From Bacillota bacterium (lineage in GTDB: Bacteria > Bacillota > Clostridia > Christensenellales > SZUA-584), in assembly GCA_023461435.1 (NCBI GenBank), contig JAEYLC010000031.1, forward strand, positions 23,126 to 87,125: a stretch of DNA of 64,000 nt, in the 5' to 3' direction. The position numbers were made by a program, and so were the translations under genes. Shown here one piece after another: positions 1-64,000 of the stretch (positions within the stretch are counted from its first letter, which is position 1; each line of letters begins with the position of its first letter). The notes under the pieces are model-generated. The model was not told the DNA's origin and ran no database searches. It saw only the letters and a list, made by a program, of their open reading frames with translations.

Positions 1-1
1 G

Positions 2-211
2 ATTCGGGCGGCCGTTTGCCACGACAACTTTTCCGCAGAACGGTCGCGGCTCAGTAACGACGCGAACGTGCTGTGCATGGGCGCGCGCGTGATCGGCATC
101 GAGCTCGCGAAGAAGATCACATCGGAATGGATCAGCCTGGATTTCGTTGACGGCAGTTCGACACCAAAGGTCAACGCGATCAAAGACATAGACGCCGCTA
201 ATTTTTGCTGA
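2..211 (+). CDS. RpiB/LacA/LacB-family sugar-phosphate isomerase, C-terminal fragment (5' part outside window)
   Basis: Absent from the ORF track because no start lies in the window. Frame 2 reads IRAAVCHDNFSAERSRLSNDANVLCMGARVIGIELAKKITSEWISLDFVDGSSTPKVNAIKDIDAANFC, then TGA at 209-211. The C.D..SA...R.HN.ANVL..GARVIG..LA pattern matches the C-terminal half of RpiB-type isomerases. Confidence 0.75.
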   Translation: MRAAVCHDNFSAERSRLSNDANVLCMGARVIGIELAKKITSEWISLDFVDGSSTPKVNAIKDIDAANFC

Positions 212-228
212 GAGGGAGGGGCGGGATA

Positions 229-1011
229 ATGAACAAAATGCTTTACATGGGCACGAACCTGAAAATGTACAAGACAACGAAAGAAACGGTTTCGTACCTG
301 ACAGAACTTGACGAATTAACACGGGACTTAGGCAGAACGGAACTCACCTTGTTTGTTATCCCGTCCTATACTTCTTTGGAAAGCGCGAGAAAATGCGTCC
401 CGCGTGAGGGCATCAAGCTGGGCGCTCAAAACATGTACTGGGAAGACCAGGGGCAGTTTACAGGTGAAATTTCGCCGCTCATGATCAAGGAAACGGGCGC
501 CGAGATCATAGAAATCGGGCACAGCGAGCGCAGGCATGTGATCGGAGAGACTGATCAGCAGGAAAACAAGAAGGTGCTTGCCGCATTGCGCCACGGTTTC
601 ACAGCCTTATTGTGTATCGGAGAAACAAAAGAGCAAAAAGATTTAAATATCAGCGATGAGATACTGAGCGCTCAGCTCAAAATCGGTCTGAGCGGGGTTA
701 AAAAGCAGGAGATCGGCCGGATCTGGATCGGATACGAACCGGTCTGGGCGATCGGGGTCAACGGGACCCCGGCCTCCGCTGAATACGCGGACGAAAAGCA
801 TGGCGTCATCAAGTGTGTGCTGAGCGAGATGTTCGGAGAAGACGGCGCGCAAATCCCGGTGTTGTACGGCGGGAGCGTCAATCCGCAGAACGCCTCGGAG
901 CTCATCGTTAAACAGAATATCGACGGGCTATTTGTCGGCAGGAGCGCGTGGAACGCGCCGGAATTCAACAGCCTGATCCGGCAAGTCATGCCTCTTTACA
1001 ATAGGAAATAA
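229..1011 (+). CDS. triosephosphate isomerase family protein (divergent paralogue)
   Basis: ORF 205-1011. ATG 229 follows GAGGGAGGGG. TIM hallmarks are present: GTNLKMY (Lys region), IEIGHSERR (catalytic His) and IGYEPVWAIG (catalytic Glu). The canonical AIGTGK is replaced by AIGVNGT. Confidence 0.85.
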   Translation: MNKMLYMGTNLKMYKTTKETVSYLTELDELTRDLGRTELTLFVIPSYTSLESARKCVPREGIKLGAQNMYWEDQGQFTGEISPLMIKETGAEIIEIGHSERRHVIGETDQQENKKVLAALRHGFTALLCIGETKEQKDLNISDEILSAQLKIGLSGVKKQEIGRIWIGYEPVWAIGVNGTPASAEYADEKHGVIKCVLSEMFGEDGAQIPVLYGGSVNPQNASELIVKQNIDGLFVGRSAWNAPEFNSLIRQVMPLYNRK

Positions 1012-1048
1012 CAAGCTGATTGTCATTAAAAAGAGTGGAGCAATAAAG

Positions 1049-1657
1049 ATGAGCGATTTTGGCAAATTAAAAGACGATATGATCCTTGCGGCCGCACGCG
1101 CCTATACCCGCGGTATTCAAACGGGCAGCGGAGGCAACTTCAGCGCGCGTGTGTCCGGCCAGGACCTGATGATCGTGAAGTCAAGCGGCGGCTCGTTTAT
1201 GGACGCCACGAGAGACAACCTGCTTGTGACGGACTTTGACGGCAATGTGGTCGAGGGAGAAGGAAAACCGACCCGGGAAGCGCTGCTGCACGGGTTCATC
1301 TATAAAATAGCCCCGCTGGTGAACGGTGTGATGCACTGTCACGCACCTTGGTCAATCGGCTGGGCGTATACCAAAAAGCCGCTTGACGGTGTGACGCTGC
1401 ATACGCAGCTCAAATTCGGCTGTCCCATCCATGTGCTCGATGTCAAAACGCCCATGGTGGAAGCTAAGGATTTTCCGCTCGTTCAGCAGCTTTTTGACGA
1501 GAACCCAAAGCTTCCGGCGTTTCTGCTTGTCGATCACGGCATTGTCGCGGTGGGTGACACGGTGATCAACGCGGAGCATAACGCCGAGCTGGTGGAAGAA
1601 ACGGCAATGGTCGCTTTCCTGAAGATCATTGCACGCACCAAGCTTCAGGAAGACTAA
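1049..1657 (+). CDS. class II aldolase/adducin-domain protein (FucA / L-ribulose-5-P 4-epimerase / tetronate-P decarboxylase-like)
   Basis: 202-aa ORF with GGNFSARV, EALLHGFIY and VMHCHAPW, a His-rich metal site typical of the class II aldolase fold. An RBS-like GAGTGGAG lies upstream. Confidence 0.85.
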   Translation: MSDFGKLKDDMILAAARAYTRGIQTGSGGNFSARVSGQDLMIVKSSGGSFMDATRDNLLVTDFDGNVVEGEGKPTREALLHGFIYKIAPLVNGVMHCHAPWSIGWAYTKKPLDGVTLHTQLKFGCPIHVLDVKTPMVEAKDFPLVQQLFDENPKLPAFLLVDHGIVAVGDTVINAEHNAELVEETAMVAFLKIIARTKLQED

Positions 1658-1732
1658 AAATGAAAAAACGCTGCCGGGAAAAATTGGCAGCTTAATCGAG
1701 TTTCCTAAATCAACAACATGTCTGCAAAGTGT

Positions 1733-1751
1733 GCTATTGTGAAACAATAGC
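1733..1751. promoter_or_regulatory. perfect inverted repeat GCTATTGT-gaa-ACAATAGC, candidate operator upstream of the ABC operon
   Basis: 8-bp arms with a 3-nt spacer, read directly from the sequence, about 55 nt upstream of the binding-protein start at 1805. The regulator is unknown. Confidence 0.4.
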
Positions 1752-1804
1752 AACGTACGGCGATTGGTGATTTAGGCCAAAAAAAAATGGGAGGAAGACA
1801 AAAC

Positions 1805-2992
1805 ATGAAGAGAGCAATGTTATTGACGCTCGTGCTGATGCTTGCAGTGGGCATGGCTTTAACTGGATGCAGCGCACCTTCGGAGAGCTCCGCGCCGGCT
1901 GAAAGCAGCGCAGCGGTATCGGAATCGGCCGCACCGGCTGATGAATCAGCGCCGGCTGAAACGAGCGAAGAAGCGGCACCGCAGGAAAGCCGTTCGGCAT
2001 TCTCTACCGATCTTCTGGCAAGCGAAGCTGACACCACGCCTGTTGACCCCGCCGAATTGCCCATAACGGGAATCGGACCTGAGGTGACCACCGATGTGAA
2101 AGCCAACGAGTCCTATAAGATCGCGATCGTTGTGAAGAACACCACAAACCCGTTCCTTCTCAAATCCATCGTCGGCGCGGAAAAAGCGGCCGCAGATATG
2201 GGCTTTGAATGCATCTCGCTGGCTCCGGCCACGCAGGACAGCCTGGAAGACCAGGTGAAGCTCATTGAAGATGCGATTCAGCAGGGCGTGCAGGGAATCA
2301 TTCTTCATCCGATCGATTCAAACGGCATCATGCCCGCGATCAGAAAATGTGACGAAGCCGGCATTCCCGTCGCCTGCATCGGCACACCCGCGGCCAACGA
2401 AACTTTCATGCGCACAGGCGTTGACTACACCGAGACAGGTGTGACAATCGCGACGATGGTGGCAGAGAAGCTCGGCGGCAAGGGCAAACTGATCATACTC
2501 GAGGGCCCTCCGGGAGCACAGAACGCGCAGGAAAGACTTGCGGGTATCAAAAAGGCTCTTGAAAGCTATCCCGACATCGAAGTTGTGGCTTCTCAGACAA
2601 CAAACTTCAAGAGAACAGAGGGTATGCAGGTCACAGAGAACCTTCTGCAAAAGTATCCTGATGTCAACGCGATCATCGGCTGCAACGATGAAAGCTCGCT
2701 TGGTGCCATTCAGGCGCTCAAGGCAGCCGGACTCGAAGGCAAAGTTGTGATCGGCAGCTTCGACGGCAACCAGGACGGCAGCGCGGCGATTAAGGCCGGT
2801 GAAATGTATGCGACATACAACGTTGACCCGGTTGGTTCCACATATCTGGCTGCGGCTTACATCGTGAAATTCCTGAACGACGGAACAATGCCCCCGAAAT
2901 ACTTTGTTCCCTTCCCGTCCACGCTTCAGGAACCTGTCATTACGGCTGAAAACATTGACAACTATATCGACAAAATTGCCTGGTGGAAATAA
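1805..2992 (+). CDS. sugar ABC transporter substrate-binding lipoprotein (CUT2/RbsB-like fold)
   Basis: ORF 1787-2992. ATG 1805 lies 8 nt after GGGAGGAAG. The signal peptide has lipobox LTGC, followed by a Ser/Ala/Glu/Pro-rich linker. A periplasmic-binding-protein type I core follows (KIAIVVKNTTNPF, GIILHPIDSN, IIGCNDESSLGA). Confidence 0.9.
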   Translation: MKRAMLLTLVLMLAVGMALTGCSAPSESSAPAESSAAVSESAAPADESAPAETSEEAAPQESRSAFSTDLLASEADTTPVDPAELPITGIGPEVTTDVKANESYKIAIVVKNTTNPFLLKSIVGAEKAAADMGFECISLAPATQDSLEDQVKLIEDAIQQGVQGIILHPIDSNGIMPAIRKCDEAGIPVACIGTPAANETFMRTGVDYTETGVTIATMVAEKLGGKGKLIILEGPPGAQNAQERLAGIKKALESYPDIEVVASQTTNFKRTEGMQVTENLLQKYPDVNAIIGCNDESSLGAIQALKAAGLEGKVVIGSFDGNQDGSAAIKAGEMYATYNVDPVGSTYLAAAYIVKFLNDGTMPPKYFVPFPSTLQEPVITAENIDNYIDKIAWWK

Positions 2993-3035
2993 CAGGGAAG
3001 TATAAGCTGGATAAGCTTTGATTCACGGGTGGTTC

Positions 3036-3063
3036 GCCCCGTCTCCTCCTGGTGAGACGGGGC
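3036..3063 (+). other. intercistronic GC-rich stem-loop after the binding-protein gene
   Basis: GCCCCGTCTC-ctcctggt-GAGACGGGGC, a 10-bp perfect stem with no U-tract. It sits between the SBP and ATPase genes, where such hairpins usually act as mRNA-stability or partial-termination elements. Confidence 0.5.
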
Positions 3064-3129
3064 CGGCCCCTGAGCTTTGAGTTTGTACAAATAAAAGCTA
3101 TGACCCATAGCAGCTATGAGGTGAGTAAT

Positions 3130-4633
<1,504 letters not shown>

Positions 4634-4644
<11 letters not shown>

Positions 4645-5599
4645 ATCAGCAAAACCGGCGAAAGCCGTCAACTTCATCAAGAACATACCTCCTGTTTTTT
4701 GGATACTGGTGGTGATGATGGTCGGATTCGGCTCATTCTCATCCAACTATTTTGAATTCAAAAACCTGCAGAACATACTGGTCCAGTCCGTGCCGCTTAT
4801 GCTCGTGGCGTACGCGCAGACGCTGGTCATACTGACAGAGGGCGTTGACCTGTCGCTCGGATCACAGGTCAGTCTGGTCACGGTTTTATGGGTCTTCTTT
4901 ATGCAGATGGGCATGCCGTGGCCGGTGGCGGCGCTTATCGCGGTGGTCTGTTCAATGATATCGGGCGCTGTGAACGGTGTGATCATCGCCAAATGGAAGG
5001 TGCCTCCGTTTATCGTCACGCTCGGCATGCAGAACATTCTCTACAGCGTCGCGCTGCTGATCACCAAGGGGTCTTCCATCTATTATGCGAACAAGATATT
5101 CCAGACAATCTCCGAAACCATATTCATAGGGTTTCCGCTGATCGTTTGGATCACCGCGCTGATGTTCGTGCTGACATGGATGATTCTTTACCATACCCGG
5201 GTCGGCGCGAGGATATTCGGCCTCGGCGGCAACGCGGAAGCGTTGGTTCTCGCGGGCGTTAACGTGATCAAGCCGACCGTGTTTGTGTATGCGTTCGCGG
5301 GCTTTTTGACGGCAATAAGCGGTTTGTTAACCACCTGCAGGCTCGAATCCGGCCAGCCGATTGTCGGCCAGGGCTGGGAGTTTCAGGCGGTTGCGGCCAC
5401 GCTGCTCGGCGGGACATCCTTCAAGGAGGGCAAAGGCGGTCTTGGCGGCACCATACTCGGCGTGCTGCTGATCACCATGCTCAAAAACGGTCTGAATCTG
5501 GTCCATCTGCCGTCCATCTATCAGAATGCGATCATAGGCATTATCATACTTGCGGCGATTGTCGTTGACAGTACGATACGCCGTATGAAAGAGAATTAG
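4634..5599 (+). CDS. ABC sugar transporter permease (RbsC/branched-chain-type TMD)
   Basis: ORF 4544-5599. ATG 4634 lies 4 nt after GGAGGTGAG and overlaps the ATPase stop. The protein is polytopic and hydrophobic, with TEGVDLSLGS and GG.S..GG.GG motifs typical of CUT2 permeases. Confidence 0.85.
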
Positions 5600-5609
5600 G
5601 AGGACAACC

Positions 5610-6569
5610 ATGAAAAATTATTTCAATAAAATGAAACGATTCAGGTCGTTCTATAGCATCATAGGGCTGCTGTTCGTGGTTGTGGTCTCGTCGATTGCGA
5701 TAAGGGAGTTTATGACCCTTAATAACGTGATCACACTGTTCCGGCAGGCGAGCACACTGCTCGTGCTCAGCACAGGGCTCACGGCGGTCATACTCACAAG
5801 CGGCATTGACTTAAGCGTCGGCGCGGTATCGGGGCTTGTCGGTTGTATCGTGGCTCAGTTTTTGAAGATGGGCATTCCCGCGCCGCTGACCTTCATCATC
5901 GCGATCGCGTTCGGCGCGCTGTTCGGGCTGTTCAACGGATTCCTTGTGGGAACGGTCAAAATGCCGCCGTTTATCGCGACGTTCGGCATGAGCTGGGTGG
6001 CGAGCGGACTATCCATCATCGTCATGAACGGCGAGGTGATATTCGGCCTCGCGGATGATTTCACATGGTTTGGCACCGGCTATATCGGGCCGATTCCCGT
6101 GATCGCGATCATCGCGCTGATCGTGGTGGTGATCACTTATTTCATACTCCAAAAGACCACCTTCGGCAGAGACGTCTACGCGATCGGCGCCAATCAGGAT
6201 GCCGCCAAGTACTCGGCGGCGCCCGTGAAAAAGACGCTGTACTGGGCGTTTATATTCTCCGGTATTACCGCGGGTATCGGCGGCCTGCTGATGACGGCAA
6301 GGCTCAACGCGGCCGATTCGACGATGGGCGATTCATACGGCTTGCAGACGGTTGCGGCGGTTGTTGTCGGCGGCACATCGCTGCTGGGCGGCGAGGGCAG
6401 CGTGACCGGTACGGTCATCGGGGCGCTGCTGCTGACCATCATCATGAACGTGATGAATCTGCTGGGCATATCCTCCTTTGCTCAGCCGGCCATTGTCGGC
6501 GTCGTTATCATCGCGATGGTGCTGTTTGATTCGTACACACGGCATAAGCAGGCCACAGCGCTGAAATAA
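5610..6569 (+). CDS. ABC sugar transporter permease (second TMD)
   Basis: 319-aa hydrophobic ORF with SGIDLSVGA, PPFIATFGM and VVGGTSLLGGEGSV. RBS AGGAGGA lies upstream. Confidence 0.9.
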   Translation: MKNYFNKMKRFRSFYSIIGLLFVVVVSSIAIREFMTLNNVITLFRQASTLLVLSTGLTAVILTSGIDLSVGAVSGLVGCIVAQFLKMGIPAPLTFIIAIAFGALFGLFNGFLVGTVKMPPFIATFGMSWVASGLSIIVMNGEVIFGLADDFTWFGTGYIGPIPVIAIIALIVVVITYFILQKTTFGRDVYAIGANQDAAKYSAAPVKKTLYWAFIFSGITAGIGGLLMTARLNAADSTMGDSYGLQTVAAVVVGGTSLLGGEGSVTGTVIGALLLTIIMNVMNLLGISSFAQPAIVGVVIIAMVLFDSYTRHKQATALK

Positions 6570-6682
6570 CAGTAAAATAAGCTCGGGCAGTGAGATAATG
6601 AGTGACTATAATATTGTATCCAGTATCACGAGATGGTATAATCTATGATTAGATGCAATAATAAACTCATAATATTTGGAGA

Positions 6683-7387
6683 ATGAATATGGAATTGTCG
6701 AATATTGAAAGATCTCAAAAAATTAAATATCAAAGAATGCCCGAGCTTGTGAAAGAGCAGCTGATGGACTGGATTATGGACGGCACGATTTCGATGGGCG
6801 AAAAGCTCAACGCCGAAGATCTGGCGTCCAGAATGGGTGTGAGCAGAATGCCGGTCAGAGAAGCGCTGAAAAGCATGGAGAAATCCGGCATTGTGCATTC
6901 CATTCCCTATGTGGGAACAAGAGTCGCCGAGCTTCAGATGACAGACATTGTTCAAATTTATCTGATGCGCGAGGCGCTTGAGCCGCTTGCCGCTTATTAC
7001 GCGTGCAAAAACATCACGGAATCAAAATTAAACGCTATTGAGAGCCTTCATTCAAGGCTTGAAAATGTGATCAGTGAGCCGACCCCGAACGCCAAGCAGA
7101 TATTCGTGCTGAACCGTGATTTTCATTTTGAAATCTACAATGCGAGCAATATGAAATACATGATCAACATCATCGCGACGCTTTGGGATAATCTCGCTTT
7201 TTACAAGCTGATCTACGGCCGAAAATATGCGACGGACAAAAACAGCGCGCTGGGTATGCTCGGCGAACACAAGGCATATATGGAGAACTTGAAAAACGGG
7301 CAGGCTAAAGAATTAAAAACCTTGATGCATGATTCGCTGCACCGGCGTGTGCTGGAGCTTAAGGATCAGGTCACATACGAGATATAA
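6683..7387 (+). CDS. GntR-family transcriptional regulator with FCD (FadR C-terminal) domain
   Basis: The N-terminal winged HTH reads LNAEDLASRMGVSRMPVREALKSMEKSGIV. The C-terminal part is helical (FH.EIY...). The start may be the ATG at 6689. Confidence 0.9.
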   Translation: MNMELSNIERSQKIKYQRMPELVKEQLMDWIMDGTISMGEKLNAEDLASRMGVSRMPVREALKSMEKSGIVHSIPYVGTRVAELQMTDIVQIYLMREALEPLAAYYACKNITESKLNAIESLHSRLENVISEPTPNAKQIFVLNRDFHFEIYNASNMKYMINIIATLWDNLAFYKLIYGRKYATDKNSALGMLGEHKAYMENLKNGQAKELKTLMHDSLHRRVLELKDQVTYEI

Positions 7388-7437
7388 ACATCAGGATTCA
7401 TTTTCATATGAGCCTGCCGCAAAGTTAAGGAGCAGAC

Positions 7438-7737
7438 ATGGACTACACAATGACGGAATGCGGAGGGTGCTTGACCTGCGAAATTGCATGCTCATATAAG
7501 CACAACAAAGAATTCAACCATCTCATTTCCAGCATTGAAATCGTTGAGCTGGAGAACGAACAGGGATACAAAGTACGCCTGATTGAAGACCCTTCAACGG
7601 GCAGAATACCATGCGACGGATGCCTCGGCAGTGAGCCGATGTGTCTTTCGTATTGTCCGAAACGCGAAGAATTAAAAGCGATCCTCGATCGGCACATTGC
7701 AGAGCGCATCAAGAAAGGGGAGAGCAAGCATGAATAA
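7438..7737 (+). CDS. small 2x[4Fe-4S]-type ferredoxin-like protein, probable electron-transfer partner of the AOR
   Basis: 99 aa with CGGCLTCEIAC (C-x2-C-x2-C-x3-C) and CDGCLGSEPMCLSYCP (C-x2-C-x6-C-x3-CP). Its stop overlaps the AOR start through ATGAATAA. Confidence 0.75.
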   Translation: MDYTMTECGGCLTCEIACSYKHNKEFNHLISSIEIVELENEQGYKVRLIEDPSTGRIPCDGCLGSEPMCLSYCPKREELKAILDRHIAERIKKGESKHE

Positions 7738-9661
7738 GTGTTACGGTATTACCGGCAATACGCTGCGCGTCAATCTGACAAGCAGAGAAATCAAGGTTGA
7801 GGACAACTCGGTTTATTACCGTGATTTTTTAACGTCGAGCGGCTACGCGGCGAAGATCATATACGATGAAGTGAAGGACTGGGTGACACCGTTTGATCCC
7901 ACAAACAAGGTGATCTTTTCGGCCGGTGCGCTGATCGGCACGGTGGCGCCCGGCGCGTGCAAGATGAACATCAGCACGATCGGCCCGATGACGGGCGGCT
8001 GGGCGACGGGCTCGAGCGACAGCTATGTGGCCATGGAGCTAAAGCACGCCGGATACGACGCGATCATCGTGGAAGGGCGCAGCCACAGGCCCTGCTATCT
8101 TTACGTGACCGACGAAAAGGTCGAGATTCGGGACGCGACGGCGCTATGGGGCAAAACCACGTGGGAGACGCTCGACGCGATACGCGAGGAGCTGCAAGAC
8201 CCCAAGCTGCATATCATATCGATCGGGCCGGCGGGTGAAAATCTCGCGCGCGGCGCCTGCGTGATACAGGACCGCGGCCGCGGCTTCGGCCGCTGCGGCA
8301 CGGGCGCGGTGATCGGCTCGAAGAATTTGAAGGCCATCGTCTGCAAGGGCAAAAAGCCGATACAGGTGGCCGATCCCGAAAAATTCATGCAGGTGGCGAT
8401 GCGCTGCCGCAAAAAGATCACTGATTGCCCCGAAACCGAACGGTTCCGCAAATACGGCACGCTCGGCATATTCCAGCACAAGCAGGATATGGGCGCGATC
8501 CCGTACAGGAACTCGCAGGAGAGCGTGTTCCCCGAGGATACGGATGTCACGATGGACCCTGTGCAGGTCATCGATAAATACACGGTTTCCAAGCAGAACT
8601 TCCCGGGTTGCCCGATCGGCTGCGGCCGCCACGTGACGATCGCGGACGGGCCTTACAAAGGGCTTACGGCGGAGTTCAACCATTGGGAGGCTTTTGGCAC
8701 CATCGTGGGCCGCTGCGCGGTGACCGAGCCCACGTTTATGGTGAAGGTGACGGCCTATTGCAACGAGATGGGCATCGATTTCAATCTGGCGGGCTGCGCG
8801 ATCGCGTGGGCGATGGAGTGCTATCAGCGCGGCATACTCACCAAAGAGGATACGGACGGCATGGCGCTTGAGTGGGGCAACGAACCCCAGATACTCGAGC
8901 TGATTCGCAAGATGAGCTATCGAGAGGGCTTTGGCAACATACTCGCGGAGGGCAGCAAGCGCGCAGCCGATATTATCGGCAGGGATTCGGGCTATTACGC
9001 GATGCACATCAAGGGGCAGGATCTCTATGAGTGTCTGCGCGGCTCCAACGCGTGGGCTCTGGGAGCCACGGTATCCACGCGCGGCGGCGGCCATACCACC
9101 GGCACCTGCGGCTATGAGCAGGCGATCAATGTGGACAAGGAAAAGGCATATCAGGTGCTCGGCATCCGGAACGTGGAAGATCCTTTAAGCTACGAAGGCA
9201 AGGCGGAGGTGACATATCTGTTTGAGGTGCTTCACCGCATCGACAACTCAACGGGCATCTGCCATCAGAACACGATATACAACAAGCTCGATTATCTCGT
9301 CGTGGCGGATATCGCGGAAATGCTGTCTGCGGCCACCGGCATCGAGATGAGCGCGCAGGACCTTGAGGACATCGCGCAGCGTCAGATCAACCTTGAGAAA
9401 GCGATTAACGCGCGCTTCACGGATTTTGCGCGTAAGGACGACCTTCCGACGCCGCGCGACCAGACCGAGCCGCTCCATGCGGGTAAAATGGACGGCTGGA
9501 AGCTCGATATGGATAAATACAACGGCATGCTCGACCGCTATTATGAGTTGCACGGCTGGGATAAGCAAACAGGTTATCCCAAACGCAGCACGCTCGAAAA
9601 GTACGGCATCGGCTATGTGGCCGATGAGCTCGAGCGCAGAGGCAAGCTCGGCCGGGAATAA
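7730..9661 (+). CDS. aldehyde:ferredoxin oxidoreductase (AOR) family, tungsten/molybdo-pterin enzyme
   Basis: ORF 7697-9661, with the internal ATG 7730 coupled to the upstream stop. The N-terminus GITGNTLRVNLTSREIKVED, the size (about 643 aa) and CPIGCGRH in the Fe-S/pterin region fit the AOR family. Confidence 0.85.
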   Translation: MNKCYGITGNTLRVNLTSREIKVEDNSVYYRDFLTSSGYAAKIIYDEVKDWVTPFDPTNKVIFSAGALIGTVAPGACKMNISTIGPMTGGWATGSSDSYVAMELKHAGYDAIIVEGRSHRPCYLYVTDEKVEIRDATALWGKTTWETLDAIREELQDPKLHIISIGPAGENLARGACVIQDRGRGFGRCGTGAVIGSKNLKAIVCKGKKPIQVADPEKFMQVAMRCRKKITDCPETERFRKYGTLGIFQHKQDMGAIPYRNSQESVFPEDTDVTMDPVQVIDKYTVSKQNFPGCPIGCGRHVTIADGPYKGLTAEFNHWEAFGTIVGRCAVTEPTFMVKVTAYCNEMGIDFNLAGCAIAWAMECYQRGILTKEDTDGMALEWGNEPQILELIRKMSYREGFGNILAEGSKRAADIIGRDSGYYAMHIKGQDLYECLRGSNAWALGATVSTRGGGHTTGTCGYEQAINVDKEKAYQVLGIRNVEDPLSYEGKAEVTYLFEVLHRIDNSTGICHQNTIYNKLDYLVVADIAEMLSAATGIEMSAQDLEDIAQRQINLEKAINARFTDFARKDDLPTPRDQTEPLHAGKMDGWKLDMDKYNGMLDRYYELHGWDKQTGYPKRSTLEKYGIGYVADELERRGKLGRE

Positions 9662-9681
9662 ATAAACTTAGGGATGATGAC

Positions 9682-10914
9682 ATGAAAACGATCGCGATCA
9701 TACTGAGCATAGACACCAAGGAAGCCGAAGCGCGGTTCCTCAAAAAATGCGTGGAGCAGCGCGGCCACAAGGCGCTCGTGATTGATCTCTCCACGCGAGG
9801 CACCTATGATTTCGTGCCCGATGTGACGCGGGAAGAAGTCTGCCTCGCGGGCGGAACGGAGCCGTCCGCGCTTGCGGGGATGCCGAAAAACGAGGCGGTC
9901 CAAGCGATGATGGACGGCGCAAAAGCCATCGTGCCGTATCTGTTTGCGAAAGGCGCTTTCGACGGCATCATCTCCGCGGGCGGCCTTCAGAACACGATGG
10001 CGGCGGCGGGCGCGATGCAAACGCTGCCCTTGGGCGTGCCCAAGGTGATGGTGTCTACGGTAGCCTGCGGCAACCGCAGCTTTGAGCCGTTCGTGGGCAT
10101 CAAGGATATCATCATGATCCCGTCCATCGCCGACATCACAGGCATCAACTCGGTGACCGAGGTGATACTCGGCAACGCGGCGGCCGCGGTGATCGGTATG
10201 GCGGAGCAGTCAAGGCTGCTCCCGAAGGACGGCAAAACGCGCATTGGTACCACGCTGATGGGCGTGACCAACAACTCGGCGGTGCAGGCGGCGCGTTTGC
10301 TTGAAGCGCAGGGCTATGAGGTGATCAGCTTTCATTCCACGGGCGTCGGCGGCAGGTATCTTGAATATCTGATCGGAGAAGGGCTCATTACGGCGTCAAT
10401 GGATCTCTCGCTGCATGAGGTGATCGCGGCGGATGTGTTCAACCTTGGGTTTTCGAACGGCGCACCGGGCAGGCTCAAGGTGGGCTGCGAAAAGGGCATA
10501 CCGATGGTCGTCGCGCCGGGCGCGCTCGATTTTGTGGACATGTATCTGGCGGATTTTAAAAACGGCATTATCGGCGACTGGACGCAGCGCAAGTACAATT
10601 TGCACAACAATGCGGTGGCGCATGTGAAGGCGTTCGCGCATGAATCGAAGAAAGCCGCAGAAATCGTTGTGGAGAGGCTCAATCAGGCAAAGGGTCCGGT
10701 CACGGTGCTGCTGCCGCTGCGCGGCTTGCGCGTGGATACGCTGCCGGGACAGAGCCTGTATGATCCCGAGGTGGACGAGACGATACTGGGTGTGTTCCGC
10801 GCGGGGCTTGACAAACGCATCAAACAGATCGAGGTGGACGCCAACCTCACGGATATGGCGTTCAGTGAAGCGGCGGCAGCAGAGATGGCGGCGCTCATCG
10901 AAAACAAGCAATAA
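9682..10914 (+). CDS. UPF0261 / Tm-1-like ATP-binding domain protein
   Basis: 410 aa. The family call rests on my recognition of MKTIAIILSIDTKEAEARFLKK...ALVIDLS and the overall two-lobe layout, not on a search. Confidence 0.6.
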   Translation: MKTIAIILSIDTKEAEARFLKKCVEQRGHKALVIDLSTRGTYDFVPDVTREEVCLAGGTEPSALAGMPKNEAVQAMMDGAKAIVPYLFAKGAFDGIISAGGLQNTMAAAGAMQTLPLGVPKVMVSTVACGNRSFEPFVGIKDIIMIPSIADITGINSVTEVILGNAAAAVIGMAEQSRLLPKDGKTRIGTTLMGVTNNSAVQAARLLEAQGYEVISFHSTGVGGRYLEYLIGEGLITASMDLSLHEVIAADVFNLGFSNGAPGRLKVGCEKGIPMVVAPGALDFVDMYLADFKNGIIGDWTQRKYNLHNNAVAHVKAFAHESKKAAEIVVERLNQAKGPVTVLLPLRGLRVDTLPGQSLYDPEVDETILGVFRAGLDKRIKQIEVDANLTDMAFSEAAAAEMAALIENKQ

Positions 10915-10928
10915 CAGGAGAGACGTCG

Positions 10929-12173
10929 ATGTATTTTGAACTTCCTTTTGATAACACGGTTTCAATCTCGGACGAAGATTATGTGATCGCGACTTATTTT
11001 GCGTTCGGCATCACGAACGCCGCGGCGCTCAAAAAAGCGGGCCAGTTTGCGACCGGGCAGAGCGTCGGCACATGGCTGCCGCTGCCCGGCGTGACGCAGG
11101 ACATGGTGGAAAACTGGCAGGCCCGCGTGCTCGCCGTGTATCCGCTGCCCACCGAGGAAAGCATTACCGTGCTGCGGGTCGCGTTTCCGCATCACAATTT
11201 TGCGTCGAGCTTCGCGATGATGCTGACCGCGATGGTCGGCAACGACGTATCCACGGCGCTGCGCATCAAGCTCGTGGATCTCGAGCTGACACCCAAGGCG
11301 CTAAAGGCTTACACAGGCCCGAAGCAGAGCATTGAGGGTTGGCGAAAAGCCACGGGCGTTTATGACAGGCCGCTCGTGCTCAACATGATCAAGCCGTGCC
11401 TTGGGTTCGCGCCGAAGCGCGGCGCAGAGCTGTTTTACCAGAGCGGGCTCGGCGGCGTGGATCTCATCAAGGACGACGAGGTGTTCGGCAACACGACGGT
11501 CAGCAGCGTGGCCGGGCGCCTGAAAGCATACAACGCGGCGGCTCGGCGGCTTAAAGAGGAAACGGGCAAAGCTCCGGTCTATATTGTGAATATCACGGAT
11601 ACGCCAAGACGCATGCGCGAGCATGCGCAGGCCGTGATCGGCGAAGGCGGAAAAGCAGCTATGGTCAATTTCGTGTCCACCGGCATTGACGCGCTGCGCG
11701 AGCTTACCGACGAATTCGGCGAAAAGCTCTGCTTCCTCGCGCATTACGCGGGTGCAGGCATGATGAATTCGCCGCAGATCGGCATTGCGGGCAATGTGAT
11801 GCTCGGTGTGCTGCCGCGACTGGCCGGTGCCGATTCTGTGATGACGATGTATGCGGGTTCGGCCGATACGCATGAGCTGTTTGAGTGCCTGCAGACGGTG
11901 CAGAAGCAGAAGCTGCCGATGGGCGGCATTAAGCCGGTCATGACCTCTCTCGGGGGCGGCATCACGCCGCTGTCTATTGGCAGCACGGCCAAAACCTTCG
12001 GCAACGACGTGATACTCGGCGTGGGCGGCGCGGTGCAGGGGCACCCGATGGGCACGACGGCGGGCGCCAAGGCCGTGATGGCGGCGCTCAGCGGCGCCAT
12101 GCAGGGCAAAGAGCTTGACGAGATTGCCGCAGGTTCGCCCGAGCTTCAGGCCGCGATCGACGCGTGGCAATAG
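10929..12173 (+). CDS. RuBisCO-like protein (form IV RbcL homologue, not a carboxylase)
   Basis: GGVDLIKDDE matches the RuBisCO GG.DF.KDDE carbamyl-Lys/metal motif. IKPCLG corresponds to IKPKLG. LGGGITP and GVGGAVQGHPMG match the two phosphate-binding loops. The catalytic His residues of the HIH region are replaced (RLAGADSVM). Confidence 0.85.
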   Translation: MYFELPFDNTVSISDEDYVIATYFAFGITNAAALKKAGQFATGQSVGTWLPLPGVTQDMVENWQARVLAVYPLPTEESITVLRVAFPHHNFASSFAMMLTAMVGNDVSTALRIKLVDLELTPKALKAYTGPKQSIEGWRKATGVYDRPLVLNMIKPCLGFAPKRGAELFYQSGLGGVDLIKDDEVFGNTTVSSVAGRLKAYNAAARRLKEETGKAPVYIVNITDTPRRMREHAQAVIGEGGKAAMVNFVSTGIDALRELTDEFGEKLCFLAHYAGAGMMNSPQIGIAGNVMLGVLPRLAGADSVMTMYAGSADTHELFECLQTVQKQKLPMGGIKPVMTSLGGGITPLSIGSTAKTFGNDVILGVGGAVQGHPMGTTAGAKAVMAALSGAMQGKELDEIAAGSPELQAAIDAWQ

Positions 12174-12211
12174 CGGGCAACAACCGGGTTTCAACTTAAG
12201 AGGTACATGAT

Positions 12212-13234
12212 ATGACATCACGAGATCGCATGTTAAAGACGCTGGCGCACGAGGACACGGACGTCGTTCCGATATTCCCGAAGATCGCGTTTTCCAATGT
12301 GATTGCGGCCAAGGGTATCACGGTCAGAGATTTCATGACCGACGCGGCCAAGATGGCCGAGGCGACGATGGCGGCCCAGAAGCTCTTCGGGTGGGATGCC
12401 GTCGCGCTGCATACCGATATCGGCAGCGAGGGCAAGGCGCTCGGCAGCGTTTATGAGCAGCCTGTGAACGCGCCCTCACATATCGTGAAATACCTGCTCG
12501 ACGATATCGGCGAGTGCGGGAAGATCGTCGTACCGGACCCGCATCGCACAGCGCCGATGAAGACGGTCATCGAAGCCGTCAAGATCGTGAAAGAGAAAAT
12601 CGGCCAAGAGGTTTATGTACAGGCATGGACGAACGGGCCGCTCAACGTGGCCAGCCAGATATTGAAGCTCGATGAGCTGCTTATCGCGGTCTATGACGAC
12701 CCGGACGCGCTGCACCTGGTGCTGGAGCGCTGTCTGGAAACGGCGGTCGTTTACGCGAGGGCGCTCGCAGAAGCGGGCGCGGACGCTGTGGCGTTTGGCC
12801 ATGCGATGGCGTCGACCTCGGTGATTTCGAGAAAGCAGTATGAGGAGTTTGCGCTCCCGTATGAAAAAGAGCTGATATCGGCGATCCATCAGGTCGGGGC
12901 GGCGGCCATCACGCATATCTGCGGCAACACCGAGCCGATTATCGACCTCATCGCACAGAACGGCAGCGATATCATCGATTTCGATCATGTCTGCCGCATA
13001 GACGTTCTGAGAGAAAAAGCGCCCGATAAGATATTCCGCGGCAACATCGACCCGGCGCTGCTTGCCCTGGGAACACAGGAAGAAGTCTGTGAGGCGGTCA
13101 AAGTACTGATGGCGGCGGACGGACGCTCCGGGCGGTTCATATTGGGCTCGGGCTGCGAGGTCGCGCTGAACACGCCGGTTGAAAACCTAAACGCGTTTGT
13201 GCAGGCGGGAAGGGAATTCGGAAAGCTCGGTTAA
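12212..13234 (+). CDS. uroporphyrinogen-decarboxylase (URO-D) family protein, MT2/MtaA-like subtype
   Basis: 340 aa with a URO-D-like N-terminus (RDRMLKTLAHEDTDVVP). It carries ITHICGNT and ILGSGCEV, an H-x-C...C arrangement typical of Zn-dependent MtaA/MtbA/MtsA-type methyltransferases rather than HemE (NLGHG). Confidence 0.7.
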   Translation: MTSRDRMLKTLAHEDTDVVPIFPKIAFSNVIAAKGITVRDFMTDAAKMAEATMAAQKLFGWDAVALHTDIGSEGKALGSVYEQPVNAPSHIVKYLLDDIGECGKIVVPDPHRTAPMKTVIEAVKIVKEKIGQEVYVQAWTNGPLNVASQILKLDELLIAVYDDPDALHLVLERCLETAVVYARALAEAGADAVAFGHAMASTSVISRKQYEEFALPYEKELISAIHQVGAAAITHICGNTEPIIDLIAQNGSDIIDFDHVCRIDVLREKAPDKIFRGNIDPALLALGTQEEVCEAVKVLMAADGRSGRFILGSGCEVALNTPVENLNAFVQAGREFGKLG

Positions 13235-13443
13235 CGTATAAGTAGATAAACGGCGCGCTGCGGTTTGGACTGCTGACAAAGTAAGTATCAAATGTAATTT
13301 TGAGTGAGCGATAGCGAAGCGAAAAATCCCATGTTCAAAGCGATTTACCATGGGATGCTATCCACTGTGTAGTCCGTCGCTTTGCATAGCAAATAAGGTC
13401 ATCAAGCTGGACCGCGTTGCGGTTCAGTATAAAAGAATATTTG

Positions 13444-13540
13444 TATTTCCGAGCCGGACACACCTAAAGGAAACCATGGTGACCCGGCCGATGGGCTGTG
13501 AGCGGAAACGGCGCAGCCTCCCGCGTTTGGAAAGGAAATA
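13444..13540 (+). promoter_or_regulatory. candidate molybdenum/tungsten cofactor (Moco/Tuco) riboswitch aptamer
   Basis: P1 is TATTTCC (13444-50) pairing with GGAAATA (13534-40). Blocks I recall as conserved in the Moco RNA motif are present: CCGAGCC (13449-55), CACC..GGTG helix (13461-81), GCCTCCC (13516-22) and TGGAAAGGA (13528-36). There is a nested GCCGG/CCGGC helix and a GAAA-capped hairpin at 13494-13518. mobB lies downstream and an AOR gene upstream. No covariance model was run. Confidence 0.65.
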
Positions 13541-13574
13541 AGCAGATCAGTTTGCATCCGCAAGCTGCTCATTG

Positions 13575-13606
13575 CCCTTTTCAAAATGGTTGAGAGGGGT
13601 TTTTTT
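13575..13606 (+). terminator. putative expression platform: terminator-like hairpin whose 3' arm is the RBS of the first gene
   Basis: CCCTTTT (13575-81) pairs with AGAGGGG (13593-99), including G-U pairs. A T7 run (13600-06) follows, then TTG 13608. GAGAGGGG is also the only plausible RBS. Confidence 0.45.
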
Positions 13607-13607
13607 A

Positions 13608-14648
13608 TTGAAAAAAGGCTTAAGGCCGATCGCCGTTTTGGGCATAATCGCCGTCATGAGCGGTCTTCTTATCGGCTGTGCAGCAGAAAAGCTTAAGGGC
13701 GATGCCGTGACTGCCGGTGAAATCGCATTAACGGGGCTGGCCGGGGGAGAGCGAGTCATCACAGTGGATGAGATCAAAAAGCTCGAACCGTTTGAGGGAC
13801 ATGTGGAAGGGGCAGACTCTCAAGGAAACGTGATTGAGACCGACATCAAGGGGGGGCGGCTCAGTGAGCTGCTCGCGCTTTATGGTATCAACCAAACCGA
13901 TTTAAACGGTATCCGGCTGACAGCGTCAGACGGCTATTCCATAGAGGTGCCGCATGAGATTCTGGCGCGGCGTGATGTGATACTCGCCTACGAGACGGAC
14001 GGTCAGCCGCTCGATAAGGACAACGCGCCTGTTCACGTGTTTATCCCCGAAGAAAGAGCGATGTACTGGGTACGCATGCTCAGCAAAATCGAAGTCATTG
14101 AGGCGGCGCTCGGCGAAACGGCGACGGGTGTGACCATCATGGAATCTGCTTATGACAAAAACGATTACACCGATTTTGAGCTGAACGGGCAGACATATGC
14201 GGCGCTCGATACGCGAAAAATTTTGGCTGACGGTACTGGCGCGGATACCGTGCGGATGCTTGCGGCGGACGGGCTTGAAAAGAACGAGACACTGGAGAAC
14301 TTTTATAAAGGCGTCATTCAGCTGGAGGGAGAAAATGCGCCGCAGTTTGCGTCCGATACATTGCCAATCGGCATGTCTGTGAAAAAGCTGCTGGTGATTC
14401 AAAGCGGCACGCAGGCATTTTACTTCTTAAGCAGCGCCGAAGCGACAGACGGATCGGTTAGTCTTGAAAAGATAGCGAAAGACTGCGGTCTTGCAGAGGC
14501 CGATGCGTATGTGCTGCGTTTTGATGATGGCGGCGAAAAAACGGTGACGCCTGAGGAGCTTAAGACATTGGCTGTGGGACCGGACGGCGAAATGCTCACG
14601 GAAGACGCACAGAAGAACCCCAAACTCATTTCGATTCAATTATTTTAG
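13608..14648 (+). CDS. lipoprotein with repeated molybdopterin-oxidoreductase-like (Oxidored_molyb fold) domains, function unknown
   Basis: ORF 13572-14648. TTG 13608 gives MKKGLRPIAVLGIIAVMSGLLIGC, a Sec-type lipobox without a twin-Arg. The region LSELLALYGI...IRLTASDGYSIEVPHEIL..RDVILAYETDGQPL...APVHVFIPEE.AMYWVRMLSKIEV resembles the YedY/sulfite-oxidase Moco-domain pattern. A second, weaker copy is present (MLAADGLEKNE...IQLEGENAPQF...VKKLLVIQ). Confidence 0.6.
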   Translation: MKKGLRPIAVLGIIAVMSGLLIGCAAEKLKGDAVTAGEIALTGLAGGERVITVDEIKKLEPFEGHVEGADSQGNVIETDIKGGRLSELLALYGINQTDLNGIRLTASDGYSIEVPHEILARRDVILAYETDGQPLDKDNAPVHVFIPEERAMYWVRMLSKIEVIEAALGETATGVTIMESAYDKNDYTDFELNGQTYAALDTRKILADGTGADTVRMLAADGLEKNETLENFYKGVIQLEGENAPQFASDTLPIGMSVKKLLVIQSGTQAFYFLSSAEATDGSVSLEKIAKDCGLAEADAYVLRFDDGGEKTVTPEELKTLAVGPDGEMLTEDAQKNPKLISIQLF

Positions 14649-14660
14649 GAGGATGATATA

Positions 14661-15137
14661 ATGACAAAAAAGCTTTTGACTGCGGTATTGATCACAATGA
14701 TGGTCGTCTCGGCGCTGGCGGCTTGCGCGCCTGCGCCTGCGCAAACAGAGCAGGCGGCGTGGTCCGTTGAAGTGAAGGGCGCGGAAAAGGATGCTTTCAC
14801 GAGCGCGGATTATGCGAAGCTCGATCCCGTCACCATCGACACGGTGCTCAAAACCAAGGACGGCACTCAGGCGGACGAAGCATGGCAGGGCGTGCTATTA
14901 AAGGATGTGCTTAATGAGCTGGGCGTGAAGGATTACACCTCCATAACGCTCGAAGCATCGGACGGTTACGCGAAAGACTATACGCCGGACATCGTGAATG
15001 ATGATCAGACGATACTCGGCACCGTTGTCAACGGAAAAGCGCTGACGCAGGAGGATGGCTATGTGTGCGCGGTTCCGGCCAGCCAGCCGGGCAACATGCG
15101 CGTGAAGCTGCTCGTGAAAATCACGGTCAATGAATAA
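14661..15137 (+). CDS. small lipoprotein, single Oxidored_molyb-like domain (paralogue of 13608 and 15698)
   Basis: AGGAGG RBS and signal peptide with lipobox LAAC. The region WSVEVKGA...WQGVLLKDVLNELGV...ITLEASDGYAKDY...ILGTVVNGKAL...MRVKLLVKITV follows the domain pattern. No Cys is present in the W.G region where Moco enzymes carry their ligand. Confidence 0.6.
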   Translation: MTKKLLTAVLITMMVVSALAACAPAPAQTEQAAWSVEVKGAEKDAFTSADYAKLDPVTIDTVLKTKDGTQADEAWQGVLLKDVLNELGVKDYTSITLEASDGYAKDYTPDIVNDDQTILGTVVNGKALTQEDGYVCAVPASQPGNMRVKLLVKITVNE

Positions 15138-15705
15138 GAAAAAAGGGCTTCTCGCGTCGTACTCGGCGCGCGATCTGATCAACATTGCGCTGTGCGCTGC
15201 GCTCGGCATTGCCGTGAAGCCCATACTGACACCGCTCGTTCATATCGTCACCGGGCCGCTGGTTGTCCCCGGAGGAGCCATGGCGGGCGGCTTGTATATG
15301 CTGTTCATCATTGTGCCTGTCGGGCTCACAAAAAAACATGGCGCATCAACGCTCACCTGCCTGGTGCAGGCGCTGCTCATGATGGTTACGGGTGTGCCCG
15401 GCAGCCATGGCGTATTGAGCCTCGTGACGTATGTGCTGCCCGGCGTGGCGGTAGATCTTATTTCATTGACGGCGGTTAAAAAGGGGCTGAATGCGTTCAC
15501 TTGCCTGATCTGCGGGCTCGCGGCCAACACGGTCGGCTCGTTTCTGTCGAATCTGGTGTTTTTCCGGCTGCCGCTTGTGCCGCTTATGCTGATGCTTTTT
15601 ACCGCGGCGCTGTCCGGATGCTTCGGCGGGCTGATTGCGTGGCAGCTGATCAAGCGGCTGCGGCGGTTTGCTCCGGCTGTGGGGAAGGGAGAATCGCATG
15701 AATAA
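15130..15705 (+). CDS. six-TM integral membrane protein, ECF-transporter S-component-like
   Basis: 191 aa. By eye there are six hydrophobic spans. The N-terminal ARDLINIALCAALGIAV resembles S-component starts. Its start overlaps the upstream stop (ATGAATAA). No EcfA/EcfT genes are in the window. Confidence 0.5.
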   Translation: MNKKKGLLASYSARDLINIALCAALGIAVKPILTPLVHIVTGPLVVPGGAMAGGLYMLFIIVPVGLTKKHGASTLTCLVQALLMMVTGVPGSHGVLSLVTYVLPGVAVDLISLTAVKKGLNAFTCLICGLAANTVGSFLSNLVFFRLPLVPLMLMLFTAALSGCFGGLIAWQLIKRLRRFAPAVGKGESHE

Positions 15706-16204
15706 AAGAGTCTGGCTGATGGCGGATATCATTTTGCTGCTGGCGGCCGGTGTCGCCGTGTTCGTAATGCTGAATGCGCAAACGCTGCCAAATGGCGGAA
15801 GCGATGCTGTCACCATCATACAAAATGACCAGACGGTGACCTTTGATATTGCGTATTTAAAGGGGCTGTCCAAAACGACGTTTACCGCAAATCTCGATAC
15901 CAACGGGCAGGACCCGGTGGAAAAAACCTTCGGCGGTGTGCCGCTCACCGATGTGCTCAAAGGCATGGGGTTTGATTTGAGCGGCGCGTCTCAGGTCGTC
16001 TTCAAAGCGTCAGACGGCTATTCGACGGTGGTGACGGCGGAGGAAGCAACGGATTCGGACAACGTTTATGTGGTTTATGAAAGGGACGGCAAGCCTTCGG
16101 GCACAATGGCGCAGGGCGGAACGGGCCCGATAGAGATCGTGATCAGAAAGGATGCGTTCTCCCAGCGCTGGTGCAAGTACCTGCGGGAGATTGACATCGA
16201 GTGA
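15698..16204 (+). CDS. membrane-anchored Oxidored_molyb-like domain protein (third paralogue)
   Basis: ORF 15668-16204. ATG 15698 overlaps the upstream stop (ATGAATAA). An N-terminal TM span (VWLMADIILLLAAGVAVFVML) is followed by FGGVPLTDVLKGMGF...VVFKASDGYSTVV...VYVVYERDGKP...GPIEIVIRKD...RWCKYLREIDI. Confidence 0.6.
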   Translation: MNKRVWLMADIILLLAAGVAVFVMLNAQTLPNGGSDAVTIIQNDQTVTFDIAYLKGLSKTTFTANLDTNGQDPVEKTFGGVPLTDVLKGMGFDLSGASQVVFKASDGYSTVVTAEEATDSDNVYVVYERDGKPSGTMAQGGTGPIEIVIRKDAFSQRWCKYLREIDIE

Positions 16205-16274
16205 GCGCGTCTTGCTTCAAGTGCCTGCTGTTTAGGGCAATTATTTCGCTGTACAATAATACTGGGAGCAGCTT

Positions 16275-16781
16275 ATGAAGATTTTCAGCATTGTGGGGTA
16301 CTCGCATTCGGGCAAAACCGCAACGGCGGCAGCGCTGATCAGGGAGCTGATCAGGCGCGGCTATACCGTCGGCGCGGTGAAGGAGAGCCACCACGCGATC
16401 AGAACGGATACGCAGGGGACGAATACCGATCTGCTGCGTCAGGCTGGGGCCGGTCTCGTCGCGGCCAGATCACAAAATGAAACGCATGTGTTTTTTGACG
16501 AACGGCTGCCGCTGAAGAACATATTGGCTTTTTTTGATTATGATTATGTGGTGCTCGAGGGCGTGAGCGATGTCGCAGTGCCGCAGATCGTCACGGCGGT
16601 TGACACAGAGGGCATTGAGGCAAAGCTCAGCGCGCAGACGTTCGCCGTCTCGGGCGTGATTTCAAAGACGCTGCGCGAATACAAGGGCCTGCCCGTGATC
16701 AACGGCCTCGCGGATACGGCGAGGCTTGCGGATTTCATTGAAGAAAAGGCCGTTATCTGGCGGAAAGATTGGGAAGAATAG
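16275..16781 (+). CDS. mobB: molybdopterin-guanine dinucleotide biosynthesis adapter protein MobB
   Basis: Matches the MobB pattern: MKIFSIVGYSHSGKTATAAALIRELIRRGYTVGAVKESHH (Walker A plus the KH.HH-like motif), then TDLLRQAGA. About 168 aa. Confidence 0.8.
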   Translation: MKIFSIVGYSHSGKTATAAALIRELIRRGYTVGAVKESHHAIRTDTQGTNTDLLRQAGAGLVAARSQNETHVFFDERLPLKNILAFFDYDYVVLEGVSDVAVPQIVTAVDTEGIEAKLSAQTFAVSGVISKTLREYKGLPVINGLADTARLADFIEEKAVIWRKDWEE

Positions 16782-16814
16782 AGATAACACCGCCGGGGAA
16801 TGAGGTGAGTAGAT

Positions 16815-17525
16815 TTGACGGAGCCGTTAACCGTCCGAATAGAACAGACGATACTCGATCAAATGCGGATTGCGGAGTACAGTGTGGTGTGCCGCTTTTG
16901 CAGCCGCCGCAACGAGGTATACCGGATTCACGCGAGCCGTGACGATGGCTCTGTTTTGGATTTCGTTTATAAGGTGTATATCGCGGGCCATATAGAAACC
17001 GAATATCATTATTTGCACCAAACGCAGGGTGTGGGGACGCCCAAGGTGTTGGCCAAGGGAAAAAACGCGCTGTGCCTTGAATGCATAGACGGGCAACTGC
17101 TGATCGAAAGGCTTGAGGAAGCGGAAAAAACGAACGAGCCTTTTTATCCGTATCTGGATATGCTGATCGATTTTCTGGCGCGGTTTTACGAGGCGCTGCC
17201 CGGCTATGTTTACGGCGATATCAATCTGCGCAATTTTATCATCGCGCAGGACGGGCTATACGGCATTGACCTTGAAGAGACAAAACACGGGAATATCGCT
17301 GCCGATATCGGCAGGACCGCCGCGTATCTTCTGACGTACGATCCAGCCAACACGCCATACAAGAAGGACATCGCGGACTATTTTATTAACGCGGGTGCTG
17401 ATAGATTTTCAATCAGCAAAAGCGAGATCATGGACAATATGCGCATGGAGCTCGATTATATGAGGGTCCGACGGCAGTTGAGAGACGAAAGAGCACGCCC
17501 GACTGCTCTGGACAAAGAAGCATAA
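16815..17525 (+). CDS. protein-kinase-like fold protein (APH/RIO/Kdo-kinase-like), function unknown
   Basis: TTG start 5 nt after GAGGTGAG. The catalytic-loop-like YGDINLRNFIIAQDGLYGIDLEE (D..N.N...ID.E) is typical of small-molecule or atypical kinases. Confidence 0.55.
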   Translation: MTEPLTVRIEQTILDQMRIAEYSVVCRFCSRRNEVYRIHASRDDGSVLDFVYKVYIAGHIETEYHYLHQTQGVGTPKVLAKGKNALCLECIDGQLLIERLEEAEKTNEPFYPYLDMLIDFLARFYEALPGYVYGDINLRNFIIAQDGLYGIDLEETKHGNIAADIGRTAAYLLTYDPANTPYKKDIADYFINAGADRFSISKSEIMDNMRMELDYMRVRRQLRDERARPTALDKEA

Positions 17526-17541
17526 TATACATTACGCAAAT

Positions 17542-17558
17542 CCAAGGTCCTTGGTTTT
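17542..17558 (+). terminator. short intrinsic terminator after the kinase-like gene
   Basis: CCAAG-gtc-CTTGG followed by TTTT. The stem is short, so confidence is moderate. Confidence 0.45.
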
Positions 17559-17716
17559 CAAGGATCAGGCTGCTGACAATATCTTAAATAATTTCGATCG
17601 GGCTTTAGCGAAAAGACTACATAGCGGAGTGAGGCCCTACGTCCCTGAGCAAAAACCATGGAATTCGATCCACTGCGCGGCGGAACATATCAAAGGCAGG
17701 AGTATTCCACAAAGTT

Positions 17717-17744
17717 AAAGCGCCGGACAAAAGCCCGACGCTTT
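17717..17744 (-). terminator. terminator-like hairpin downstream of the large surface-protein gene
   Basis: AAAGCGCCGG-acaaaagc-CCGACGCTTT, with 9 of 10 pairs, flanked by A/T runs. It lies 29 nt beyond the stop of the minus-strand gene. Confidence 0.45.
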
Positions 17745-17772
17745 AGCGAACAGTGTGTTTTGCTCAATAAGC

Positions 17773-20700
17773 CTATTTGACAGTCACCGTGCATGAAACG
17801 GTATGACCGTTGCTCGTCGTCGCGGTGACGACGGCGGTGCCCGGCGATACTCCTTTCACGCGCCCCTTGGCATCAACGGTCACAATTGCCGAATTGCCGC
17901 TGGACCATGTGACGGTCTTGAAGTCCGTGTTCTTGGGCAATACTGTGGCCCTGAGCGAGGCTGTCTTTCCCGTTTTGAGCGTCAGCGTTTGTTTGGACAT
18001 CTTGACGCCCGTCGGGTATATCGGGGTGACTGTGACCGTGCAGCTTGCCGTGACGCCGCTGCCATCCTTCGCGGTGCATGTGATAACGGCTGTGCCGCCC
18101 GCTTTGCCGGTCACCACGCCCGCGCTCGACACGGAGGCCACCTTGGAATTGCTGGACTTCCATGCTATCTTCTTGTTGCTCGCGGTGACGGGGGCGGCTG
18201 AAGCGGTGAGCTTCAGCTTCTGAGTCCGCGCAATGGTCGCGGTGCTCACATTCAGCGATATGGACGCAACGGGCTGTTTGACGGTGATGGTCTTTTTGAT
18301 CGTTGTGGTCTTGGTTTTCACCTTTCCCTTTTTGTCAGTGGTTTGATACACGATCTTCGTGATGATCGTCGCTTTGCCGCCCGCAAGGAACGTGACGGTG
18401 CCGCCCGAATCCACCGACGCCACACTTGGGTTGCTTGAAGAGTAAGTCACCGACACAACCGTATAACCCTTGGGTGCCGCCGGAGGAACAATGGTCAAAG
18501 CCGTTCCCGCATTCGCTCTGGACGGCAGCTTTTTGGCCGCGATATTGCCCATATGCTTTGGCTGCCCGACCGCCACGGAGCATGTCGCCGTATTGGCCGG
18601 ATTTTGCGCGTCGCGCGCGGCTGCCGTGTACGTGCCCGCGGCGAGACCGCCGAATTGCGCCGAGCTTTGCCAGCTTGTGCCACCATTCAAGGAATATTCA
18701 TACGAACCGCTGTCTCCGCCCGATGCCGTGATCCCGACGGAACCGTTCGAAGCGCCGTAAATGGACACATCTATCTTGCTGCAACCGATGCCCACTGGTG
18801 TGGCGGCAGCGAACTGTGCCGTGTAAGAGGCGCTGCTCAGCGCGGTGAACGTATAGACTGAGCTCCTTGATACCTCCATACCGCTCTTTTTCCAGCAGAC
18901 GAAGCAGTATTTCGGTTTGGGTGTTGCCGTCAGTGTGACGGTAGCGCCTTTGTCGTACCTGCCGCCGCCCGTCGCTGTCCCGTATGAAGAATTGCTGGGC
19001 AAAGCCGTAATGACAAACTGCTGCGTCTGTACGGTGACATTGCATGTTTGCGTTGTGGTCTCTGCCGTTTGCTTGCCTGTTGCCGTATTGTCGGTGTTGG
19101 TCACCGCACAGTAGTAATACAGTGTGCCGATCGTATCGGTCGGAGCGCTGTAGGCAGCGGAACTCGCACCTGAAATCAGCGTACCGTTGGTGTTGTTGTC
19201 TTCGGTATTCTTATACCACTGATAGGACAGCGTGCCTTGGCTCACATTCGCGGTCACTGTCAGATCGGCTGATCCGCCTTCGGACACCGTGATGCTCTGC
19301 GGCTGGCCCGTGATCTGCGGCGCCTCGGCATCGACCGCGGCTTCCGTCGCATCAAACGAGTAACTGGCCGTCAGTGTGCCGCTTGTGCGATTTGAGATAA
19401 GCGCCGTATGCCCGTTAATAGTCACCGTCACGCCGTCTGTAAACACATATCCGGCCTTTGCGGTGAGTGTGACGCTGGCCTTATAAACCGTGCCAAAGCC
19501 AAACGGGTTGTCCGCTGGCTCCCAGGTGACAGCGGAGGCCGTGACGCTGTCGGCCGTGACGGATGCTGTTGTATCGGGGGTTCCTTTTGCCGTCGGCGCG
19601 TCGATACCCGTGACCGCCACGCCGGTTATCGGCTCCGGTTCCGTCGCATCAAAAGTGTAGCTCGCAATAAGCGTACCACCGGCGCCCGGCTCGACGTCAG
19701 CCGTCTCCCCGTTGATGGTTACCGTCGCATTGAGGTCAAATTCAAAGCCGGTCTGCGCGGTCAGCGTGACGCTCGCGGTATAGGCCGTATGATATCCGAA
19801 TGCCGTGACATCGGGTTCCCATGTGACCTCGGATGCCGTGACGCCCTGGGGAGAAACCAAGGCCGTTTTATCGGGTGTGTTTCCGGCCGCGGGTGCGGTA
19901 ATATCCGTCACCTCTACTTTTGTGATCAGCTCCGGTTCCGTCGCGTCAAATGTGTAGCTGGCGGTCAGCGAGCCGTTGGTGTTGAGAACTGGCTGTACCG
20001 TATGCCCGTTGATGGTCACTGTTGTTTCGGCTGTAAACGCATAGCCGGGTTGAGGGTACAGCTTGACGCTTGCGGTGTACACGGTATGATAGCCGAATGA
20101 TGAGACGGACGGCGTCCATGTGACAGCGGATGCCGTTACGTTCCCGGTTTCAACGGTTGCCGTCGTGTCAGGAGGGCTTCCTGCCACCGGCACGTCAATG
20201 CCTGTCACCGTCGCGCTGCTGATTTCTGTGGGAGGGACTGCAGTTTGCTTATAGAGGTACATTGTTTTGGCATTGGTGTCGTTCGAAGCGACGGCAAAAT
20301 AGTACGGATTGCTCCCAGTCTGATACAAGTAATACGTGCTGGAAGAGCCTTTAATCTTAATCACATGATTGGTGCTGTCATATTGCCAATCGGTGTTGGC
20401 CGAGCCGTCATCAGTCGTTTTCAGAGAGATTATGTCCCCGCCCCCGCTCGGCCGGGTCAAAAAGTTGCTCCCGTTTTTCACGTTATAGCCGTTGCCGTCA
20501 GTGGTGAACGTCCATAGCATGTTGGAGCTGATATCTTGTGAATTTATGATGCTGTCATTCACGGTGACGGCGGTGGCGGCAAGGTAGTTTGAATTGACGA
20601 CGCTTGCCGTCAGCGCATAATTTGTGGTGCCCACATCGACAATCACATATGTGCAGCCGCTCTCTATGCCCGTTGCATATTCATACGTATAGCGAGGGGC

Positions 20701-22656
20701 GGCTGCGGTTTTATCAAACGCGTATGTCACCGTCAAAGTGCCGTTGCTGTTGAGCGAAACGGTGTCCGTCGGCGCGCCGTTAACCGTCACGGCGGTCTCC
20801 GATGTGAACTCATAGGCGAATTGCGCCGATAATGTGATGCTTGCCGTATAGGCCGTATCGTATCCGAAGGGATTGGCGGCCGGGTTCCACGTGACGACGG
20901 CGGGGGTTATCACGCCCGTTGAAGCTGTGGACGCGCTCGTATCCGGCGCCGCGCCCGCGGCCGGCTCATCAACGCCGGTGATATCGATCCGGTCAATCGC
21001 AATCGGATTGGACACGATCAGTTTATAAAGATAGATGCTGTTGCTCGCGTTAGTCCCGTAGGTGAAAAAATTCGTATCCCCGGACGATGTCTGGTAGAGG
21101 AACAAATCACCCTGACCGGTGCTGGTTACGTTGAGGTTATGCGTTGTGCTGTTATATTTCCAATCCGTATATGCGGCGCCTTCATCTTCTGTATCGAGAT
21201 ATACGCTGCCGGTCGTGCCGGTTAATCGATGGAGGATGCTGCCGCCGTTTTTTACATTATAGCCGTTTCCGTCCGTGGTCAGTTCCCAGACCATACTGTC
21301 GTCCACATCGCCAGGGTCTAGTGTGCCGCCGCTAACGGCCACGGGGCTGCACATCAAAAAATCCGTGTCGCCGATTGTCACGGGGGAGGTGGTCAAGGCA
21401 TAGGCATCGGTTTCCGATTTGTCGACGATCACATATCTGGCGCCGCTTTCAATGCTTAGCGCATATTCATATGTGACGCTGCCTGCGTCGCCGGAAGTGA
21501 CTCTGACCCTTGCCGCCGCACTCGTGACCGAAGCAGTATCCCCGTCCTTTAAGTTGGTAATCTGGCAATAGTAATTTTTTATTCCGGGGGTTTGCGTCGG
21601 CGCCGAGAAAACGGGTGAATTTTCTCCGATCGGCGTCCCGCCAATGCTGTCGCTGTTGTCATCCTGATACCACTGATAGGAGAGCGACCCGCCGTCGCTG
21701 ACGGTCGCATCCACGGAAAGGGACGCGTCTTCGCCAACGCCGACGGAGACATCCTGCGGCGGCGTATTGATTGTGGGCTTCTCCGCTATAAACGTGGTAT
21801 CCACGGTCACGTTATATTCGGATCCGGTCGAGCCGCTTAAATTCTTGTATTGGAAGTTAAGAACCGTGTCTGTGCCGTTTTTCGTCATTGTCAGGAGTAC
21901 GCCGGCAGCGTTATTAACCGCGGCATAGATTGACCCCATATTGACATATGTAAAATGGATAGCAGCCGGAGCCAGACCCGCGGCGCACTGAATCGTATCA
22001 CCGTCCTTTTTGACCGTTCCGTATCCCGGGTCGCTCAGCGTATGGTTGTGTCCCCATAGCACAATCGCGTTGGGATATTTATTGAGCCTTTGGACTAATT
22101 CCGGCGCGTTGGCGGTTGTTCTGGATTCATAGTAATGCAGCGGATAGTGAGACACGACGATGATCGGCTTCGACGGATCAATCTGCGAGAGAGCGGTATC
22201 GAGCGCTTCAATCTTATCCATAGAGATGATCTGGTTTATCGTTGTTGTATCAAGATCTAAAGCATAGATCGCGTAATCGTCGCCGTCGTACACAAGCCCG
22301 CTGTCGTAGGTGCCTGTCAAATCATGATTTCCTCTGGCCTTAACGACCGGGACGTCATTGAAGATGCTCTTCGCCATGGATGCGCATGACGCCGCCACTT
22401 CAGCGGCATTCGCATCGGTTCTGTATGTAAAATCCCCTCCGAATATCATATGGTTGAGCGTTGACGTACCCTCATGAAGAGCGGTCAGCCAATCCTCCAG
22501 GTCTTCAGTTCTGTCGTGGACATCAGATGTGATCAGGATGGAAACGGGTGGGGGGCTGTCGGCAAATGCCACTGCCGGCAACAGGCCAAAAATGAGCATT
22601 ATCGACATTATGAAGGCTAATACTCTGGCTGCGGATCTGCATTTCCTCGTTTTCAT
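17773..22656 (-). CDS. giant secreted multi-domain protein: N-terminal calcineurin-like metallophosphoesterase followed by Ig-like, repeat and Big_2 domains
   Basis: 1627-aa ORF with AGGAGG RBS and signal peptide (VLAFIMSIMLIFGLLPAVAFA). Phosphoesterase motifs are TSDVHD, GGDFTY, RGNHD and WGHNH. After these come two I-set-like Ig domains (LSYQWY...YYC), a duplicated unknown module, four repeats of about 99 aa, an InlB-B-repeat-like segment, a SprB-like repeat and four C-terminal Big_2-like domains (TVTWSSGNSAIVTVDAKGRVKGVSPGTAVVTATT). I saw no LPXTG, SLH or choline-binding anchor. Confidence 0.9.
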   Translation of the reverse strand: MKTRKCRSAARVLAFIMSIMLIFGLLPAVAFADSPPPVSILITSDVHDRTEDLEDWLTALHEGTSTLNHMIFGGDFTYRTDANAAEVAASCASMAKSIFNDVPVVKARGNHDLTGTYDSGLVYDGDDYAIYALDLDTTTINQIISMDKIEALDTALSQIDPSKPIIVVSHYPLHYYESRTTANAPELVQRLNKYPNAIVLWGHNHTLSDPGYGTVKKDGDTIQCAAGLAPAAIHFTYVNMGSIYAAVNNAAGVLLTMTKNGTDTVLNFQYKNLSGSTGSEYNVTVDTTFIAEKPTINTPPQDVSVGVGEDASLSVDATVSDGGSLSYQWYQDDNSDSIGGTPIGENSPVFSAPTQTPGIKNYYCQITNLKDGDTASVTSAAARVRVTSGDAGSVTYEYALSIESGARYVIVDKSETDAYALTTSPVTIGDTDFLMCSPVAVSGGTLDPGDVDDSMVWELTTDGNGYNVKNGGSILHRLTGTTGSVYLDTEDEGAAYTDWKYNSTTHNLNVTSTGQGDLFLYQTSSGDTNFFTYGTNASNSIYLYKLIVSNPIAIDRIDITGVDEPAAGAAPDTSASTASTGVITPAVVTWNPAANPFGYDTAYTASITLSAQFAYEFTSETAVTVNGAPTDTVSLNSNGTLTVTYAFDKTAAAPRYTYEYATGIESGCTYVIVDVGTTNYALTASVVNSNYLAATAVTVNDSIINSQDISSNMLWTFTTDGNGYNVKNGSNFLTRPSGGGDIISLKTTDDGSANTDWQYDSTNHVIKIKGSSSTYYLYQTGSNPYYFAVASNDTNAKTMYLYKQTAVPPTEISSATVTGIDVPVAGSPPDTTATVETGNVTASAVTWTPSVSSFGYHTVYTASVKLYPQPGYAFTAETTVTINGHTVQPVLNTNGSLTASYTFDATEPELITKVEVTDITAPAAGNTPDKTALVSPQGVTASEVTWEPDVTAFGYHTAYTASVTLTAQTGFEFDLNATVTINGETADVEPGAGGTLIASYTFDATEPEPITGVAVTGIDAPTAKGTPDTTASVTADSVTASAVTWEPADNPFGFGTVYKASVTLTAKAGYVFTDGVTVTINGHTALISNRTSGTLTASYSFDATEAAVDAEAPQITGQPQSITVSEGGSADLTVTANVSQGTLSYQWYKNTEDNNTNGTLISGASSAAYSAPTDTIGTLYYYCAVTNTDNTATGKQTAETTTQTCNVTVQTQQFVITALPSNSSYGTATGGGRYDKGATVTLTATPKPKYCFVCWKKSGMEVSRSSVYTFTALSSASYTAQFAAATPVGIGCSKIDVSIYGASNGSVGITASGGDSGSYEYSLNGGTSWQSSAQFGGLAAGTYTAAARDAQNPANTATCSVAVGQPKHMGNIAAKKLPSRANAGTALTIVPPAAPKGYTVVSVTYSSSNPSVASVDSGGTVTFLAGGKATIITKIVYQTTDKKGKVKTKTTTIKKTITVKQPVASISLNVSTATIARTQKLKLTASAAPVTASNKKIAWKSSNSKVASVSSAGVVTGKAGGTAVITCTAKDGSGVTASCTVTVTPIYPTGVKMSKQTLTLKTGKTASLRATVLPKNTDFKTVTWSSGNSAIVTVDAKGRVKGVSPGTAVVTATTSNGHTVSCTVTVK
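19330..20226 (-). repeat. three tandem 297-bp (99-aa) intragenic repeats, with a fourth diverged copy near 20700-21000
   Basis: The block CTCCGGTTCCGTCGC(A/G)TCAAA..TGTAGCT recurs at 19633 and 19930, and its shorter core TTCCGTCGCATCAAA recurs at 19342, giving a spacing of 297 nt. At protein level the units end ...SYTFDATEPE. Confidence 0.8.
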
Positions 22657-23123
22657 ATGATTCCTCCTAATATTTTTTTAAGCAAGCCAATAACACGCAC
22701 AATAAAACCCAACAAAAAACCAGGGCTATGCGTCGTTATTCGTCAGCCTTGTTTTCCCCAACAATCTACTTTTTGACCGGGCTTCTCAGAGTGTCCAAGC
22801 TTTGGACAGGTGAAAGTCAATATGATTCGGTGGATGAATGGTTGTCGTTTTTTATTCTTTGCTGTTTCACGCTGTAACTAATATAATTGTCCATACTTAA
22901 AAAATCAATTGAAGAAAATGTAAAAAGATAGACAGTATTGATTTATTATGTATAAAAAGTGGTTATATGTTTGAATTGCATGATAATTTATACATTTTCG
23001 GCAGCCATCTTAAAAATATAGAGTTGACGGCCACCGATAAATCTCCCCGGCAGGAGACGGATAATGTTTACTAATGATGGCCTTAATAGTATGATGAGAT
23101 AGAAAGAACAAGGAGATAACTTC

Positions 23124-24488
23124 ATGGCGACGACACGGATCGAAAATGCGAAGGCGATTGTCACAGCGGATCAAAACGACTCGATTATCTGCGACGGCAG
23201 CATATTCATTGACGATAATGTGATTAAATATATCGGAAAAGAAAAAAAGCAAGCGGATCATGTGATAGACGCCAGGGGCTGTTACATCTACCCGGGGCTC
23301 ATCAATACGCATCATCATCTGTATCAGACGTTCACAAGAAATCTGCCGCAGGTGCAGAATATGGAGCTGTTTGATTGGCTGGTCACGCTCTATGAGATAT
23401 GGAGAGGGCTTAACAACGACTGCATTTACTACAGCACGCTGGCGGGCGTCGGCGAGCTTGCCAAATACGGATGCACAACGTGTATGGACCATCATTACGT
23501 GTTCCCGAAAACCGGCTCCGATGAATTCATCGATCAGCAGTTTCGGGCGGCCGATCAGATCGGCGTGCGTTTTCACGCGACGCGCGGCAGTATGTCGAGA
23601 GGCAAAAGCGACGGAGGGCTGCCGCCGGACGATCTGGTTCAGAGCGTCGACAAGATTTTGAGCGACAGCGAACGTCTCGTGAAAAAATACCACGATACTT
23701 CAAAATTTGCGATGCATGAGGTTTCGCTCGCGCCATGTTCCCCGTTCAGCGTGACGACCGAGCTGCTGAAGGAATCGGCAGTGCTGGCCCGGCGCCTTGG
23801 CGTGCGCCTGCATACGCACCTGTGCGAAACGAAGGATGAGGAGAGGTACTGCCTTGAAACGGTGGGGATGCGCCCGCTCGACTATATGGGAGAATGCGGC
23901 TGGGTCGGGCCGGATGTCTGGTACGCGCACGGGATCCACTTTAACGATGAAGAGCTCAAGCTTCTCGCCGAGACGGGTACCGGCATCGCGCATTGTCCTG
24001 TTTCGAATATGAAGCTCGCGTCCGGCGTGTGCCGGATACCCGATATGCTTGCCCTCGGAGTGCCTGTGGGGCTTGCGGTGGACGGCAGCGCGAGCAACGA
24101 TTGCTCCAACCTGATGGCCGAGATCCGGTCGTCCTATCTTGTGAACAGGCTGACGTACAGCAACAAAGCGCCGACGGGCTACGATATATTGAAGCTCGCG
24201 ACAGTCGGCAGCGCAAAACTGCTCGGCCGCGACGATATCGGCTCGCTTGAGGTGGGCAAAGCGGCGGACCTTTTCATGATCGATGTCGATATTTTGGAGC
24301 TGGCGGGCACACACCTCGATCCGGCAGGCCTGCTCGGTACTGTCGGGTACTCTCGTCCCGCCAAAATGGTGATGGCAAACGGCAAAGTCATCGTGAGGGA
24401 CGGGCAGCTCACGGGCATCGATGAAAAGCAGGTTTTTGAAAAATCCAACGCGCTTGTCGACACCATGCTGAGGAAGGCCTTGCGCTGA
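23124..24488 (+). CDS. amidohydrolase-superfamily deaminase, 8-oxoguanine deaminase/AtzB-like
   Basis: 454 aa with AAGGAG RBS. It has GLINTHHHLYQTFTRNLP (H.H metal motif), LFDWL..LYEIW, HTHLCET and AVDGSASND. Family-level confidence is high; the substrate is not established. Confidence 0.8.
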   Translation: MATTRIENAKAIVTADQNDSIICDGSIFIDDNVIKYIGKEKKQADHVIDARGCYIYPGLINTHHHLYQTFTRNLPQVQNMELFDWLVTLYEIWRGLNNDCIYYSTLAGVGELAKYGCTTCMDHHYVFPKTGSDEFIDQQFRAADQIGVRFHATRGSMSRGKSDGGLPPDDLVQSVDKILSDSERLVKKYHDTSKFAMHEVSLAPCSPFSVTTELLKESAVLARRLGVRLHTHLCETKDEERYCLETVGMRPLDYMGECGWVGPDVWYAHGIHFNDEELKLLAETGTGIAHCPVSNMKLASGVCRIPDMLALGVPVGLAVDGSASNDCSNLMAEIRSSYLVNRLTYSNKAPTGYDILKLATVGSAKLLGRDDIGSLEVGKAADLFMIDVDILELAGTHLDPAGLLGTVGYSRPAKMVMANGKVIVRDGQLTGIDEKQVFEKSNALVDTMLRKALR

Positions 24489-24583
24489 GCGCTACCGAAC
24501 CGGCTGGGTACGGGAAGTGTGGAATGCGGCTCGTGACAAATATTGATTCATCTTAAAAGACAAACCAATCACGCCGATTGATG

Positions 24584-24612
24584 TTTTCACAGCCATATTG
24601 TCATGGTATAAT
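24584..24612 (+). promoter_or_regulatory. sigma-70-type promoter with extended -10
   Basis: TTTTCA (24584-89), a 17-nt spacer ending in TGg, then TATAAT (24607-12). It lies about 30 nt upstream of the cyclase-family gene. Confidence 0.5.
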
Positions 24613-24644
24613 GGCTTGGTACCGGGAAGAGGAGGGCAGACAAA

Positions 24645-25208
24645 ATGCTGACAGACATCACACTCGAGATCACGCCGGAAATGACGAAGGATGCGCAGGA
24701 AAACGAGAAAAAGGCGCTGTCCGGGCACTTGGGCACCCATTTTGACGTGATGAATAAGGTGTTTCCTTTGGAATACACCACGCGCAAGGCTGTCGTTTTT
24801 GACGTATCCGCGGTGAACGGCCGGGATATCGAATCGGCGGATATCGACATTGAGCTGATTGAAAAGGACATGTTTGTCGCTTTTTATACGGGCTTTATCG
24901 AGCGGGAGCCCTACGGCACCCCAGCCTATTTTTCAGAGCATCCGCAGCTTTCGGACAGGCTGATCGACGCGCTGCTGGAGCGCGGTATCTCCATGATCGG
25001 CATCGATTTTGCCGGAATCAGAAGAGGCCGTGAACACACACCTAAGGATCAGTACTGTGCGGACAGAGGCGTATTCATTATTGAAAATTTGTGCAACTTA
25101 AAATCGTTGACCGGAACTAAGCCATACGCCGCTTTCACGGCGAATACGTATCCGCTGCGGTGGGCGGGCATGACCGGTTTGCCGTGCAGGGTTATTGCGT
25201 CTTTTTAA
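24645..25208 (+). CDS. cyclase-family protein (kynurenine-formamidase-like metal hydrolase)
   Basis: 187 aa. HLGTHFDV matches the H.GTH.D motif of the putative-cyclase/arylformamidase family. GAGGAGGG RBS. Confidence 0.7.
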   Translation: MLTDITLEITPEMTKDAQENEKKALSGHLGTHFDVMNKVFPLEYTTRKAVVFDVSAVNGRDIESADIDIELIEKDMFVAFYTGFIEREPYGTPAYFSEHPQLSDRLIDALLERGISMIGIDFAGIRRGREHTPKDQYCADRGVFIIENLCNLKSLTGTKPYAAFTANTYPLRWAGMTGLPCRVIASF

Positions 25209-25285
25209 CACGGGCAAGTGATATTTTTACGGATTTTTGGATACTTAATGGTAATACATATTACAAACAATTTATGGAGGTAGCC

Positions 25286-26515
25286 ATGACATTGCGTAAT
25301 GACGCTGAAATGATCATAACAGCTGCGATTCGATCGGCGCTGCCGGACGCGGCAGTCACCCGGGCGCTCGAGAATAAAAGGTTCCCCGGCAGGGTATTTC
25401 TTGTTTCGGCGGGTAAAGCCGCCTGGCAGATGGCCAAGGCCGCTGTCGATATCATGGAAGACACGATTGCCAAGGGCATCGTGATCACCAAATACGATCA
25501 TTCGCGCGGCGAAATCGCCCGCACGTGCATCCATGAGGCGGGGCATCCCGTGCCCGACGACAATTCTTTTCGTGCGGCAGAAGAGGCGCTAAAGCTCACA
25601 TCGGGGTTATGCCCCGACGATACCGTGCTGTTTCTTTTGTCGGGCGGCGGGTCCGCGCTGTTTGAGAAGCCGCTCGTGCCTGCGGCCGAGCTGCAGGATA
25701 TCACGAAGCAGCTGCTCGCCTGCGGCGCGGACATTGTGGAGATGAACATCGTCCGCAAGCGGCTTTCCGCCGTCAAGGGCGGGCGGTTCGCGCTGCATTG
25801 CCGTCCCGCGAACGTGTTTGCCATCGTGCTGTCGGATATCATCGGCGACCCGCTCGATATGATCGCGTCGGGCCCGGCATACCCGGATGCCTCGGCCTGT
25901 GATCAGGCGCTGGACATTGCGAGACGGTACGGTCTGCGTCTCTCCGAAGAAGCGCTCGAATGTCTTAAAACCGAGACGCCCAAGTCTCTTGACAATGTGG
26001 AGACGCTCGTCACGGGCAGCGTCAGGCAGCTCTGCGCCTCGGCGGAGGCGACATGCCGGGAGCTTGGCTACCGCCCGACGGTGCTGACCGACAGCCTTTG
26101 CTGCACCGCAAGGGATGCGGGCAGCTTCCTCGCGTCCGTGGCGCGGTACCACGAGAAAACGGACACATCTCTTGCGTTTATCGCGGGCGGGGAAACGGTG
26201 GTGCAGCTGAAAGGGAACGGCAGGGGAGGCCGCAATCAGGAGCTCGCGCTCGCGGCGGCGGCGGGAATAGTCGGCCTGAAAGACACCGCGGTTTTTTCAG
26301 TGGGCTCGGACGGCACCGACGGGCCGACCGACGCGGCCGGAGGCTATGCGGACAGACAAACCGCGCGGCGGCTTGCTGAAGCCGGCATATCCATACACGA
26401 TGAGCTTGAGAACAACAATGCGTATTTTGCGCTCGAAAAGTGCGGCGGTTTGATTAAAACCGGCGCCACCGGCACCAATGTCAACGATCTGTCGGTTTTA
26501 CTGATTAAAAGATAG
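25286..26515 (+). CDS. glycerate 2-kinase / hydroxypyruvate-reductase-like protein (MOFRL family, TtuD-type)
   Basis: ORF 25160-26515. ATG 25286 lies 6 nt after GGAGG. It has VFLVSAGKAAWQMA, LLSGGGSALFE, SVKGGRFA and GGETVVQLKGNGRGGRNQELALAAA, typical of MOFRL glycerate kinases. Confidence 0.85.
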   Translation: MTLRNDAEMIITAAIRSALPDAAVTRALENKRFPGRVFLVSAGKAAWQMAKAAVDIMEDTIAKGIVITKYDHSRGEIARTCIHEAGHPVPDDNSFRAAEEALKLTSGLCPDDTVLFLLSGGGSALFEKPLVPAAELQDITKQLLACGADIVEMNIVRKRLSAVKGGRFALHCRPANVFAIVLSDIIGDPLDMIASGPAYPDASACDQALDIARRYGLRLSEEALECLKTETPKSLDNVETLVTGSVRQLCASAEATCRELGYRPTVLTDSLCCTARDAGSFLASVARYHEKTDTSLAFIAGGETVVQLKGNGRGGRNQELALAAAAGIVGLKDTAVFSVGSDGTDGPTDAAGGYADRQTARRLAEAGISIHDELENNNAYFALEKCGGLIKTGATGTNVNDLSVLLIKR

Positions 26516-26526
26516 AACACCTCCAT

Positions 26527-26570
26527 TAAAAGCAGGAGGCCCTCGCACCAGCGAGGGCCTCCTGCTTTTT
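26527..26570. terminator. bidirectional intrinsic terminator between convergent genes
   Basis: AGCAGGAGGCCCTCGC-acca-GCGAGGGCCTCCTGCT, a 16-bp perfect stem flanked by AAAA on the 5' side and TTTTT on the 3' side. Confidence 0.9.
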
Positions 26571-26605
26571 GAGAGCTTGCGATAAAAAGATATGGATAAG
26601 GAGGA

Positions 26606-27493
26606 TCAGTTTTTTTTGATCTCCGTTTTCCCGATGTTTTCGTAATAGTTCGCAATCGCGCTGTGATCGCACTGACCGCCGTCATTCGCGTGCAGGTATT
26701 GCAGCATTTCCATTACGGAGGCGGTTAATGGCAGCGGAGAGCCCACGCTGTGGCCCGTTTCAAGAGCGTTGTTCAAATCCTTGATGTGCAGGTCTACCTT
26801 GAAGCCGGGCTTAAAGTTGCGCTCAAGAATCATCGGCGCTTTTGCGTTCATCACCGTGGAACCGGCAAGCCCGCCTTTGATCGCGTTGAAAACCAGCTCC
26901 GGGTCCACACCGGCCTTGGTGGCAAGCAGAAACGCTTCCGACACCGCCGCGATATTGACCGCCACGATGATCTGGTTGGCGAGCTTTGTCGTGTTGCCCG
27001 CGCCGATGCCGCCGCAGTAAACGGCGCTGCCGCCCATTGCCATGAGAATGTCATACACTTTCTCGAAAATTTCCTTTTTGCCGCCGACCATGATGGACAG
27101 CGAGCCGTCGATCGCTTTGGGTTCTCCGCCCGAGACGGGGGCGTCCAGCATTTCCACACCCTTTTCGGTGCAGGCATTATAAACCTCCTGAGAGGCGAGC
27201 GGCGCGATGGAGCTCATATCGATGAGTATCGTGCCCGGCTTTGCGCCCTCGAGCACGCCGTTTTTTCCGAGAACAGCCGCCTTCACATGCGGGGAGTTGG
27301 GCACGATGGTGATGACGATGCCGCATTGTGCGGCCACATCCTTCGCCGAATCCGCCGCGGCTGCGCCGGCGGCGGTCAGCGCGTTCACATTGTCGGCGAC
27401 GATGTCGTAAACGACGAGCTCATGGCCTTTTTTGAGCAAATTTTTCGCCATGGGCTTGCCCATGATTCCGAGTCCGATAAAACCGATCTTCAT
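26606..27493 (-). CDS. garR: 2-hydroxy-3-oxopropionate (tartronate semialdehyde) reductase
   Basis: 295 aa. It looks collinear and strongly similar, by eye and from my memory of E. coli GarR, along its whole length (MKIGFIGLGIMGKPMAKNLLK, NSPHVK, IDMSSIAPLAS, DAPVSGGEPKAIDG, GAGN.TKLANQ, FKPGF..DLHIKDL). Confidence 0.85.
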   Translation of the reverse strand: MKIGFIGLGIMGKPMAKNLLKKGHELVVYDIVADNVNALTAAGAAAADSAKDVAAQCGIVITIVPNSPHVKAAVLGKNGVLEGAKPGTILIDMSSIAPLASQEVYNACTEKGVEMLDAPVSGGEPKAIDGSLSIMVGGKKEIFEKVYDILMAMGGSAVYCGGIGAGNTTKLANQIIVAVNIAAVSEAFLLATKAGVDPELVFNAIKGGLAGSTVMNAKAPMILERNFKPGFKVDLHIKDLNNALETGHSVGSPLPLTASVMEMLQYLHANDGGQCDHSAIANYYENIGKTEIKKN

Positions 27494-27516
27494 AATATTT
27501 TACCTCCGTAATTGCT

Positions 27517-28452
27517 TCATTGAGCAAGATTGTGCATGCTTACGACAGCGGCCTGAATGCTCTGCGTTGTCAGACCGAGATAATTCAAAATCTCATCATA
27601 CGAGTGGGCGCTGCAGCCGAACTGGTCGCGGATGCCCACATGCTCGATGGGTTTGCCGAGGTGGCGCACGGCACGCGCGATCGCGGACCCGAGCCCGCCA
27701 ACCACGCTGTGCTCTTCGACGGTCACGATGGCCTTGCAGCTGCCGACCAGACCGCAGATCAGCTGCTCATTAAGCGGCTTGATGGTGCTCACATTGATCA
27801 CCTTGACGGAAATGCTGTCCTTCAGAAGCTGTGCGGCCTCGAGCGCCTTCACGCACATGTAGCCCGTGGCGAATACAGCCACATCGCTGCCTTCTTTGAG
27901 CACCGAGGGGACGCCGATCTCAAACGGCGCGTCTTCGGCCGTTATGTCGTCGTAGTTATTGCGGTTGACGCGGATATAGCACGGGCCGTCGTACGCCGCT
28001 ATGGCGCGGACGGCTTTGACGGTTTCGTTGGCATCGACGGGGCTGAGTACCGTCATGTTAGGGATCGCGCTCATGATCGCGATATCCTCGACGGACTGGT
28101 GCGTCGCACCGTCCCCAAAGTCGGAGCAGCCCGCCGAAGAGCCGCAGATTTTGACGTTAAGGCGGCCGATGGCGACCGTCTGGCGTATCTGGTCGTAGGC
28201 ACGGCCCGCCGAGAAGACCGCGAACGAATTGGTGAACGCTGTTTTGCCCGACAGCGCAAGCCCCGCCGCGACCGAGGTCATGTTGGCTTCGGCAATGCCC
28301 ATTTCAAAATAACGTTCGGGATAAGCGTCCTGAAACATATAAGACATCGTGGATTTTCCGAGATCGGCTTCAAGCACAACGATGTTTGGGTTCTCTTTCC
28401 CAAGTGCCACGAGCGTGGCGCCGTAGGCTGTTCTTTGATTGCTGTAACTCAT
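27517..28452 (-). CDS. transketolase, C-terminal (pyrimidine-binding) subunit
   Basis: 311 aa with FEMGIAEANM, SFAVFSAGRAYDQIR, the CGSSAGCSDFGDGATHQS region and a C-terminal transketolase domain. It pairs with the upstream N-terminal subunit gene. Confidence 0.9.
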   Translation of the reverse strand: MSYSNQRTAYGATLVALGKENPNIVVLEADLGKSTMSYMFQDAYPERYFEMGIAEANMTSVAAGLALSGKTAFTNSFAVFSAGRAYDQIRQTVAIGRLNVKICGSSAGCSDFGDGATHQSVEDIAIMSAIPNMTVLSPVDANETVKAVRAIAAYDGPCYIRVNRNNYDDITAEDAPFEIGVPSVLKEGSDVAVFATGYMCVKALEAAQLLKDSISVKVINVSTIKPLNEQLICGLVGSCKAIVTVEEHSVVGGLGSAIARAVRHLGKPIEHVGIRDQFGCSAHSYDEILNYLGLTTQSIQAAVVSMHNLAQ

Positions 28453-28464
28453 TGTTTGCTCCTT

Positions 28465-29295
28465 TCAGGCCAGCTCGCTGAGCGCGTGCGTATAGTTTTC
28501 TTCGGTCAGCGCGGCGTTATGGAACGCGGCGTTGTTCTCCGCAAAGCTCACACCCCGGCCCTTCACCGTGTGCGCGATGATGACGGTGGGCTGCCCTTTT
28601 ATTTGATCGGCATCGTCCAGCGCCGTGAGAATCTGCGCCATGTCGTGCCCGTTGATATCGATGACATGCCACCCGAAAGCGCTCCATTTTTCATTGAGCG
28701 GATTGGTGTTAAAGCGGTCCACAATGGCGCCGGTCGCCTGAAGATCGTTTTTATCGACGATCGCGACAAGGTTGTCCGCTTTGTAGGCGCTTGCGGCCAT
28801 CGCGGCCTCCCAGATCTGTCCTTCGGCGATCTCGCCGTCGCCGACCAGCACATACACCTTGCGCGCGATATTATTAAGGCGCATGCCGAGCGCCATGCCA
28901 AGGCCGACGGAGAGCCCCTGACCGAGCGAACCTGTACCGGCTTCGATTCCGGGGGTTTTGAGTACGTCGGGATGCCCTTGCAGATGCGAGCCTAAGGCTT
29001 TCGTCGTTTTCAGATCGTCCACGGGAAAGAATCCGGCTTCGGCCAGGGCCGCGTATTGTAAAATGGCGACATGGCCCTTGCTTAACAGAAACCTGTCGCG
29101 ATCGGGCTTCTTGGGGTTTTTGGGGTCATAGTGCATTTTATGAAAATAGAGCGCCGAAACGACGTCCGCGGCGGAGTTCGACCCGCCGATATGGCCGGCG
29201 ACACCGACGCCCATGCTGACGACCACGTCGCGCCGTAGCTGCTGCGCCTTCGCAGTCAGAGATTCGAGTTGTTGTTTGCTGTACATATCTGTCAT
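28465..29295 (-). CDS. transketolase, N-terminal (ThDP-binding) subunit
   Basis: 276 aa with GHIGGSNSAADV, DRFLLSKGH, GSLGQGLSVGLGMA and VLVGDGEIAEGQIWEAA, including the ThDP GDG motif. Confidence 0.9.
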   Translation of the reverse strand: MTDMYSKQQLESLTAKAQQLRRDVVVSMGVGVAGHIGGSNSAADVVSALYFHKMHYDPKNPKKPDRDRFLLSKGHVAILQYAALAEAGFFPVDDLKTTKALGSHLQGHPDVLKTPGIEAGTGSLGQGLSVGLGMALGMRLNNIARKVYVLVGDGEIAEGQIWEAAMAASAYKADNLVAIVDKNDLQATGAIVDRFNTNPLNEKWSAFGWHVIDINGHDMAQILTALDDADQIKGQPTVIIAHTVKGRGVSFAENNAAFHNAALTEENYTHALSELA

Positions 29296-30113
29296 TTCCT
29301 TTCATTGTGTTCGAAGTAGCTTTTGAGAAGCGCCAGCGCCGCGGGCGCGTCACGCTGCACATCCGTCGAGTACGCCTCGCAGCTGATGCGCCCGTCATAA
29401 CCTGTCCTGACGACCGCGTCCGCAAGGGCGCGGTACAGCGTTCCCGATCCGTCGCTTTCGCGCGGAAACACGCGTCCAACCGGGTTGACCAAATGAATAT
29501 GCGTAAGGTATGCTTTGCCGTATTCTTCGATGTGCGACAGCGGCTCGTTTTCTTCAATAAGATGATAAAGATCAACGAGCACCTTCACTTGTGGGCCGCC
29601 CACATCGCGGGCAAGCCATGCGCCTTCCTCAAAGGTGTTGATGATATTGCATTCGGCTTTGCGCAAAGGCTCGATGGCGATGGTGATGCCATGCTGCGCC
29701 GCAACTCCGTCCACATATTTTAAGAGGCGGACGATCTGCGCGTAAGCTTCCGATTTTGAGAAGTTCTCTGGATACCTTTTTGCGCCGCCGCTGCCGAATA
29801 CGATGTTTTTCGCGCCGAGTTCTGCCGCGGTGGCGACGGCTTGATCCACATAGGAAGAAACCGCGTTGAAATCAACGTCCGGCCCCGTGAGCCTCATAAC
29901 GGGTGGGAAAAAGTTGTTGCAGCTCTCGCACGGAAGGCCGCTTGCGCTTAAGTCTTTAAGCAGGTGCTCAAAGCCGTCTTTTGACAGGCTCATGATCTCC
30001 GAGAGAGGCAATTCCGCGTAATCGTAGCCGGAGCGGTGGAATAGCTCAAGATGCTCCGAGCCCGTGCCGCCGGGGACAGCGGATAACATATTAAAACAGC
30101 AGCCGTATTTCAT
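29292..30113 (-). CDS. sugar-phosphate isomerase/epimerase (xylose-isomerase-like TIM barrel; Hyi/OtnI-like)
   Basis: ORF 29292-30218. ATG 30113 (MKYGCCFNML) is the likely start because the extension runs into the promoter. The pattern is AP-endonuclease-2 / xylose-isomerase fold (ITIAIEPL, DLYHL, HIHL). Confidence 0.75.
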   Translation of the reverse strand: MKYGCCFNMLSAVPGGTGSEHLELFHRSGYDYAELPLSEIMSLSKDGFEHLLKDLSASGLPCESCNNFFPPVMRLTGPDVDFNAVSSYVDQAVATAAELGAKNIVFGSGGAKRYPENFSKSEAYAQIVRLLKYVDGVAAQHGITIAIEPLRKAECNIINTFEEGAWLARDVGGPQVKVLVDLYHLIEENEPLSHIEEYGKAYLTHIHLVNPVGRVFPRESDGSGTLYRALADAVVRTGYDGRISCEAYSTDVQRDAPAALALLKSYFEHNERK

Positions 30114-30199
30114 AAATAATCGATCCCTTACAAATATTATTTTGATACGTTCAGATGATTGCGATTCATTGCACAGAGCGAATATGCTGTTATGATAAA

Positions 30200-30228
30200 A
30201 TTGTAATACATAATACAATTAACGTCAA
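30200..30228 (-). promoter_or_regulatory. minus-strand promoter (TTGACG-17-TACAAT) overlapped by operator-like TTGTAATACATAATACAA
   Basis: On the minus strand, TTGACG lies at 30228-30223 and TACAAT at 30205-30200. The palindromic AT-rich site at 30201-30218 covers the spacer and the -10. Confidence 0.6.
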
Positions 30229-30249
30229 TGGTTTTTTTTCAGCAAAAAG

Positions 30250-30302
30250 TTGACAGAAATTGATGTGCTGTATAAAATTAAGTTTGTAATAACATAATAC
30301 AA
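30250..30302 (+). promoter_or_regulatory. plus-strand promoter of the GntR gene (TTGACA ... TATAAA) followed by a second copy of the operator-like site
   Basis: TTGACA at 30250-55 and TATAAA at 30271-76 (the 15-nt spacer is short). TTGTAATAACATAATACAA at 30284-30302 sits just downstream of the -10, which fits autoregulation. Confidence 0.5.
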
Positions 30303-30325
30303 ATACGAGTGGGGAAAGGGTCAAT

Positions 30326-31045
30326 ATGCCGGTACAATCGATCGATCGCCAGAATATATCCGAGATGGTTTTTGAGCAGCTTATGGAGCTCATCTCCTCG
30401 GGTGAATGGAAGCAGGGGGAAAAGATCCCCGCGGAAACAGAGCTCGCCGAAACCATGGGGGTTTCGCGCGTCTCGATACGCGCTGCGCTGCAAAAGCTCT
30501 CAAGCCTTGGGCTTATTGAGCGCAAGCAGGGACGCGGCACAATCGTCTGCGATCTTTCAAGCGGGCAGCAGATCAACAGTCTGGTTCCCATGCTTGTGCT
30601 GATGCCGCCCAATATACAGTCAATGAATGAATACCGGCTTATACTCGAATGCGGCGCGGTGGAGCTCGCCGCTCTTCGCTGCGACGATAAGATCATCAAA
30701 AGGCTCGAAGATAATCTGGCCGAGATGGAGCGCTTAAACGCTGAGAATGAGGACAGCGCGAGCGTTGACGTGGACTTTCACCTGATCATTGCGGAAGCGA
30801 CGAAAAATCCGCTGATCATCAAAACCCAGCAGATTATGAGAGACTCATTTCTGGAATGCATGCGGACATATAAACGTTTGACGGACGTCCGCGCGGGATT
30901 TTATTACCACCGCAATCTCATCGAGGCGCTTCGTAACCGCGATGCCTACGGTGCGAGAAGGATCATGGAAGAGCACTTGAAAAAGAATCAGCTCGATTTG
31001 GATAAAGCTGTTCAAGACAAAATGGCGCAGATGCAGGAGCCGTAA
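30326..31045 (+). CDS. GntR-family regulator with FCD domain
   Basis: Winged HTH reads IPAETELAETMGVSRVSIRAALQKLSSLGLIERKQGRGT. The C-terminal helical ligand domain carries DFHLIIAEAT. Confidence 0.9.
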   Translation: MPVQSIDRQNISEMVFEQLMELISSGEWKQGEKIPAETELAETMGVSRVSIRAALQKLSSLGLIERKQGRGTIVCDLSSGQQINSLVPMLVLMPPNIQSMNEYRLILECGAVELAALRCDDKIIKRLEDNLAEMERLNAENEDSASVDVDFHLIIAEATKNPLIIKTQQIMRDSFLECMRTYKRLTDVRAGFYYHRNLIEALRNRDAYGARRIMEEHLKKNQLDLDKAVQDKMAQMQEP

Positions 31046-31072
31046 TTCAGCTCAACTGCCCGTAAGACTGAG

Positions 31073-31119
31073 ACAAAAACAGGCGTCACACCCATGCGGA
31101 TATGACGCCCGTTTTTTTT
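31073..31119. terminator. bidirectional terminator between GntR (+) and the transaldolase-family gene (-)
   Basis: GGCGTCA-cacccatgcggata-TGACGCC, preceded by an A-rich run (ACAAAAAC) and followed by T8. Confidence 0.7.
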
Positions 31120-31121
31120 GT

Positions 31122-32159
31122 TTAACGTTCGGAGGCGATGAGCTTCAGGCAGTTCTGCCATGCCGATTCGAAGGAAGAACGGAAGAGGACCACGGGGCCA
31201 TATTCCTCATAATCGTCGGGCGAAATTTCATTGATGCAATAAGCGCGTTTGAAATCCGGTATTTTCTCAATCAGCTCGTCGATAACGGCAGCCGGTACCG
31301 GATTGAAAAAGCGGGAGACCACGGGCGGATCGTTCTGTATCAGAGCATCCGCAGTTCCAGACCAATTGATCGTCACGACACAGTCGGCGCCGACCATCTC
31401 GGTGAAATGGTGAAGGCCGCGCGCGCCGCCGCCGATGTAATGGCAGTCGTAGCCTTTCTGCTTGACAATTTCATAGGCTTTTTTGGCCACCGCCATGCCG
31501 CTTTGCCAGACGGCATCCTTGGAAATGTCAATATTGTCGCGTTCCACCACGTTGCTGATATGTTCGTCAAAAATGCCGGTAATGACGCTGTAGTAAAGCG
31601 GGGCAGGGTTGACCATATTGCGCGTGGTCTTCTCATACAGCTCGCACACATCCAAAACCTGCCGGACAGCCATGCATTCAGTGGCGTTGATCGGTATGTT
31701 CAATTTGATAAGCTCCTCAATGGCAGACAAACCGCTCACAACAACGGGTATCTTGCACATGATGTTTTCCCCGGCTTCTCGGTTGAACTTTGCGAAATCA
31801 AGTATCGACCGCCTGTCTTCGCGGAATGGGTCGCCCTGGATAGACACATAACCGGCCTTGCCGTGAGAAGCGTCGAAAAGAGGCTTGAAGACCTTGACCA
31901 CGCCGCCGATCAATTCACGCTGCAGTTTCATCATCGCGGCGTCGTTATCCGGCTCGGTGGACATAATGGCATGGAGCTGGTCCATCACATGAGCCTTTTC
32001 AACGGGATGCGTCATCATTTTCCATGTATAAGCAGGGTTTTGTGTACAGCCCACGGCACCGTTATCAATTGCCAGCTGTGCCTGTTCCCGCGTCACGTTA
32101 TTTATCCAGAAACGCGTGGGTGTTTGGGCATGGACTCGGAAGAAATAACTGTTTTTCAT
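31122..32159 (-). CDS. transaldolase-family protein
   Basis: ORF 31122-32300. ATG 32159 has a GGAGAG RBS. It has TRFWINNVT..A...GAVGCTQNP and MCKIPVV, the Schiff-base Lys context. The longer extension would overlap its own promoter. Confidence 0.8.
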   Translation of the reverse strand: MKNSYFFRVHAQTPTRFWINNVTREQAQLAIDNGAVGCTQNPAYTWKMMTHPVEKAHVMDQLHAIMSTEPDNDAAMMKLQRELIGGVVKVFKPLFDASHGKAGYVSIQGDPFREDRRSILDFAKFNREAGENIMCKIPVVVSGLSAIEELIKLNIPINATECMAVRQVLDVCELYEKTTRNMVNPAPLYYSVITGIFDEHISNVVERDNIDISKDAVWQSGMAVAKKAYEIVKQKGYDCHYIGGGARGLHHFTEMVGADCVVTINWSGTADALIQNDPPVVSRFFNPVPAAVIDELIEKIPDFKRAYCINEISPDDYEEYGPVVLFRSSFESAWQNCLKLIASER

Positions 32160-32284
32160 GTTGACTCTCCTTAGAAACAATATTTTGTGATATTCAGGCG
32201 TATGAAACAGCCGGCTGGTGCGTCCCATGACAAACGCGCGGAATCGGCCGTTCACGCAGCCCATTAAACAATATAATGATAATA

Positions 32285-32332
32285 TTGTATTACAAATCAA
32301 TTCATTATATAATAATCGAGATCATTATACAA
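32285..32332 (-). promoter_or_regulatory. minus-strand promoter (TTGTAT-17-TATAAT) plus operator-like TTGTAATACAA just downstream
   Basis: On the minus strand, the -35 lies at 32332-32327 and the -10 at 32309-32304. The site 32285-32295 (plus strand TTGTATTACAA) shares the core of the two sites at 30.2 kb. Confidence 0.5.
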
Positions 32333-32480
32333 CCGGAAAATCGCAGAAATTGAAAGAAATACGATGACAATTCAGATAAAACCGCGCGGCAAAAGCGATG
32401 AATGCCTACGGCAAACATCATGAGCCTCTGCTGGCTGGCTGGAATGTCATACGACTGACAAAATTATTTAGACAGGAAAA

Positions 32481-33194
32481 TCAAACTGATTCGAAATAGA
32501 CTAGGCAATGCTTCTGAGCGGTCAAAATATGCTCTTCCATCAGCTGCCTTGCAAGAACCGTGTTCCGTGCTTCAATGGCGTTATAAATCTGGCGGTGCAG
32601 CCGGATGGCGTCGGGTATTGTGGATGGTATTCTCGAAAAAGACTGACAGATAAATTCGCTCGTAATCTGCAGAAGGCCGCCGTACATCTGCGCGAGAAAG
32701 CGATTCCCGCTGGAGAGGGCGATCTTCAGATGAAAATTGATGTCGCATTCGGTATACTGCTCCGCATCCTGGGTGCCGTGTGACTTCTTGACATCTTCCT
32801 CATGCTCGTCGACCAATTGGCGCAGCGCCATGACGTCCTCTTCGGACGCGTTGGCGACGCAAAGCTCAACAACCTTGGTTTCAATCAGCATGCGCGCTTC
32901 CATCAGCTCATTGACTATTTTGGTGTTGTTAATGAAGATGTCGGTGATGTTTCTTGACCACAGATCCGGGTTGTCACAAATGACGACCGTGCCGATTTTG
33001 GGTCTTTGAATAACCGCACCCATCATCTGAAGCGTCTGCAGGGCTTCGCGCAGCGACAAACGGCTGATGCCGAGCTGCTTTGCGTATTCATTCTGATTGG
33101 GCAGCTTATCACCCTTTTTTATTTCTCCGCTTCGAATCTTTCGTTCGAAATCTTCAATGACATAGTCGGATACTTTCTTTTTTTCTATTGACAT
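32481..33194 (-). CDS. GntR-family regulator with FCD domain
   Basis: HTH reads LPNQNEYAKQLGISRLSLREALQTLQMMGAVIQRPKIGT. The FCD-like C-terminus carries DINFHLKIA. Confidence 0.9.
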   Translation of the reverse strand: MSIEKKKVSDYVIEDFERKIRSGEIKKGDKLPNQNEYAKQLGISRLSLREALQTLQMMGAVIQRPKIGTVVICDNPDLWSRNITDIFINNTKIVNELMEARMLIETKVVELCVANASEEDVMALRQLVDEHEEDVKKSHGTQDAEQYTECDINFHLKIALSSGNRFLAQMYGGLLQITSEFICQSFSRIPSTIPDAIRLHRQIYNAIEARNTVLARQLMEEHILTAQKHCLVYFESV

Positions 33195-33387
33195 ATCGTC
33201 TTCTCTTCCATTATTAATCTGGTTTTTGCATAATCGTACAGCATCTCAAAAAACTGATATGAACCATCGGCATGATACTGATCGTACGGGGCGGCAGCCT
33301 TGATAGATAACCCGGTTAAGAACCGGCTGCAAAACAGGGGCCTTGCTTATCTATGGTGCTGCCATTAAAACCATTATATTCTAGCTA

Positions 33388-34878
33388 TTATATCAAATTT
33401 TTTCCGCCGTGTATATTGTCTTTATCTGTCGGAGCTTGCGGAAGCGGCAAACGGCTCAAAGAAGCCCGGCGGCAGATTTCAACGAACGCGGCATAGGGCT
33501 CTTCCCAGTCGGAGCTGTTTTGAGGAGGGTATTCCTTATAATCGAAGGACCGGCTGGCGATGTCTGCGAAATCTTTAAAAGTAATGACGCCTAAAGCCTT
33601 GAGCTGAACCAACCCGTTGCCTGCGGCGGAGCTGTCGGGAGAACCGCCGATTAAAAGGCGGCCGGTCGCATCGGCTGCAAACCGGCACAGCAGATCGTTA
33701 TTCACGCCGCCTCCAAGCATATAAATGGTATCATATTGCGTTTTGGTGACTGCCTGCAGCTGCTCAAATATCAGCCGATACGTCAGCGCTATGCTTTCCA
33801 GTATGCACCGAACATAATCGCCGATCTCCTCACAAACAGGCTGGCCGGTGGCGCGCAGGAATTGCTGGATCCGCTTGGGCATATTGTCGGTGAGAAAAAA
33901 ATGCTCGCTCAAAGGATCGATGAAGCGCAAAAACGGCTTGGCCCTTTTGGCAAGAGCCACCGATTCCGAGGGAACGATGCCAAACTCCTTTTCGCACTGC
34001 TGCAATATCCAGAGCGCGCTGAAGCTCTTCATAAAACGGTTTTGACCATTGGCCGCACGCTGATTGGTAAAACCCATCAAAAACGCGTCATCCGAGGTGA
34101 TCGTCCGGTCTGTGCATACGCCCATTAAAGACCATGTGCCGCACACGAGAAAAACGGCGTTCGGATCGGGCATGGTTGCCACGGCGGCGGCGGTGTCATG
34201 GCCCGCGCCAGTGATCACCTGCATGCTGCCGGGTAGATCTTCGCATACAGACGGGCCCAGCACCGTGCCCGTCTCGACGACCGGCGGGAGATAGCGGCCG
34301 ATATCGAACGCAGAAAGGATTGAAGCCGACCAGAGGCTGCCCTCGAGCATCATTGAGGTGCTTGCGATTGTCGGTTCCGTTGCCGTCACGCCGGAGAGCA
34401 AATACTGATAATAATCGGGCGTGAACAGCAGCATATCGGCGTCTTTCTGAGTTTGCAGCATTTGCAGCAGCTGCACCAGAGACGCCCCCGAATACGGCTT
34501 TGCGCCGGTCGTTTTGAATATTTTCTCGGAGCTCATTCGCGCGCGGACGAGATCCATGGCTTGTGCGTTGGATGCGTCGCGGTAGTGGCGGATATATCCA
34601 AGCGCGGCGCCGTTGCTGAGTAGCGCGAAATCCTGGCCGAATGAATCGATCGACAAAGAAGCTGCCGAATCGTTCCGGCAGGCATAGCGGACGCCGTGCT
34701 TGATCGCTTCAAACAATCCGGGGGTATCCCAATAGATATGGCCGTCCGCGCTCAAAGGCCGGTTGGGGAAACGGGCGCAATTTTCGGCCTTCAACCGTCT
34801 GCCGTCAAAGCTGCAGCGAAACAGTTTGCCGCTGCTGGCGCCGAGGTCAACGGCGATCGTATGGAGCATCATAGGCAT
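33388..34878 (-). CDS. FGGY-family carbohydrate kinase (rhamnulokinase-like)
   Basis: IAVDLGASSGK at the N-terminus, GAGHDTAAAV, and GGGVNNDLLCRFAADATG near the C-terminus. Confidence 0.85.
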   Translation of the reverse strand: MPMMLHTIAVDLGASSGKLFRCSFDGRRLKAENCARFPNRPLSADGHIYWDTPGLFEAIKHGVRYACRNDSAASLSIDSFGQDFALLSNGAALGYIRHYRDASNAQAMDLVRARMSSEKIFKTTGAKPYSGASLVQLLQMLQTQKDADMLLFTPDYYQYLLSGVTATEPTIASTSMMLEGSLWSASILSAFDIGRYLPPVVETGTVLGPSVCEDLPGSMQVITGAGHDTAAAVATMPDPNAVFLVCGTWSLMGVCTDRTITSDDAFLMGFTNQRAANGQNRFMKSFSALWILQQCEKEFGIVPSESVALAKRAKPFLRFIDPLSEHFFLTDNMPKRIQQFLRATGQPVCEEIGDYVRCILESIALTYRLIFEQLQAVTKTQYDTIYMLGGGVNNDLLCRFAADATGRLLIGGSPDSSAAGNGLVQLKALGVITFKDFADIASRSFDYKEYPPQNSSDWEEPYAAFVEICRRASLSRLPLPQAPTDKDNIHGGKNLI

Positions 34879-34881
34879 ATG

Positions 34882-35535
34882 TCAGGCCAGGCCCTCGCGC
34901 GCCTGACGTTCTTTCTTTTCGTTGAGCTTGCGGATTTCCTCTTCGGTAAAATTGCGTTCACCGCCCAGAAACCTTGCGACAAGCGTCGCGGTGCAGAGCA
35001 GCTCCACGCGCTCGGTTTTATAGAAGGCATCCTGCAGGTTTTTTCCGGCGGTGACGGTGCCGTGGTTGGCCAGAAACATACAGTCATAATCCTTGATCAG
35101 CTTTGCGACGGAATCGGCAAGCTCATATGTCGAGGGAGTGCCGTAATCCGAGCAGGGGATGGGGCCCACAAACGAGAAAATAGAAGGGACCGCGGGGGTC
35201 ATAATGGATTGGCCGGCGATGGCAAAGCCCATGGAAAATGGGGCGTGCGCATGAACAACGGCATGGATATCCGGCCGCGCATGATAGATCGCCAAATGCA
35301 CCTTCGCTTCGGTGGACGGCTTTTTTGCGCCTTCGACCACATTGAAATCGTCGTCGATAATAACGATATCTTCAGGGGTCAAATCGGCCTTGCACATTCT
35401 GGTGGGTGTGATCATATATAGATTGTTGTCAAGGCGGCAGCTGATATTTCCGTCGTTGGCGACGGCCAGCTTATGATCGTACATTCTTTTGCCGATAAGA
35501 CAGATTTCTTCTTTTAATTTTTGCATATCCTGCAT
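34882..35535 (-). CDS. class II aldolase/adducin-domain protein (fuculose/rhamnulose-phosphate aldolase-like)
   Basis: NDGNISCRL, STEAKVHLAIY, AVVHAHAPFS and FLANHGTVTAG. Confidence 0.85.
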   Translation of the reverse strand: MQDMQKLKEEICLIGKRMYDHKLAVANDGNISCRLDNNLYMITPTRMCKADLTPEDIVIIDDDFNVVEGAKKPSTEAKVHLAIYHARPDIHAVVHAHAPFSMGFAIAGQSIMTPAVPSIFSFVGPIPCSDYGTPSTYELADSVAKLIKDYDCMFLANHGTVTAGKNLQDAFYKTERVELLCTATLVARFLGGERNFTEEEIRKLNEKKERQAREGLA

Positions 35536-35572
35536 ATTTCTTTGCTCCTTATTTCGGTGCGCTTATTAGTAT

Positions 35573-36352
35573 TTATCTTGCGCTGTGGCCGCCATCCACA
35601 ATGATCGTTGTGCCGGTGATAAAGCTACCCGAATCAGCAGCGAGGAATATGGCGGCGCCGACGACATCCTGAACTTCGCCGAGCCGGCCGAAAAGGATGT
35701 TGCCTTTGAAGAATGCCTCCTTGGAGGGGTCGGCGTCCATCACGCGCTGTATCATATTCGTTCGGATGTGGGAAGGGGAAATCGTGTTCACGTTGATGTT
35801 ATGCTCAGCCCATTCTGTGGCAAGGCAGCGTGAAAAGGCGACAACACCGCCCTTGCTCGCACAGTAATTCACAGTGCACGGAATACCGACATGGGCGGAA
35901 ATCGAGGCCATATTGATGATTTTGCCGCCGTGGCCCTGCTCAATCATGTGGCGGCCGACATCGCGGCAGAAATGGAATGTACCGTAAAGGTTGACTTTCA
36001 CAACCTTGTCGAAATTTTCTTCGGGCATGTCCTGGGCCTCGTGACGCATGACGATACCGGCTGAATTAAAGAGGATATCAATTGTCCCGAACGCTTCGGC
36101 GATTTGATCGACGGCGGCCGTCACCGCATCGGGCTGCGTGATATCACATTGCACGCCAATGCTTTTGACGCCTTGACTGCGCAGCTCCTGCGATACCCTT
36201 TCCGCGTCCGAACCGTTTATATCCACCACTGCAACGTTGGCGCCAAAGTCGGCAAAGCCGTGACAGACACCCTCGCCAATGCCTGTGCCGCCGCCGACAA
36301 CGATGGCATTGCGGTTGGTCAGGTCAAACAGAGATTTATAATTCATTTCCAT
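35573..36352 (-). CDS. SDR-family oxidoreductase
   Basis: VVGGGTGIGEG (TGxxxGxG), NSAG, and the catalytic Y...K in YCASKGG. GGGAGAGGAAG RBS. Confidence 0.9.
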   Translation of the reverse strand: MEMNYKSLFDLTNRNAIVVGGGTGIGEGVCHGFADFGANVAVVDINGSDAERVSQELRSQGVKSIGVQCDITQPDAVTAAVDQIAEAFGTIDILFNSAGIVMRHEAQDMPEENFDKVVKVNLYGTFHFCRDVGRHMIEQGHGGKIINMASISAHVGIPCTVNYCASKGGVVAFSRCLATEWAEHNINVNTISPSHIRTNMIQRVMDADPSKEAFFKGNILFGRLGEVQDVVGAAIFLAADSGSFITGTTIIVDGGHSAR

Positions 36353-36381
36353 CTTCCTCTCCCAATTCGTATTATGATATA

Positions 36382-36409
36382 ATCATAGCACCGAATAAAC
36401 TGTTGTCAA
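36382..36409 (-). promoter_or_regulatory. minus-strand promoter TTGACA-16-TATGAT for the SDR/aldolase/kinase operon
   Basis: Read on the minus strand: CTATTGACAacagtttattcggtgcTATGATtatatCATAATACgaa. The leader contains a half-site, CATAATAC, shared with the 30.2-kb operators. Confidence 0.55.
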
Positions 36410-36519
36410 TAGGGTCACCGACCGCATTTTTGAATAAAAAAATGAAATATAGACCAGAAAAAGGTTAAAATGACCGTTCAGATCGCAGATAATTTACAAA
36501 AAGCTTTTAAAATGCATTG

Positions 36520-36548
36520 TTGACAAGCGAAAATGCGGAGTGTAAAAT
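36520..36548 (+). promoter_or_regulatory. strong sigma-70 promoter TTGACA-17-TAAAAT for the 36.7-47.2 kb operon
   Basis: TTGACA at 36520-25, a 17-nt spacer ending in TG, then TAAAAT at 36543-48. A leader of about 160 nt follows and contains GTATTACATATTATAA (36563-78), which resembles the 30.2-kb operator. Confidence 0.7.
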
Positions 36549-36712
36549 GAATACGTTAAAAGGTATTACATATTATAAACATATCAAATCGAATCTGACC
36601 GAGTTGATATCAGGCCGAAATACTTTTCGGCATTATCAATGGCCGATGAATGGATTGGAATGATGAAAATATCAGACCGAGGTAAAGATAATATCTGGAG
36701 GTAGGGTCAGTA

Positions 36713-37735
36713 ATGAAAGCAATCGTATTTCATGCGCCAAAAACGATAAGCATCGAAGAAGTGCCAATGCCGGAGTATAAGCGGGACGAGGCGTTGATCA
36801 AAGTGAAGCAGGTGGGCATCTGCGGCGGCGACGTGCACTTTTATGACGGTTCACAGCCGTATGCCAACTATCCGCAGATCTACGGCCACGAAATGGTCGG
36901 GACGATCGAGGCGCTGCCCGGGGGTAACGGGGGCGGCTTTAAAGTGGGGGACCTTGTCGTCTCCGAAATACTCAGCCCGTGCGGTACATGCTATCCGTGC
37001 CGCCACGGCAAGCCGAACTGCTGCGCGGACTTAAAGGTGATCGGCGCGCATACGCAAGGGGCTTTTGCCGAATATGCGGTCTATCCGATTAAGAATCTGC
37101 ATAAGGTGCCGGACAACGTCAGTATTGACTCGGCTGTGCTCGTGGAGCCGTATACGATCGGATATCACTGCGTGCAACGTTCGGAGATCGTGGACGGGGA
37201 AACGGCGCTCGTGATCGGCGCGGGCGCGATCGGCCTCACGATCGTGGATATATTGAGAACGAAAAACGTGCGCGTGATCGCCGCAGACTTGTCCGATTAC
37301 CGCCTGAGCAAAGCATCGGCGATGGGGGCGGACGTCGTGATCAATTCGGGCCGGGAAGACCTGCTTAAGCGTGTGCTGGAGCTCACGGACGGAGAGGGCG
37401 CCGGTGTTGTTTTTGAAGCGACAGGCGTGAGCGCCATCATGAGCATGACGCAGGATCTCGTTGCGGCGGGCGGCATGATTGTGATCGTCGGCCTCACGAC
37501 CAAGGATGTGTCGTTCCATGGCCTGAATTTCACAAAGCGCGAGATGACGATACACGGGTCGCGCAATTCCGTGGGCGCGTTCGCGCCGGTGCTCAAGCTG
37601 ATGAGTGAGGGCAGGCTTCACGAAAAAGAGCTGCTCACCAAGAAGATCGCTTTTGACGACGCGGTTGAGGGCTTCCGTTATGTGACGGAGAACCTGGCGT
37701 CTGAAGGTAAGGTTGTCATTGAAGTCAATGTCTAA
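36713..37735 (+). CDS. zinc-dependent alcohol/polyol dehydrogenase (MDR family)
   Basis: GICGGDVHFY, GHEMVGTI, the structural-zinc CGTCYPCRHGKPNCC, and the Rossmann VIGAGAIGL. Confidence 0.9.
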   Translation: MKAIVFHAPKTISIEEVPMPEYKRDEALIKVKQVGICGGDVHFYDGSQPYANYPQIYGHEMVGTIEALPGGNGGGFKVGDLVVSEILSPCGTCYPCRHGKPNCCADLKVIGAHTQGAFAEYAVYPIKNLHKVPDNVSIDSAVLVEPYTIGYHCVQRSEIVDGETALVIGAGAIGLTIVDILRTKNVRVIAADLSDYRLSKASAMGADVVINSGREDLLKRVLELTDGEGAGVVFEATGVSAIMSMTQDLVAAGGMIVIVGLTTKDVSFHGLNFTKREMTIHGSRNSVGAFAPVLKLMSEGRLHEKELLTKKIAFDDAVEGFRYVTENLASEGKVVIEVNV

Positions 37736-37756
37736 AACAAAAGGAGATGCCAAACC

Positions 37757-38596
37757 ATGATGAAACCATCGTTATTTGTCGCCACGCCGGAGTTTCCGGC
37801 AGATTCGCAGTACGTCCACCTCTACAGAGACTGTGTGGACCTCAACATCAAGCGCGCCGCCGAGCAGGGATTTGAAGCGGTGGAATTCCTCATCAACGAT
37901 CCTGACGAGTGCGATGTGGCGCTGCTCGAAAAGGCGATCGCCGACAACGGCATCGATCTTGCCTGCCTCAATACGGGTTATATTGCGTCTGTGCTGAAAT
38001 ATACGCTCATTTCGCCTGACAAGGCGGTCATGGAAAAGGCCATGCAAAAGCTCAAGAAGTGCATCGATATCGCCGAGAGGATGCATTGCTTCGTGGGCGT
38101 CGGGCTGTTCCGCGGCGCGTGCATACCGGACAAGCCGATTCGGTATTCGCGCGATCTGTTGGTGGACGTGCTCAAAGAGGCGACAGCCTACGCCAAGGCA
38201 AAGAAGGTCGATCTTTCTTTCGAAGCCACCAACCGCTTTGAAATCAATTTCATCAACACTACGGCGGAGGGCCTCGATATCGTCGAGCGCGTGGGCGCGG
38301 ACAACCTTGGCATGACGCTCGATTTGTTCCACATCTATCTCGAAGACCGCAACATGTATGAGGCCATCGCGATGGCCAAGGGCCATATCCGGCATATGCA
38401 TTTCAGCGATTCCGACCGGTGGCCCGCGGGCTTTTCGCACGGCGAGATTGATTTCCCCGGGCTGATTCAGCTCCTGCATGCGCTGGGCTTCGACGGATAT
38501 CTCTCCGAAGGTCTGGTTCGCGCGGATAACGCGGATGAATGTGCGCGCGTCACGGCGGCTTACCTTAAAGACCTGATTCGCAAGTATACAATTTAA
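37757..38596 (+). CDS. sugar-phosphate isomerase/epimerase (xylose-isomerase-like TIM barrel)
   Basis: 279 aa with FEAVEF, LSFEATNRFE, LDLFHIYLED and HMHFSD, the metal ligands typical of this fold. Confidence 0.8.
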   Translation: MMKPSLFVATPEFPADSQYVHLYRDCVDLNIKRAAEQGFEAVEFLINDPDECDVALLEKAIADNGIDLACLNTGYIASVLKYTLISPDKAVMEKAMQKLKKCIDIAERMHCFVGVGLFRGACIPDKPIRYSRDLLVDVLKEATAYAKAKKVDLSFEATNRFEINFINTTAEGLDIVERVGADNLGMTLDLFHIYLEDRNMYEAIAMAKGHIRHMHFSDSDRWPAGFSHGEIDFPGLIQLLHALGFDGYLSEGLVRADNADECARVTAAYLKDLIRKYTI

Positions 38597-38609
38597 TGCA
38601 GCGGAATGC

Positions 38610-38632
38610 GGGCTGTGCAATGCGCACAGCCC
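38610..38632 (+). other. GC-rich stem-loop without U-tract (possible attenuator or processing barrier inside the operon)
   Basis: GGGCTGTGC-aatgc-GCACAGCCC, a 9-bp perfect stem 14 nt after the stop at 38596. Confidence 0.4.
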
Positions 38633-38933
38633 CTCGGCCCGGAGATTGTGAAAAAATAAACATATGACGTATAGCTTGATTTTCAAGGGGTGCTCCTGCC
38701 CATATACATCATATGTTTGGCAAACTTGCGGATAAAAAAGGAAGCATCTGTTTGAAGTTCATATAGAGGCGTTGTTATGGTAATTTAATGAAAAACGCCG
38801 GTTTAATCGTTAGAAACCAAACTTTTTGTTGACAATGTGCTCGATATGTGGTTTATTATCCTTGCAACAGCAAATGCGGAATCATATAACGTATCTATAA
38901 ATCAGCCAATACCTTGGAAGTGAGATACATCAT

Positions 38934-40835
38934 ATGTTTATAAACGAAATTCAAAAAAACAAATGGATAGGTGTCGAAGAAACATCGGACAAGCCGCTCA
39001 AATTACGTGCAGGTAAACTGAGTGTGGATTTCGTTTCCGGTCGGCTCACCAATATCTCATTGGGCGGAAAAAACGTCGTTGACGAAGTTTATTTTGCGCT
39101 GCGCGATTACAACTGGGGCACCATTCCTTACCGCATAGAGAATTTTGTCATTGTCGAGCAGGCGGACGCGTTCACAATCTCGTTTACCGCGGTCCACGAT
39201 CAGGACGCCATGCAGCTGATATGGCAGGCGACGATCACCGGGAGCGCCGATTCCGTTGTCACATACGCGTTTGACGGCACCGCAGGCTCCGATTTTATGA
39301 AAAACCGTATCGGTTTTTGCGTGCTCCATCCGGCGTCCTGCGGCGGCGTGGCGTGCGATGTCGAGCATTTCGACGCGGAAGCCGAAAAAGGCAGTTTTCC
39401 CATGGGGATCTCTCCGCACCAGCCGTTTTTTGATATCAAAGCCATCACGCACTACCCGGCTCAGGGTGTTTCCGTCCGTGTCGGTTTTGAAGGCGACGTG
39501 TTTGAAATGGAAGACCAGAGGAACTGGACCGACGCGTCGTTCAAAACCTATTGCACGCCGCTGGCGCTGCCATTTCCGGCGCCGGTTAAAAAGGGCGACA
39601 GATTCCATCAGGCCGTGGCCATATCTCTGAAAGCAGAGTCTGACGTGAAAGACGCGAATGCGTCTGATGGCGAAACAGCTTTTTCTCTGAGTGGCGCAGA
39701 CGTTAAAAAGGGCGGCGGCTTTGCATTGGGCAGCTGCATCACGCGCCCGCTTACGGATCTGCAGCTGCAGCGCATCAAAAGCCTTAAACTGTCACAGCTG
39801 CGCTATGATTTTCATTTTGACGATTCCGAGGATACAGAAAAAATATTCGAACAGGCCCGCGTGCTTGGGCTGCCGGCCCAGCTGGCCGTGTTCTTCACGG
39901 AAAGCTGGCAGACGGAGCTTAAGACGCTGAGGACCGTTGTCAGCGAGTATGAGCACGACCTCATGGGTATTGCCGTATTCGCGCAGGGCGTGAAGGTGGT
40001 TTCAAAAGAGCTGCTCGCCGCGGTTCGCGAAGCGCTTGACGGCTGCGCCGTTCCCATCGGGTCCGGCACCGACGCTTTCTTTACGCAGATCAACCGCGAG
40101 CGTTTGCCCGAGAGGCTGCTCGATTTTGTGACCTACTCAACCAATCCGCAGGTGCACGCGTTTGACAACGCATCCATCATGTCCACGGTGGAGGGGCAGG
40201 CGGCAACCGTTTTGAGCTGTGCGGGTATGTATCCTCATCTGCAGGTATGGATATCTCCCGTATCTTTGAAAATGCGGTGGAACCCGGACGCGACGGGAAA
40301 GGATATCGTCAAAAAGGGTCAGGCTCCGCGCGATGCGGACGAGAGGCAGATGTCGCTGTTTGCCGCTTCGTGGTTTCTGCGTTCGGCCGCCTCAGCAATT
40401 CTCAGCGGCGCGGCCGGGGCCAACTATTTTGAGCTCGTCGGCTGCAAAGGGATCATGGAGGAAGCAGCACCCGGCCGGGATTACGCGTTTCCCTCCGTAC
40501 CCGACATGCTGTTTCCGCTCTATTACGCATTTTACGCGCTGCGCGGTTTGAACACATTCGGCATATCGGCTGCGTTGACGGCCGGCGCCACGGTCATCGT
40601 CCTCAAAAATGCGGACAGGACACGGCTCATAGCGGCAAACGCCAGGGATGAGGCTGTGACGGTGCGGCTCACAGACGCACCGCCGTCGATGCGCGGGATC
40701 ATGCTCGACGAAGACAGTGTGGCTGTGCTCGCGCAGCGGGAACTGTTTTCAGCCGATGATGACAGCTGGAAAACCTACAATCTAAATGGAGAGATCCGAT
40801 TGAAGCCTTACTCCATTTTCATTGCAGAATTATAA
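38934..40835 (+). CDS. hypothetical two-domain protein (633 aa), no family recognised
   Basis: Long ORF with normal codon use, embedded between catabolic genes. The N-terminal roughly 240 aa look beta-rich (VDFVSGRLTNISLGG..., FEMEDQRNWTDASFKTY). The C-terminal roughly 380 aa alternate beta and alpha segments like a barrel. I recognise no motif. Confidence 0.7.
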   Translation: MFINEIQKNKWIGVEETSDKPLKLRAGKLSVDFVSGRLTNISLGGKNVVDEVYFALRDYNWGTIPYRIENFVIVEQADAFTISFTAVHDQDAMQLIWQATITGSADSVVTYAFDGTAGSDFMKNRIGFCVLHPASCGGVACDVEHFDAEAEKGSFPMGISPHQPFFDIKAITHYPAQGVSVRVGFEGDVFEMEDQRNWTDASFKTYCTPLALPFPAPVKKGDRFHQAVAISLKAESDVKDANASDGETAFSLSGADVKKGGGFALGSCITRPLTDLQLQRIKSLKLSQLRYDFHFDDSEDTEKIFEQARVLGLPAQLAVFFTESWQTELKTLRTVVSEYEHDLMGIAVFAQGVKVVSKELLAAVREALDGCAVPIGSGTDAFFTQINRERLPERLLDFVTYSTNPQVHAFDNASIMSTVEGQAATVLSCAGMYPHLQVWISPVSLKMRWNPDATGKDIVKKGQAPRDADERQMSLFAASWFLRSAASAILSGAAGANYFELVGCKGIMEEAAPGRDYAFPSVPDMLFPLYYAFYALRGLNTFGISAALTAGATVIVLKNADRTRLIAANARDEAVTVRLTDAPPSMRGIMLDEDSVAVLAQRELFSADDDSWKTYNLNGEIRLKPYSIFIAEL

Positions 40836-40860
40836 TCACAGCCAAAGGAGAGCGATTGCG

Positions 40861-41721
40861 ATGAAAAAGAAAGTGGTCCTGCTGGGTGCAGGCGGAAAGA
40901 TGGGGTGCCGTGTCACGGCCAACATCAAAGACGAAAAAGATTATGATATCTCTTACGTGGAGATCAGCGAAGCCGGAAAGCAGCGTTTAAAAGATACTTT
41001 CGGTATCGAAGCGACAGGCAGCTACGAGCCGGTCGGCGTTGCCGATACCGTGATATTCGCGGTTCCCGATATTCTGATTCAAAGAGTTTCGAAGCAGATC
41101 ATACCGCTTATGAAAAGCGGCGCGACGGTGATCGGCCTTGACCCGGCGGCGCATTACGGCAAAGTCATGATGATGCGCGACGATCTTAAATATTTTGTGG
41201 TGCACCCGTGCCATCCGCCGCTTTTTGCCTTCGAGGATAACCTGAGCCTTGCGGCCCAGAAGGATTGGTTCGGCGGCGTGGGCGCGGCTCAGATGGATCT
41301 GGTTTGCGCTATGCATCAGGGCGGCGACGCCGATTATGCAGAAAACGAAGCGTTTGCGTGCATCATGTTCAAACCGATCAGGAAATCCTACCGTCTGAGC
41401 ATCGATCAAATGATCATGCTTGAGCCCGCGCTTGTCGAGTCGATCACGGCGCCGCTCGTGAAGGGCATGCGGATGGCGGTGGACGCCTGCGTGGAGCAGG
41501 GCGTGCCGAGGGACGCGGTGCTGGCGTTCGTGATGGGTCATCTCAAGGTTCAGTTCGGCGTGCTGTTCGATTTTGCGGGCTTCCCGTTCTCGGACGGCGC
41601 CAACCTCGCACTCAAAAACGCGATGGACGTGATATTTAAGCCGGGCTGGATAGAAAATATCATGAGTCGGCAGGCGGTTGATCAAAGCGTTTATGAGATC
41701 ACGCACGAGATCAGCAAGTGA
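40861..41721 (+). CDS. NAD(P)-binding dehydrogenase-like protein (semialdehyde-DH NAD-binding N-terminus with a phosphogluconate-DH C-terminal-like domain)
   Basis: ORF 40822-41721. ATG 40861 lies 8 nt after AAAGGAGAG. Rossmann motif KVVLLGAGGKMG. The assignment of the remainder is from memory of similar 300-aa Firmicute proteins. Confidence 0.6.
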   Translation: MKKKVVLLGAGGKMGCRVTANIKDEKDYDISYVEISEAGKQRLKDTFGIEATGSYEPVGVADTVIFAVPDILIQRVSKQIIPLMKSGATVIGLDPAAHYGKVMMMRDDLKYFVVHPCHPPLFAFEDNLSLAAQKDWFGGVGAAQMDLVCAMHQGGDADYAENEAFACIMFKPIRKSYRLSIDQMIMLEPALVESITAPLVKGMRMAVDACVEQGVPRDAVLAFVMGHLKVQFGVLFDFAGFPFSDGANLALKNAMDVIFKPGWIENIMSRQAVDQSVYEITHEISK

Positions 41722-41722
41722 T

Positions 41723-42544
41723 ATGAACAGCACAAGAATTGGGATCAGCTCATTTTCATATTCCTTCGCGGTCGGATATCCGGGCTTCGAGCCGAAAAAA
41801 CCGCTGAGCGCCTTTGGTCTCGTGAACAAAGCGGCGGCGCTCAAGGTGCCCGTTTTGCAGATCGCGGACAATTGTCCGCTGGATAGGCTGACTTCAGCCG
41901 AACTGGCAGAGCTCAGCGCCCATGCCAAAGAGCTCGGCATTGAGATTGAGGCCGGAACGCGCGGCATCGAAACCGACAATCTTAAGAAATACATCGGGAT
42001 TGCAAAGATGTTGGATGCCAGACTGCTGCGGGTGGTTATCGATACGGCGTGGCATAAGCCGGATTTCGCGGAGATCGTCGGGCTGCTTAAAAAAGTGCTG
42101 CCGGACCTTGAAGGCAACGGCATTGTGCTTGGCATTGAGAACCATGACCGCTTCAAAGCGCAGGTATTCGCGGATATCGTCGAGGCGGTGCAGAGCCCCT
42201 GGGTGGGAATCGTGCTTGATACGGTGAATTCCTTTGCCTGTGAAGAGAATACGCAGCAGGTGATGGACGTGCTCGCAAAGCACACGGTCAATTTCCATGT
42301 GAAGGACTTTAAGATCGAACGCGTCAGCAACAATATGGGGCTGCTCGTGACGGGGACCCCTGCCGGTGAAGGGTTTCTCAATATCCCCGGGATGGAAAAA
42401 CAGCTGCAGGCGCAGGCCTGCGGCGACTACAGCTCCATTTTGGAGCTGTGGATGGCGCCCGAGTCCGATTTGGACGAGACGCTTCAAAAAGAAGATCGCT
42501 GGGTGAAGGAGAGTGTCGCGTATTTAAAGCAGATACTCGATTGA
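41723..42544 (+). CDS. sugar-phosphate isomerase/epimerase (xylose-isomerase-like TIM barrel)
   Basis: ORF 41678-42544. ATG 41723 begins two nucleotides after the upstream stop (GTGATATG). It has LGIENHDRF, LDTVNSF and NFHVKD. Confidence 0.75.
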   Translation: MNSTRIGISSFSYSFAVGYPGFEPKKPLSAFGLVNKAAALKVPVLQIADNCPLDRLTSAELAELSAHAKELGIEIEAGTRGIETDNLKKYIGIAKMLDARLLRVVIDTAWHKPDFAEIVGLLKKVLPDLEGNGIVLGIENHDRFKAQVFADIVEAVQSPWVGIVLDTVNSFACEENTQQVMDVLAKHTVNFHVKDFKIERVSNNMGLLVTGTPAGEGFLNIPGMEKQLQAQACGDYSSILELWMAPESDLDETLQKEDRWVKESVAYLKQILD

Positions 42545-42577
42545 TCCCGGATCGCAATAAAAGAGGAGGAAAAAAAG

Positions 42578-43714
42578 ATGACTAAAAAACTGATTACTCT
42601 GGTAATCACCCTTGTTATGGCGGCAAGTTTATTTGCTGGCTGCAGCAGCGCTCCGAGCGAAGAATCGGCATCGAGCACACCGCAGCCCTCACAAGAGGCT
42701 GTGTCTGAATCACCGTCTGCAGCGCCTTCGGAAGAGGCGACGCCTTCGGAAGAGGCATCAGCGGAAAGCACGATCCCGACAGGAGATTGGGTAATCGGAC
42801 TGTCCAACTCCTACTATGGCAACACATGGCGCAAGCAGATGGTTGAATCCTTCACCAAGGTTGCCGAGGAAGCCAAAGCGGCGGGCTATATCAAGGATTA
42901 TGAGATCCAGAACGGCGACGGCTCCGTGAACGCTCAGATCGCTCAGATCAACAGCTTCATTCTCGAAGGCGTCGATGCGATCTGCATTAATGCGGCATCC
43001 GCGACAGCTCTCAACAGCGTGATCGACAAAGCGGTGCAGGCCGGCATTCCGGTTATCGCGTTTGACTCCACGGTGGAAGATGAGAATGCATACTGCATGG
43101 ATTTCGACTTCAGCAACTACTACTATCAGATGGGCGACTACATTGCCAAGAACGCGGGTTATAAGGGCAATGTCGTTGTCGTGCGCGGCGTGTCCGGTTC
43201 GGCTCCCGAAGAGATGATCAATGACGCTTACGCGAAGGTTATTGAAGAGCATCCCGACTTAAAGGTCATTGCGACAGTGCTTGGCGAAGCCGACTCCACA
43301 GTGGCACAGGAAGAGTTCACAAAGATACTCCCGAGCCTTGACAAGGTGGATTTGATATTCAACCAGGGCGGCGACACCTATGGCATCATCCAGGCGTTTG
43401 AGCAGGCCAATATGGAAGTTCCGCCGATGTCGGGCGACAATTCGGCTGAATTCATCAACTGGTGGCTCCAGCAGGAAAACTACGACACACTGAGCCTTCG
43501 TGCGGCACCGGCTTGCGGTTCTGCGGCATTCTGGACAGCATTGGATATTCTCAATGGTCAGGATGTTCCCAAGAAGATGAATCTCGCTCTTTCCGTGATC
43601 ACCCGTGACATGGCCGACCAGTTCAAAGACATGGAAGCCGGTTCAATCGCCGGTGCGGACTGGACGAACGATCAGGTGATGGAACAGATCATCGTTCCCT
43701 CAAGAGCTGAATAA
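42578..43714 (+). CDS. ABC transporter substrate-binding lipoprotein (type I PBP fold)
   Basis: Signal peptide with lipobox FAGC and a Ser/Pro/Glu/Ala linker, followed by IGLSNSYYGNTWR, DAICINAASA and IPVIAFDS. Confidence 0.85.
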   Translation: MTKKLITLVITLVMAASLFAGCSSAPSEESASSTPQPSQEAVSESPSAAPSEEATPSEEASAESTIPTGDWVIGLSNSYYGNTWRKQMVESFTKVAEEAKAAGYIKDYEIQNGDGSVNAQIAQINSFILEGVDAICINAASATALNSVIDKAVQAGIPVIAFDSTVEDENAYCMDFDFSNYYYQMGDYIAKNAGYKGNVVVVRGVSGSAPEEMINDAYAKVIEEHPDLKVIATVLGEADSTVAQEEFTKILPSLDKVDLIFNQGGDTYGIIQAFEQANMEVPPMSGDNSAEFINWWLQQENYDTLSLRAAPACGSAAFWTALDILNGQDVPKKMNLALSVITRDMADQFKDMEAGSIAGADWTNDQVMEQIIVPSRAE

Positions 43715-43835
43715 CACGTCTGCCAGGGCTTTATAAAAGCAGGCAGGGCATCCGCGAGGATTTCGGAATGGCGCGTCTGTGCGCCATTCCGAATCTTCTG
43801 CACTTTGGCAAATATGATAGAAAGAAGTGCTGCAA

Positions 43836-46292
43836 ATGGAAAACATAAAAAACAGCCCGGTACCGGATGAAAAAGCCTTTCTTGAATTGTCGGATATCGT
43901 TAAGATTTACGGCACGACCATTGCCAATAACCACATCAGCCTGAAGCTTAAAAAGGGTGATATTTTGGGGCTGGTCGGTGCCAACGGCGCCGGGAAAAGC
44001 ACGCTGATGCGCGTTGTCTCCGGTGTCACGACGCCCGATGAAGGCGCCATGTATATTGACGGAGAAACGATTGACTGGAAATCGTTTTCCCCGACAACAG
44101 CGAGCAAAAAAGGTATCCGCGTCGCTTATCAGGAATTGTCGCTGTGCGACAATTTAAAGGTTTATGAAAATTTTACCGTTGAGCTCAGCAGTCTGTTTAA
44201 AGGGTCGCTCCAATGGAGAAAAAAAGAGGCGGCGATGGCAAAAGACCAGCTCGACAAGGTTTTTCCCGAAAACGGTATTGATGTCAAAAAAGAATTGTCC
44301 GATCTTTCGATTGCGCAACAGCAGATGGTGGAGATTGCGAGAGCATTTTCCGACCCTGATTTGAAGCTTCTGATTCTGGATGAACCAACCTCTTCTCTGC
44401 CGGTAGAGCAGACAAGGCAACTGTTAAGTTATATTGGAAAAAAGGCTGCAGAGGGCATTACCTTCATATATATCACCCACAGACTGTTCGAGATCATGGA
44501 GATCACGAATAAGGTCTATGTTCTTCGCAATGGCGAGGTGGTCTCAGGCTGCGAGACGAAACAAACCTGTGAGGACACGCTCATCGATATAATGAGCGGC
44601 GGCGTCAACGCGCAGCAGGTGCAGCAGGAAGAAGAAAAAGCGGGCAAGGTGCAGGCCAGTATCAACGATGATGTCTATGTGACGTGCAGCGATGTGACGA
44701 AGGGCGCGCTCAAAGGCGTGACCTGTGCGATGCACGGCGGCGAGATCATCGGCATCGCGGGTCTGGAAGGCAACGGGCAAAAGGATCTGCTGCACGCGAT
44801 ATTTGAGCTGCCGCTCAGCCTTCGCAAGAAGATTCAGCGCAAAGGCTCCATCGCCTATGTGACCGGCGACAGAAAAGCGGAAGGCAACTTCCCGCTATGG
44901 TCGATTGCGGACAACATCGCAATCACGTCGCTGATGCGCAAAGCGCTGTTTGCTGTAAATTCTCCGAAGAAGGTCGTTGAACAATCCTCCGTGTGGTACA
45001 ACAACCTTAAAATCAAGGGGGAAAGCCCGAAAGCCGATATTGTGAGCCTCAGCGGCGGCAATCAGCAAAAGGTGCTGATCGCGCGCGCGCTGATCGCGGA
45101 CGCGGATATCATCATACTCGACGACCCGACACGCGGCGTCGATGTGGAAACCAAACGTCAGCTCTATGAAGTGTTCCATGAAGCGACGGTGAAAGGCAAG
45201 CTCATCATATGGTACAGCTCCGACGACTCGGAGCTTGACAGCTGCTCGCGCGTTTTTGTGATGCGCTACGGCACCATCGTGGAAACTCTGAAGCATGAGG
45301 ACATCAGCAAAGACAGCATCATCGAGGCATCGTTCAAGGCGGTCGACAACAAGAAGGAAAAGCTTGAAAAATCAAAACGCCAAATGAATCTGTCGATACT
45401 CACGCCGGTGCTGGCCATGCTCGCGATCTATGTGACTTGCGGCTTGATTCAGAAGAGTACGTTCACGCTGTTCGGGGCGGAGCTGCTGGTCAGCGGGTCT
45501 TTGCCGCTGATACTCGCGGCGATCAGCCAGACTTATATCATCGGCTTCAGCCATGTGAACCTCAGCATAGGCAATTTCATGGGGCTTGTCAGCGTGCTGG
45601 CTGCGACGGTGCTCTATGAATCGCCGCTGCTCGGCATATTCCTGATTCTTGCCGTGTGGGTGGCTTACGGGTTCATGGGCCTGCTGATACGCCGGCTCAA
45701 CATCCCGGCTGTGATCGTGACGCTTGGCTTCTCATTCGTGTGGTATGGCGCCGCATTGGTGCTGCAGAGCATTCCAGGAGGAACCGCGCCGCAGCTGCTT
45801 GTTGATATATTCAACGGCACCGATCTCGGTATTCCGAACGTGCTGGTGATACTTGTGCTGGCGACGGTCGCGGCTGTGCTCATTTACCGCTCCAAATACG
45901 GCACGGTGCTGCGCGGCTTCGGCAACCGCGAGGAATCCATGATCCGCAGCGGCTGGGGAAAATACGCGGCTGTGTTCAATGTCTATATGATCTCGGGCTT
46001 TTTCGCGGTGCTCGGCGGGCTTTCCTTCACGGCCCTGACCTTTTCCGCGGATGCGAGCTCGATGGATTCGTACACGCTGCTCACGGTGGCTTCCGTGGTG
46101 CTGGGCGGCGGCGCGCTGAGCGGCGGCCGGGTCAGCCATGTGGGCACCGTCTTCGGCGCGATTACATTGTCGCTTGTGACCATTTTGCTTGGGTTTTTGC
46201 ACGTCAGCTCCGATTTTACGGCGGCTGTTCAAGGGCTGCTGCTGATTTTGATTCTATCGCTAAGGCTTCTTAGGAAAGGAGCAAAACAATGA
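43836..46292 (+). CDS. fused ABC transporter: tandem ATP-binding domains plus a C-terminal permease domain in one polypeptide
   Basis: Single uninterrupted ORF (43827-46292). NBD1: GANGAGKST, LSIAQQQMVEIARAF, LILDEPT. NBD2 has a degenerate P-loop (GLEGNGQKD) with LSGGNQQKVLIARAL and IILDDPTRGVD. About 310 aa of polytopic CUT2-type permease sequence follow (LGGGALSGGRVS). Confidence 0.85.
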   Translation: MENIKNSPVPDEKAFLELSDIVKIYGTTIANNHISLKLKKGDILGLVGANGAGKSTLMRVVSGVTTPDEGAMYIDGETIDWKSFSPTTASKKGIRVAYQELSLCDNLKVYENFTVELSSLFKGSLQWRKKEAAMAKDQLDKVFPENGIDVKKELSDLSIAQQQMVEIARAFSDPDLKLLILDEPTSSLPVEQTRQLLSYIGKKAAEGITFIYITHRLFEIMEITNKVYVLRNGEVVSGCETKQTCEDTLIDIMSGGVNAQQVQQEEEKAGKVQASINDDVYVTCSDVTKGALKGVTCAMHGGEIIGIAGLEGNGQKDLLHAIFELPLSLRKKIQRKGSIAYVTGDRKAEGNFPLWSIADNIAITSLMRKALFAVNSPKKVVEQSSVWYNNLKIKGESPKADIVSLSGGNQQKVLIARALIADADIIILDDPTRGVDVETKRQLYEVFHEATVKGKLIIWYSSDDSELDSCSRVFVMRYGTIVETLKHEDISKDSIIEASFKAVDNKKEKLEKSKRQMNLSILTPVLAMLAIYVTCGLIQKSTFTLFGAELLVSGSLPLILAAISQTYIIGFSHVNLSIGNFMGLVSVLAATVLYESPLLGIFLILAVWVAYGFMGLLIRRLNIPAVIVTLGFSFVWYGAALVLQSIPGGTAPQLLVDIFNGTDLGIPNVLVILVLATVAAVLIYRSKYGTVLRGFGNREESMIRSGWGKYAAVFNVYMISGFFAVLGGLSFTALTFSADASSMDSYTLLTVASVVLGGGALSGGRVSHVGTVFGAITLSLVTILLGFLHVSSDFTAAVQGLLLILILSLRLLRKGAKQ

Positions 46293-47239
46293 TAAAAATC
46301 AACACCTTTACAAAGAACCATCAATGGACATGGGCGGCAGTCGGGTCAATACTGATGTTTATCGCGGTCTCATTGATTTCGGGAAAGCTTTCATACTCGA
46401 GCTTTACCGCCAATTTCATGATCGCGAGCTACTTAACGATCTGCGCGTTGGGGCAGATGATTGTGATGACGACGGGACGCGGCGCTTTTGACCTCTCGAT
46501 ACCGAACATGATCACGCTGTCGGCGTTCCTGACCATGGGCCTTTCAAACGGTCAGGATCAGAACTTCTTCCCGGTGCTGCTGCTTGTGATCGCGGTGGGC
46601 GCGCTGGTCGGCTTCATCAACAGCCTGCTCGTGATCCGGCTGCGCATCACCTCGATGATCGCGACGCTGGCCGTGGGATACATCCTCTCCACAGCGACAT
46701 CGATCTATAACCGCACGTTCAACTGTCTTCAGGTCAGCAATATCATGAGCACTGTGACAAGCACGAAAATACTTGGCTTTCCCATCGTGAGTTATATCGT
46801 TGTGCTGATCGTGATCGGTATTGCGTTCATGTTCCGGTCGATGACCTTTGGACGCGCGCTGCTGGCGCTCGGGCAGAACAAACGCGCCGCGCAGCTGGCG
46901 GGTATCAAGGTCAATCTCGTTGAGACGCTCGCCTATATGATCAGTGCGGTGCTCGCAGCCATATGCGGATTCTTCCTGTCCGGACGCGTCGGCGGCGCCT
47001 TCCTCGGGATGGGCGACTCATACCTGCTCGATACGGTGGGCAGTGTGGTGATCGGCGGCACGCTCGCATCGGGCGGGCGCGCGGTCACGCTCGGCACACT
47101 GTTCGGCGCGCTGTTTTTGAGCTTCGTGGTGGCGGCCATGCAGGTGGCGAATTTCTCCGTCGGTGTGCAGAACATCATCAAAGGCGTCATCATCATCTCC
47201 GTGCTTGTGCTGAGCGCTAACCGCGCCCAGTCAGACTGA
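46289..47239 (+). CDS. ABC transporter permease (second TMD)
   Basis: 316-aa hydrophobic ORF whose start overlaps the upstream stop (ATGA). It has GRGAFDLSIPN and VIGGTLASGGRAV. Confidence 0.85.
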   Translation: MIKINTFTKNHQWTWAAVGSILMFIAVSLISGKLSYSSFTANFMIASYLTICALGQMIVMTTGRGAFDLSIPNMITLSAFLTMGLSNGQDQNFFPVLLLVIAVGALVGFINSLLVIRLRITSMIATLAVGYILSTATSIYNRTFNCLQVSNIMSTVTSTKILGFPIVSYIVVLIVIGIAFMFRSMTFGRALLALGQNKRAAQLAGIKVNLVETLAYMISAVLAAICGFFLSGRVGGAFLGMGDSYLLDTVGSVVIGGTLASGGRAVTLGTLFGALFLSFVVAAMQVANFSVGVQNIIKGVIIISVLVLSANRAQSD

Positions 47240-47340
47240 TTCGCTGCGGGGAAGCAAGGCTTTGTTGAAAATACACTGAAAAGCTCTTATAATAAGAACA
47301 GAGTTTTCCAGCATAATCCGGTAACAAGAAAAGGTTAGTA

Positions 47341-47392
47341 TACGGCAAAAGTACTGTGGCAACATAGCTCTGCGTGCTTTTGCCGTACTTTT
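47341..47392 (+). terminator. operon-end terminator
   Basis: TACGGCAAAAG-(25-nt loop)-CTTTTGCCGTA, an 11-bp perfect stem followed by CTTTT. Confidence 0.6.
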
Positions 47393-47437
47393 AGAAGAGA
47401 AAAAGGGATAACAAATATAAAAAAAAGAGGATGTCTC

Positions 47438-48175
47438 GTGGAGCGGAATGTAAAAATGGCTGATGATAAAAAATCATCAACCGCTGTGGAGCAGATAATC
47501 AACGCCATTAAGAACATGATCATCGAAAAGGATTTGCACATCGGCGATAAGATCCCCAATGAGTTTGAGCTGAGCACCATGTTTGGCAAAAGCCGGGGTG
47601 TTGTGCGCGAAGCGGTTAAAATACTGGATTCTTACGGTGTGCTCGAAGTGCGCAGGGGAGACGGCACATATGTGCGCGGGTCGGCGAGCAACGGTTTGTT
47701 CGACGCGCAATTCTTTCGTATCATCGCGATGGGGACAAAGCTGCCCGATCTGATTCAATTGAGGCAGATACTCGAAACAGGCATCATCCGTGCCGCGATT
47801 GACCGGATCACCGACCGGGACGTCGATAGCCTCCGTGAAACGGAAAGGCAGCTGCAGGAGGCGGTTGACAGCCACGTGCCGATCGAACAGATTGTGGCGG
47901 CAGACTTGCGTTTCCACACATTGCTGGCGGAGATTACGGGGAACGACGTGCTCAAGAACGTATACATGAACATGCTCGATATCTTCACACCGTTCATCAA
48001 GCATTCTTACATTCAGCAAACGGCCACCGCGGACTTTTCGGTGCTGAGGCACCACGATCTGATTATCCGCGCCGTGGCCGAACGCGATTATGACCTGGCT
48101 CAGTATGCCGTGCGGAATTCGTTGAAAGATTGGGAAGACCTGAATAAGAAGTACAGAATGCAGGAAAGCAATTAA
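47438..48175 (+). CDS. GntR-family regulator with FCD domain
   Basis: GTG 47438 lies 6 nt after AGAGGA. HTH reads IPNEFELSTMFGKSRGVVREAVKILDSYGVLEVRRGDGT. The FCD C-terminus carries DLRFHTLLAEIT. Confidence 0.9.
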   Translation: MERNVKMADDKKSSTAVEQIINAIKNMIIEKDLHIGDKIPNEFELSTMFGKSRGVVREAVKILDSYGVLEVRRGDGTYVRGSASNGLFDAQFFRIIAMGTKLPDLIQLRQILETGIIRAAIDRITDRDVDSLRETERQLQEAVDSHVPIEQIVAADLRFHTLLAEITGNDVLKNVYMNMLDIFTPFIKHSYIQQTATADFSVLRHHDLIIRAVAERDYDLAQYAVRNSLKDWEDLNKKYRMQESN

Positions 48176-48205
48176 TTTATTTTTTGGGAGAAAGTCGTTA
48201 AATAT

Positions 48206-48232
48206 CGTATCCGGGCACGAGTCCCGGATACG
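48206..48232 (+). other. perfect 10-bp stem-loop after the GntR gene (terminator-like, no U-tract)
   Basis: CGTATCCGGG-cacgagt-CCCGGATACG. Confidence 0.4.
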
Positions 48233-48479
48233 CAAAGCCGGGCCCGCCTTAAGCTTGGCCCGTCATCGCAGAATTTCTGCATATCAAATTTAAAAGCTTC
48301 GCTTGAGCGGTGTGCGCACGTGTGCCGGCGCCGCCGCATGCCGCTCTTGAACGCTGCCAAGCACGAGATCACAGCATTGTCAAAAAACTTAAAGTCACGC
48401 AACAGAAGGCCGTGATAACGTCTCTGCTTGCTTTCAATACACACTACACATTCAAACTAAAAACAGGAGCATTTGAAAA

Positions 48480-50504
48480 ATGAAATGGTTTTTAAATCTC
48501 AGCATCGGACTCAAACTACTCTTAAGTTTTTTGCTTGTGACGATTCTCGCCGTGTCTATGGGCGTATTTGCGATCATCAATATTATGGCTTTGGCTCAGT
48601 CAGACGCGGAGCTGTATGAAAATATGCTGGTTCCGATGGAGCAGATGGCGCAGATCAGTCAGGAATTTCAGCAGCAGCATGTCGATATTCTCGAAGCTAT
48701 AACAGGAAAGAATCAAACGATTATCGACCAGAAGATCAATGATATTCAAAGCAGCCGTCAAAATATTGAAGAGCTGTCGGCGCAATTTGAAGCGAATGAG
48801 CTTTCGGACCAGACGCGGCAGGACTTCGAGAGCTTCAAAAAAGCCGATAAAGCTTATCAGCCGCTGCTCGATCAGGCGATCGGACTCGTGCAAAGCGGAC
48901 AAAGCCAAATCGCCGAGCTGCAGGTTTCTCCGGACGGGGAGATGGGGATTGCCGTCAAAGCGGAAAGGGACGCGATCAATAGGATACTCGAGCTCAAAAA
49001 GCAGGACGGCAAAGAGCAGTCCGCCTCAAACACGGCTCAGGCCAACGACGTGAAAATGATTTCGATCGCCGTCATGGGCGTTCTGATGATACTGTCGCTG
49101 ACAGTCGGTATTGTCATCTCCCGAATCGTCAGCAGACCGATTAAGGCCGCGGCAAAATGCGCGAAGCAGCTTGCGTCGGGCAGCCTGGACGCGCCGCTTG
49201 CGGTCAGCTCCAAGGATGAGGCCGGACAGCTCGCCTCCACCATCGATAACGAGGTGCGCGAGGCGTTCAAGAATATCGAAAAAGCACGCCTGATATCTGA
49301 AAAGCAGGCGGCGTATCAGTCGGGCGAGGTGGAAAAGCTGCTTATCAATCTGCAGCGTCTCGCGCGCGGCGAGCTGCTTTGCGATATCGAGGTGGCAAAG
49401 CCAGATCAGGATACCGCTGAGCTGTATCAGCTGTACAGTGAGATCGCGAGGAACCTGAGCGGCGGGATCGGTGAAATCAAAGGCTATATCGCGGAGATTT
49501 CCGATGTGCTCGGCGAGATGGCGGGCGGCAATATACGCGTGGGCATTACCAGTGAATACAAAGGCGATTTTATCGCCCTGAAACAGTCGATCAACAGCAT
49601 TGCGGAATCTCTGAGCGAGACGCTGTCGGAAATCAACAGCGCCGCCATTCAGGTGGCGTCGGGAACGTCTCAGGTTTCGTCAGGCAGCCAGACGATTTCA
49701 GAGGGCGCCGCAGAGCAGGCCGGCGCGATAGAAGAGCTCTCCGAGTCCATCACACAGATTGCGGCGCAAACCAGACAAAATGCTGAAAATGCGGGGATAG
49801 CCAACAAGCTTGTGCTGGGCACTCAGACGGACGCGGCGGCGGGCAGCGGCCACATGAAGCAGATGCAGGATGCGATGGCGAAAATCAACGAAGCCTCCGA
49901 AAGCATATCCAAGATCATCAAGGTTATCGACGATATCGCGTTTCAGACCAACATACTTGCGCTCAACGCGGCGGTGGAAGCGGCCAGAGCCGGCGTGCAT
50001 GGCAAGGGCTTTGCCGTGGTCGCCGAAGAGGTGAGAAACCTGGCGGCACGGTGCGCGAGCGCCGCCAAAGAAACGACGGAACACATTGAAGGGACCGTCA
50101 AAAAGGTGGAGGATGGCACGAAGATTGCCGATCAGACCGCGGCCGCTTTGTCCGGTATTGTTTTAAGCGTGGAAAAGGCGGCGGGGCTGATCGGGCAGAT
50201 CGCGGCGGCATCGAATGAGCAGGCCACGGGCATCGCCCAGCTGAACCGCGGCATCGATCAGCTTTCTCAGGTCGTGCAGATCAATTCGGCCACTGCCGAA
50301 CAGGCCGCGGCGGCCAGCGAAGAGCTGTCGGGCCAGGCGGATCTGCTCAAATCGATGGTGGCTCAGTTCCAGCTTCGGGATTCGAATGCCAAAGCATGGG
50401 GTGAATTCGAGGAAACGTTCGCTGCGGAGGATGTGCCCGCGCTGGAAGAGGGGCGCGATTCGGAGGCGATAGGCTTGGAGACTGATGGCGGCACCTTTGT
50501 CTGA
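48480..50504 (+). CDS. methyl-accepting chemotaxis protein
   Basis: Two TM segments flank a helical sensor domain, followed by a HAMP-like region. The highly conserved signalling hairpin is present ([40 protein letters not shown]). Confidence 0.95.
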
Positions 50505-50561
50505 AATGGACGAGTCTTCCGTCAGCCTTCTTTATCTAATTGCAGCATGACACGTGATATT

Positions 50562-50598
50562 AAAAACGGCATTTCTCAAAGGGAAAGCGCCGTTTTTT
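50562..50598 (+). terminator. intrinsic terminator after the MCP gene
   Basis: AAAACGGC...GCCGTTTT stem with an inner TTTC/GAAA extension, followed by a T6 run. Confidence 0.75.
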
Positions 50599-50938
50599 AT
50601 CTTAGCCTGAAAAAAAGCAAAATGCTTCAGGCTTGACAAACCTCATGCGGTCTTCGCTATGAAAAAGCAACGGATACCGTCATCCTTGTATAATGCCGTT
50701 GCATGATTCATTCTTCTAAAAACGGGCAAGGATATACTTGGCGGTAAAGTCTGAGGAGCGAGCGGCGGCTAATAAGTGCAGTGGAATAGTGATGCAGGAA
50801 ATTAGTGATTGAAAGAAACGCGGGAAGGCGATAAAATAAAAGTACCACTTGTTCTGTTTAAAATCCAATTAGACAATAATGTTATATGAAGCGAAAGCCG
50901 TATAGCAGACTGTTAAGGTCTGCCGGAAAGGTGAGCCT

Positions 50939-52462
50939 GTGTATAAACGAATATTAACTTTGCTGCTGGTTGCGCTGCTGGCGATACTTGTTTTCGTCTA
51001 TATATTCATAAACAAAGAGGATAACGAGCCCCTCGCGGAGCCTGCGCGCACCGATTTAAAAGGGACAAGCTTTGAGAGCCTCGATCTGCCCGAAGGCTAC
51101 GATCTCCGGCAGTTTGAGGGGATGACGCTGCGTTTTATCGTGGAGAACAACCGCCATGCGACGATACTGCTCAATAAGAGCCAGGAGTTTTCCGATCTGA
51201 CGGGCATCAACATCAAGATCATCGCGGTGGATTTCGATACGCTGGTCCAGAAGATTAACCTTGACTTCATTTCCAAAGCGGGGCAGTATCAAATCGTCTA
51301 TGTGGACCCGTATCAGACGCTGAACCGCTTTCATGACTGCTTCGAGGTATTAAACGCGTACAATGAAGACACCGCCATGCCGCATATAAAAGGCTTTATG
51401 GACGATTTTTCGGACTTCCAGACCGAAACGATCAGCTGCTTTGGTGACAGAAGCAATATCTACACGATTCCTTTTGACAGCACGACGATGATTCTTTTCT
51501 ACAGAAAAGATATTTTTGAAAAGTATGCGGATCAGTTTTATGCCGATATGGGATACGACTGGATGCCGGGATCAAAAGATTTCACTTGGGAGAGATACAT
51601 TGAAGTGGCCAAATGGATTGACGAGCATGTGAAGGACGACGAGGTGGCCTACGGCTGCGGCGCGATGGCGCAGGAGCACAACTCGATATTCTGCGAGTTT
51701 TCCAACATACTGTCTGCCTGCGGCGGCGATTATTTCAGCGATAATAATATCGGCACGCTGGGCTTACGGTCTTTCAGAGACATCAATGTGATGAGCGACA
51801 GCTTTATGAAGGCGCTTGATATTTATAAGCGGGTGGTGGATGCCGCCGCGCCCGAGAGCGTGAACTGGAACTGGACGGATTCCGCGAACGCGTTCCGCAG
51901 CGGCGAGATCGCGATGATGCTGAACTGGGACGAGAATTACCCGTATCTGAATGACTCCGAGAATTCCAAGGTCACGGGGAACGTCGGCTGCGCGATACTG
52001 CCGTACGGCGATGCGAAAAGCGCGAATATTTTCGGCGGCTCGGGTATCGGCATCAACAAGTTTGCGGCCGAAGAGGAAAAGAAAGCCGCATGGCTGTACA
52101 TCGTCTGGGCAACCTCGCAGGAGATGCAGCGCGAGATTCTGATCAATCCCGAAGGCGGCAACCTCCCTTCAAGGCTGTCCGTGTATGAGGAGCCTGATAT
52201 CAAAAGCAAGCTTGAGGACACGGATGAGGCGGATCAGATGCTCAATATCGATCTTATCAAGACGGTGCTTGAGGCGTGGGAGCCCGAGAATCTTTATTTG
52301 CGCCCGAAGGTTTCAAACTTTTATCATGTGGAGCAGGTATTAAACAAGCAGTTGCATGATTTTGTATCGGACAAAAATTCGGACAGCCATCAGGTCAGCC
52401 AGGATATCTATCAGCAGCTGACCGGCATATTGGCCGACAGCATAAGCGGTGGCCGGCGATGA
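50939..52462 (+). CDS. membrane-anchored extracellular solute-binding protein (family 1), probable sensor partner of the downstream kinase
   Basis: GTG start 4 nt after AAGGTGAG. An N-terminal TM helix (ILTLLLVALLAILVFVYIFI) replaces a cleavable lipobox. The body looks like a family-1 SBP. Its stop overlaps the kinase start (ATGA). Confidence 0.75.
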   Translation: MYKRILTLLLVALLAILVFVYIFINKEDNEPLAEPARTDLKGTSFESLDLPEGYDLRQFEGMTLRFIVENNRHATILLNKSQEFSDLTGINIKIIAVDFDTLVQKINLDFISKAGQYQIVYVDPYQTLNRFHDCFEVLNAYNEDTAMPHIKGFMDDFSDFQTETISCFGDRSNIYTIPFDSTTMILFYRKDIFEKYADQFYADMGYDWMPGSKDFTWERYIEVAKWIDEHVKDDEVAYGCGAMAQEHNSIFCEFSNILSACGGDYFSDNNIGTLGLRSFRDINVMSDSFMKALDIYKRVVDAAAPESVNWNWTDSANAFRSGEIAMMLNWDENYPYLNDSENSKVTGNVGCAILPYGDAKSANIFGGSGIGINKFAAEEEKKAAWLYIVWATSQEMQREILINPEGGNLPSRLSVYEEPDIKSKLEDTDEADQMLNIDLIKTVLEAWEPENLYLRPKVSNFYHVEQVLNKQLHDFVSDKNSDSHQVSQDIYQQLTGILADSISGGRR

Positions 52463-54192
52463 ACAAACGAAAGATATACGCGTCGCTCAGATTAAAGCTC
52501 GCGATTATTGCGGTGATACTGATCGCGATTCCGATTCTCGCGATCTCCATGACGTACACCAAAACCGTCAAGGAGATTATATCGAAAAAATACACCGATT
52601 CGGCCATACAGTCCGTTTATGAGGCGGGCGAGCAGATCGATTATATACTGCGTGACGTCGGGGATTTCTCGACGGTGATCATTTCGAACGCCGAGCTGCT
52701 CGAAATGGCCAAGAACCCGGGGAATTACAGCAAAGACCAGTTCAACACGCTGCTGAGAAACTTTATACTGTCCCGTGACGACATCGAAGTCATCAACGTT
52801 GTGCTGCCAAGCGGCACCTATGCGATAGGCGCCAACATGGTGGATATGAAATCCGCCGTTGAAAAGGAGCTCGCCGAATCGTCGGGGCAGCCCGTCTGGC
52901 TCGATACTGAAAGCCACGTGATTGAAATACTGTCGGGCCGGTTTCACAAGAACTATTTTGCGCTGGGCCGCAAGATCATCAATTACAACACGCTCGAGGA
53001 TCTGGGGTATCTGGTCATCAACCTCGAAGAGGTCATGCTCGAGCAGTCCTACAAGAGCCTGCTCGATAACGAATCCGAAGATATTTATATCTGCGACGAT
53101 GTGGGCACGATCATCAGCCATACGGACAAAAAGAAGATAGGCAGCACCATCAAGTTTCAGCCGTACGCTCAGAGCATACTCAACACGCAGACCTCGAAAG
53201 GGTATTTTGAGTTTACCGAGGATGTGGACAAGGTCGCGATCTACTCGACGATTTCGAGCACCGGCTGGAAGATCATCAAGACGATACCCGAGAGCTATCT
53301 TTATCAGGAAATCAACAAGATGCAGCGCGATTTTTTGATCGGCGGCATCATATACGGCGTGGCCATCATCATATTCATGATATTCTTCTCCGTGAGGTAC
53401 ACGGACCCGATGATGAAGATGATGAGCGTGATCAAAAAGGTGGAACGGGGGGACCTCTCCGCGCGCACGGAGATATCGACGAAGGACGAGGTCGGGCAGT
53501 TGGGCGAGAGCCTTAACAATATGATCGGCGAGATGGGCAATCTGATCGATAAGCTGCTCAAGGAAGAGCAGGAGAAAAAGGAAGTGGAGCTCGAGGCGCT
53601 GCACGCGCAGATCAATCCGCATTTTCTTTACAACACGCTGAACACGATCAAATGGATGGCCAAAATTCAGGGCAACAACAGCGTGAGCCGCGCGATCGTG
53701 GCGCTGATCAAGCTGCTGCGCGTGAGCACCAACTTAGGGACGGACACGATCACGCTCAAGGAGGAGCTCGACTATGTCGAAAACTACATCGTGATACAAA
53801 AGCTCAAATACAACGAGGGCATCAACATGCAGTACGATCTGGAAACTTCGTGTCTCGACGTGATGATGCCGAAGCTTATTCTGCAGCCGATCGTCGAAAA
53901 CGCGATTATCTATGGCATCAGTGAAGACCATAAGGACATCAATATCAGGATATCGGCTTACAGGAAGGATGAGCAGCTCTATATCGAGATCACGGACGAC
54001 GGCCCCGGCATTCAGCCGGATATCGTTGAAGAGATACTGCGCAGCAAAGAGGATAAAAACAGGTTCAGCAAGGTGGGGCTGAATAACATCAATCAGCGCA
54101 TCAAACTCTATTACGGGAAAGAGTACGGTCTCAGCATTGAGACGAAGCTGGGGACCGGGACAAAGGTTATTGTGAAGATTCCGGCCAGTTAG
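52459..54192 (+). CDS. sensor histidine kinase (YesM/LytS-type: TM-sensor-TM-HAMP-His_kinase-HATPase)
   Basis: HAMP region (VERGDLSARTEISTKDEVGQLGESLNNMI), LHAQINPHFLYNTLN (internal His-kinase motif), and an ATPase domain with DDGPGI. Confidence 0.9.
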   Translation: MNKRKIYASLRLKLAIIAVILIAIPILAISMTYTKTVKEIISKKYTDSAIQSVYEAGEQIDYILRDVGDFSTVIISNAELLEMAKNPGNYSKDQFNTLLRNFILSRDDIEVINVVLPSGTYAIGANMVDMKSAVEKELAESSGQPVWLDTESHVIEILSGRFHKNYFALGRKIINYNTLEDLGYLVINLEEVMLEQSYKSLLDNESEDIYICDDVGTIISHTDKKKIGSTIKFQPYAQSILNTQTSKGYFEFTEDVDKVAIYSTISSTGWKIIKTIPESYLYQEINKMQRDFLIGGIIYGVAIIIFMIFFSVRYTDPMMKMMSVIKKVERGDLSARTEISTKDEVGQLGESLNNMIGEMGNLIDKLLKEEQEKKEVELEALHAQINPHFLYNTLNTIKWMAKIQGNNSVSRAIVALIKLLRVSTNLGTDTITLKEELDYVENYIVIQKLKYNEGINMQYDLETSCLDVMMPKLILQPIVENAIIYGISEDHKDINIRISAYRKDEQLYIEITDDGPGIQPDIVEEILRSKEDKNRFSKVGLNNINQRIKLYYGKEYGLSIETKLGTGTKVIVKIPAS

Positions 54193-54200
54193 GAGGTTGT

Positions 54201-55787
54201 ATGTACAAAGTATTGATCGTAGACGACGAGGTGCTGCTGCGTGTGGGCCTCAGAACGACAATCAACTGGGAGGAAGCCGGTTTTACCGTGGTGGCGGAAG
54301 CGGCCAACGGCGAGCAGGGCTATGAGCAGTATAAGAAGCATGAACCCGACGTGGTCATCACAGATATCCGAATGCCCAAAAAAGACGGGCTGTGGCTCGT
54401 GGAAGAGATCCGCAAAGAGAACCCGTATATCCCGATACTGGTGCTGACGTGCCTTGACGAGTTCTCATACGCGAGGAACGCGCTCAAGGTGGGCGCGGAC
54501 GACTATATTTTGAAGTCCGAGGTGGAGGATGAAGAGCTTTTAAGCATGATGAACGGCGTCAAGAAAAAGCTCGATAAGCTCGGAAAGGACAAAGAGATCA
54601 GCCAATCGGCGAGCACGAGCAAAAACGATCTCCGCCGCGTGCTTTTTAACGATATCGTCAAAGCCGAATTCCGCATCGACGCCAAGCTTGAGGAGCGCTT
54701 TGCGGTGACCGGCGTGCCGCTCACCGACACGAGGTTTTCGTTTGCCGGTGTGTCCGTCTCGGAAAACGAGGGGCAGGATTCCACCGGGCAGATCAATCAG
54801 GCGGTCATCAATCTGCTGATCAATCTGCTCGACGACAAGGAGATCGCGTATCTTTTTCATATTGTGAACAACCGGTACCATTTTCTGCTGTCGTCGTCAA
54901 AGCTCAGCATACCGGAGATGAAGCGCGTTTTTTTAACCGCCAATCAGGGCGCTCAGCAATATTTTGACAAAGCGTTGCGCATCGTCTTTACGGATACGTT
55001 TGAAGACCGCGCCGCGCTTAAAGACCGGCATAACGAATTCCTGGATAAATCGGACGTGATGTTTTATCTCGAAGAACCGTCGTTTTACCTTGAGAACGCG
55101 AAGGATATCCGGTTTGAGGAGCTCAATTCGTTTGAGCTCAAAAAGAAGTACAGCCAGATGCTCATGATCGATTCCATCATGAAGGAAAACATGGAAGGCG
55201 CGAAGGAGTTTGTGGACGAGCTTTACAGATACTTTAAAAGCAAGATGGCGCCGCCGAGCAGCGTCAAGCTTTTCTTTACGGACCTCATGAACCATCTGTT
55301 TGATCACTATGCGCAGCTGCTGAACGAGGGAGCGGGTGCTCTTGACCATAAACGCTGTCACTTTGAGATCATCAACGCGACATCGCTGAAAAGCGCGTGC
55401 GGCATCATGGAACAGATGCTCTTCGGCTTTATCGAGCAGATGCGTCAGTATGTGCAGAACAATTCGCAGCTGCTGACCAATCAGGCGGTCAATTACATTC
55501 AGCAGAATTACGACAAGAAAATATCTCTTAAAGATGTGGCGGAGAACTTAAACCTTTCCAAGCAGTATCTTTGCAGCATCTTTAAGAAAGAGACCGGAGA
55601 AAACGTGTCTTACTATATCAACAAATTAAGGATAGAGAAAGCGAAAATGCTGCTGCACAAGAAAGACCGGAAGATCAAAGAGATATTTGAGGAGGTCGGT
55701 TATTCCAATCAGCAGTATTTCAGCAAGGTGTTTAAAAAGATGACGGGCATGACGATACTTGAGTATAAGGACAAGATCAACCCGTAA
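54201..55787 (+). CDS. response regulator with AraC-type HTH output (YesN-like)
   Basis: Receiver domain MYKVLIVDDE...DVVITDIRMPKKDG. The C-terminus carries SLKDVAENLNLSKQYLCSIFKK and QQYFSKVFKKMTGMT (AraC HTH). Confidence 0.9.
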   Translation: MYKVLIVDDEVLLRVGLRTTINWEEAGFTVVAEAANGEQGYEQYKKHEPDVVITDIRMPKKDGLWLVEEIRKENPYIPILVLTCLDEFSYARNALKVGADDYILKSEVEDEELLSMMNGVKKKLDKLGKDKEISQSASTSKNDLRRVLFNDIVKAEFRIDAKLEERFAVTGVPLTDTRFSFAGVSVSENEGQDSTGQINQAVINLLINLLDDKEIAYLFHIVNNRYHFLLSSSKLSIPEMKRVFLTANQGAQQYFDKALRIVFTDTFEDRAALKDRHNEFLDKSDVMFYLEEPSFYLENAKDIRFEELNSFELKKKYSQMLMIDSIMKENMEGAKEFVDELYRYFKSKMAPPSSVKLFFTDLMNHLFDHYAQLLNEGAGALDHKRCHFEIINATSLKSACGIMEQMLFGFIEQMRQYVQNNSQLLTNQAVNYIQQNYDKKISLKDVAENLNLSKQYLCSIFKKETGENVSYYINKLRIEKAKMLLHKKDRKIKEIFEEVGYSNQQYFSKVFKKMTGMTILEYKDKINP

Positions 55788-55822
55788 CACTCATGACAAA
55801 ACATGGTTTTTCGATATCTCAT

Positions 55823-55850
55823 AAGCCCGAATTGCCGGGCTTGTTTTTTT
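55823..55850 (+). terminator. intrinsic terminator after the two-component genes
   Basis: AAGCCCG-aattgc-CGGGCTT followed by GTTTTTTT. Confidence 0.8.
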
Positions 55851-55854
55851 ATCC

Positions 55855-55941
55855 CATTAAAATAGTATAAATTCGCAGCAAAATAGTGCAAAGAAAACAA
55901 GTGAAACAATCTAAACAATAAACACATTAAAATAGTATAAA
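55855..55941 (+). repeat. two exact 17-nt direct repeats, CATTAAAATAGTATAAA, 70 nt apart, with a partial third copy between them
   Basis: Copies lie at 55855-55871 and 55925-55941. AAAATAGT recurs at about 55880. The location is between the YesN-like regulator and the ABC operon it probably controls. Confidence 0.85.
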
Positions 55942-56087
55942 AACCCCGCAATCTGAGCCATTATGCCGATCCGTTTAATATCATACAATCCAATCACATA
56001 GTTCCGATAAGCGTCATTGCACGGCAAAGGAATAATAATCCTTTGCTCGCAAATGATATTGCTGGAAAAGGAAAAGAGGAGATTTCA

Positions 56088-57578
56088 ATGTCTCAGGATA
56101 TAAAGCTCAGAGTCGTGAATATAGAAAAATCGTTCCCGGGCGTGAAGGCTTTAGACAAAGTCAACTTCACCGTCAGAAAGGGAACGGTGCATGTGCTGTG
56201 CGGAGAAAACGGTGCGGGCAAGTCCACCTTAATGAAGATCATCAACGGCATCTATAAGCCGGACGCGGGCAAGATACTGATCGACGAAAAAGAGGTTGAG
56301 ATCAAAAACCCGATTCAGGCAAGACAGCTCGGAATATCGATGATTTTTCAGGAGCTCAACTATATCCCTGAACAGACGATCGCGGAGAGCTTGTGCGTCG
56401 GCAGTTGGCCAACGACCAAGTTCGGAAAGGTCAACTGGCGGGAGATCAAAAAGAGAACGGCGGAGCTGCTGAAGGCGGAAGGACTCAATTACGACCCGGA
56501 TACCAAGCTCAAGGAGCTCACGGTTTCCGATGTTCAGATACTCGAGATCATGAAGGCGATTTCCTACAGCTCGGACATCATCATCATGGACGAACCGACA
56601 TCCGCCATCACACTTAAAGAGGTTGAGGCGCTGTTTAAAAAGATCAACGAGCTCAAAAGCCGTGGCGTCGCGATCATCTATATATCCCACAAGATGGAGG
56701 AGATATTCAGAATCGCGGATGATATCACCGTGTTCCGTGACGGCACCGTTGTCGATTCGCGTCCCGTGAAGGATTACGACATGAAGACGGTCATCGCGCA
56801 GATGGTCGGCCGCAAGCTCGACGACAACTTCCCCAAGGAGAAGGTGGAGATCGGCAAAAAGGTGCTCGAAGTTTCCGGCCTGACCGGCGACGGGTTCAAG
56901 GACGTGAGCTTTCATGTGAGTGAAGGCGAAATCGTGGGATTTGCGGGCCTCATGGGCGCCGGAAGAACCGAAGTGATGCGCAGCCTGTTCGGGCTCGATA
57001 AGTTCGAATCCGGCGAGGTTACGATCAAAGGCCAGAAAGTCAAAATCAAAAATGTCCGGAGCTGCATTCAGAAGAACATCGTGATGCTGTCGGAGGACCG
57101 GCGGCGCTACGGCATCGTGCCGATCCGCAGCGTGCGTGAGAACGTGTCCTTAAGCAACTTAAAGCGCTTCATATTCGGCGGGCGGCTGCATGTGAAGATG
57201 GAGAATAAAACGATCAGCGATTACTGCGGGCGAATGAACGTTAAGACGCCGACGCTCGATACGACGGTGGACGCTCTGAGCGGCGGCAACCAGCAAAAAG
57301 TGGTGCTGGCCAAATGGATGCTGACAGACCCCGACGTGCTGATACTCGACGAGGCCACGCGCGGCATCGACGTCGGCGCGAAGTATGAGATATACAAGCT
57401 CATGACCGACCTCGTCAGGCAGAAGAAAGCGCTGGTGATGGTGTCGTCCGAGCTGCCCGAGCTTATCGGCATGTGTGACCGCATCTATGTGATGTCGCGC
57501 GGGTATATCACGGGCGAGCTCTCACGCGACGGTTTTACACAGGAACATATCATGACGCTGGCGACAGCTCAAAAATAA
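56088..57578 (+). CDS. sugar ABC transporter ATP-binding protein (tandem NBD, MglA/RbsA-like)
   Basis: ORF 56043-57578. ATG 56088 lies 7 nt after GAGGAG. It has GENGAGKSTLMK, IIMDEPTSA, GLMGAGRTE, LSGGNQQKVVLAKW and LILDEATRGIDVGAK. Confidence 0.9.
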   Translation: MSQDIKLRVVNIEKSFPGVKALDKVNFTVRKGTVHVLCGENGAGKSTLMKIINGIYKPDAGKILIDEKEVEIKNPIQARQLGISMIFQELNYIPEQTIAESLCVGSWPTTKFGKVNWREIKKRTAELLKAEGLNYDPDTKLKELTVSDVQILEIMKAISYSSDIIIMDEPTSAITLKEVEALFKKINELKSRGVAIIYISHKMEEIFRIADDITVFRDGTVVDSRPVKDYDMKTVIAQMVGRKLDDNFPKEKVEIGKKVLEVSGLTGDGFKDVSFHVSEGEIVGFAGLMGAGRTEVMRSLFGLDKFESGEVTIKGQKVKIKNVRSCIQKNIVMLSEDRRRYGIVPIRSVRENVSLSNLKRFIFGGRLHVKMENKTISDYCGRMNVKTPTLDTTVDALSGGNQQKVVLAKWMLTDPDVLILDEATRGIDVGAKYEIYKLMTDLVRQKKALVMVSSELPELIGMCDRIYVMSRGYITGELSRDGFTQEHIMTLATAQK

Positions 57579-57589
57579 GGGAGAGAAAA

Positions 57590-58561
57590 ATGAAGACAAA
57601 AGAAATGTGGGACAAAATAAAATCAAGATACAGCATTTATATCGTTCTGGTCGTCATGTTCTTCATCTGCTGGCTGGCGAATAGCAACTTTGTATCTATC
57701 GAGAACCTGTCGAACATCTCAAGACAGATCTCGGTGGGCACGATTCTCGCCTTCGGTGAAACGATACTGATCATCGCAGGCATGCTCGACCTATCGTCGG
57801 CATCCGTGCTCGCGTTTTCGGGCGTGCTCTCGGTATCGGCTTACCTCGCGACCGGCTCTCTGCTGCTCGCGTTCTTCGTCGGCGTGGCTGTGTCGGTTGT
57901 CTGCAACATCATCACGGCGGTCATCGTCACGAAATATAACGTGCCGACATTCATCGCCACCCTCTCGATGATGGCGATGGCGAGAGGTGCGGCGCTGCTT
58001 TACACCAACGGCCAGAACATCTACCAGATCGGCGATTATGTGGAATTCGGCCAGGGGTACATACTCGGGATTCCCACGCCGGTCATATTCCTGGCGGTCA
58101 CGCTGGTTGTGACGTGGTACCTGCTGAGGCACACGGTGTTCGGCCGGTCGATCTACGCGATCGGCGGCAACGAGGAGGCGGCGATCGCCTCGGGCATCAA
58201 CGTAAAGGGCAACAAAATGCTCGCGTATGTCATCAACGGTATCTTCGTGGGCGTGGCGGGTGTGCTGTTCATGTCGAGAAACAACGTCGGGTTACCGAAC
58301 GGCGCTGTCGGATATGAATTTACGGCGCTCACCGCGGCGGTCATCGGCGGTACAAGCATGACGGGCGGTATCGGTACGGCGGCAGGCACGGTGGCCGGTG
58401 CGTTCATCGTCGGATTCCTTGACAACATCATGGTGCTCTCCGGCGTGAACTCGTACTTGCAGGAAATCGTTCGCGGCGGAATTATCACACTTGCAGTGGC
58501 TTATGATATTTACGCCAAAACAAGGAAAACTAAGAAGAAGCTAGGCAATATAAACGCCTGA
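57590..58561 (+). CDS. sugar ABC transporter permease (RbsC-like)
   Basis: 323-aa hydrophobic ORF with AGMLDLSSAS, PTFIATLSMM and VIGGTSMTGGIGT. Confidence 0.9.
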   Translation: MKTKEMWDKIKSRYSIYIVLVVMFFICWLANSNFVSIENLSNISRQISVGTILAFGETILIIAGMLDLSSASVLAFSGVLSVSAYLATGSLLLAFFVGVAVSVVCNIITAVIVTKYNVPTFIATLSMMAMARGAALLYTNGQNIYQIGDYVEFGQGYILGIPTPVIFLAVTLVVTWYLLRHTVFGRSIYAIGGNEEAAIASGINVKGNKMLAYVINGIFVGVAGVLFMSRNNVGLPNGAVGYEFTALTAAVIGGTSMTGGIGTAAGTVAGAFIVGFLDNIMVLSGVNSYLQEIVRGGIITLAVAYDIYAKTRKTKKKLGNINA

Positions 58562-58612
58562 TCAATAAAGTTTGAGCGGCTCAGCCGCTCCAAAAAAAAG
58601 AGGAGGAAAAGT

Positions 58613-59641
58613 ATGAAAAAAATTCTGGCACTGATTTTGGCACTTGCATGTTTGACAGTGGCATTTGTGGGCTGCGCTCCGAACAACAACACGGCGGAAC
58701 CGAGCCAGTCGCCCAGCGCTTTGGCGAGTGAAACCGCGTCCGAGCCCGCGACCAGCGGAGCCCAGACATTCAGGGTTGCGTACATCGCCCGTGCACAAGC
58801 GGACTCGTTTGCCGCATGGCTGGCCAACTCGATCGTGGAAGAAGCAGGGAAATATGACAACATCACGATCGACGTGTTCGACGGACAGGCTTCCGATGAT
58901 AAAGAGAACTCTTTGATTGAGAATGCCATCACGAACAAGTATGACGCGATCGTCATTCAGCCGAACAACGGCGAAGCTCAGCGGCCGTATGCCGAAAAGG
59001 CAGTGAAGGCCGGTATCGTGACAATAACGACCAACGCGAGAATCTCGGGTATCGAAGGCGCGTCCTCGGTTGATGCCGATCCGTACGCTCAGGCTGCGGT
59101 GAACGCCCAGCTGGCTCTCGAGCAGGTTCCCGAAAACGCCAATGTGGTGGTTCTCAACGGACCTCCGGGAAACTTCCACGCCGACCAGAGAAGACAGAGC
59201 TGGCAGGCTGAGTTCTTCGACAAGCGCCCTGACGTCAAGATCGTAGGCGAAGAAATCGCCAACTGGAACAAGGACGAAGCGATGAACGCCATGGAAGTTT
59301 GGGTTCAGGCGAACGACAAGATCGATGCGATCATCTCGATGAACGACAACATGGCAGCCGGCGCTCTTGAAGCGGTGAAGGACAACGCGAAATTCGCGAA
59401 CATACTCTCATACGGCGTTGACGGCACAGCCGAAGCCTGCCTGCTGATCAAGGACGGCAAAATGACCTCCACAAGTCTGCAGAGCGCGTATGATTTGGCC
59501 GCGGAAATCCTCGATACGCTCGAGAAGCTGCTGACGGGTGAAGAGACACAGATCGATACGGACATCGACTGCCCGCTGATCACAAAGGATAACGTCGACC
59601 AGTACATTGAAATGCACAAAAAGGCCGGCGCGATTAAGTAA
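58613..59641 (+). CDS. sugar ABC transporter substrate-binding lipoprotein (RbsB-like)
   Basis: GAGGAGGA RBS and lipobox FVGC. The type I PBP body carries FRVAYIARAQADSF, DAIVIQPNNG and AIISMNDNMAAGA. Confidence 0.9.
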   Translation: MKKILALILALACLTVAFVGCAPNNNTAEPSQSPSALASETASEPATSGAQTFRVAYIARAQADSFAAWLANSIVEEAGKYDNITIDVFDGQASDDKENSLIENAITNKYDAIVIQPNNGEAQRPYAEKAVKAGIVTITTNARISGIEGASSVDADPYAQAAVNAQLALEQVPENANVVVLNGPPGNFHADQRRQSWQAEFFDKRPDVKIVGEEIANWNKDEAMNAMEVWVQANDKIDAIISMNDNMAAGALEAVKDNAKFANILSYGVDGTAEACLLIKDGKMTSTSLQSAYDLAAEILDTLEKLLTGEETQIDTDIDCPLITKDNVDQYIEMHKKAGAIK

Positions 59642-59667
59642 GAGAAAACAAACAGAACAGTGGAAGA

Positions 59668-59698
59668 AATGTACGCCGCAGCTTTTGCGGCGTACATT
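59668..59698 (+). other. 13-bp perfect stem-loop after the binding-protein gene (no U-tract)
   Basis: AATGTACGCCGCA-gcttt-TGCGGCGTACATT. Its placement mirrors the hairpin at 3036. Confidence 0.5.
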
Positions 59699-59729
59699 CA
59701 CATTAGCGCTGATAAATGGGGAGAAAAAG

Positions 59730-60773
59730 ATGATGACGAATAAAGCGGTTTTTATGCAGGGCACCAACAACATGGTGACAAGAGAGGTGCCGATGCCGGT
59801 ACCGGGCCCTAAGGACGTGCTGATCAAAGTGGACGTCGTGGGCATATGCGGGTCCGACGTGCACTATTATCAGCATGGGCGCATCGGCGATTTTATCGTG
59901 GAGGGCGACTTCATACTCGGGCACGAGTGCGCGGGCGAGGTCGTGGAGGTTGGCAGCGACGTGAAAAGCCTTGCCGTGGGAGACCGCGTGGCGCTCGAGC
60001 CGGGCAAAACATGCGGAAAATGCAAGTACTGCAAGCAGGGCAAATACAACCTTTGTCCCGATGTGGAGTTCTTCGCGACGCCGCCTTACCACGGCGTATT
60101 CACAAACTATGTGACGCATCCCGAGGATATGTGCTTTAAACTGCCTGATAACGTGTCGAATATGGAAGGCGCGCTGGTGGAGCCGCTCGCGGTGGGGCTG
60201 CACGCCTCCGGAACGGGCGAGGTCAAGCTCGGCGATACCGTCGTGATATTCGGCGCGGGCTGCATCGGCCTTGTCACTTTGCTGTCGTGCAAAGCGAGAG
60301 GCGCTTCCAAGGTTTATGTGGTGGATATTTTGGAGAACAGGCTCGAAACAGCGAGGAAGCTTGGCGCCACCGAAACGATCAACGCCAAAGAGTCCGATGT
60401 TTTAAAGAAGCTCGATGAGCTGACTGACGGACAGGGCGCGGATGTGGTGATTGAGACGGCGGGCTCTGAGTTTACCGTTAAGCAGACGGCGGACGTGGTG
60501 TCAAGAGGCGGCACGATCGTGATGGTCGGCATGACGCCCAAGGACGAAACCTGCTTTAACTTCATGAAGCTGATGGGCAAGGAAGGACAGCTCAGAACGA
60601 TATTCCGTTACCGCAATCTGTATCCCGTCGCGATCAACGCGATTGCGAGCGGCGCGATCAACGTGAAAGGCATCGTCAGCCATGAGTTTGATTTCGATCA
60701 TGTGAAAGAGGCGTTTGATTTTGTGGTGAACAACGCAAAAGATGTGGTGAAAGCCGTCATTAAAATCGGTTGA
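59730..60773 (+). CDS. zinc-dependent sorbitol/L-iditol 2-dehydrogenase-like polyol dehydrogenase
   Basis: ORF 59607-60773. ATG 59730 follows GGGGAG. It has GICGSDVHYY, GHECAGEV, CGKCKYCKQGKYNLC and IFGAGCIGL. Confidence 0.9.
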   Translation: MMTNKAVFMQGTNNMVTREVPMPVPGPKDVLIKVDVVGICGSDVHYYQHGRIGDFIVEGDFILGHECAGEVVEVGSDVKSLAVGDRVALEPGKTCGKCKYCKQGKYNLCPDVEFFATPPYHGVFTNYVTHPEDMCFKLPDNVSNMEGALVEPLAVGLHASGTGEVKLGDTVVIFGAGCIGLVTLLSCKARGASKVYVVDILENRLETARKLGATETINAKESDVLKKLDELTDGQGADVVIETAGSEFTVKQTADVVSRGGTIVMVGMTPKDETCFNFMKLMGKEGQLRTIFRYRNLYPVAINAIASGAINVKGIVSHEFDFDHVKEAFDFVVNNAKDVVKAVIKIG

Positions 60774-60805
60774 TACGAAACTCTTCATTGGCTTCTAGGG
60801 GAGAA

Positions 60806-60831
60806 GCGCCGGAAACAGTCCGGCGTTTTTT
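60806..60831 (+). terminator. intrinsic terminator
   Basis: GCGCCGGA-aacag-TCCGGCG followed by TTTTTT. Confidence 0.8.
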
Positions 60832-60906
60832 CTTTTCATATTCAATAATAATATGGTAATATCGGGGTGGTATCGCATATTATAACTGCCAATATAAAAA
60901 GGGGGC

Positions 60907-61296
60907 ATGAATGTGAATAAGTATCTGGTACTGCTCGTTATGGTTTTGCTCACTGCGGCGATTATGCTTGGCTGCACCGGCGGAAAGGTCTACGGTAAAG
61001 AGGATACCGATATATCGGTGAACGCGGGAGATACGTTTACCGTGAAGCTCGACGAAAACCCCACAACGGGCTATCAGTGGAGCTATACCATCAGCGATGA
61101 AAACATAGTCGAAATCAGTCAGGATGAGTATGTGGCGGATACGCATTCTGGGGAAATGACAGGCGCGGGCGGAGTGAGGTCTTTCACATTTATAGCCAAA
61201 GCCAAAGGGAATGCCGTGATTACGATGGTTTATGAGCGCAGCTGGGAAAAGAGCGAGGACGATGAAAAAATCTCGTTCCAGATAGACGTGAAATGA
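60907..61296 (+). CDS. chagasin-family (I42) cysteine-peptidase inhibitor lipoprotein
   Basis: Lipobox MLGC. FTVKLDENPTTGYQWSY carries the NPTTGY.W signature of chagasin/ICP inhibitors. GAGGVRSFTFIAKAKG is the second conserved loop region. Confidence 0.8.
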   Translation: MNVNKYLVLLVMVLLTAAIMLGCTGGKVYGKEDTDISVNAGDTFTVKLDENPTTGYQWSYTISDENIVEISQDEYVADTHSGEMTGAGGVRSFTFIAKAKGNAVITMVYERSWEKSEDDEKISFQIDVK

Positions 61297-61391
61297 TCAG
61301 CCGATCTTATTTATAAGACTCCTTTGGAACGGAGCCTGATACTTTTCCGGTATTGCCGGGAGTGAAGATAGCGCTGAAAAACCGGCAGTCG

Positions 61392-61417
61392 AAAAAGCGC
61401 ACTTTTGCAAGCGCGCT
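61392..61417 (-). terminator. terminator-like hairpin downstream of xpt
   Basis: The minus strand reads AGCGC-gcttgcaaaagt-GCGCT followed by TTTTT. Confidence 0.45.
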
Positions 61418-61442
61418 CTTATTGTCGGGTATGGAACTTATG

Positions 61443-62015
61443 TTATTCGCGGAACTGCACCGTCTGGTTTTCCATGCTGTCTATGATGGCGAGGCTTTTC
61501 ACGTTGTAACCGGCGCCGCGGAGCTTGTCGCCGCCGCCCTGAAACCCTTTCTCTATCACAATGCCGATGCCGACGACGGTGGCGCCCGCCTGCTCGCTGA
61601 TATCAAGCAGCCCTTTTTGCGCCTTGCCGGTCGCCAGAATGTCGTCAATAATTAAAATACGGTCTTCCGAAGTCAGATAACGCTTTTCGAGAATGACCGT
61701 ATAGTCTCTGCCGCGGGTATAGCTCGTGACGCTTGTCCTGTAAACGTCGCCGTCGATGTTCTTGCTTTCGGACTTTTTGGCGAAGACGATCGGCACGTTG
61801 AAATACTGCGCCGTGAGACAGGCCACAGCGATGCCGCTGGCTTCGATTGTGATGACCTTTGTGATGGTTTGTCCGTCAAAAAGGCGTCTGAATTCCTTCC
61901 CGATCTCATTGAGCAGCGAAATATCGATCTGATGATTCAAAAAACCGTCCACTTTGATGATATGGCCGTCTTTGATTCTGCCGTCCTTGCGAATCCGTTC
62001 CTTCAAAAGCTCCAT
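61443..62015 (-). CDS. xpt: xanthine phosphoribosyltransferase
   Basis: Close to Firmicute Xpt as I recall it: MELLKERIRKDGRI....IIKVDGFLNHQID..LL.EIG.EF, with the PRPP-binding loop ILIIDDILATG. Confidence 0.9.
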   Translation of the reverse strand: MELLKERIRKDGRIKDGHIIKVDGFLNHQIDISLLNEIGKEFRRLFDGQTITKVITIEASGIAVACLTAQYFNVPIVFAKKSESKNIDGDVYRTSVTSYTRGRDYTVILEKRYLTSEDRILIIDDILATGKAQKGLLDISEQAGATVVGIGIVIEKGFQGGGDKLRGAGYNVKSLAIIDSMENQTVQFRE

Positions 62016-62263
62016 TGCTTACCCCTCACCCAAACTTATTTTTATCATTATACCGCAGTATTGAAACTTTGGAAGAGAAAACGCGAAAAATGTTCGTAAT
62101 TCTATCAATTAAATATTGGATAGGGGTACAAAAGAGCGATTATTGTCCGTTTTGAAGTAAATTTGAGCATAATGTTCCACCGCTTTTAATCCATGCCGAA
62201 ACGTTATTTTTTCGAAAATCGCTGAAAAAGCTCTGCGTATTGATAAGGTTTGTTATCGGCTTG

Positions 62264-62292
62264 TTGAATATGATTATCTTCACTTGTATAAT
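62264..62292 (+). promoter_or_regulatory. sigma-70 promoter TTGAAT-17-TATAAT for the ABC exporter gene
   Basis: TTGAAT at 62264-69, a 17-nt spacer ending in TG, and TATAAT at 62287-92. The ATG at 62324 lies 31 nt downstream. Confidence 0.7.
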
Positions 62293-62323
62293 GATATACA
62301 GACTTGAAAACAGAGTACGGACA

Positions 62324-64000
62324 ATGGAATTTTATAAAAAATATCTTAGCAAATACAAACTGCTGTTTGCCACAGCTGTCATCTGCGTTTTCCTCGAGGC
62401 GATGTGCGACCTGCTCCAGCCTACGGTCATGTCCCGTATCATAGACGAAGGCGTCAGAAGCAGCCGTATCGATACGGTGATCGGGTACGGTTTGCTGATG
62501 CTCGGCATCACAGCGCTCGGCGCGGGCTTTGCCACCGCGCGGAGCATCATATCGAGCCGCGTTTCTCAGAGCTTCGGCGCCGATCTGCGTTCCGAAGTGT
62601 TTGGGAAAATCATCGGTTTGTCCGAAGTCAGCGCCGACAAGCTCGAAAGCGGCACACTGATCACAAGGGTCACAAACGATACGAATCAGATCACACAGTT
62701 CGTGAACGGGCTGATGAGGATATTTTTCAAAGCGCCCGTCGTCTGCATCGGCAGCATCATTCTCGCCATCATACTCAGCACGCACTTAAGCCTCATACTC
62801 TTTGCGGTCATCGCCGTGGTGGCCGCTCTGATTTTCGTCAGCATGCGGCTCAGCTATATCCGCTTCGCGCGCGTCCAGAAGGCGGTCGATAAGGTCAACA
62901 CCGTCGTTCAGGAATATCTGATCGGCGTCAGGCTCGTCAAGGCGTTCGGGCGGTTTAAAGACGAGGAAAGCAAATTCGAAGCCGCCAACGCCAATTTATC
63001 CGAAAAGACCGTCGCTTCCCAGCTCGTCATATCGTATTTTTCACCGCTGCTGTCGCTGTCCATCAATATCGGCATCGCTTTGATCATTTATGTCGGCAGC
63101 CTGCTTTTTGCGGGCGGGGCCATCGAGGTGGGAAAGGTGGCCGCGTTCGTGAGCTATATGGCGCAGATACTCACATCGCTGATCATGATCACGAACATTT
63201 TCAATACGTTTGTCCGCACAAAAGCGTCGACCGAAAGAATCAACGAGGTGCTGGGGAGCGGCGAGGATTTTGAGGGCTCCGGCCAAGCCGTGAAGCTCGA
63301 CCATGGCGATATCGCGTTTGAAAACGTGACATTTGCGTATCCGGGCGGCAGCGGCAGGCCCGCCGTGAGCAACCTGTCTTTCCGTGTCAGCCATGGGCAG
63401 ACGCTGGCTGTGATCGGTCCCACGGGCTCCGGCAAATCCACTCTCGCATGGCTGTGCCTGCACTTTTACGACGCCAATGAAGGCGCGGTCAATTTGAATG
63501 ATCAGGACGTGAAAACCTTGGACACCGGCATATTGAGGGAAAATATTGCGTTCGCGCCGCAGAAAAGCATGCTGTTCACCGGCACCGTGCTCGAAAACAT
63601 CATCTGGGGGAAGACGGACGCTTCGAGAGAAGACGCCGAAAAAGCCGCGCGCATCGCACAGGCCGACGGGTTCATTCGCAGTATGCCGGACGGCTACGAC
63701 AGCAGCTTAGGGCAGGGGGGCGTCAATCTTTCGGGCGGCCAAAAGCAGAGGATATCGATCGCCAGAGCGCTTGCGAAGGATGCGCCTGTGCTGATCCTCG
63801 ACGACTGTACAAGTGCGCTCGATGCCGTCACCGAAGCAAAGATCCGGCACAGCCTCAAAGATGTCAGCAAAGAGGGCAAAACCGTGATCATCATCACGCA
63901 GAGGATAGCGACCGCCATGTTCGCGGACAGCATACTCGTGCTCGATAACGGAGAGAGCACGGGCTTTGGCAGCCATGAGCAGCTGCTGCGTTCCTGCGCC
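62324..64000 (+). CDS. ABC exporter, fused TMD-NBD (MsbA/multidrug-type), 3' end outside window
   Basis: Absent from the ORF track because it has no stop in the window. Frame 2 is open from ATG 62324 to the window end: MEFYKKYLSKYKLLFATAVICVFLEAMCDLLQP..., then Walker A GPTGSGKST, signature LSGGQKQRISIARAL and Walker B VLILDDCTSALD. Confidence 0.9.
   Translation, partial: MEFYKKYLSKYKLLFATAVICVFLEAMCDLLQPTVMSRIIDEGVRSSRIDTVIGYGLLMLGITALGAGFATARSIISSRVSQSFGADLRSEVFGKIIGLSEVSADKLESGTLITRVTNDTNQITQFVNGLMRIFFKAPVVCIGSIILAIILSTHLSLILFAVIAVVAALIFVSMRLSYIRFARVQKAVDKVNTVVQEYLIGVRLVKAFGRFKDEESKFEAANANLSEKTVASQLVISYFSPLLSLSINIGIALIIYVGSLLFAGGAIEVGKVAAFVSYMAQILTSLIMITNIFNTFVRTKASTERINEVLGSGEDFEGSGQAVKLDHGDIAFENVTFAYPGGSGRPAVSNLSFRVSHGQTLAVIGPTGSGKSTLAWLCLHFYDANEGAVNLNDQDVKTLDTGILRENIAFAPQKSMLFTGTVLENIIWGKTDASREDAEKAARIAQADGFIRSMPDGYDSSLGQGGVNLSGGQKQRISIARALAKDAPVLILDDCTSALDAVTEAKIRHSLKDVSKEGKTVIIITQRIATAMFADSILVLDNGESTGFGSHEQLLRSCA

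Follow-up and report, generated by a model that had tools for sequence, protein, structure and literature searches.

A RuBisCO-like protein in a widespread bacterial gene cluster that probably degrades an acidic sugar derivative

The Aldolase_II-family protein OtnC, acting with a kinase, uses 3-oxo-tetronate and C5/C6 3-keto acids as substrates, and the products of this route are DHAP, erythrulose-P or ribulose-5-P (PMC12994016; PMC12540250). Apiose catabolism involving a RuBisCO-like protein (RLP), LerI and DerI is described by Carter 2018, to the extent that this work is relayed in PMC6302742. The first UPF0261 enzyme to be characterised was MarK, an ATP-dependent kinase with ADP as a product (PMC12624787). 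Here we describe a cluster that brings together members of the class II aldolase, RLP and UPF0261 families, and for which no published description was found in open-access literature text.

The window, which is the whole 64,000-nucleotide stretch of DNA analysed, contains six open reading frames between 6683 and 13234, all on the plus strand and at the coordinates given by an earlier note on this DNA (6683-7387, 7438-7737, 7697-9661, 9682-10914, 10929-12173 and 12212-13234). That note rightly described the genes as co-directional and tightly spaced, the intergenic spacing being, in order, +50, -8, +20, +14 and +38 nt. Comparative genomics redraws the unit as window 2-13234, RpiB through URO-D, the upstream extension comprising the ABC transporter, AldII, TIM and the RpiB C-terminus (window 2-211). 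The gene order is RpiB, TIM, AldII, RbsB-type ABC importer, GntR/FCD, ferredoxin, AOR, UPF0261, RLP, URO-D, as follows.

2-211, plus strand: RpiB/LacAB-family sugar-phosphate isomerase, C-terminal 69 aa, gene cut by the window edge (84% identity to L034 RpiB)
229-1011, plus strand: TIM-family isomerase (PF00121, 4e-73)
1049-1657, plus strand: class II aldolase/adducin-family protein, AldII (PF00596, 7e-32)
1733-1751, no strand: perfect palindrome GCTATTGTGAAACAATAGC, candidate operator 5' of the solute-binding protein gene (from the sequence; same position in L001 and L002)
1787-2992, plus strand: RbsB-like lipoprotein solute-binding protein (SBP) of a CUT2 ABC system (PF13407, 2e-63)
3052-4644, plus strand: ABC ATPase with two ABC domains (PF00005, two stretches)
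4544-6569, plus strand: two BPD_transp_2 permeases, 4544-5599 and 5610-6569 (PF02653)
6683-7387, plus strand: GntR-family regulator with FCD effector domain (PF00392 and PF07729)
7438-7737, plus strand: 99-aa 8-Cys ferredoxin-like AOR partner (Cys motif, AOR adjacency)
7730-9661, plus strand: aldehyde:ferredoxin oxidoreductase (AOR) family enzyme, tungsto- or molybdopterin (PF02730, PF01314)
9682-10914, plus strand: UPF0261 (Tm-1/MarK family) protein, proposed ATP-dependent substrate kinase (PF06792 and PF23189)
10929-12173, plus strand: Form IV RLP of an uncharacterised clade (RuBisCO_large 1e-41 and N-terminal domain)
12212-13234, plus strand: URO-D-fold MtaA/CmuA-like Zn protein, accessory (PF01208, 9e-67)
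13572-16781, plus strand: AOR-associated genes (Pfam matches, lipoprotein signals)

The TIM reading frame is open from 205, with a likely start at ATG 229, downstream of the ribosome-binding site GAGGGAGGGG. The likeliest AOR start is ATG 7730, which is preceded by a GGGGAG ribosome-binding site and gives an 8-nt overlap with the ferredoxin stop, and the true start of the permease frame at 4544-5599 is probably further downstream. The RpiB of L034 matches PF02502 and scores above the TIGR01120 cutoff.

Neighbours were counted at 36 well-flanked loci from Bacillota, Acidobacteriota, Spirochaetota and Chloroflexota whose RLPs are at least 45% identical. AldII accompanies the RLP in 97% of them and UPF0261 in 94%, with RpiB, TIM, an MBL-fold lactonase and the ABC ATPase each present in 83%; a GntR/FCD regulator lies within the cluster in 67%, and in all sister clusters anchored on AOR or URO-D. 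UPF0261 and the RLP are adjacent in 34 of the 36. L001/L081 show the identical order of all six genes, and L002, L004 and L035 show it minus URO-D. Because this adjacency is kept and the order recurs, the grouping is not a chance one, which bears out the earlier view of the genes as functionally linked, conserved neighbours. The same holds, strongly, for the placing of the upstream ABC system, the aldolase at 1049 and TIM in one pathway with them, since these are the most conserved partners of the RLP. The six genes had also been taken as the unit itself, which they are not: AOR/ferredoxin and URO-D are accessory, and the RLP is missing from several clusters with orthologous AOR or URO-D. These RLP-less sister clusters combine orthologous accessories with GntR, a TRAP (L082, L083) or CitMHS (L089) carboxylate transporter and the same lactonase, UPF0261 and AldII set. 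The RLP is dispensable in one of them, L084, which otherwise matches the window's cluster. Across the whole RLP family (38-100% identity) the most universal feature is the triad of RLP, TIM and RpiB.

An accidental landing of AOR/ferredoxin and URO-D in an unrelated sugar operon would agree with their absence from about 90% of RLP-anchored clusters, but the synteny data speak strongly against it and we consider it extremely improbable. Orthologues of AOR (59-82% identity) and URO-D (49-60% identity) keep company with UPF0261, MBL and AldII even though gene order and transporters vary, and also where the RLP is missing. The AOR of the canonical loci L047 and L055 belongs to a second, unrelated lineage (31% identity) that joined this cluster type independently. 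Wherever flanks are readable, AOR orthologues with 75% identity or more are confined to clusters that contain UPF0261. The URO-D orthologue group (44-100% identity) was found at three looked-up places (L087/L088, two near-identical contigs, and L089), all in this cluster type.

By alignment, the RLP keeps N105, K155, K181, D183, E184, H272 and the GGG/GG phosphate loop; equivalents of K201/D203/E204, K175, H294 and N123 are conserved, as are the P1 glycine loops. Cys stands in place of K177, the equivalents of R295, H327 and K334 are lost, and the P2 and CO2-addition residues are gone. The protein retains the Mg/carbamate site and one phosphate site, and this combination of kept carbamate/Mg residues and P1 loops with lost P2 and CO2-addition residues suggests an enzyme that enolises a monophosphate. 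The RLP, of an uncharacterised clade, scores below the NCBIfam cutoffs for MtnW (258 against 409 bits) and OiaX (152 against 700 bits).

MtnW-type models are nevertheless the top-scoring ones for this RLP, and the AldII protein is distantly MtnB-like (71 bits, under the cutoff). The earlier note had suggested a methylthio- or deoxy-sugar as substrate. In a salvage or catabolic route for a methylthio- or 5-deoxy-sugar, the chemistry of the RLP would be that of MtnW or of the R. rubrum type, and a methylthio product would be demethylated by the MT2-like URO-D protein. The URO-D protein, whose best NCBIfam match is the MtaA/CmuA family TIGR01463 (189 bits against a cutoff of 235), does keep the thiol-activating HxC...C zinc ligands of MtaA, in support of its assignment to the MT2 type. 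The demethylation role is not supported, the gene being present in only 11% of the clusters and never with a corrinoid protein in the clusters surveyed. The catalytic Lys of MtnW is replaced by Asn in all 37 clade members. No Pfam list of the looked-up loci L081-L089 contains MtnK, MtnA or a corrinoid protein, and none of the gene families that recur in the 80 RLP loci is of these types. A neutral thio-sugar would also be at odds with the lactonase, the carboxylate transporters and the FCD regulator, and we regard this substrate as very improbable.

The UPF0261 protein has both N- and C-terminal domains and passes the NCBIfam model NF002674 (380 bits, cutoff 335). It matches MarK (PDB 9mpy) at 3.5e-50, with equivalents of Lys16, Gly195 and His219 kept and that of His348 not. 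UPF0261 is found in none of three PTS-bearing variants and in 48 of 52 others (p=0.0013), and this absence alongside a PTS is in keeping with a role as substrate kinase. The proposal that it serves as the kinase of the pathway, already hinted at in the earlier note, fits both this mutual exclusion and the MarK precedent.

Several features point to an acidic substrate, namely the GntR/FCD regulator, the lactonase-like MBL protein (AiiA 7.5e-26; 4-pyridoxolactonase 6.7e-24) and the TRAP or CitMHS transporters of sister clusters; of the substrates offered earlier, a sugar acid is the best fit. The SBP, by contrast, is of neutral-sugar type, with the E. coli ribose-binding pocket only partly kept and D89, R90, N64 and Q235 apparently changed. 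Oxidoreductases are missing from the canonical cluster, although a few variant loci have zinc alcohol dehydrogenases; the substrate would thus already have to be at the keto-acid or lactone level, which leaves fewer natural candidates. The presence of TIM in most clusters, of a glycerol-3-P dehydrogenase-like gene 3' of AldII in four Acidobacteriota loci and of an adjoining transketolase gene in L065 suggests DHAP or a ketose phosphate as product. AldII reaches none of the NCBIfam equivalog cutoffs (epimerase, OtnC, MtnB, FucA), so that it may be a decarboxylase, an aldolase, an epimerase or a dehydratase.

The top NCBIfam match of AldII, under cutoff, is the L-ribulose-5-P 4-epimerase subfamily, a likeness that bears on L-ascorbate, dehydroascorbate or their breakdown products as substrate. 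UlaG is an MBL-fold lactonase, UlaF and SgbE are AldII-family epimerases, and 2,3-diketogulonate is taken up by a TRAP system in E. coli. A non-orthologous version of the Ula/Yia pathway would use the MBL protein as a UlaG-like lactonase, UPF0261 in place of the PTS or LyxK, the RLP (or AldII) to decarboxylate 3-keto-L-gulonate-6-P, AldII as a UlaF/SgbE-like epimerase, and RpiB and TIM to complete the route, with AOR taking threose- or xylosone-type aldehydes. The shared folds, the TRAP variants, an EIIC-GAT/SgaT-family PTS in distant RLP clusters and the origin of the clusters in gut and soil anaerobes agree with this route. It is unlikely, as the MBL protein has no UlaG-family match, UlaD and UlaE homologues are absent and TIM is left unexplained in a C6 route.

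The universal RLP, TIM and RpiB triad recalls the apiose pathway, in which LerI and DerI are reportedly TIM-type and RpiB-type proteins acting with an RLP. In an anaerobic variant of oxidative D-apiose/apionate catabolism ending in erythrose-4-P, AOR (or a dehydrogenase and lactonase) would make apionate, UPF0261 would replace the DUF1537 kinase OiaK, the RLP would be an OiaC-like decarboxylase giving erythrulose-1-P, and TIM and RpiB would act as LerI and DerI. Many hosts are plant-polymer degraders, a distant clade encodes a protein of the Amidohydro_2 family, to which the apionate lactonase ApnL belongs, and PDB matches of the SBP include 5ibq, an apiose-binding SBP. This route is nonetheless quite improbable given the low OiaX score. 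The scores of TIM and RpiB are those of an ordinary TpiA and RpiB, so that LerI/DerI-like roles are conjectural, which also counts against the reading preferred below. TIM is matched best by models of paralogue type (PRK14905 and PRK15492) and is barely above the cutoff of the TpiA model NF000722 (303 against 293 bits). With a PdxA-type oxidoisomerase seen in no cluster and no dehydrogenase in the canonical one, apionate could not reach the 3-oxo level, and AldII would be left unexplained.

The AOR has both domains (AFOR_N 1e-66, AFOR_C 2e-93), its best PDB matches are 9mqx and 1aor (about 1e-96), and it retains the DxxGxC motif as well as counterparts of the catalytic Glu and His. Its 99-aa neighbour has no Pfam match and only weak DmsB/HybA-type matches in NCBIfam; eight Cys residues (C8, 11, 14, 18 and C59, 62, 69, 73) are invariant in six orthologues, and this motif and the conserved adjacency to AOR justify the label ferredoxin-like. 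A homologue adjoins most AORs of 42-95% identity and was not detected at several AOR loci, mostly on short or incomplete contigs. The genes at 13572-16781 encode three Oxidored_molyb-domain proteins (two lipoproteins), an ECF S-component-like membrane protein and MobB; these types co-occur with AOR in L001, L002, L083 (there with EcfA/A'/T) and L143, and probably supply cofactor or metal to AOR, outside the catabolic chemistry.

AldII, ferredoxin and AOR are contiguous in L082, L083 and L047, an arrangement that would suit a true aldolase with AOR downstream. With the same kinase at work, AldII would split a phosphorylated ketose or keto-acid 1-phosphate into DHAP and a short-chain hydroxy-aldehyde such as glycolaldehyde, glyceraldehyde, glyoxylate or tartronate semialdehyde, which AOR would oxidise with its electrons conserved on ferredoxin; the RLP and RpiB would lie upstream as carbonyl-shifting isomerases making the ketose-1-P. 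This is the step order of the earlier note minus its sulfur chemistry. In AldII the Zn His triad is intact and FucA E73 has a Glu counterpart, an enzyme that disposes of a by-product could be optional in the way AOR is, TIM and the GPDH-like genes suggest DHAP, and the wider AOR and ferredoxin family adjoins polyol and hydroxy-acid genes (Zn-ADH, LtnD-like dehydrogenase, BKACE). Yet the phosphate-binding Ser-Ser of FucA is Thr-Arg in AldII, the lactonase and carboxylate transporters are unexplained unless the aldehyde fragment bears the carboxylate, and the loss of the lactonase specific to the AOR and RLP lineage is unaccounted for. We consider this order of steps rather unlikely. The window lineage lacks the MBL lactonase gene, and since AOR and MBL occur together in L082-L086, L047 and L055, the proposed exchange of lactonase for AOR would hold only for that lineage and may be a single evolutionary event.

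Our preferred reading, to which we give not quite an even chance, takes window 2-13234 as a set of inducible operons for the catabolism of an acidic sugar derivative. The gene families, motifs, synteny and modular co-occurrence are observed; every catalytic step, their order and the substrate are inferred. The substrate would most likely be a keto-aldonic acid of four to six carbons (C4-C6), the gamma-lactone of such an acid or the corresponding 'osone' at the aldehyde level. It would enter through the RbsB-type ABC system, with the GntR/FCD regulator in control. The free acid would be made by the MBL-fold lactonase in most lineages; in the window lineage the W/Mo AOR and 8-Cys ferredoxin would instead oxidise the aldehyde group to the carboxylate, passing electrons to ferredoxin. 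UPF0261 would phosphorylate the primary hydroxyl beside the ketone, giving a P-O-CH2-CO-CHOH- unit that the RLP, AldII and TIM could all recognise. The monophosphate would be enolised at the carbamylated-Lys/Mg site of the RLP, with 2-oxo/3-oxo isomerisation, epimerisation or decarboxylation of a branched beta-keto acid as the possible outcome. AldII, proposed as an OtnC-like decarboxylase or aldolase on the P-O-CH2-CO- substrate, would yield DHAP or a tetrulose or pentulose phosphate, with CO2 or an aldehyde fragment released alongside, and TIM and RpiB would turn these products into GAP, erythrose-4-P or ribose-5-P. The Zn URO-D-like protein would be an optional pre-processing enzyme. The proposed route is analogous to OtnK/OtnC and OiaK/OiaC-LerI-DerI. 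Of the earlier interpretation it keeps the linkage of the genes, the kinase and the sugar acid, and drops the methylthio- or deoxy-sugar and the six-gene unit.

The six genes are one lineage's version of a larger, widespread bacterial gene cluster, apparently unstudied so far, that probably degrades an acidic sugar derivative.

The six genes that the earlier note had grouped as an unassigned catabolic cluster are co-directional, with intergenic spacings of 50, -8, 20, 14 and 38 nt as it had described, and the family assignments of five of the six were confirmed with Pfam and NCBIfam models. The features are as follows.

6683-7387, + strand: GntR regulator with FCD domain (Pfam, NCBIfam)
7438-7737, + strand: 99-residue ferredoxin-like ORF with eight Cys in two clusters
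7697-9661 (ORF), + strand: aldehyde:ferredoxin oxidoreductase (AOR), AFOR_N and AFOR_C domains (Pfam, NCBIfam)
9682-10914, + strand: UPF0261 protein, both domains (Pfam, NCBIfam)
10929-12173, + strand: RuBisCO-like protein (RLP), RuBisCO_large domain (Pfam, NCBIfam)
12212-13234, + strand: URO-D family protein (Pfam, NCBIfam)

The 99-residue ORF has no Pfam match. ATG 7730 is the likeliest start of the AOR, which then overlaps the ferredoxin stop by 8 nt. The six-gene boundary itself did not survive. The unit extends upstream to an RpiB/LacAB isomerase, whose C-terminus is encoded in the first 211 nt of the window, giving the order RpiB-TIM-AldII-SBP-ATPase-permease-permease-GntR-ferredoxin-AOR-UPF0261-RLP-URO-D, where AldII is a class II aldolase-family protein and SBP an RbsB-type solute-binding protein; the AOR with its ferredoxin, and URO-D, are accessories. 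A perfect palindrome (8+3+8; GCTATTGTGAAACAATAGC) at 1733-1751, 36 nt ahead of the SBP gene, is the sole copy in the 64 kb window and keeps its position in two related loci (L001 and L002); it is a candidate operator for the GntR/FCD regulator. Signals in a promoter and terminator scan did not rise above shuffled expectation. The 337-nt gap after URO-D (13235-13571) is probably an operon boundary; it contains a 63-residue ORF without a family match (13350-13541) and several short inverted repeats (13326-13356, 13336-13384).

Eighty genomic loci, fetched from an alignment of 37 RLP-clade members, were scored with the window proteins and with representatives of other recurrent neighbours, presence or absence being judged by tblastn. 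At the 36 loci where the RLP is at least 45% identical and the flanks are adequate, the neighbours include AldII (97%), UPF0261 (94%), RpiB, TIM and an MBL-fold lactonase (MBL; 83% each), together with the ABC ATPase (83%), SBP (72%) and GntR (67%). The upstream ABC system, AldII and TIM, which the earlier note had linked to the pathway, are borne out as part of it. The six-gene set is conserved in part: UPF0261 lies next to the RLP in 94% of these loci, but URO-D is found in only 11% and an orthologous AOR in 8%. The usual order, SBP-ATPase-permease-permease-[URO-D]-MBL-UPF0261-RLP-RpiB-TIM-AldII-GntR, recurs in Bacillota (Christensenellales, Oscillospiraceae, Selenomonadales), Acidobacteriota, Spirochaetota and Anaerolineae. 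The window order is a circular permutation of it, without MBL and with the ferredoxin and AOR preceding UPF0261. Exact-sequence look-ups of the window's AOR and URO-D returned no contig; the nearest relatives are the Bacillota MAGs OH_HFB_467 and OH_HBrB_366, with Christensenellaceae next. The lactonase resembles AHL-type lactonases and 4-pyridoxolactonase.

As the AOR, URO-D and RLP contexts recur in varying combinations, two modules and two accessories can be distinguished. Module A comprises an anion or sugar transporter, GntR/FCD, MBL, UPF0261 and AldII; module B comprises RLP, RpiB and TIM; the AOR with its ferredoxin, and URO-D, stand beside them. The RLP-RpiB-TIM triad is retained by distant RLPs (38-44% identical to that of the window), where it is partnered by an Amidohydro_2 protein with a PEP-hydrolase-like protein (PF09370) and UPF0261, by an FGGY kinase, or by a Gat/SgaT-type PTS. 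The loci of the PTS type (L048, L056, L071, L078) and of the Amidohydro_2 type (L059, L060, L065, L070, L072, L080), with RLPs 38-46% identical to that of the window, are under DeoR control in cultured Clostridia, Megamonas and other taxa, and these cultured hosts would be good experimental entry points.

The RLP matches PF00016 and PF02788 (the RuBisCO large-subunit fold), and its KDDE carbamate/Mg motif (K181-D182-D183-E184) is invariant in the 37 clade members. Equivalents of N123, K175, K201/D203/E204 and H294 are retained, as are both P1 phosphate-site glycine loops. Of the residues needed for carboxylation, K177 is replaced by Cys157 and R295 by Tyr273, and no His or Lys is found at the H327 and K334 positions in alignments with the form III enzymes 6hun and 2cwx. 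The protein thus combines both hallmarks of form IV: the fold with KDDE, and the loss of RuBP-carboxylation residues including the second phosphate site. On the strength of the retained carbamate and P1 residues and the lost K177, R295, H327 and K334 equivalents, we describe it as a putative metal/carbamate enolising enzyme acting on a monophosphate.

The RLP is roughly equidistant from the Alicyclobacillus RLP (4nas, 5e-57), MtnW, form III RuBisCO and the Chlorobaculum RLP. Among solved or modelled types the nearest is MtnW, the 2,3-diketo-5-methylthiopentyl-1-phosphate enolase of Bacillus methionine salvage (4nas as above; 2zvi, 3e-49), and as with MtnW and MtnB, an RLP with a Mg/carbamate enolisation site for a monophosphate is paired here with an Aldolase_II-family protein. 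The sequence reads GN105D, however, where 2zvi and 4nas read GK, and N105 is invariant in the clade; it occupies the position of Lys98 of G. kaustophilus MtnW (RuBisCO N123), which we take to be the catalytic lysine. Scores fall below the cutoffs of the MtnW models (NF007095, 258 bits against 409; TIGR03332, 193 against 514) and of the OiaX model NF042437 (152 against 700). Neither mtnK, mtnA, mtnX or mtnD nor a DUF1537 kinase or PdxA-type apionate oxidoisomerase turned up in the ORF families that recur across the 80 RLP loci (Pfam scans covered a subset of these) or in the Pfam lists of nine looked-up loci, L081-L089. The transporter and regulator point to an acid sugar. The methylthio reading proposed earlier does not hold up, given the Asn at the catalytic-Lys position, the low MtnW scores and the lack of methionine-salvage genes in these loci.

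UPF0261 matches PF06792 (1e-52) and PF23189 (6e-55), and passes NF002674 (380 bits, cutoff 335). It aligns at 3.5e-50 with MarK (PDB 9mpy), a protein of the same two-domain fold family. MarK of Novosphingobium aromaticivorans, the sole UPF0261 enzyme with a demonstrated activity, is an ATP-dependent aromatic kinase that forms ADP, in which Lys16 is activating and Gly195, His219 and His348 bind the acceptor (PMC12624787). Equivalents of Lys16, Gly195 and His219 are kept in our protein but the His348 position is Asp or Val; it is a family member but probably takes an acceptor other than that of MarK, most likely a hydroxyl group on a carbohydrate. MarK, O-demethylases and aromatic AORs would by analogy suggest that the substrate is aromatic or phenolic. 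This was rejected: the His348 equivalent is lost, and the protein keeps company with sugar-phosphate enzymes and an RbsB-type SBP rather than with the aromatic carboxylation genes of the MarK context. UPF0261 is present in none of three PTS-bearing loci, compared with 48 of 52 others (Fisher p=0.0013), a mutual exclusion that indirectly suggests ATP-dependent phosphoryl transfer. With the MarK precedent, this is consistent with the role of pathway kinase that the earlier note had suggested for UPF0261.

We favour, tentatively, the catabolism of an acidic sugar derivative. This reading draws on the GntR/FCD regulator, the usual lactonase, the TRAP and CitMHS carboxylate transporters of sister clusters and the lack of any oxidoreductase in the canonical cluster; the sugar-acid option raised earlier holds up on the same grounds. 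As the canonical cluster has no oxidoreductase, the substrate would already have the oxidation level of a keto acid or lactone. RLP, AldII and TIM share a P-O-CH2-CO- moiety as ligand. Such a group is reportedly created by the DUF1537 kinases OtnK (Zhang 2016, PNAS) and OiaK (Carter 2018, Nat Chem Biol). OtnC, an Aldolase_II enzyme, next forms DHAP by decarboxylation, and on C5 and C6 3-keto acids it yields erythrulose phosphate or ribulose 5-phosphate (PMC12994016).

We infer all catalytic steps of the proposed pathway as follows. The free acid would be generated from a lactone by MBL or, in the lineage of the window, from an aldehyde by the AOR, and would be phosphorylated by UPF0261. The RLP would enolise the phosphorylated acid, leading to isomerisation or decarboxylation, and AldII would release CO2 or an aldehyde together with DHAP or a ketose phosphate, which TIM and RpiB would feed into glycolysis and the pentose-phosphate pathway. 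A transketolase gene beside one cluster fits sugar-phosphate products, as do the glycerol-3-phosphate dehydrogenase-like genes after AldII in Acidobacteriota. In four Acidobacteriota loci (L010, L011, L015, L050) this NAD-dependent dehydrogenase-like gene takes the place of GntR directly after AldII, which suggests that the product there is DHAP or a DHAP-like ketose phosphate.

AldII matches PF00596, with an invariant zinc triad (H96, H98, H163) and the FucA-type Glu kept, and scores below all equivalog cutoffs including those of OtnC (NF043034, 73 bits against 250), AraD, MtnB and FucA. The main alternative, which we consider somewhat less likely, is that AldII is a true aldolase and that the AOR acts downstream of the aldol cleavage. 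A glycerate kinase would fit an AOR producing glycerate. A DUF4147/MOFRL glycerate-kinase-like gene (25160-26515, + strand), a transaldolase/FSA-family gene (31122-32300, - strand) and an FGGY kinase gene (33388-34878, - strand) are present in the window 12-21 kb downstream of the cluster, and no synteny evidence ties any of them to it. Of the isomerases of the favoured acidic-sugar pathway, TIM has its highest scores with paralogue-type models of the family and just clears a TpiA model; the RpiB of L034, another RLP locus, passes the RpiB model and also matches DerI (142 bits, cutoff 240). Processing of AI-2 (DPD), with the RLP as an analogue of LsrG, was rejected because it leaves the carboxylate transporters, FCD regulator and lactonase unexplained.

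The AOR carries AFOR_N and AFOR_C, the catalytic Glu and His and the pterin DxxGxC motif. It is 35% identical to the P. furiosus enzyme, the sequence of which reproduced the match to 1aor; the counterparts there of its E320, H455 and D505..C511 are E313, H448 and C494, which we take to be functional residues. The first Cys of the CxxCxxxC [4Fe-4S] motif is missing (Phe291 at the position of P. furiosus Cys288), so that only C294, C298 and C511 are kept as cluster ligands, and there is an additional invariant Cys189 in a GRCGTG loop; the same pattern holds across a 21-sequence alignment. Given this loss and gain, ligation of the [4Fe-4S] cluster may be non-canonical in this subfamily. All eight Cys of the 99-residue protein are invariant across six orthologues, and a homologue lies beside most of the related AORs examined. 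No tungstate-specific transporter was identified with the AOR, whose family contains tungsto- or molybdopterin.

Several looked-up loci pair the AOR with module A in the absence of an RLP: GntR-TRAP(DctPQM)-MBL-UPF0261-AldII-ferredoxin-AOR in L082 and L083; MBL-ABC-GntR-ferredoxin-AOR-UPF0261-RpiB-TIM-AldII in L084; and cofactor genes-ferredoxin-AOR-GntR-ABC-UPF0261-MBL-AldII in L085 and L086. The TRAP solute-binding protein of L082 had no PDB match at E<=1e-20, a threshold we judge too strict. A second AOR lineage, about 31% identical to that of the window, occurs in otherwise canonical MBL-UPF0261-RLP clusters (L047, 5558-7441; L055, 4431-6314) and looks like an independent recruitment to the same pathway. 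A general rule that the AOR replaces the lactonase was rejected, since the two co-occur in L082-L086, L047 and L055; it applies only in the lineage of the window. At 42-60% identity, AOR-ferredoxin pairs also lie among a variety of other transporter, polyol and hydroxy-acid genes, which limits the tight link between AOR and cluster to the clade at 75% identity or more and some deeper members (L085, L127).

Downstream of URO-D (13572-16781, + strand) lie genes for three Oxidored_molyb-domain proteins, two of them with lipoprotein signal peptides, an ECF S-component-like membrane protein (PF09819) and MobB. The set accompanies the AOR in L001, L002, L083 and L143, with EcfA, EcfA' and EcfT added in L083, and may take up or mature the metal or cofactor of the AOR as an ECF-type system not yet described. 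After MobB is a small RIO/APH-like kinase-fold protein (16815-17525, + strand), homologues of which stand behind these same genes in L001 and L002, while in L008 one comes directly after the RLP. Beyond it, a probable cell-surface phosphoesterase of 1627 residues is encoded at 17773-22656 (- strand); a calcineurin-like metallophosphoesterase domain forms its N-terminal part, and Ig-like, Big_2 and InlB B-repeat domains come after it.

URO-D keeps zinc ligands of the His-x-Cys ... Cys type (its 'tHiCGn' and 'gsGCE' match 4ay7, at residues that are presumably the zinc ligands of MtaA) and scores 189 bits against TIGR01463 (cutoff 235). Its orthologue group is sharply bounded, with identities of 44-100% and then at most 38%. 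Orthologues occur in canonical clusters (L087, L088) and in the RLP-less L089 (GntR / AldII-MBL-UPF0261-CitMHS-AldII-URO-D). A search for a corrinoid-binding or MT1 partner found no B12-binding protein near any orthologue examined.

Ascorbate-derived compounds and apiose or apionate are the most concrete substrate candidates, although neither accounts for every gene. The Ula/Yia pathways for L-ascorbate and 2,3-diketogulonate in enterobacteria likewise use an MBL-fold lactonase, a kinase or PTS step, an AldII-family enzyme and beta-keto-acid decarboxylation, with a TRAP variant. Here, however, homologues of UlaD/SgbH and UlaE/SgbU are lacking, the lactonase resembles AiiA rather than UlaG, and RLP, TIM, RpiB and AOR are in the cluster. 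The oxidative D-apiose pathway (Carter 2018) reportedly comprises the lactonase ApnL, OiaK, the RLP OiaC/OiaX, LerI (TIM family) and DerI (RpiB family). Lactonase, kinase, RLP and TIM- and RpiB-family isomerases are clustered with an RbsB-type SBP in our loci too, the two isomerases adjoining the RLP in the canonical order, a likeness of context only. The kinase and lactonase nevertheless belong to other families, apiose dehydrogenase and the PdxA-type oxidoisomerase are missing, and AldII, AOR and URO-D are additional.

The OtnK/OtnC pathway for tetronates (L-threonate, D-erythronate) resembles the proposed one in having an acid-sugar substrate, a kinase that generates the P-O-CH2-CO- unit, an Aldolase_II enzyme leading to DHAP or a ketose phosphate, and a clustered transporter and regulator. 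In our cluster, by contrast, the kinase is UPF0261 rather than DUF1537, LtnD-type dehydrogenase and OtnI are absent, and a lactonase, an RLP and an optional AOR are present. To judge from sequence, the cluster would work like the Otn and Oia acid-sugar pathways yet lies outside their membership, as its kinase is of a different family and its RLP and AldII fall below the family cutoffs. Finally, in the non-phosphorylative Entner-Doudoroff branch of archaea the sugar-derived aldehyde glyceraldehyde is oxidised by a member of the AOR family, ferredoxin being the acceptor; our AOR differs in its bacterial host, its dedicated eight-Cys partner and its link to a phosphorylating pathway with RLP and UPF0261.

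We found no open-access text on the cluster or its RLP clade, nor any that gives UPF0261 a part in carbohydrate metabolism. The locus is probably a new pathway built from known superfamilies, and there is a realistic chance of new RLP chemistry. That a widespread, undescribed anaerobic pathway combines a new RLP-clade reaction, UPF0261 carbohydrate kinases and coupling of a tungsten AOR to an eight-Cys ferredoxin is a joint claim we put somewhat short of even. The solved RLP functions (MtnW, the R. rubrum isomerase, OiaC/OiaX) are each said to have revealed new chemistry on the RuBisCO scaffold, and the present clade, with its hundreds of members from anaerobes of gut, soil and subsurface, has no assigned reaction. 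For the very large UPF0261 family a single catalytic activity has been reported (in 2025), and conserved operon partners offer a direct route to its native substrates. The modular variants (lactonase or AOR, UPF0261 or PTS, with or without RLP, and ABC, TRAP or CitMHS uptake) provide a comparative framework, and a tungsten-type AOR inside a bacterial sugar-acid operon would tie carbohydrate catabolism to low-potential ferredoxin. If the joint claim is true, enediol isomerisation or decarboxylation of a phosphorylated keto-acid sugar would be new to the RuBisCO superfamily, UPF0261 would gain its first physiological role in sugar metabolism, and sugar-aldehyde oxidation would be coupled to ferredoxin reduction in bacteria.

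Follow-up and report, generated by a model that had tools for sequence, protein, structure and literature searches.

A form IV RuBisCO-like protein in a putative sugar-acid operon of anaerobic Bacillota

Described relatives of the protein and its neighbours

RuBisCO-like proteins (RLPs) are the main evidence on the evolution of the RuBisCO active site, and few RLP clades have assigned reactions. One RLP with an assigned reaction is OiaX, a decarboxylase of 3-oxo-isoapionate-4-phosphate (cited as Carter 2018 in a passage of PMC6302742). The OiaX cluster of R. etli (p42f) has the order NanR / OiaX–OiaK–TIM–RpiB, with the RpiB protein above the cut-off of the DerI model (258 bits), followed after other genes by a ribose-type ABC importer; its regulator is a NanR-type GntR/FCD protein, and the cluster on an A. 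tumefaciens plasmid also contains an MBL-type lactonase. LerI and DerI turn L-erythrulose-1-phosphate into erythrose-4-phosphate, while the formation or splitting of erythrulose-1-phosphate is a reaction of class II aldolases (PMC10733421).

By HMM and phmmer score, the closest named relatives of the RLP analysed here are MtnW/YkrW proteins (2,3-diketo-5-methylthiopentyl-1-phosphate or DK-MTP-1-P enolase), including the MtnW-like RLP 4NAS of Alicyclobacillus acidocaldarius; the substrate of these proteins is a monophosphate. MtnW has its catalytic lysine (Lys98 in G. kaustophilus) where RuBisCO has N123. The RLPs of R. rubrum (5-methylthio-D-ribulose-1-phosphate 1,3-isomerase, 3QFW), C. tepidum (1TEL/1YKW) and R. 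palustris (2QYG) share the fold (TM 0.85–0.88 to 1TEL and 2QYG) and, as we predict for the present protein, enediolate chemistry on a monophosphate. However, they are distant (96 bits to 3QFW, 149–166 bits to 2QYG and 1YKW), and the genes around them concern sulfur or MTA metabolism, in contrast to the sugar-acid genes found here. Form III RuBisCO (6HUN, 2CWX/2D69) is ca. 30%–33% identical to the RLP and has N123, T65/W66, K175 and KDDE in common with it, but keeps E60, K177, R295, H298, H327 and S379 and carboxylates RuBP.

The RLP lies in a 64,000-nucleotide stretch of a Bacillota genome (hereafter the window), and its exact sequence gave no record in a database look-up; a single-protein genome scan found only five close MAGs, assigned to Bacillota/Christensenellaceae. 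The layout of the operon mirrors the OiaK–OiaX–LerI–DerI cluster for D-apionate, in that the RLP has as neighbours a kinase, paralogues of TIM and RpiB, a GntR/FCD regulator and an ABC importer of the ribose type. The two types of cluster nevertheless differ in their kinase (UPF0261 in the window, DUF1537 in OiaX clusters), in an additional conserved class II aldolase-fold gene in the RLP clusters, which also contain no conserved ApnO or ApsD homologue, and in their hosts (anaerobic Bacillota and relatives for the RLP clade, Proteobacteria for OiaX).

Active site and distribution of the RuBisCO-like protein

The open reading frame starts with ATG, 7 nt downstream of a Shine–Dalgarno sequence (AGGAGAG), and its product matched RuBisCO_large (PF00016, 1e-41) and RuBisCO_large_N (PF02788, 2e-7) in Pfam, in agreement with a preliminary description that had recognised an RLP from the DNA sequence. 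By these matches and its AlphaFold model (pLDDT 90.6, pTM 0.90), the protein has the N-terminal alpha+beta domain and C-terminal (beta/alpha)8 barrel of RbcL, and Foldseek gave TM scores of 0.85–0.92 for the model against RLP and RuBisCO chains. The activation and metal motif K201-D203-E204 is present, while several of the approximately 19 carboxylase active-site residues are replaced. Judged from its sequence and predicted structure, the gene product is a member of the RuBisCO large-subunit superfamily, form IV.

Residue correspondences were derived from a MAFFT alignment of 197 sequences, with form I of spinach and C. necator, form III 6HUN, MtnW 2ZVI, 4NAS and two OiaX proteins among them, and are given in spinach numbering. 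In the spinach RbcL reference used, all 20 canonical residues were found at their canonical numbers. The residues kept in the RLP (spinach = RLP) are T65 = T48, W66 = W49, N123 = N105, K175 = K155, K201 = K181, D203/E204 = D183/E184 and H294 = H272, together with the glycines G380/381 = G343/344 and G403/404 = G366/367. Those changed are E60 (G43), T173 (M153), K177 (C157), R295 (Y273), H298 (A276), H325 (S303), H327 (M305) and S379 (G342), and the K334 loop is absent from the RLP in the alignment. The corresponding motifs are IKPCLG (residues 154–159, DNA 11388–11405), GGVDLIKDDE (175–184), FLAHYAGAG (269–277), RLAGADSVM (297–305), LGGGITP (341–347) and GVGGAVQGHP (364–373). The alignment reproduced every motif and correspondence of the preliminary description, including the kept metal and carbamate site and the replacement of Lys177 by Cys157 (codon TGC, 11397–11399); no gap placement in MAFFT brought a lysine to position 177, and the phmmer alignment to 6HUN was concordant.

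On these correspondences, the RLP retains the RuBisCO equipment for Mg2+ binding and enediolate formation beside a phosphorylated CH2, namely carbamylatable K181, D183/E184, K155, H272, N105 and a 1P site formed by T48, W49, G344, G366 and G367. The complete carboxylase set (E60, K177, R295, H327, K334, S379) is missing, including E60 and K334, which serve in the addition of CO2. A bona fide CO2-fixing RuBisCO, or another bisphosphate-utilising enzyme, would share the fold and the KDDE metal site, but the chance that the protein is one appears negligible: the equivalents of E60, K177, R295, H298, H327, K334 and S379 are replaced or lost, the scores are below every NCBIfam RuBisCO cut-off, covering forms I, II and III (TIGR03326, 208 vs 497; PRK04208, 197 vs 438; PRK13475, 112 vs 489), and neither a phosphoribulokinase nor a small subunit gene was found near the RLP. 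The sequence thus indicates a non-carboxylating protein that cannot fix CO2, as had already been proposed from the loss of carboxylase residues.

The 1P phosphate site of RuBisCO is formed by G381, G403 and G404 with T65/W66, and the 5P site by R295, H327 and H298 (PMC3153676). In the RLP, the 1P site is intact, whereas all three 5P residues are replaced. The preliminary description had noted that both phosphate loops are kept and had predicted a substrate with two anionic ends, either a bisphosphate or a phosphate plus a carboxylate. The glycine loops are indeed conserved; however, both belong to the single 1P site, and their retention does not mean two phosphate sites. Since the 5P site is lost and the 1P site kept, the substrate should be a monophosphate, and a bisphosphate is unlikely. 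A phosphate plus a carboxylate suits the gene context (lactonases, a TRAP component in one relative, FCD regulators, an AOR and the OiaK/OiaX parallel). For contact with such a presumed carboxylate, Q44, D106, N152 and Q370, which are invariant and specific to the clade, are candidates.

The RLP belongs to a distinct and widespread clade, found mainly in anaerobic Bacillota. A word-based list contained 624 homologous proteins at E ≤ 1e-20, and in metagenomes the clade was confirmed at 523 loci. Because these loci were seeded with the KPC motif, they are unusable for estimating the Cys frequency, which was taken from the homologue list instead. Metagenomes from peat, digesters, gut and fermentations contain the clade in abundance, and it also occurs in cultured anaerobes such as Pectinatus frisingensis. 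Searches combining RLP with UPF0261, the Tabita clade names, 4NAS and the recent RLP literature found no paper on it, and common as its residue pattern is, no function is attached to it in the libraries and papers searched.

Across 119 homologues, N123, K175, K201, D203, E204, H294, G380/381 and G403/404 are invariant, and position 295 is Tyr in 115. Position 177 is Cys in 111 and Ser in the other eight. The replacement by Cys, previously regarded as unusual, is so in comparison with RuBisCO, OiaX (Ala) and B. subtilis MtnW (Val), but hundreds of homologues have it as a shared signature and it also occurs in 4NAS (K-A-C). Cys157 might be the key novelty of the protein, acting as a catalytic nucleophile, metal ligand or redox switch, for example through a Lys–Cys NOS bridge with K155. 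Its high conservation and its presence in 4NAS fit such a role, as do the i/i+2 arrangement on a beta strand, which would put K155 and C157 side by side, and the wide occurrence of Lys–Cys bridges in proteins (according to a passage of PMC8964421). Nevertheless, we consider this role improbable. The Ser variants form a nearly monophyletic subclade (10 Ser sequences inside a 16-tip clade) with the gene context unchanged (UPF0261-RLP-TIM-AldII-GntR, e.g., loci L020 and L030), which makes an indispensable thiol unlikely; B. subtilis MtnW and OiaX are active enzymes although they have Val and Ala there, and hosts of strict-anaerobe type are less likely to use an oxidative switch. Most likely, Cys157 is a small polar, pocket-shaping residue in place of RuBisCO Lys177 and not a thiol essential to catalysis.

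In a small neighbour-joining tree, MtnW-like proteins, and not OiaX, were sister or nearest to the clade. MtnW and the RLP share the loss of E60, R295, H327 and K334, whereas they differ at position 123 (Lys in 2ZVI and 4NAS, Asn in the window RLP and its clade), in the H294 motif ('AHPAVSG' in MtnW, 'AHYAG' in the clade) and at positions 379–381 (S-A-G and G-G-G, respectively). The RLP failed both MtnW cut-offs (NF007095, 258 vs 409; TIGR03332, 193 vs 513.6). With OiaX, it shares K175, KCX201, D203/E204, H294 and the glycine 1P site, but identity to PGAP-annotated OiaX proteins on plasmids was at most 31.5%, and the OiaX model NF042437 gave 152 bits against a cut-off of 700. OiaX has D60, F66, G123, A177, R295 and K334, in contrast to G60, W66, N123, C177 and Y295, without K334, in the RLP clade. 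The active site is thus far from that of OiaX, and isofunctionality is not implied by sequence. Among the RLPs compared, this clade alone keeps the RuBisCO-like N123/T65/W66/K175 enolisation core while dropping the 5P site and the carboxylation residues, which makes it a clean natural 'half-RuBisCO' for mechanistic study.

Gene neighbourhood in the window and in related loci

The genes around the RLP form a same-strand run (Table 1) in the order RpiB, LerI-type TIM, class II aldolase-fold enzyme, ribose-type ABC importer, GntR-FCD regulator, ferredoxin, AOR, UPF0261 kinase, RLP and MtaA-like protein. The RpiB fragment is the first visible gene of the operon. A scan for promoters and terminators performed no better on the window than on shuffles, and database names of the cluster members were uninformative.

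Table 1. Genes of the RLP operon, with coordinates in the window and the basis of each assignment.
Feature	Coordinates	Strand	Basis and remarks
RpiB/LacAB-family sugar-phosphate isomerase, C-terminal 68 aa, truncated by the window start	2..205	+	tblastn with RpiB of locus L016: 63% identity, E 1e-25
LerI-type TIM paralogue	205..1011	+	Pfam TIM 4e-73; best PDB 11EF 1.2e-60
Class II aldolase/adducin-fold enzyme	1049..1657	+	Pfam Aldolase_II 7e-32
Ribose-type (Peripla_BP_4) substrate-binding lipoprotein of sugar ABC importer	1787..2992	+	Pfam; best PDB 2IOY
ABC importer ATPase, two ABC_tran domains	3052..4644	+	Pfam
ABC importer permease 1	4544..5599	+	Pfam BPD_transp_2; true start probably downstream of the listed GTG
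ABC importer permease 2	5610..6569	+	Pfam BPD_transp_2
GntR-family regulator with FCD ligand domain	6683..7387	+	Pfam GntR + FCD
Ferredoxin-like protein, 99 aa, two [4Fe-4S]-type Cys motifs	7438..7737	+	CGGCLTCEIAC...CDGCLG...CLSYCP
Tungsten/molybdopterin aldehyde:ferredoxin oxidoreductase (AOR family)	7697..9661	+	AFOR_N 1e-66, AFOR_C 2e-93; true start probably slightly downstream of the listed TTG
UPF0261 (Tm-1-like) ATP-dependent kinase	9682..10914	+	Pfam UPF0261 PF06792 1e-52, UPF0261_C PF23189 6e-55
RLP (RuBisCO-like protein, form IV), member of the 'NMIKPCxG' clade	10929..12173	+	414 aa; Pfam, NCBIfam and PDB matches, alignment, structural model
URO-D-fold protein, MtaA/CmuA methyltransferase type	12212..13234	+	URO-D 9e-67; last gene of the same-strand run

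Members of the UPF0261 family range from bacterial to plant proteins, and the first report of a catalytic activity among them dates only from 2025. The fold is now a proven ATP-dependent kinase, with an ATP-contacting lysine that is K16 in MarK of Novosphingobium aromaticivorans and K20 in Tm-1 (PMC12624787). MarK (9MPY) was the best PDB match of the window protein (3.5e-50), which contains both UPF0261 domains and, like MarK, has the two-domain fold with this lysine in a DTK motif (K13 in the window protein). The substrates of MarK are acetovanillone-type aromatics, whereas the context of the window kinase is purely carbohydrate. In 17 loci, the gene directly upstream of the RLP is UPF0261. 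The 11 best-flanked loci with at least 48% identity each contain exactly one phosphoryl donor, which is UPF0261 in eight, a PTS in two and an FGGY kinase in one; UPF0261 and the PTS or FGGY kinases are thus mutually exclusive in this set, and in Pectinatus a PTS is present and UPF0261 absent. We predict that the UPF0261 protein phosphorylates the precursor of the RLP substrate, and the exchange among these donors makes a sugar or sugar-acid kinase role directly testable.

The TIM paralogue appears closer to LerI than to triose-phosphate isomerases, by a modest margin (208 bits on the L-erythrulose-1-phosphate isomerase 11EF, 193 on the best TIM). Like LerI, it has the lid 'IGVNGTPA' and the motif 'GRSAW' (in TIM, 'IGTGKxA' and 'GGASL'), and these signatures were found in 22 and 24, respectively, of 28 TIM paralogues adjoining the RLP family. 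Its identity to the TIM paralogue in the OiaX cluster of R. etli is 45%. An RpiB gene follows the RLP in 15 related loci; on the model of DerI, an isomerase of D-erythrulose-4-phosphate, the RpiB proteins of loci L003 and L016 scored 143 and 140 bits against a cut-off of 240. Transketolase and transaldolase genes lie directly upstream in locus L094.

A class II aldolase-fold gene was present in 30 related loci and a GntR/FCD gene in 20. The window protein of this fold was below every NCBIfam cut-off (best scores, 103 bits for the L-ribulose-5-phosphate 4-epimerase subfamily, 73 for OtnC and 71 for MtnB), its best PDB matches were 2IRP and 6VOQ, and aldolase, epimerase, decarboxylase and dehydratase are all candidate activities for it. 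The ABC binding protein scored 147 bits as RbsB and 127 bits as AlsB, each under the cut-off, and its 32% identity to the binding protein of the R. etli OiaX cluster is generic for the ribose type and not diagnostic of apiose.

An AOR in or adjoining the cluster also occurs in loci L004, L007, L022 and L092, and a ferredoxin-like gene is conserved upstream of it in L004, L005 and L007. The 99-aa ferredoxin-like protein of the window, the probable electron acceptor of the AOR, had no Pfam match, while the equivalent L092 reading frame matched Fer4 weakly. No dehydrogenase is universal to the clusters; the window has the AOR alone, and for a G3P-dehydrogenase-like gene in seven loci, no similarity to the putative R. 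etli ApnO could be detected. Lactonase-like genes (MBL, MBL2 or Amidohydro_2) occur in most related clusters, and a TRAP DctP gene in L026. Identity between the cluster MBL lactonase and the lactonase beside A. tumefaciens OiaX was 22%, which is marginal. The MtaA-like protein scored 189 bits on TIGR01463 (mtaA_cmuA; cut-off 235) and has H235-x-C237 and C315; genes of the URO-D family also adjoin UPF0261 or the RLP in L004, L011 and L036. Outside the operon, a tartronate-semialdehyde reductase gene and a glycerate-kinase-type gene lie 13–15 kb from the RLP, and a second sugar cluster (26.6–34.9 kb) received no apulose or apiose names from NCBIfam.

A candidate sugar-acid pathway and its alternatives

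The operon most likely serves the breakdown of a rare plant sugar acid. Within it, we propose, with a probability slightly below one half (about 0.45), that the RLP is an enediolate-forming enzyme acting as a beta-keto-acid decarboxylase, which would yield erythrulose-1-phosphate on the way to erythrose-4-phosphate. The ABC system would import a ribose-like sugar, which the ferredoxin-linked AOR would take to the acid level; in most relatives, a metallo-beta-lactamase-type lactonase would open a lactone instead. The UPF0261 kinase, or the PTS or FGGY kinase in relatives, would then phosphorylate the sugar acid once. The RLP would hold this monophosphate through its 1P site and form an Mg-stabilised 2,3-enediolate, most likely by beta-decarboxylation of a 3-oxo acid, as in the distant OiaX with 3-oxo-isoapionate-4-phosphate, and K155 would protonate the enediolate to give erythrulose-1-phosphate. 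The LerI-type TIM paralogue and the DerI-like RpiB might convert this product into erythrose-4-phosphate, and the class II aldolase-fold enzyme might handle the other epimer, either epimerising it or cleaving it to DHAP and a small aldehyde.

The lactonase-like genes, the TRAP gene, the FCD regulators and the AOR fit an acid-sugar substrate, and the LerI signatures, the adjacent RpiB and the transketolase and transaldolase genes point to an exit through a tetrulose phosphate. Several observations stand against the decarboxylase model: a beta-keto acid requires oxidation past the aldonate level, no dehydrogenase is shared by all clusters, the active site differs strongly from that of OiaX, the tree puts MtnW-like proteins nearest, and the AOR and a lactonase co-occur in L022 and L092. 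This co-occurrence weakens the idea that the AOR simply substitutes for the lactonase, which was rejected; the AOR could oxidise an aldehyde product instead.

The decarboxylase model has a more specific and more tentative form, in which the cluster would encode an anaerobic route, not described before, for a branched-chain sugar of the plant wall. D-apiose/D-apionate and, more speculatively, L-aceric acid (both from rhamnogalacturonan-II or apiogalacturonan) are the candidates, and the RLP would decarboxylate a tertiary beta-keto-acid phosphate. In place of the aerobic enzymes, three unrelated proteins would have been recruited: the ferredoxin-dependent AOR for an NAD-dependent dehydrogenase and lactonase, the UPF0261 kinase, and the new RLP clade. 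If correct, this would provide the first carbohydrate substrate for the UPF0261 family and a second, independent recruitment of the RuBisCO fold to OiaX-type chemistry, by an active-site solution unlike that of OiaX (K334 and R295 absent; N123, C177 and Y295 retained or acquired). Assignment of the substrate would fill a gap in the use of rare plant-wall sugars by strict anaerobes and correct the widespread mis-annotation of genes of this clade as MtnW enolase or RuBisCO.

A less probable but still serious alternative to decarboxylation is that the RLP performs proton transfer only, through the same enediolate and with no change in C–C bonds, as a ketose-1-phosphate 3-epimerase or 1,2/1,3-isomerase; examples are the conversion of D- to L-erythrulose-1-phosphate (the EryC role) and a shift of the carbonyl group like that of the R. 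rubrum RLP. The retained KCX201, K175, H294, N123 and 1P site are exactly the set for RuBP enolisation, a redox-neutral pathway would suit the absence of a conserved dehydrogenase, D-erythrulose-1-phosphate requires a 3-epimerase before LerI and DerI (PMC10733421), and RLP isomerases exist (Imker 2008 and Erb 2012, listed in a passage of PMC6302742). However, proton transfer leaves the hallmarks of an acid substrate (lactonase, TRAP, FCD) unexplained, the R. rubrum RLP is among the weakest RLP matches, and the epimerase role would then have another candidate in the class II aldolase-fold protein.

Two further schemes are unlikely. The RLP might cleave a C–C bond, either as an OiaC-like transcarboxylase/hydrolase or as a retro-aldol lyase in which K155 protonates an aci-carboxylate leaving group, with DHAP or 3-phosphoglycerate and glycolate or a similar small acid as products. 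K175 is the proton donor to the aci-acid of 3-PGA in RuBisCO. Its invariance in the clade is consistent with this, as are the transcarboxylase/hydrolase among the RLPs of apiose pathways (as given in a passage of PMC6302742), the redox-neutral cleavage of an aldonate phosphate, and the nearby tartronate-semialdehyde reductase and glycerate-kinase-type genes, but H327 and K334 are lost and the conserved LerI-type TIM and RpiB would be left without a substrate. Less plausible still is an MtnW-like tautomerase ('enolase') acting on a 2,3-diketo-1-phosphate supplied by an MtnB-like dehydratase of the class II aldolase fold, in a methionine-salvage-like or 5-deoxy-sugar route. The closest named relatives are of this type (PRK09549, 258 bits; 4NAS, 5e-57; sister position in the tree), MtnB has the class II aldolase fold, and methylthio and aldehyde products could be processed by the MtaA-like protein and the AOR. 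Against this, the RLP is below both MtnW cut-offs, the MtnW catalytic lysine is Asn in 119 of 119 homologues, the LerI-type TIM, RpiB and lactonase would be unexplained, and none of mtnK, mtnA, mtnB, mtnX and mtnD was found in the window or in ca. 90 related loci, where only the class II aldolase-fold gene came near, below the MtnB cut-off (71 vs 137 in the window).

An L-ascorbate (Ula-like) route was also considered for the clusters; the type of PTS, the epimerase-like aldolase and the MBL lactonase suit it. It was rejected because the phosphate would then sit three carbons away from the keto group, on the lost 5P side, and because the LerI-type TIM would be left unexplained.

Active-site residues and family placement

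The gene encoding the RuBisCO-like protein (RLP) comprises 414 codons with an ATG start and the ribosome-binding site AGGAGAG, and its product matched the Pfam models RuBisCO_large (1e-41) and RuBisCO_large_N (2e-7). Its AlphaFold model (pLDDT 90.6, pTM 0.90) aligned with RLP and RuBisCO structures at TM scores of 0.85–0.92. The six motifs quoted in the preliminary description were all found (residues 154–159, 175–184, 269–277, 297–305, 341–347 and 364–373), and its active-site signature, including the replacement of Lys177 by Cys, proved real and correctly read when 197 sequences were aligned with MAFFT, among them form I from spinach and Cupriavidus, form III 6HUN, MtnW 2ZVI from B. subtilis, RLP 4NAS from A. 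acidocaldarius, 119 homologues, 70 relatives from metagenomes and two OiaX annotated by PGAP. The same correspondences emerged from separate phmmer alignments to 6HUN, 2ZVI and 4NAS. The spinach reference sequence carried 20/20 canonical residues at canonical numbers. In spinach numbering (window residues in parentheses), T65 and W66 (T48, W49), N123 (N105), K175 (K155), K201, D203 and E204 (K181, D183, E184), H294 (H272), G380 and G381 (G343, G344) and G403 and G404 (G366, G367) were kept; E60 (G43), T173 (M153), K177 (C157), R295 (Y273), H298 (A276), H325 (S303), H327 (M305) and S379 (G342) were changed, and the K334 loop was lost.

In RuBisCO, T65/W66 and backbone amides from G381, G403 and G404 make up the 1P phosphate site; R295 and H327 make up the 5P site, joined in the open state by H298 (PMC3153676). 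The window RLP retains the 1P site in full and has replacements at all three 5P residues; therefore, its sequence predicts a monophosphate substrate. Both phosphate loops had been described as kept; both glycine loops are indeed present, but together they represent only the 1P site, and the 5P site is lost. To our knowledge, all characterised RLPs act on monophosphates. Four polar residues invariant in the clade and without a RuBisCO counterpart (Q44, D106, N152 and Q370) are candidate ligands of the non-phosphate end of the substrate.

Position 177 is Lys in RuBisCO, Val in B. subtilis MtnW and Ala in OiaX, the decarboxylase of the D-apionate cluster. Among the 119 homologues (48%–94% identity), it is Cys in 111 and Ser in 8; Cys is the rule there, and its description as unusual holds against RuBisCO, MtnW and OiaX but not within its own family. 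The same homologues carry Tyr at 295 (115/119), Met at 327 (111/119) and an invariant N123. The Ser177 sequences group together in a subclade that is almost monophyletic, and because its members in loci L020 and L030 keep the same neighbouring genes, the thiol is probably dispensable. Cys also stands at this position in 4NAS (K-A-C), deposited as 'RLP (MtnW)', which is otherwise MtnW-like (Lys at 123, AHPAVSG, S-A-G).

The RLP scored below every curated NCBIfam cut-off: 258 bits against 409 for MtnW NF007095, 193 against 514 for MtnW TIGR03332, 208 against 497 for Form III and 152 against 700 for OiaX. A neighbour-joining tree, a small distance tree short of a full phylogeny, placed the pair 4NAS and 2ZVI as sister to the whole 'NMIKPCxG' family (190 tips), with OiaX and forms I and III outside this grouping. 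The RLP is a member of this common clade, which comprises 624 proteins at E ≤ 1e-20 and 523 confirmed metagenome loci; its conserved catabolic operon also contains a UPF0261 kinase. Sources of family members include peat, digesters, human gut and fermentations, as well as Pectinatus frisingensis, Treponemataceae and Clostridia MAGs; the genomes nearest to the window are Bacillota/Christensenellaceae MAGs (77%–91% identity). Many members bear the JGI label MtnW enolase, an identity contradicted by the active-site residue test. A sister subfamily from human-gut and other metagenomes (L035, L050, L054, L056), ca. 40% identical to the window RLP, shows a different order, namely RLP–Amidohydro_2–PEP_hydrolase-like (PF09370)–UPF0261–Lactamase_B_2–RpiB–TIM. 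Its UPF0261 is paired with the TIM-barrel domain found fused to UPF0261 in plant Tm-1.

Operon and conserved neighbourhood

From the window start to 13234, all genes lie on the forward strand with short gaps (table). The window opens inside an RpiB/LacAB gene; therefore, the RLP operon starts upstream, and its first genes lie outside the window.

Features of the RLP operon and other genes in the window
Feature	Coordinates	Strand	Remarks
RpiB fragment	2-205	+	last 68 aa of RpiB/LacAB isomerase
TIM paralogue	205-1011	+	
Class II aldolase-fold protein	1049-1657	+	
Ribose-type ABC importer	1787-6569	+	
GntR/FCD regulator	6683-7387	+	
Ferredoxin-like ORF	7438-7737	+	99 aa, two [4Fe-4S]-type cysteine motifs
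Aldehyde:ferredoxin oxidoreductase (AOR)	7697-9661	+	listed TTG start, probably too early
UPF0261	9682-10914	+	
RLP	10929-12173	+	
MtaA/CmuA-like URO-D-fold protein	12212-13234	+	HxC...C zinc motif
Oxidored_molyb genes	13572-16781	+	
1627-aa protein	17773-22656	-	
Second sugar cluster	25160-34878		

The ferredoxin-like ORF, just upstream of and slightly overlapping the listed AOR ORF, had no Pfam match and is conserved in L004, L005 and L007. URO-D-family genes also stand beside UPF0261 and RLP in distant relatives (L004, L011, and L036 at 3969-5102 and 7365-8507). No corrinoid protein was seen near the MtaA/CmuA-like gene. Rhamnogalacturonan-II contains 2-O-methyl sugars, a speculative connection.

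Clustering of ORFs from ca. 90 related loci identified UPF0261 (33), the class II aldolase fold (30), TIM (28), RpiB (21), GntR/FCD (20), metallo-beta-lactamase-type (MBL) lactonase-like genes (12) and ABC importer components as recurrent RLP neighbours, most commonly ordered ABC–MBL–UPF0261–RLP–RpiB–TIM–aldolase–GntR; UPF0261 is directly upstream of RLP in 17 loci. Each of the 11 well-flanked loci (≥ 48% identity) contained a single phosphoryl donor: UPF0261 in eight, a Gat/Ula-type PTS in two and an FGGY kinase in one, without co-occurrence. UPF0261 was first shown to be an ATP-dependent kinase in 2025, with MarK (PMC12624787), whose ATP-contacting K16 aligns with K13 of the window UPF0261. 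The lactonase-like genes (MBL, Lactamase_B_2 and Amidohydro_2 types), the TRAP DctP binding protein in L026, the FCD regulators and AOR point to an acid sugar as the pathway substrate. AOR with the small ferredoxin also occurs in L004, L007, L022 and L092, in the latter two beside a lactonase.

In P. frisingensis (L001; WIQR01000002.1, 1-14495), Transposase_mut and Y1_Tnp genes bracket the PTS-type cluster, which suggests that the cluster is carried by a composite mobile element. In the peat-metagenome loci L094 (14467-16320, reverse strand), L012 and L015, a second, divergent UPF0261 and class II aldolase-fold pair without RLP lies beside the main cluster; thus, this pair may work independently of RLP.

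Proposed reaction and alternatives

The window TIM paralogue is, judged by sequence, of the type of LerI, the isomerase acting on L-erythrulose-1-phosphate. Its best PDB match was LerI 11EF (208 bits, versus 193 for the best true TIM), and it shares the 'IGVNGTPA' lid and 'GRSAW' with LerI, whereas true TIMs have 'IGTGKxA' and 'GGASL'; these signatures occur in 22/28 and 24/28, respectively, of the TIM paralogues adjoining the RLP family. LerI and DerI (RpiB family) convert L-erythrulose-1-P to erythrose-4-P, an epimerase links the D- and L-epimers of erythrulose-1-P, and class II aldolases of the FucA/RhaD type reversibly join DHAP and formaldehyde to D-erythrulose-1-P (PMC10733421). In L094, transketolase and transaldolase genes lie directly upstream.

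The window cluster shares its architecture with the OiaX cluster of R. etli p42f (NanR, then OiaX–OiaK (DUF1537)–TIM–RpiB–PGDH_C protein–ribose-type ABC–Gfo/Idh/MocA), whose TIM paralogue is 45% identical to that of the window and whose RpiB scored 258 bits on the DerI model, above cut-off. On an A. tumefaciens plasmid, an MBL lactonase lies directly upstream of OiaX. However, the window kinase (UPF0261) belongs to a different family from OiaK, the class II aldolase-fold gene is additional, and the RLP falls in another clade (≤ 31.5% identity to OiaX) with a different residue solution. OiaX is the decarboxylase of 3-oxo-isoapionate-4-P (Carter 2018, as related in PMC6302742).

We infer that the RLP would form an enediolate at the P-CH2-C(=O) end of a monophosphorylated acid sugar; an OiaX-like decarboxylation, its most likely reaction, would give erythrulose-1-P, which the LerI-type TIM and RpiB would carry on to erythrose-4-P. 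We assign this whole scheme a probability of about 0.45. Should a decarboxylation by the RLP be the source of erythrulose-1-P, the precursor would be 3-oxo-isoapionate-4-P, on chemical grounds the sole beta-keto acid able to yield it. The main gap of the decarboxylase model is that no dehydrogenase making the 3-oxo acid is conserved in the RLP clusters. A proton-transfer epimerase or isomerase is rather unlikely; a C–C lyase or hydrolase appears improbable, and an MtnW-like tautomerase very improbable.

Other genes in the window

Three proteins carry Oxidored_molyb domains, one of them a probable lipoprotein of 358 aa; the gene for an ECF/cobalt-type membrane component lies interleaved among theirs, and MobB comes next. 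This odd, molybdoenzyme-like set adjoins the tungsten/molybdopterin AOR operon. The second sugar cluster contains a DUF4147+MOFRL glycerate-kinase-type gene, an AP_endonuc_2 isomerase/epimerase, tartronate semialdehyde reductase (489 bits, above cut-off), a split transketolase (two genes), a divergent transaldolase-like gene, a rhamnulokinase-like FGGY kinase and two GntR/FCD regulators. We take it to resemble the isomerase/kinase/split-transketolase route for D-apiose; no curated-model support for this route was found in the cluster. In the 1627-aa protein, a calcineurin-like phosphoesterase domain lies at the N-terminus and Ig-like, Big_2 and InlB-B repeats lie at the C-terminus; it is probably a surface-anchored phosphoesterase.

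Follow-up and report, generated by a model that had tools for sequence, protein, structure and literature searches.

A P3-lacking riboswitch of the Tuco-associated subtype, predicted to work as an OFF switch, leads a six-gene operon in the 64-kb stretch of DNA analysed here (hereafter the window), and the gene cluster that it controls probably serves to import and salvage a pterin of the molybdopterin type. By its sequence, the element is a routine new member of the Moco/Tuco (RF01055) riboswitch class, and the main value of the finding lies in what the riboswitch regulates, namely an ECF transporter tied to proteins with a pterin-binding fold, a MobB protein, a kinase and a phosphodiesterase. 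The analysis shows what the aptamer is, its subtype, covariation and alternative pairings, as well as how widely the operon is conserved, and that its PF00174-like proteins are extracytoplasmic and have lost the catalytic cysteine; what the RNA binds, that it turns expression off in the cell, which way the transporter works and what it carries are inferences from the evidence presented below.

Identity and subtype of the aptamer

The element is situated in the gap between a URO-D-like gene and the first gene of the operon. A preliminary description of this DNA gave the gap as 337 nt, which is the distance to the start of the longest ORF at 13572; the true gap, from the URO-D-like stop at 13234 to the start codon at 13608, is 373 nt. 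The Rfam covariance model of the Moco RNA motif (RF01055) matches at 65.8 bits (E = 1.3e-13), where the gathering score is 36, in an alignment that runs through the whole model (positions 1-135) but has deletions in place of P3, and our own covariance model R1 gives the aptamer 66.4 bits. The covariance-model scan proposed in the preliminary description has therefore returned a score above the gathering threshold and bears out its call of a Moco/Tuco riboswitch, while the helices, conserved blocks, GAAA hairpin, T7 run and RBS that it listed were all found where it had placed them. The parts of the aptamer are as follows.

13435-13553 (+): aptamer, P3-lacking subtype; full-length RF01055 match
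13444-13450 (+): 5' strand of P1, TATTTCC, with its partner GGAAATA at 13534-13540; RF01055 alignment
13453-13464 with 13478-13488 (+): P2; RF01055 structure line and compensatory changes
13493-13519 (+): P4 hairpin with a GAAA tetraloop at 13505-13508; RF01055 alignment
13520-13530 (+): P5 (CC at 13520-13521 with GG at 13529-13530) and its loop; RF01055 alignment and covariation

The two P1 strands, which start at 13444 and 13534, close a 97-nt element (13444-13540). Within P2, the paired segments are GCCGG (13453) with CCGGC (13484) and CACC (13461) with GGTG (13478), and inspection against the published description (PMC2408646) shows that this helix holds the tetraloop-receptor-like segments CCUAAAG (13463-13469) and CAUGG (13475-13479). 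Regulski 2008 (PMC2408646) located the receptor in a bulge of P2, and this aptamer has both elements, a GNRA loop capping P4 and, by inspection, a receptor in that bulge. The conserved blocks are CCGAGCC at 13449, GCCTCCC at 13516 and TGGAAAGGA at 13528.

The helices are well supported by related sequences. Across 61 related aptamers 93.5% of the cells are paired, a level that was reached by none of 500 shuffles and compares with at most 48.5% in slid controls. P1 is paired in 100% of the cells, P4 carries compensatory changes in 8 of its 10 pairs and many such changes are found in the pairs of P2, and the changes in relatives thus support the P1, P2, P4 and P5 helices of the RF01055 type. The preliminary description had singled out a lack of compensatory changes in the helices of relatives as evidence against its own call, but 19 of the 25 pairs have them on both sides. 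Furthermore, a re-check of aptamer matches with Rfam confirmed 10 of 10.

P3 is absent between P2 and P4, which are separated by just 4 nt (CGAU), and the lengths of all 61 aptamers fall within 82-121 nt, compared to 135 for the P3-containing consensus. The GAAA hairpin had been regarded as an extra, P3-like hairpin and was considered as a candidate for P3; the RF01055 alignment rejects this, because it has deletions where P3 would be and identifies the hairpin as P4, the helix with the GNRA tetraloop. The RNA is accordingly assigned by its sequence to the P3-lacking, Tuco-associated subtype and not to the Moco type, where the link between the lack of P3 and Tuco is a correlation. RNAs without P3 have been associated with the tungsten cofactor both by Regulski 2008 (PMC2408646) and in a study of Tuco riboswitches of E. 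limosum (PMC11725836). The subtype agrees with the presence upstream of a gene for a tungsten-type aldehyde:ferredoxin oxidoreductase (AOR), which is a likely user of the cofactor.

7697-9661 (+): tungsten-type AOR; AFOR_N E = 1e-66, AFOR_C E = 2e-93

The clash that had been suspected between the riboswitch and this enzyme accordingly vanishes, the RNA being of the P3-lacking type tied to the tungsten cofactor. An AOR gene also adjoins the operon in loci L002, L008, L014 and L026. To our knowledge, direct ligand binding has never been demonstrated for any RNA of the whole Moco class, and the lability of Moco/Tuco precludes in-line probing of the usual kind.

In addition, the element resembles the P3-lacking (Tuco) RNAs of RF01055 (PMC2408646, PMC11725836) in its P1/P2/P4/P5 architecture, in a GAAA tetraloop with a CCUAAG/UAUGG-like receptor, in the CCGAG, CCUCCC and GGAAAGG blocks, in a 3' terminator that is also an RBS sequestor, and in having a tungsten-type AOR in the region. 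Unlike those RNAs, it regulates an ECF-type transporter cluster, and not moa/mod/tup, WOR, Fe-ABC or FocA genes.

A predicted OFF switch

The aptamer is followed by an expression platform in which the same segment can take part in either of two mutually exclusive structures.

13526-13535 (+): switching segment UUUGGAAAGG, part of P5/P1 in the aptamer or of an antiterminator with 13576-13585; predicted folds
13545-13570 (+): spacer hairpin between aptamer and terminator, seen in both alternative folds
13574-13606 (+): intrinsic terminator, an 11-bp stem (13574-13600) and a T7 run (13600-13606); terminator scan and folding
13592-13599 (+): RBS GAGAGGGG, hidden within the 3' half of the terminator hairpin

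The antiterminator partner of the switching segment, 13576-13585, is the 5' arm of the terminator in the predicted folds. Folding a transcript that stops at 13588 yields the antiterminator as the structure of lowest energy (-54.0 kcal/mol), whereas the full-length fold favours P1 plus terminator (-62.9 kcal/mol) over a structure in which the antiterminator is enforced (-56.8 kcal/mol). The predicted folds indicate an OFF switch in which the antiterminator competes with P1, and folding also agrees with the claim of the preliminary description that the terminator doubles as an RBS sequestor, since GAGAGGGG is inside the 3' arm. The terminator fold is favoured in the full-length transcript even without ligand, therefore the switch would have to be kinetic. 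An automated finder had picked a hairpin within the first gene as the terminator of the window, which was rejected in favour of 13574-13606. Terminator-like hairpins are also found 3' of 52 of the 61 family aptamers, and in many of these the 5' arm could base-pair with GGAAAGGAG.

According to the mechanism that we propose, the ligand would be the metal-pterin cofactor, probably in its tungsten form. When bound, it would let P1 and P5 hold UUUGGAAAGG, the downstream hairpin with its U7 run would form and transcription would terminate, and in those transcripts that escape termination the hairpin would bury the RBS. Without ligand, UUUGGAAAGG would instead capture the terminator's 5' arm, and the resulting antiterminator would allow expression of the operon.

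A chance match or a decayed aptamer that has no regulatory role would agree with the favoured terminator fold at equilibrium and with the result of a promoter scan, which found no sigma-70-like promoter upstream of the aptamer. Such an origin is nevertheless very hard to reconcile with the RF01055 score and E-value, and with orthologous aptamers that carry compensatory changes and occupy the same operon position. A P3-less aptamer is found upstream and on the same strand in 51 of the 80 species-level loci sampled, and in 13 of the others the upstream sequence is truncated, which puts it in about three quarters of the loci that have enough upstream sequence to judge. Moreover, two close relatives among uncultured Bacillota MAGs (L002 and L008, with 88% and 81% identity) retain the aptamer, the antiterminator and the terminator.

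The operon and its widespread relatives

The riboswitch is followed by six genes, the first of which starts with a TTG codon at 13608.

13608-14648 (+): gene 1, lipoprotein (lipobox LIGC), PF00174-like, OMa type; PF00174 45 bits vs cut-off 24
14661-15137 (+): gene 2, small lipoprotein (lipobox LAAC), PF00174-like, OMa type; PF00174 42.5 bits
15130-15705 (+): gene 3, ECF-transporter S component; PF09819 37.1 bits vs cut-off 25.2
15698-16204 (+): gene 4, membrane-anchored PF00174-like, PruR-like protein, OMb type; PF00174 33.7 bits
16275-16781 (+): gene 5, MobB-family P-loop protein; 73.1 bits (Pfam), TIGR00176 87.2 vs cut-off 76.2
16815-17525 (+): gene 6, cytoplasmic RIO1/APH-like small kinase; RIO1 24.3 bits vs cut-off 22

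The preliminary description regarded the first of these genes as exported unknowns outside the Moco regulon, a view that does not hold, as Pfam recognizes three PF00174 proteins, an ECF S component (PF09819) and MobB. PF00174 is the molybdopterin-binding domain of the sulfite oxidase family, and all three window proteins score above its gathering cut-off of 24; the product of gene 2 can be aligned weakly with SorA, restricted to the part after the Mo-ligating cysteine. Genes of this kind were recorded earlier, under the name SO_family_Moco, directly behind Moco RNAs in Syntrophomonas wolfei, where they were read as cofactor users (Regulski 2008 and its supplement, PMC2408646). Homologues of gene 3 bear the NCBI name 'ECF transporter S component' and adjoin EcfA/A'/T genes. 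No EcfA/A'/T genes are present within the 64-kb window, therefore a shared energising module must be assumed.

The operon is kept in at least 531 species-level genomes, mostly of anaerobic Bacillota and also of some Actinomycetota. The usual order is exported PF00174-like proteins, ECF S component, exported phosphodiesterase, membrane-anchored PruR-like protein, EcfA/A'/T, MobB and small kinase, and this order is common to Eubacteriaceae, Tissierellia, Coriobacteriia and the 80 species-level loci. Two ABC ATPases adjoin the S component in 82 of 85 loci, CbiQ/EcfT does so in 72 of 85, and a homologue of the kinase stands at the end of the operon in 49 of 85; the kinase and MobB are predicted to be cytoplasmic and the phosphodiesterase to be exported. 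By sequence comparison, the operon of the window is a local, trimmed version of this widespread cluster, which has apparently not been described as a transporter operon. Within 10 kb of the operon in the 85 loci, a search for moaA-E, moeA, moeB and mog returned just one ORF resembling MoaA and two resembling MoeB, a local result that does not bear on what the genomes as a whole encode. Some loci have expanded operons that add FMN_bind, NapH-like and flavoprotein genes, a hint of extracytoplasmic redox chemistry for which the salvage model does not account.

A solitary or module-linked S component under riboswitch control has parallels. Riboswitch-controlled ECF vitamin importers include ThiT with TPP, RibU with FMN, FolT with THF, QueT with preQ1 and CblT with B12 (see also PMC3766115). 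As in these systems, the S component is placed under an OFF riboswitch for what would be the matching coenzyme, and it has a dedicated EcfAA'T module in some genomes and is solitary in others, as in the window. Unlike ECF systems in general, the cluster always has partners that resemble extracytoplasmic binding proteins.

The S component could in principle import a different substrate. This might be an oxyanion (tungstate or molybdate) or a vitamin without any relation to the cofactor, for which the HMP/thiamine precursors that other PF09819 proteins transport are examples. The historical label of PF09819 is 'ABC cobalt transport', JGI annotates homologues as thiamin/HMP permease, and Moco RNAs commonly precede mod/tup oxyanion transporters (PMC2408646). 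We consider this improbable, however, as the partner proteins have a pterin-binding fold, while MobB, the kinase and the exported phosphodiesterase suit an organic, phosphorylated or dinucleotide cofactor and not an oxyanion. In addition, the regulator is of the Moco class and not of the TPP class, and the profile of the S component gave no sequence match to any S component of solved structure.

Pterin-binding-fold proteins and a proposed salvage model

Whether the PF00174-like proteins bind or catalyse bears directly on what the cluster does. The AF2 model of the gene 4 product, the third PF00174-like protein of the window, has a pLDDT of 85.9, and its best match in the PDB is PruR, a periplasmic protein that binds pterins (7kom, E = 5e-8, target-normalised TM 0.75); the single-sequence model of the gene 2 product was poor (pLDDT 50.5) and was left out. 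None of the three window proteins has a cysteine in the stretch of 40-50 residues that leads up to the xGxxL motif, and only 2 of 75 OMb proteins have one at the Mo-ligand position, where MsrP has RCVEAWS. The comparison of OMb with E. coli MsrP yielded no meaningful alignment in hhalign and no match in hmmsearch, therefore the missing cysteine was judged by motif position, by alignment to the PruR profile and by the fold match. The PruR profile alignment puts D-T at the site of the Mo-ligand cysteine and keeps the [DN]G[YF] motif; D106-G-Y108 of OMb aligns with N-D-Y of PruR, and W158 is invariant.

PruR (7kom, 7kou, 7kos, 7rkb; PMC11194511) is likewise a small, exported protein with a degenerate SUOX fold and no Mo-ligating cysteine, and its Asn/Asp-x-Tyr motif (NDY, against DGY here) can be aligned. 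Proteins of the PruR type are marked by a Tyr and a Trp that stack on the pterin, by an Asn and by a PW motif. In contrast to PruR, the OMb proteins have D-T-[NS] in place of the PW motif, partner with an ECF transporter and not with a DcpA-type c-di-GMP enzyme, occur in Bacillota and Actinomycetota and not in Proteobacteria, and would presumably bind a molybdopterin-type pterin in place of monapterin/neopterin. Because OMb and PruR are only marginally similar in sequence (E = 0.21), and OMb has neither a PW motif nor a DcpA partner, the gene 4 product is PruR-like in fold and not a member of the PruR family. With the SUOX enzymes YedY/MsrP, SorA and sulfite oxidase the proteins share the fold and a PF00174 score above the Pfam cut-off, but they are roughly half the size and lack the catalytic cysteine, the Tat signal and the dimerisation or haem domains. 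Taken together, the motifs and the structural model suggest that the PF00174-like proteins are binding proteins rather than enzymes.

They could alternatively be ordinary extracytoplasmic Mo/W oxidoreductases, similar to YedY/MsrP or sulfite dehydrogenase, whose expression is tied to cofactor supply and for which the membrane protein and MobB are accessories. This would agree with the Pfam scores of the three proteins, with the names given to homologues by NCBI/JGI ('molybdopterin-dependent oxidoreductase' or 'YedYZ catalytic subunit'), with the published reading of such genes as cofactor users (PMC2408646), and with the FMN_bind, NapH-like and flavoprotein partners in expanded loci, which are typical of extracytoplasmic electron transfer. 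Nevertheless, we regard an enzymatic role as unlikely. Besides the missing Mo-ligand cysteine, Tat-type RR motifs are restricted to 1 of 74 OMa and 3 of 96 OMb proteins and are absent from gene 1, the export signals being of the Sec, lipobox or membrane-anchor types, and the domains are about 130 aa long, like PruR, the best structural match. Moreover, an OFF switch would repress a cofactor user exactly when the cofactor is available, and there would be no explanation for why the genes are so tightly linked to those of a full ECF transporter, a kinase and a phosphodiesterase that is exported.

The salvage model accommodates these partners. The cluster would recover MPT or Moco/Tuco, or else one of their precursors or breakdown products, for enzymes such as the adjoining tungsten AOR, by a logic that resembles other vitamin salvage routes, in which an extracellular phosphoesterase is combined with a cytoplasmic kinase. 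More tentatively, it could be the first system to be recognised by which bacteria take up the pterin part of the Mo/W cofactor, in which exported phosphoesterases trim the substrate, PruR-like lipoproteins capture it, the S component imports it, the kinase and the MobB-like protein return it to the pool, and the Tuco-type riboswitch represses the whole set. ECF transporters normally operate without extracytoplasmic binding proteins, therefore the role given here to the PF00174-like proteins is without precedent; if the model is true, the cluster would also represent an ECF transporter that uses such proteins.

The opposite direction of transport must also be weighed, in which the ECF module would carry Moco/Tuco out across the membrane to apo-PF00174 proteins that had been exported by Sec, by analogy to the export of FAD by RibU/FmnA for extracytosolic flavinylation in Listeria. 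The PF00174-like proteins are indeed Sec-exported or lipoproteins, so that any cofactor would be loaded outside the cell, some of their partners in expanded loci contain FMN_bind, and MobB could pass the cofactor to the transporter. However, canonical EcfAA'T modules are importers, an OFF switch would stop export when the cofactor is plentiful, and with the Mo-ligating cysteine missing there is no obvious holoenzyme to mature, while an exported phosphodiesterase together with a cytoplasmic kinase better fits a route of degradation, import and rephosphorylation. Export is therefore doubtful and, like an importer of oxyanions or thiamine precursors and a chance match of the aptamer, it is less likely than a salvage importer.

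To conclude, no transporter for Moco or molybdopterin is known to us from any organism, even though nematodes are documented to obtain Moco by cross-feeding. The literature searched contained no Moco- or pterin-specific ECF transporter and no molybdopterin or Tuco transporter, and an earlier prediction of such an ECF transporter is possible. The operon provides a concrete and easily testable candidate for a Moco/molybdopterin transporter, and its presence suggests that the tungsten and molybdenum cofactors may be shared within anaerobic communities.

The aptamer and its subtype

The intergenic region behind the URO-D-like gene contains an element for which a preliminary description, made from the sequence alone, had proposed a molybdenum cofactor (Moco) or tungsten cofactor (Tuco) riboswitch, and every sequence feature named there was found in place.

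Sequence features between the URO-D-like gene and the first regulated gene
13234, stop of the URO-D-like gene, after which the intergenic region begins
13444 with 13534, closing helix (TATTTCC with GGAAATA)
within the element, inner helices GCCGG/CCGGC and CACC/GGTG
13493-13519, GAAA-capped hairpin
within the element, conserved blocks CCGAGCC, GCCTCCC and TGGAAAGGA
13574-13600, hairpin, followed by T7 at 13600-13606
13592-13599, RBS GAGAGGGG, within the 3' arm of the 13574-13600 hairpin
13608, start codon TTG

The Rfam Moco RNA motif (RF01055) matches 13435-13553 (+) with 65.8 bits against a gathering threshold of 36 (E = 1.3e-13, full model covered), and it is the sole above-gathering match in the whole window in an Rfam 15 scan. 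Membership of the RF01055 class is virtually certain. This class has been divided by whether the P3 hairpin is present or missing, and RNAs lacking P3 occur in organisms and operons linked to tungsten cofactor or molybdopterin (MPT) synthesis (Regulski et al. 2008, PMC2408646); the same criterion was applied in a 2024 study of E. limosum (PMC11725836). In the Rfam alignment, the P3 hairpin of the model is deleted from the window RNA, and P2 and P4 are separated by CGAU only. The GAAA hairpin is P4, the bearer of the GNRA tetraloop, and P2 contains a receptor-like bulge (CCUAAAG...CAUGG). The window RNA very probably belongs to the P3-less subtype. The extra P3-like hairpin described earlier is P4, and it was because of this mislabelled helix that a Moco-type hairpin seemed to stand beside a tungsten enzyme; the Tuco-type form is consistent with the tungsten-type aldehyde:ferredoxin oxidoreductase (AOR) encoded at 7697-9661.

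Related loci were gathered through the downstream membrane protein (S component), and their aptamers were found by the conserved 3' core. From an initial alignment of 37 aptamers, RNAalifold recovered P1, P2, P4 and P5, with compensatory changes in 17 of 25 pairs, and a search with the covariance model R1, built from this same alignment, returned 61 aptamers from 85 sources; with one exception, they share the strand of the operon. With all 61 sequences aligned, pairing holds in 93.5% of cells, and 19 of 25 pairs change on both sides; the observed covariation values were reached by none of 500 shuffles, and pairing falls to 35-49% when the partners are slid. Rfam confirmed all ten re-checked aptamers in eight loci (51.8-74.1 bits). 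The initial call had been staked on a covariance-model match and compensatory changes, and both were found. At 82-121 nt, none of the 61 aptamers has room for P3. The window RNA adds one more member to an established class and subtype, and the riboswitch itself is ordinary.

Tandem P3-less aptamers precede the same type of operon in four loci (L029, 7989-8088 and 8187-8293; L084, 4318-4423 and 4593-4700; L057, 6948 and 7118; L066, 3441 and 3605); the pairs of L029 and L084 are Rfam-confirmed, and the first aptamer of L029 has its own terminator. Extra P3-less aptamers just past the operon end regulate other genes in L071 (18672-18781, (-)), L021 (14629-14733) and L040 (14390-14496). In addition, tandem SAM-I/IV and SAM-I riboswitches lie downstream of the operon in Alkaliphilus peptidifermentans (L017, 16658-16778 and 16825-16937, (+)).

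The expression platform

The predicted fold of 13435-13625 contains the aptamer and the terminator together. When the transcript is folded only to 13588, the minimum-energy structure is an antiterminator formed between UUUGGAAAGG at 13526-13535, which supplies the 3' strands of P5 and P1, and CCUUUUCAAA at 13576-13585, which is also the 5' terminator arm. Once the folded transcript includes the full terminator, P1 plus terminator is again lowest, at -62.9 kcal/mol versus -56.8 kcal/mol with the antiterminator enforced. This predicted arrangement is that of an OFF switch under kinetic control, in which stabilization of P1 by the ligand would block the antiterminator, allow the terminator to form and hide the RBS in the same stem. 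OFF behaviour through termination together with RBS sequestration appears likely from these foldings. Terminator-like hairpins lie 3' of 52 of the 61 family aptamers, and many of their 5' arms hold CUCCUUUC-like sequences complementary to GGAAAGGAG; 21 of the 52 are in the best 5% of shuffles. The OFF-switch logic is predicted to be general across this group. No sigma-70-like promoter was detected upstream of the aptamer.

The regulated operon and its relatives

The downstream genes, previously taken as unknowns outside the Moco regulon, were assigned by Pfam and NCBIfam.

Regulated genes in the window
13608-14648, lipoprotein with PF00174 domain (gene 1)
14661-15137, small PF00174 lipoprotein (gene 2)
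15130-15705, membrane protein, PF09819, ECF S-component family
15698-16204, membrane-anchored PF00174 protein (gene 4)
16275-16781, MobB (TIGR00176, above cut-off)
16815-17525, RIO1/APH-like kinase

The preliminary description was thus sound in its observations and in the riboswitch class, and mistaken about the P3-like hairpin and the non-regulon genes. The link between this aptamer and SO-family genes is on record since 2008, when Moco RNAs followed by SO_family_Moco genes in Syntrophomonas wolfei appeared in a supplement (Regulski 2008, PMC2408646).

Clusters of this kind surround S-component homologues in several lineages, namely Eubacteriaceae ES3, Tissierellia, Coriobacteriia and one close relative of the window; in this relative and in ES3, RF01055 heads the cluster. 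When one genome per species was scanned, at least 531 carriers emerged; 80 of them were examined, with ORFs assigned to families by phmmer. The canonical order is aptamer, one to three exported PF00174-like proteins (OMa), S component, exported Phosphodiest-family enzyme, membrane-anchored PF00174-like protein (OMb), EcfA, EcfA', EcfT, MobB and kinase. Across 85 sources, OMb was counted in 81, EcfA in 82, EcfT in 72, MobB in 64, the phosphodiesterase in 56 and the kinase in 49. A same-strand upstream aptamer is present in 51 of the 80 loci, and 13 of the other 29 are cut off upstream. The operon is trimmed in the window and in two close uncultured Bacillota MAGs (L002, L008), where EcfAA'T and the phosphodiesterase are missing; a search of the 64-kb window found no ECF module elsewhere.

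Minimal operons (L036, L042, L059; aptamer at ~9620-9810, S component at ~9980) run from the aptamer directly to the S component, OMb (absent in L036), EcfAA'T and MobB without OMa, which gives the core of the system. In expanded operons (L003/L087, L033, L043, L046, L048-L050, L078, L082, L083; about 1 to 10000), the aptamer and the S component downstream of it are 5-9 kb apart, with an interval that encodes SLH-anchored giant PF00174-like proteins, an FMN_bind+PF00174 fusion and a NapH-like Fer4_5+FMN_bind membrane protein, and an FAD_binding_2+FMN_bind flavoprotein follows downstream, which suggests an extracytoplasmic flavin-based electron-transfer module.

Upstream of the riboswitch, 6683-13234 (+) encodes a GntR/FCD regulator, the tungsten-type AOR, UPF0261, a RuBisCO-like (form IV-like) protein and a URO-D-family protein; L002 has the same string directly upstream of its riboswitch, and an AOR adjoins the operon also in L008, L014 and L026. 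Convergent with the operon end, 17773-22656 (-) encodes a 1627-aa protein with an N-terminal calcineurin-like phosphoesterase (Metallophos) and Big_2/Ig repeats, which might stand in for the missing exported phosphodiesterase; a giant Metallophos surface protein also flanks the operon in Coriobacteriia locus L006. The rest of the window (1-6569, 26606-47239, 50939-60773) looks ordinary, with mostly sugar-type ABC transporters, GntR/FCD regulators, an MCP, a two-component AraC-type system and pentose/tetrose-style carbohydrate enzymes (split transketolase, transaldolase, class II aldolases, xylose-isomerase-like TIM barrels, FGGY kinase). No Pfam match at E <= 1e-4 was found for 38934-40835 (+, 633 aa), 30190-30699 (-, 169 aa) or 62204-62785 (-, 193 aa).

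The PF00174-like proteins and a candidate salvage route

The PF00174-like proteins and the phosphodiesterase have lipobox or membrane-anchor N-termini, which the kinase and MobB lack, and twin-arginine motifs are almost absent from the PF00174-like proteins. An AlphaFold model of gene 4 (29 homologues, pLDDT 85.9) has PruR 7kom as its best PDB match (E = 5e-8), with further PruR matches to 7kou, 7kos and 7rkb (with neopterin), and sulfite dehydrogenase, sulfite oxidase and YedY ranked behind. PruR, a periplasmic pterin-binding protein, is described as having a degenerate SUOX fold that lacks the Mo-ligating cysteine, and it holds the pterin between Tyr and Trp beside Asn (PMC11194511). D106, Y108 and W158 do not vary within the OMb family, and a weak profile alignment (E = 0.21) places PruR N-D-Y against OMb D-G-Y, and PruR P-W at the cysteine position against OMb D-T. 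Within the 40 residues ahead of the xGxxL motif, where MsrP has RCVEAWS, a Cys is found in just 2 of 75 OMb proteins. The [DN]G[YF] motif occurs in 88 of 96 OMb and 71 of 74 OMa proteins. We conclude that the PF00174-like proteins are probably exported proteins with a pterin-binding fold and not Tat-exported molybdoenzymes. For gene 4 this is based on the fold match of the model, for genes 1 and 2 on the motifs and signal types they share. A role as extracytoplasmic oxidoreductases is less likely and fits fewer observations. The FMN_bind, NapH-like and flavoprotein genes of expanded Tissierellia and Sedimentibacter operons are unexplained by the salvage model proposed below.

The best-supported reading of the operon is salvage of a molybdopterin-type pterin to supply enzymes such as the adjacent AOR. 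Under a coenzyme-class OFF riboswitch, the transporter would be an ECF importer. Dinucleotide or phosphate groups could be cut by the exported phosphoesterase and the product picked up by the exported pterin-binding proteins, and its return to the cofactor pool could be the task of the cytoplasmic kinase and the MobB-like NTPase. Candidates for the substrate are MPT, Moco/Tuco, cPMP and a dephosphorylated form. Export of the cofactor for maturation outside the cytoplasm, and import of an oxyanion or a thiamine precursor, are less likely and each fit fewer observations than pterin salvage; uptake of a Moco-related pterin is itself put tentatively, at an even chance or somewhat less. How pterins cross membranes was stated as unknown in a 2026 review (PMC13259868). 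We found no literature recognizing the ECF transporter, the PruR-like partners or a role in Moco/pterin uptake, and an earlier ECF-comparative prediction is possible. The proposed route would parallel the salvage of thiamine, riboflavin and NAD precursors, and the operon controlled by this riboswitch is a worthwhile lead.
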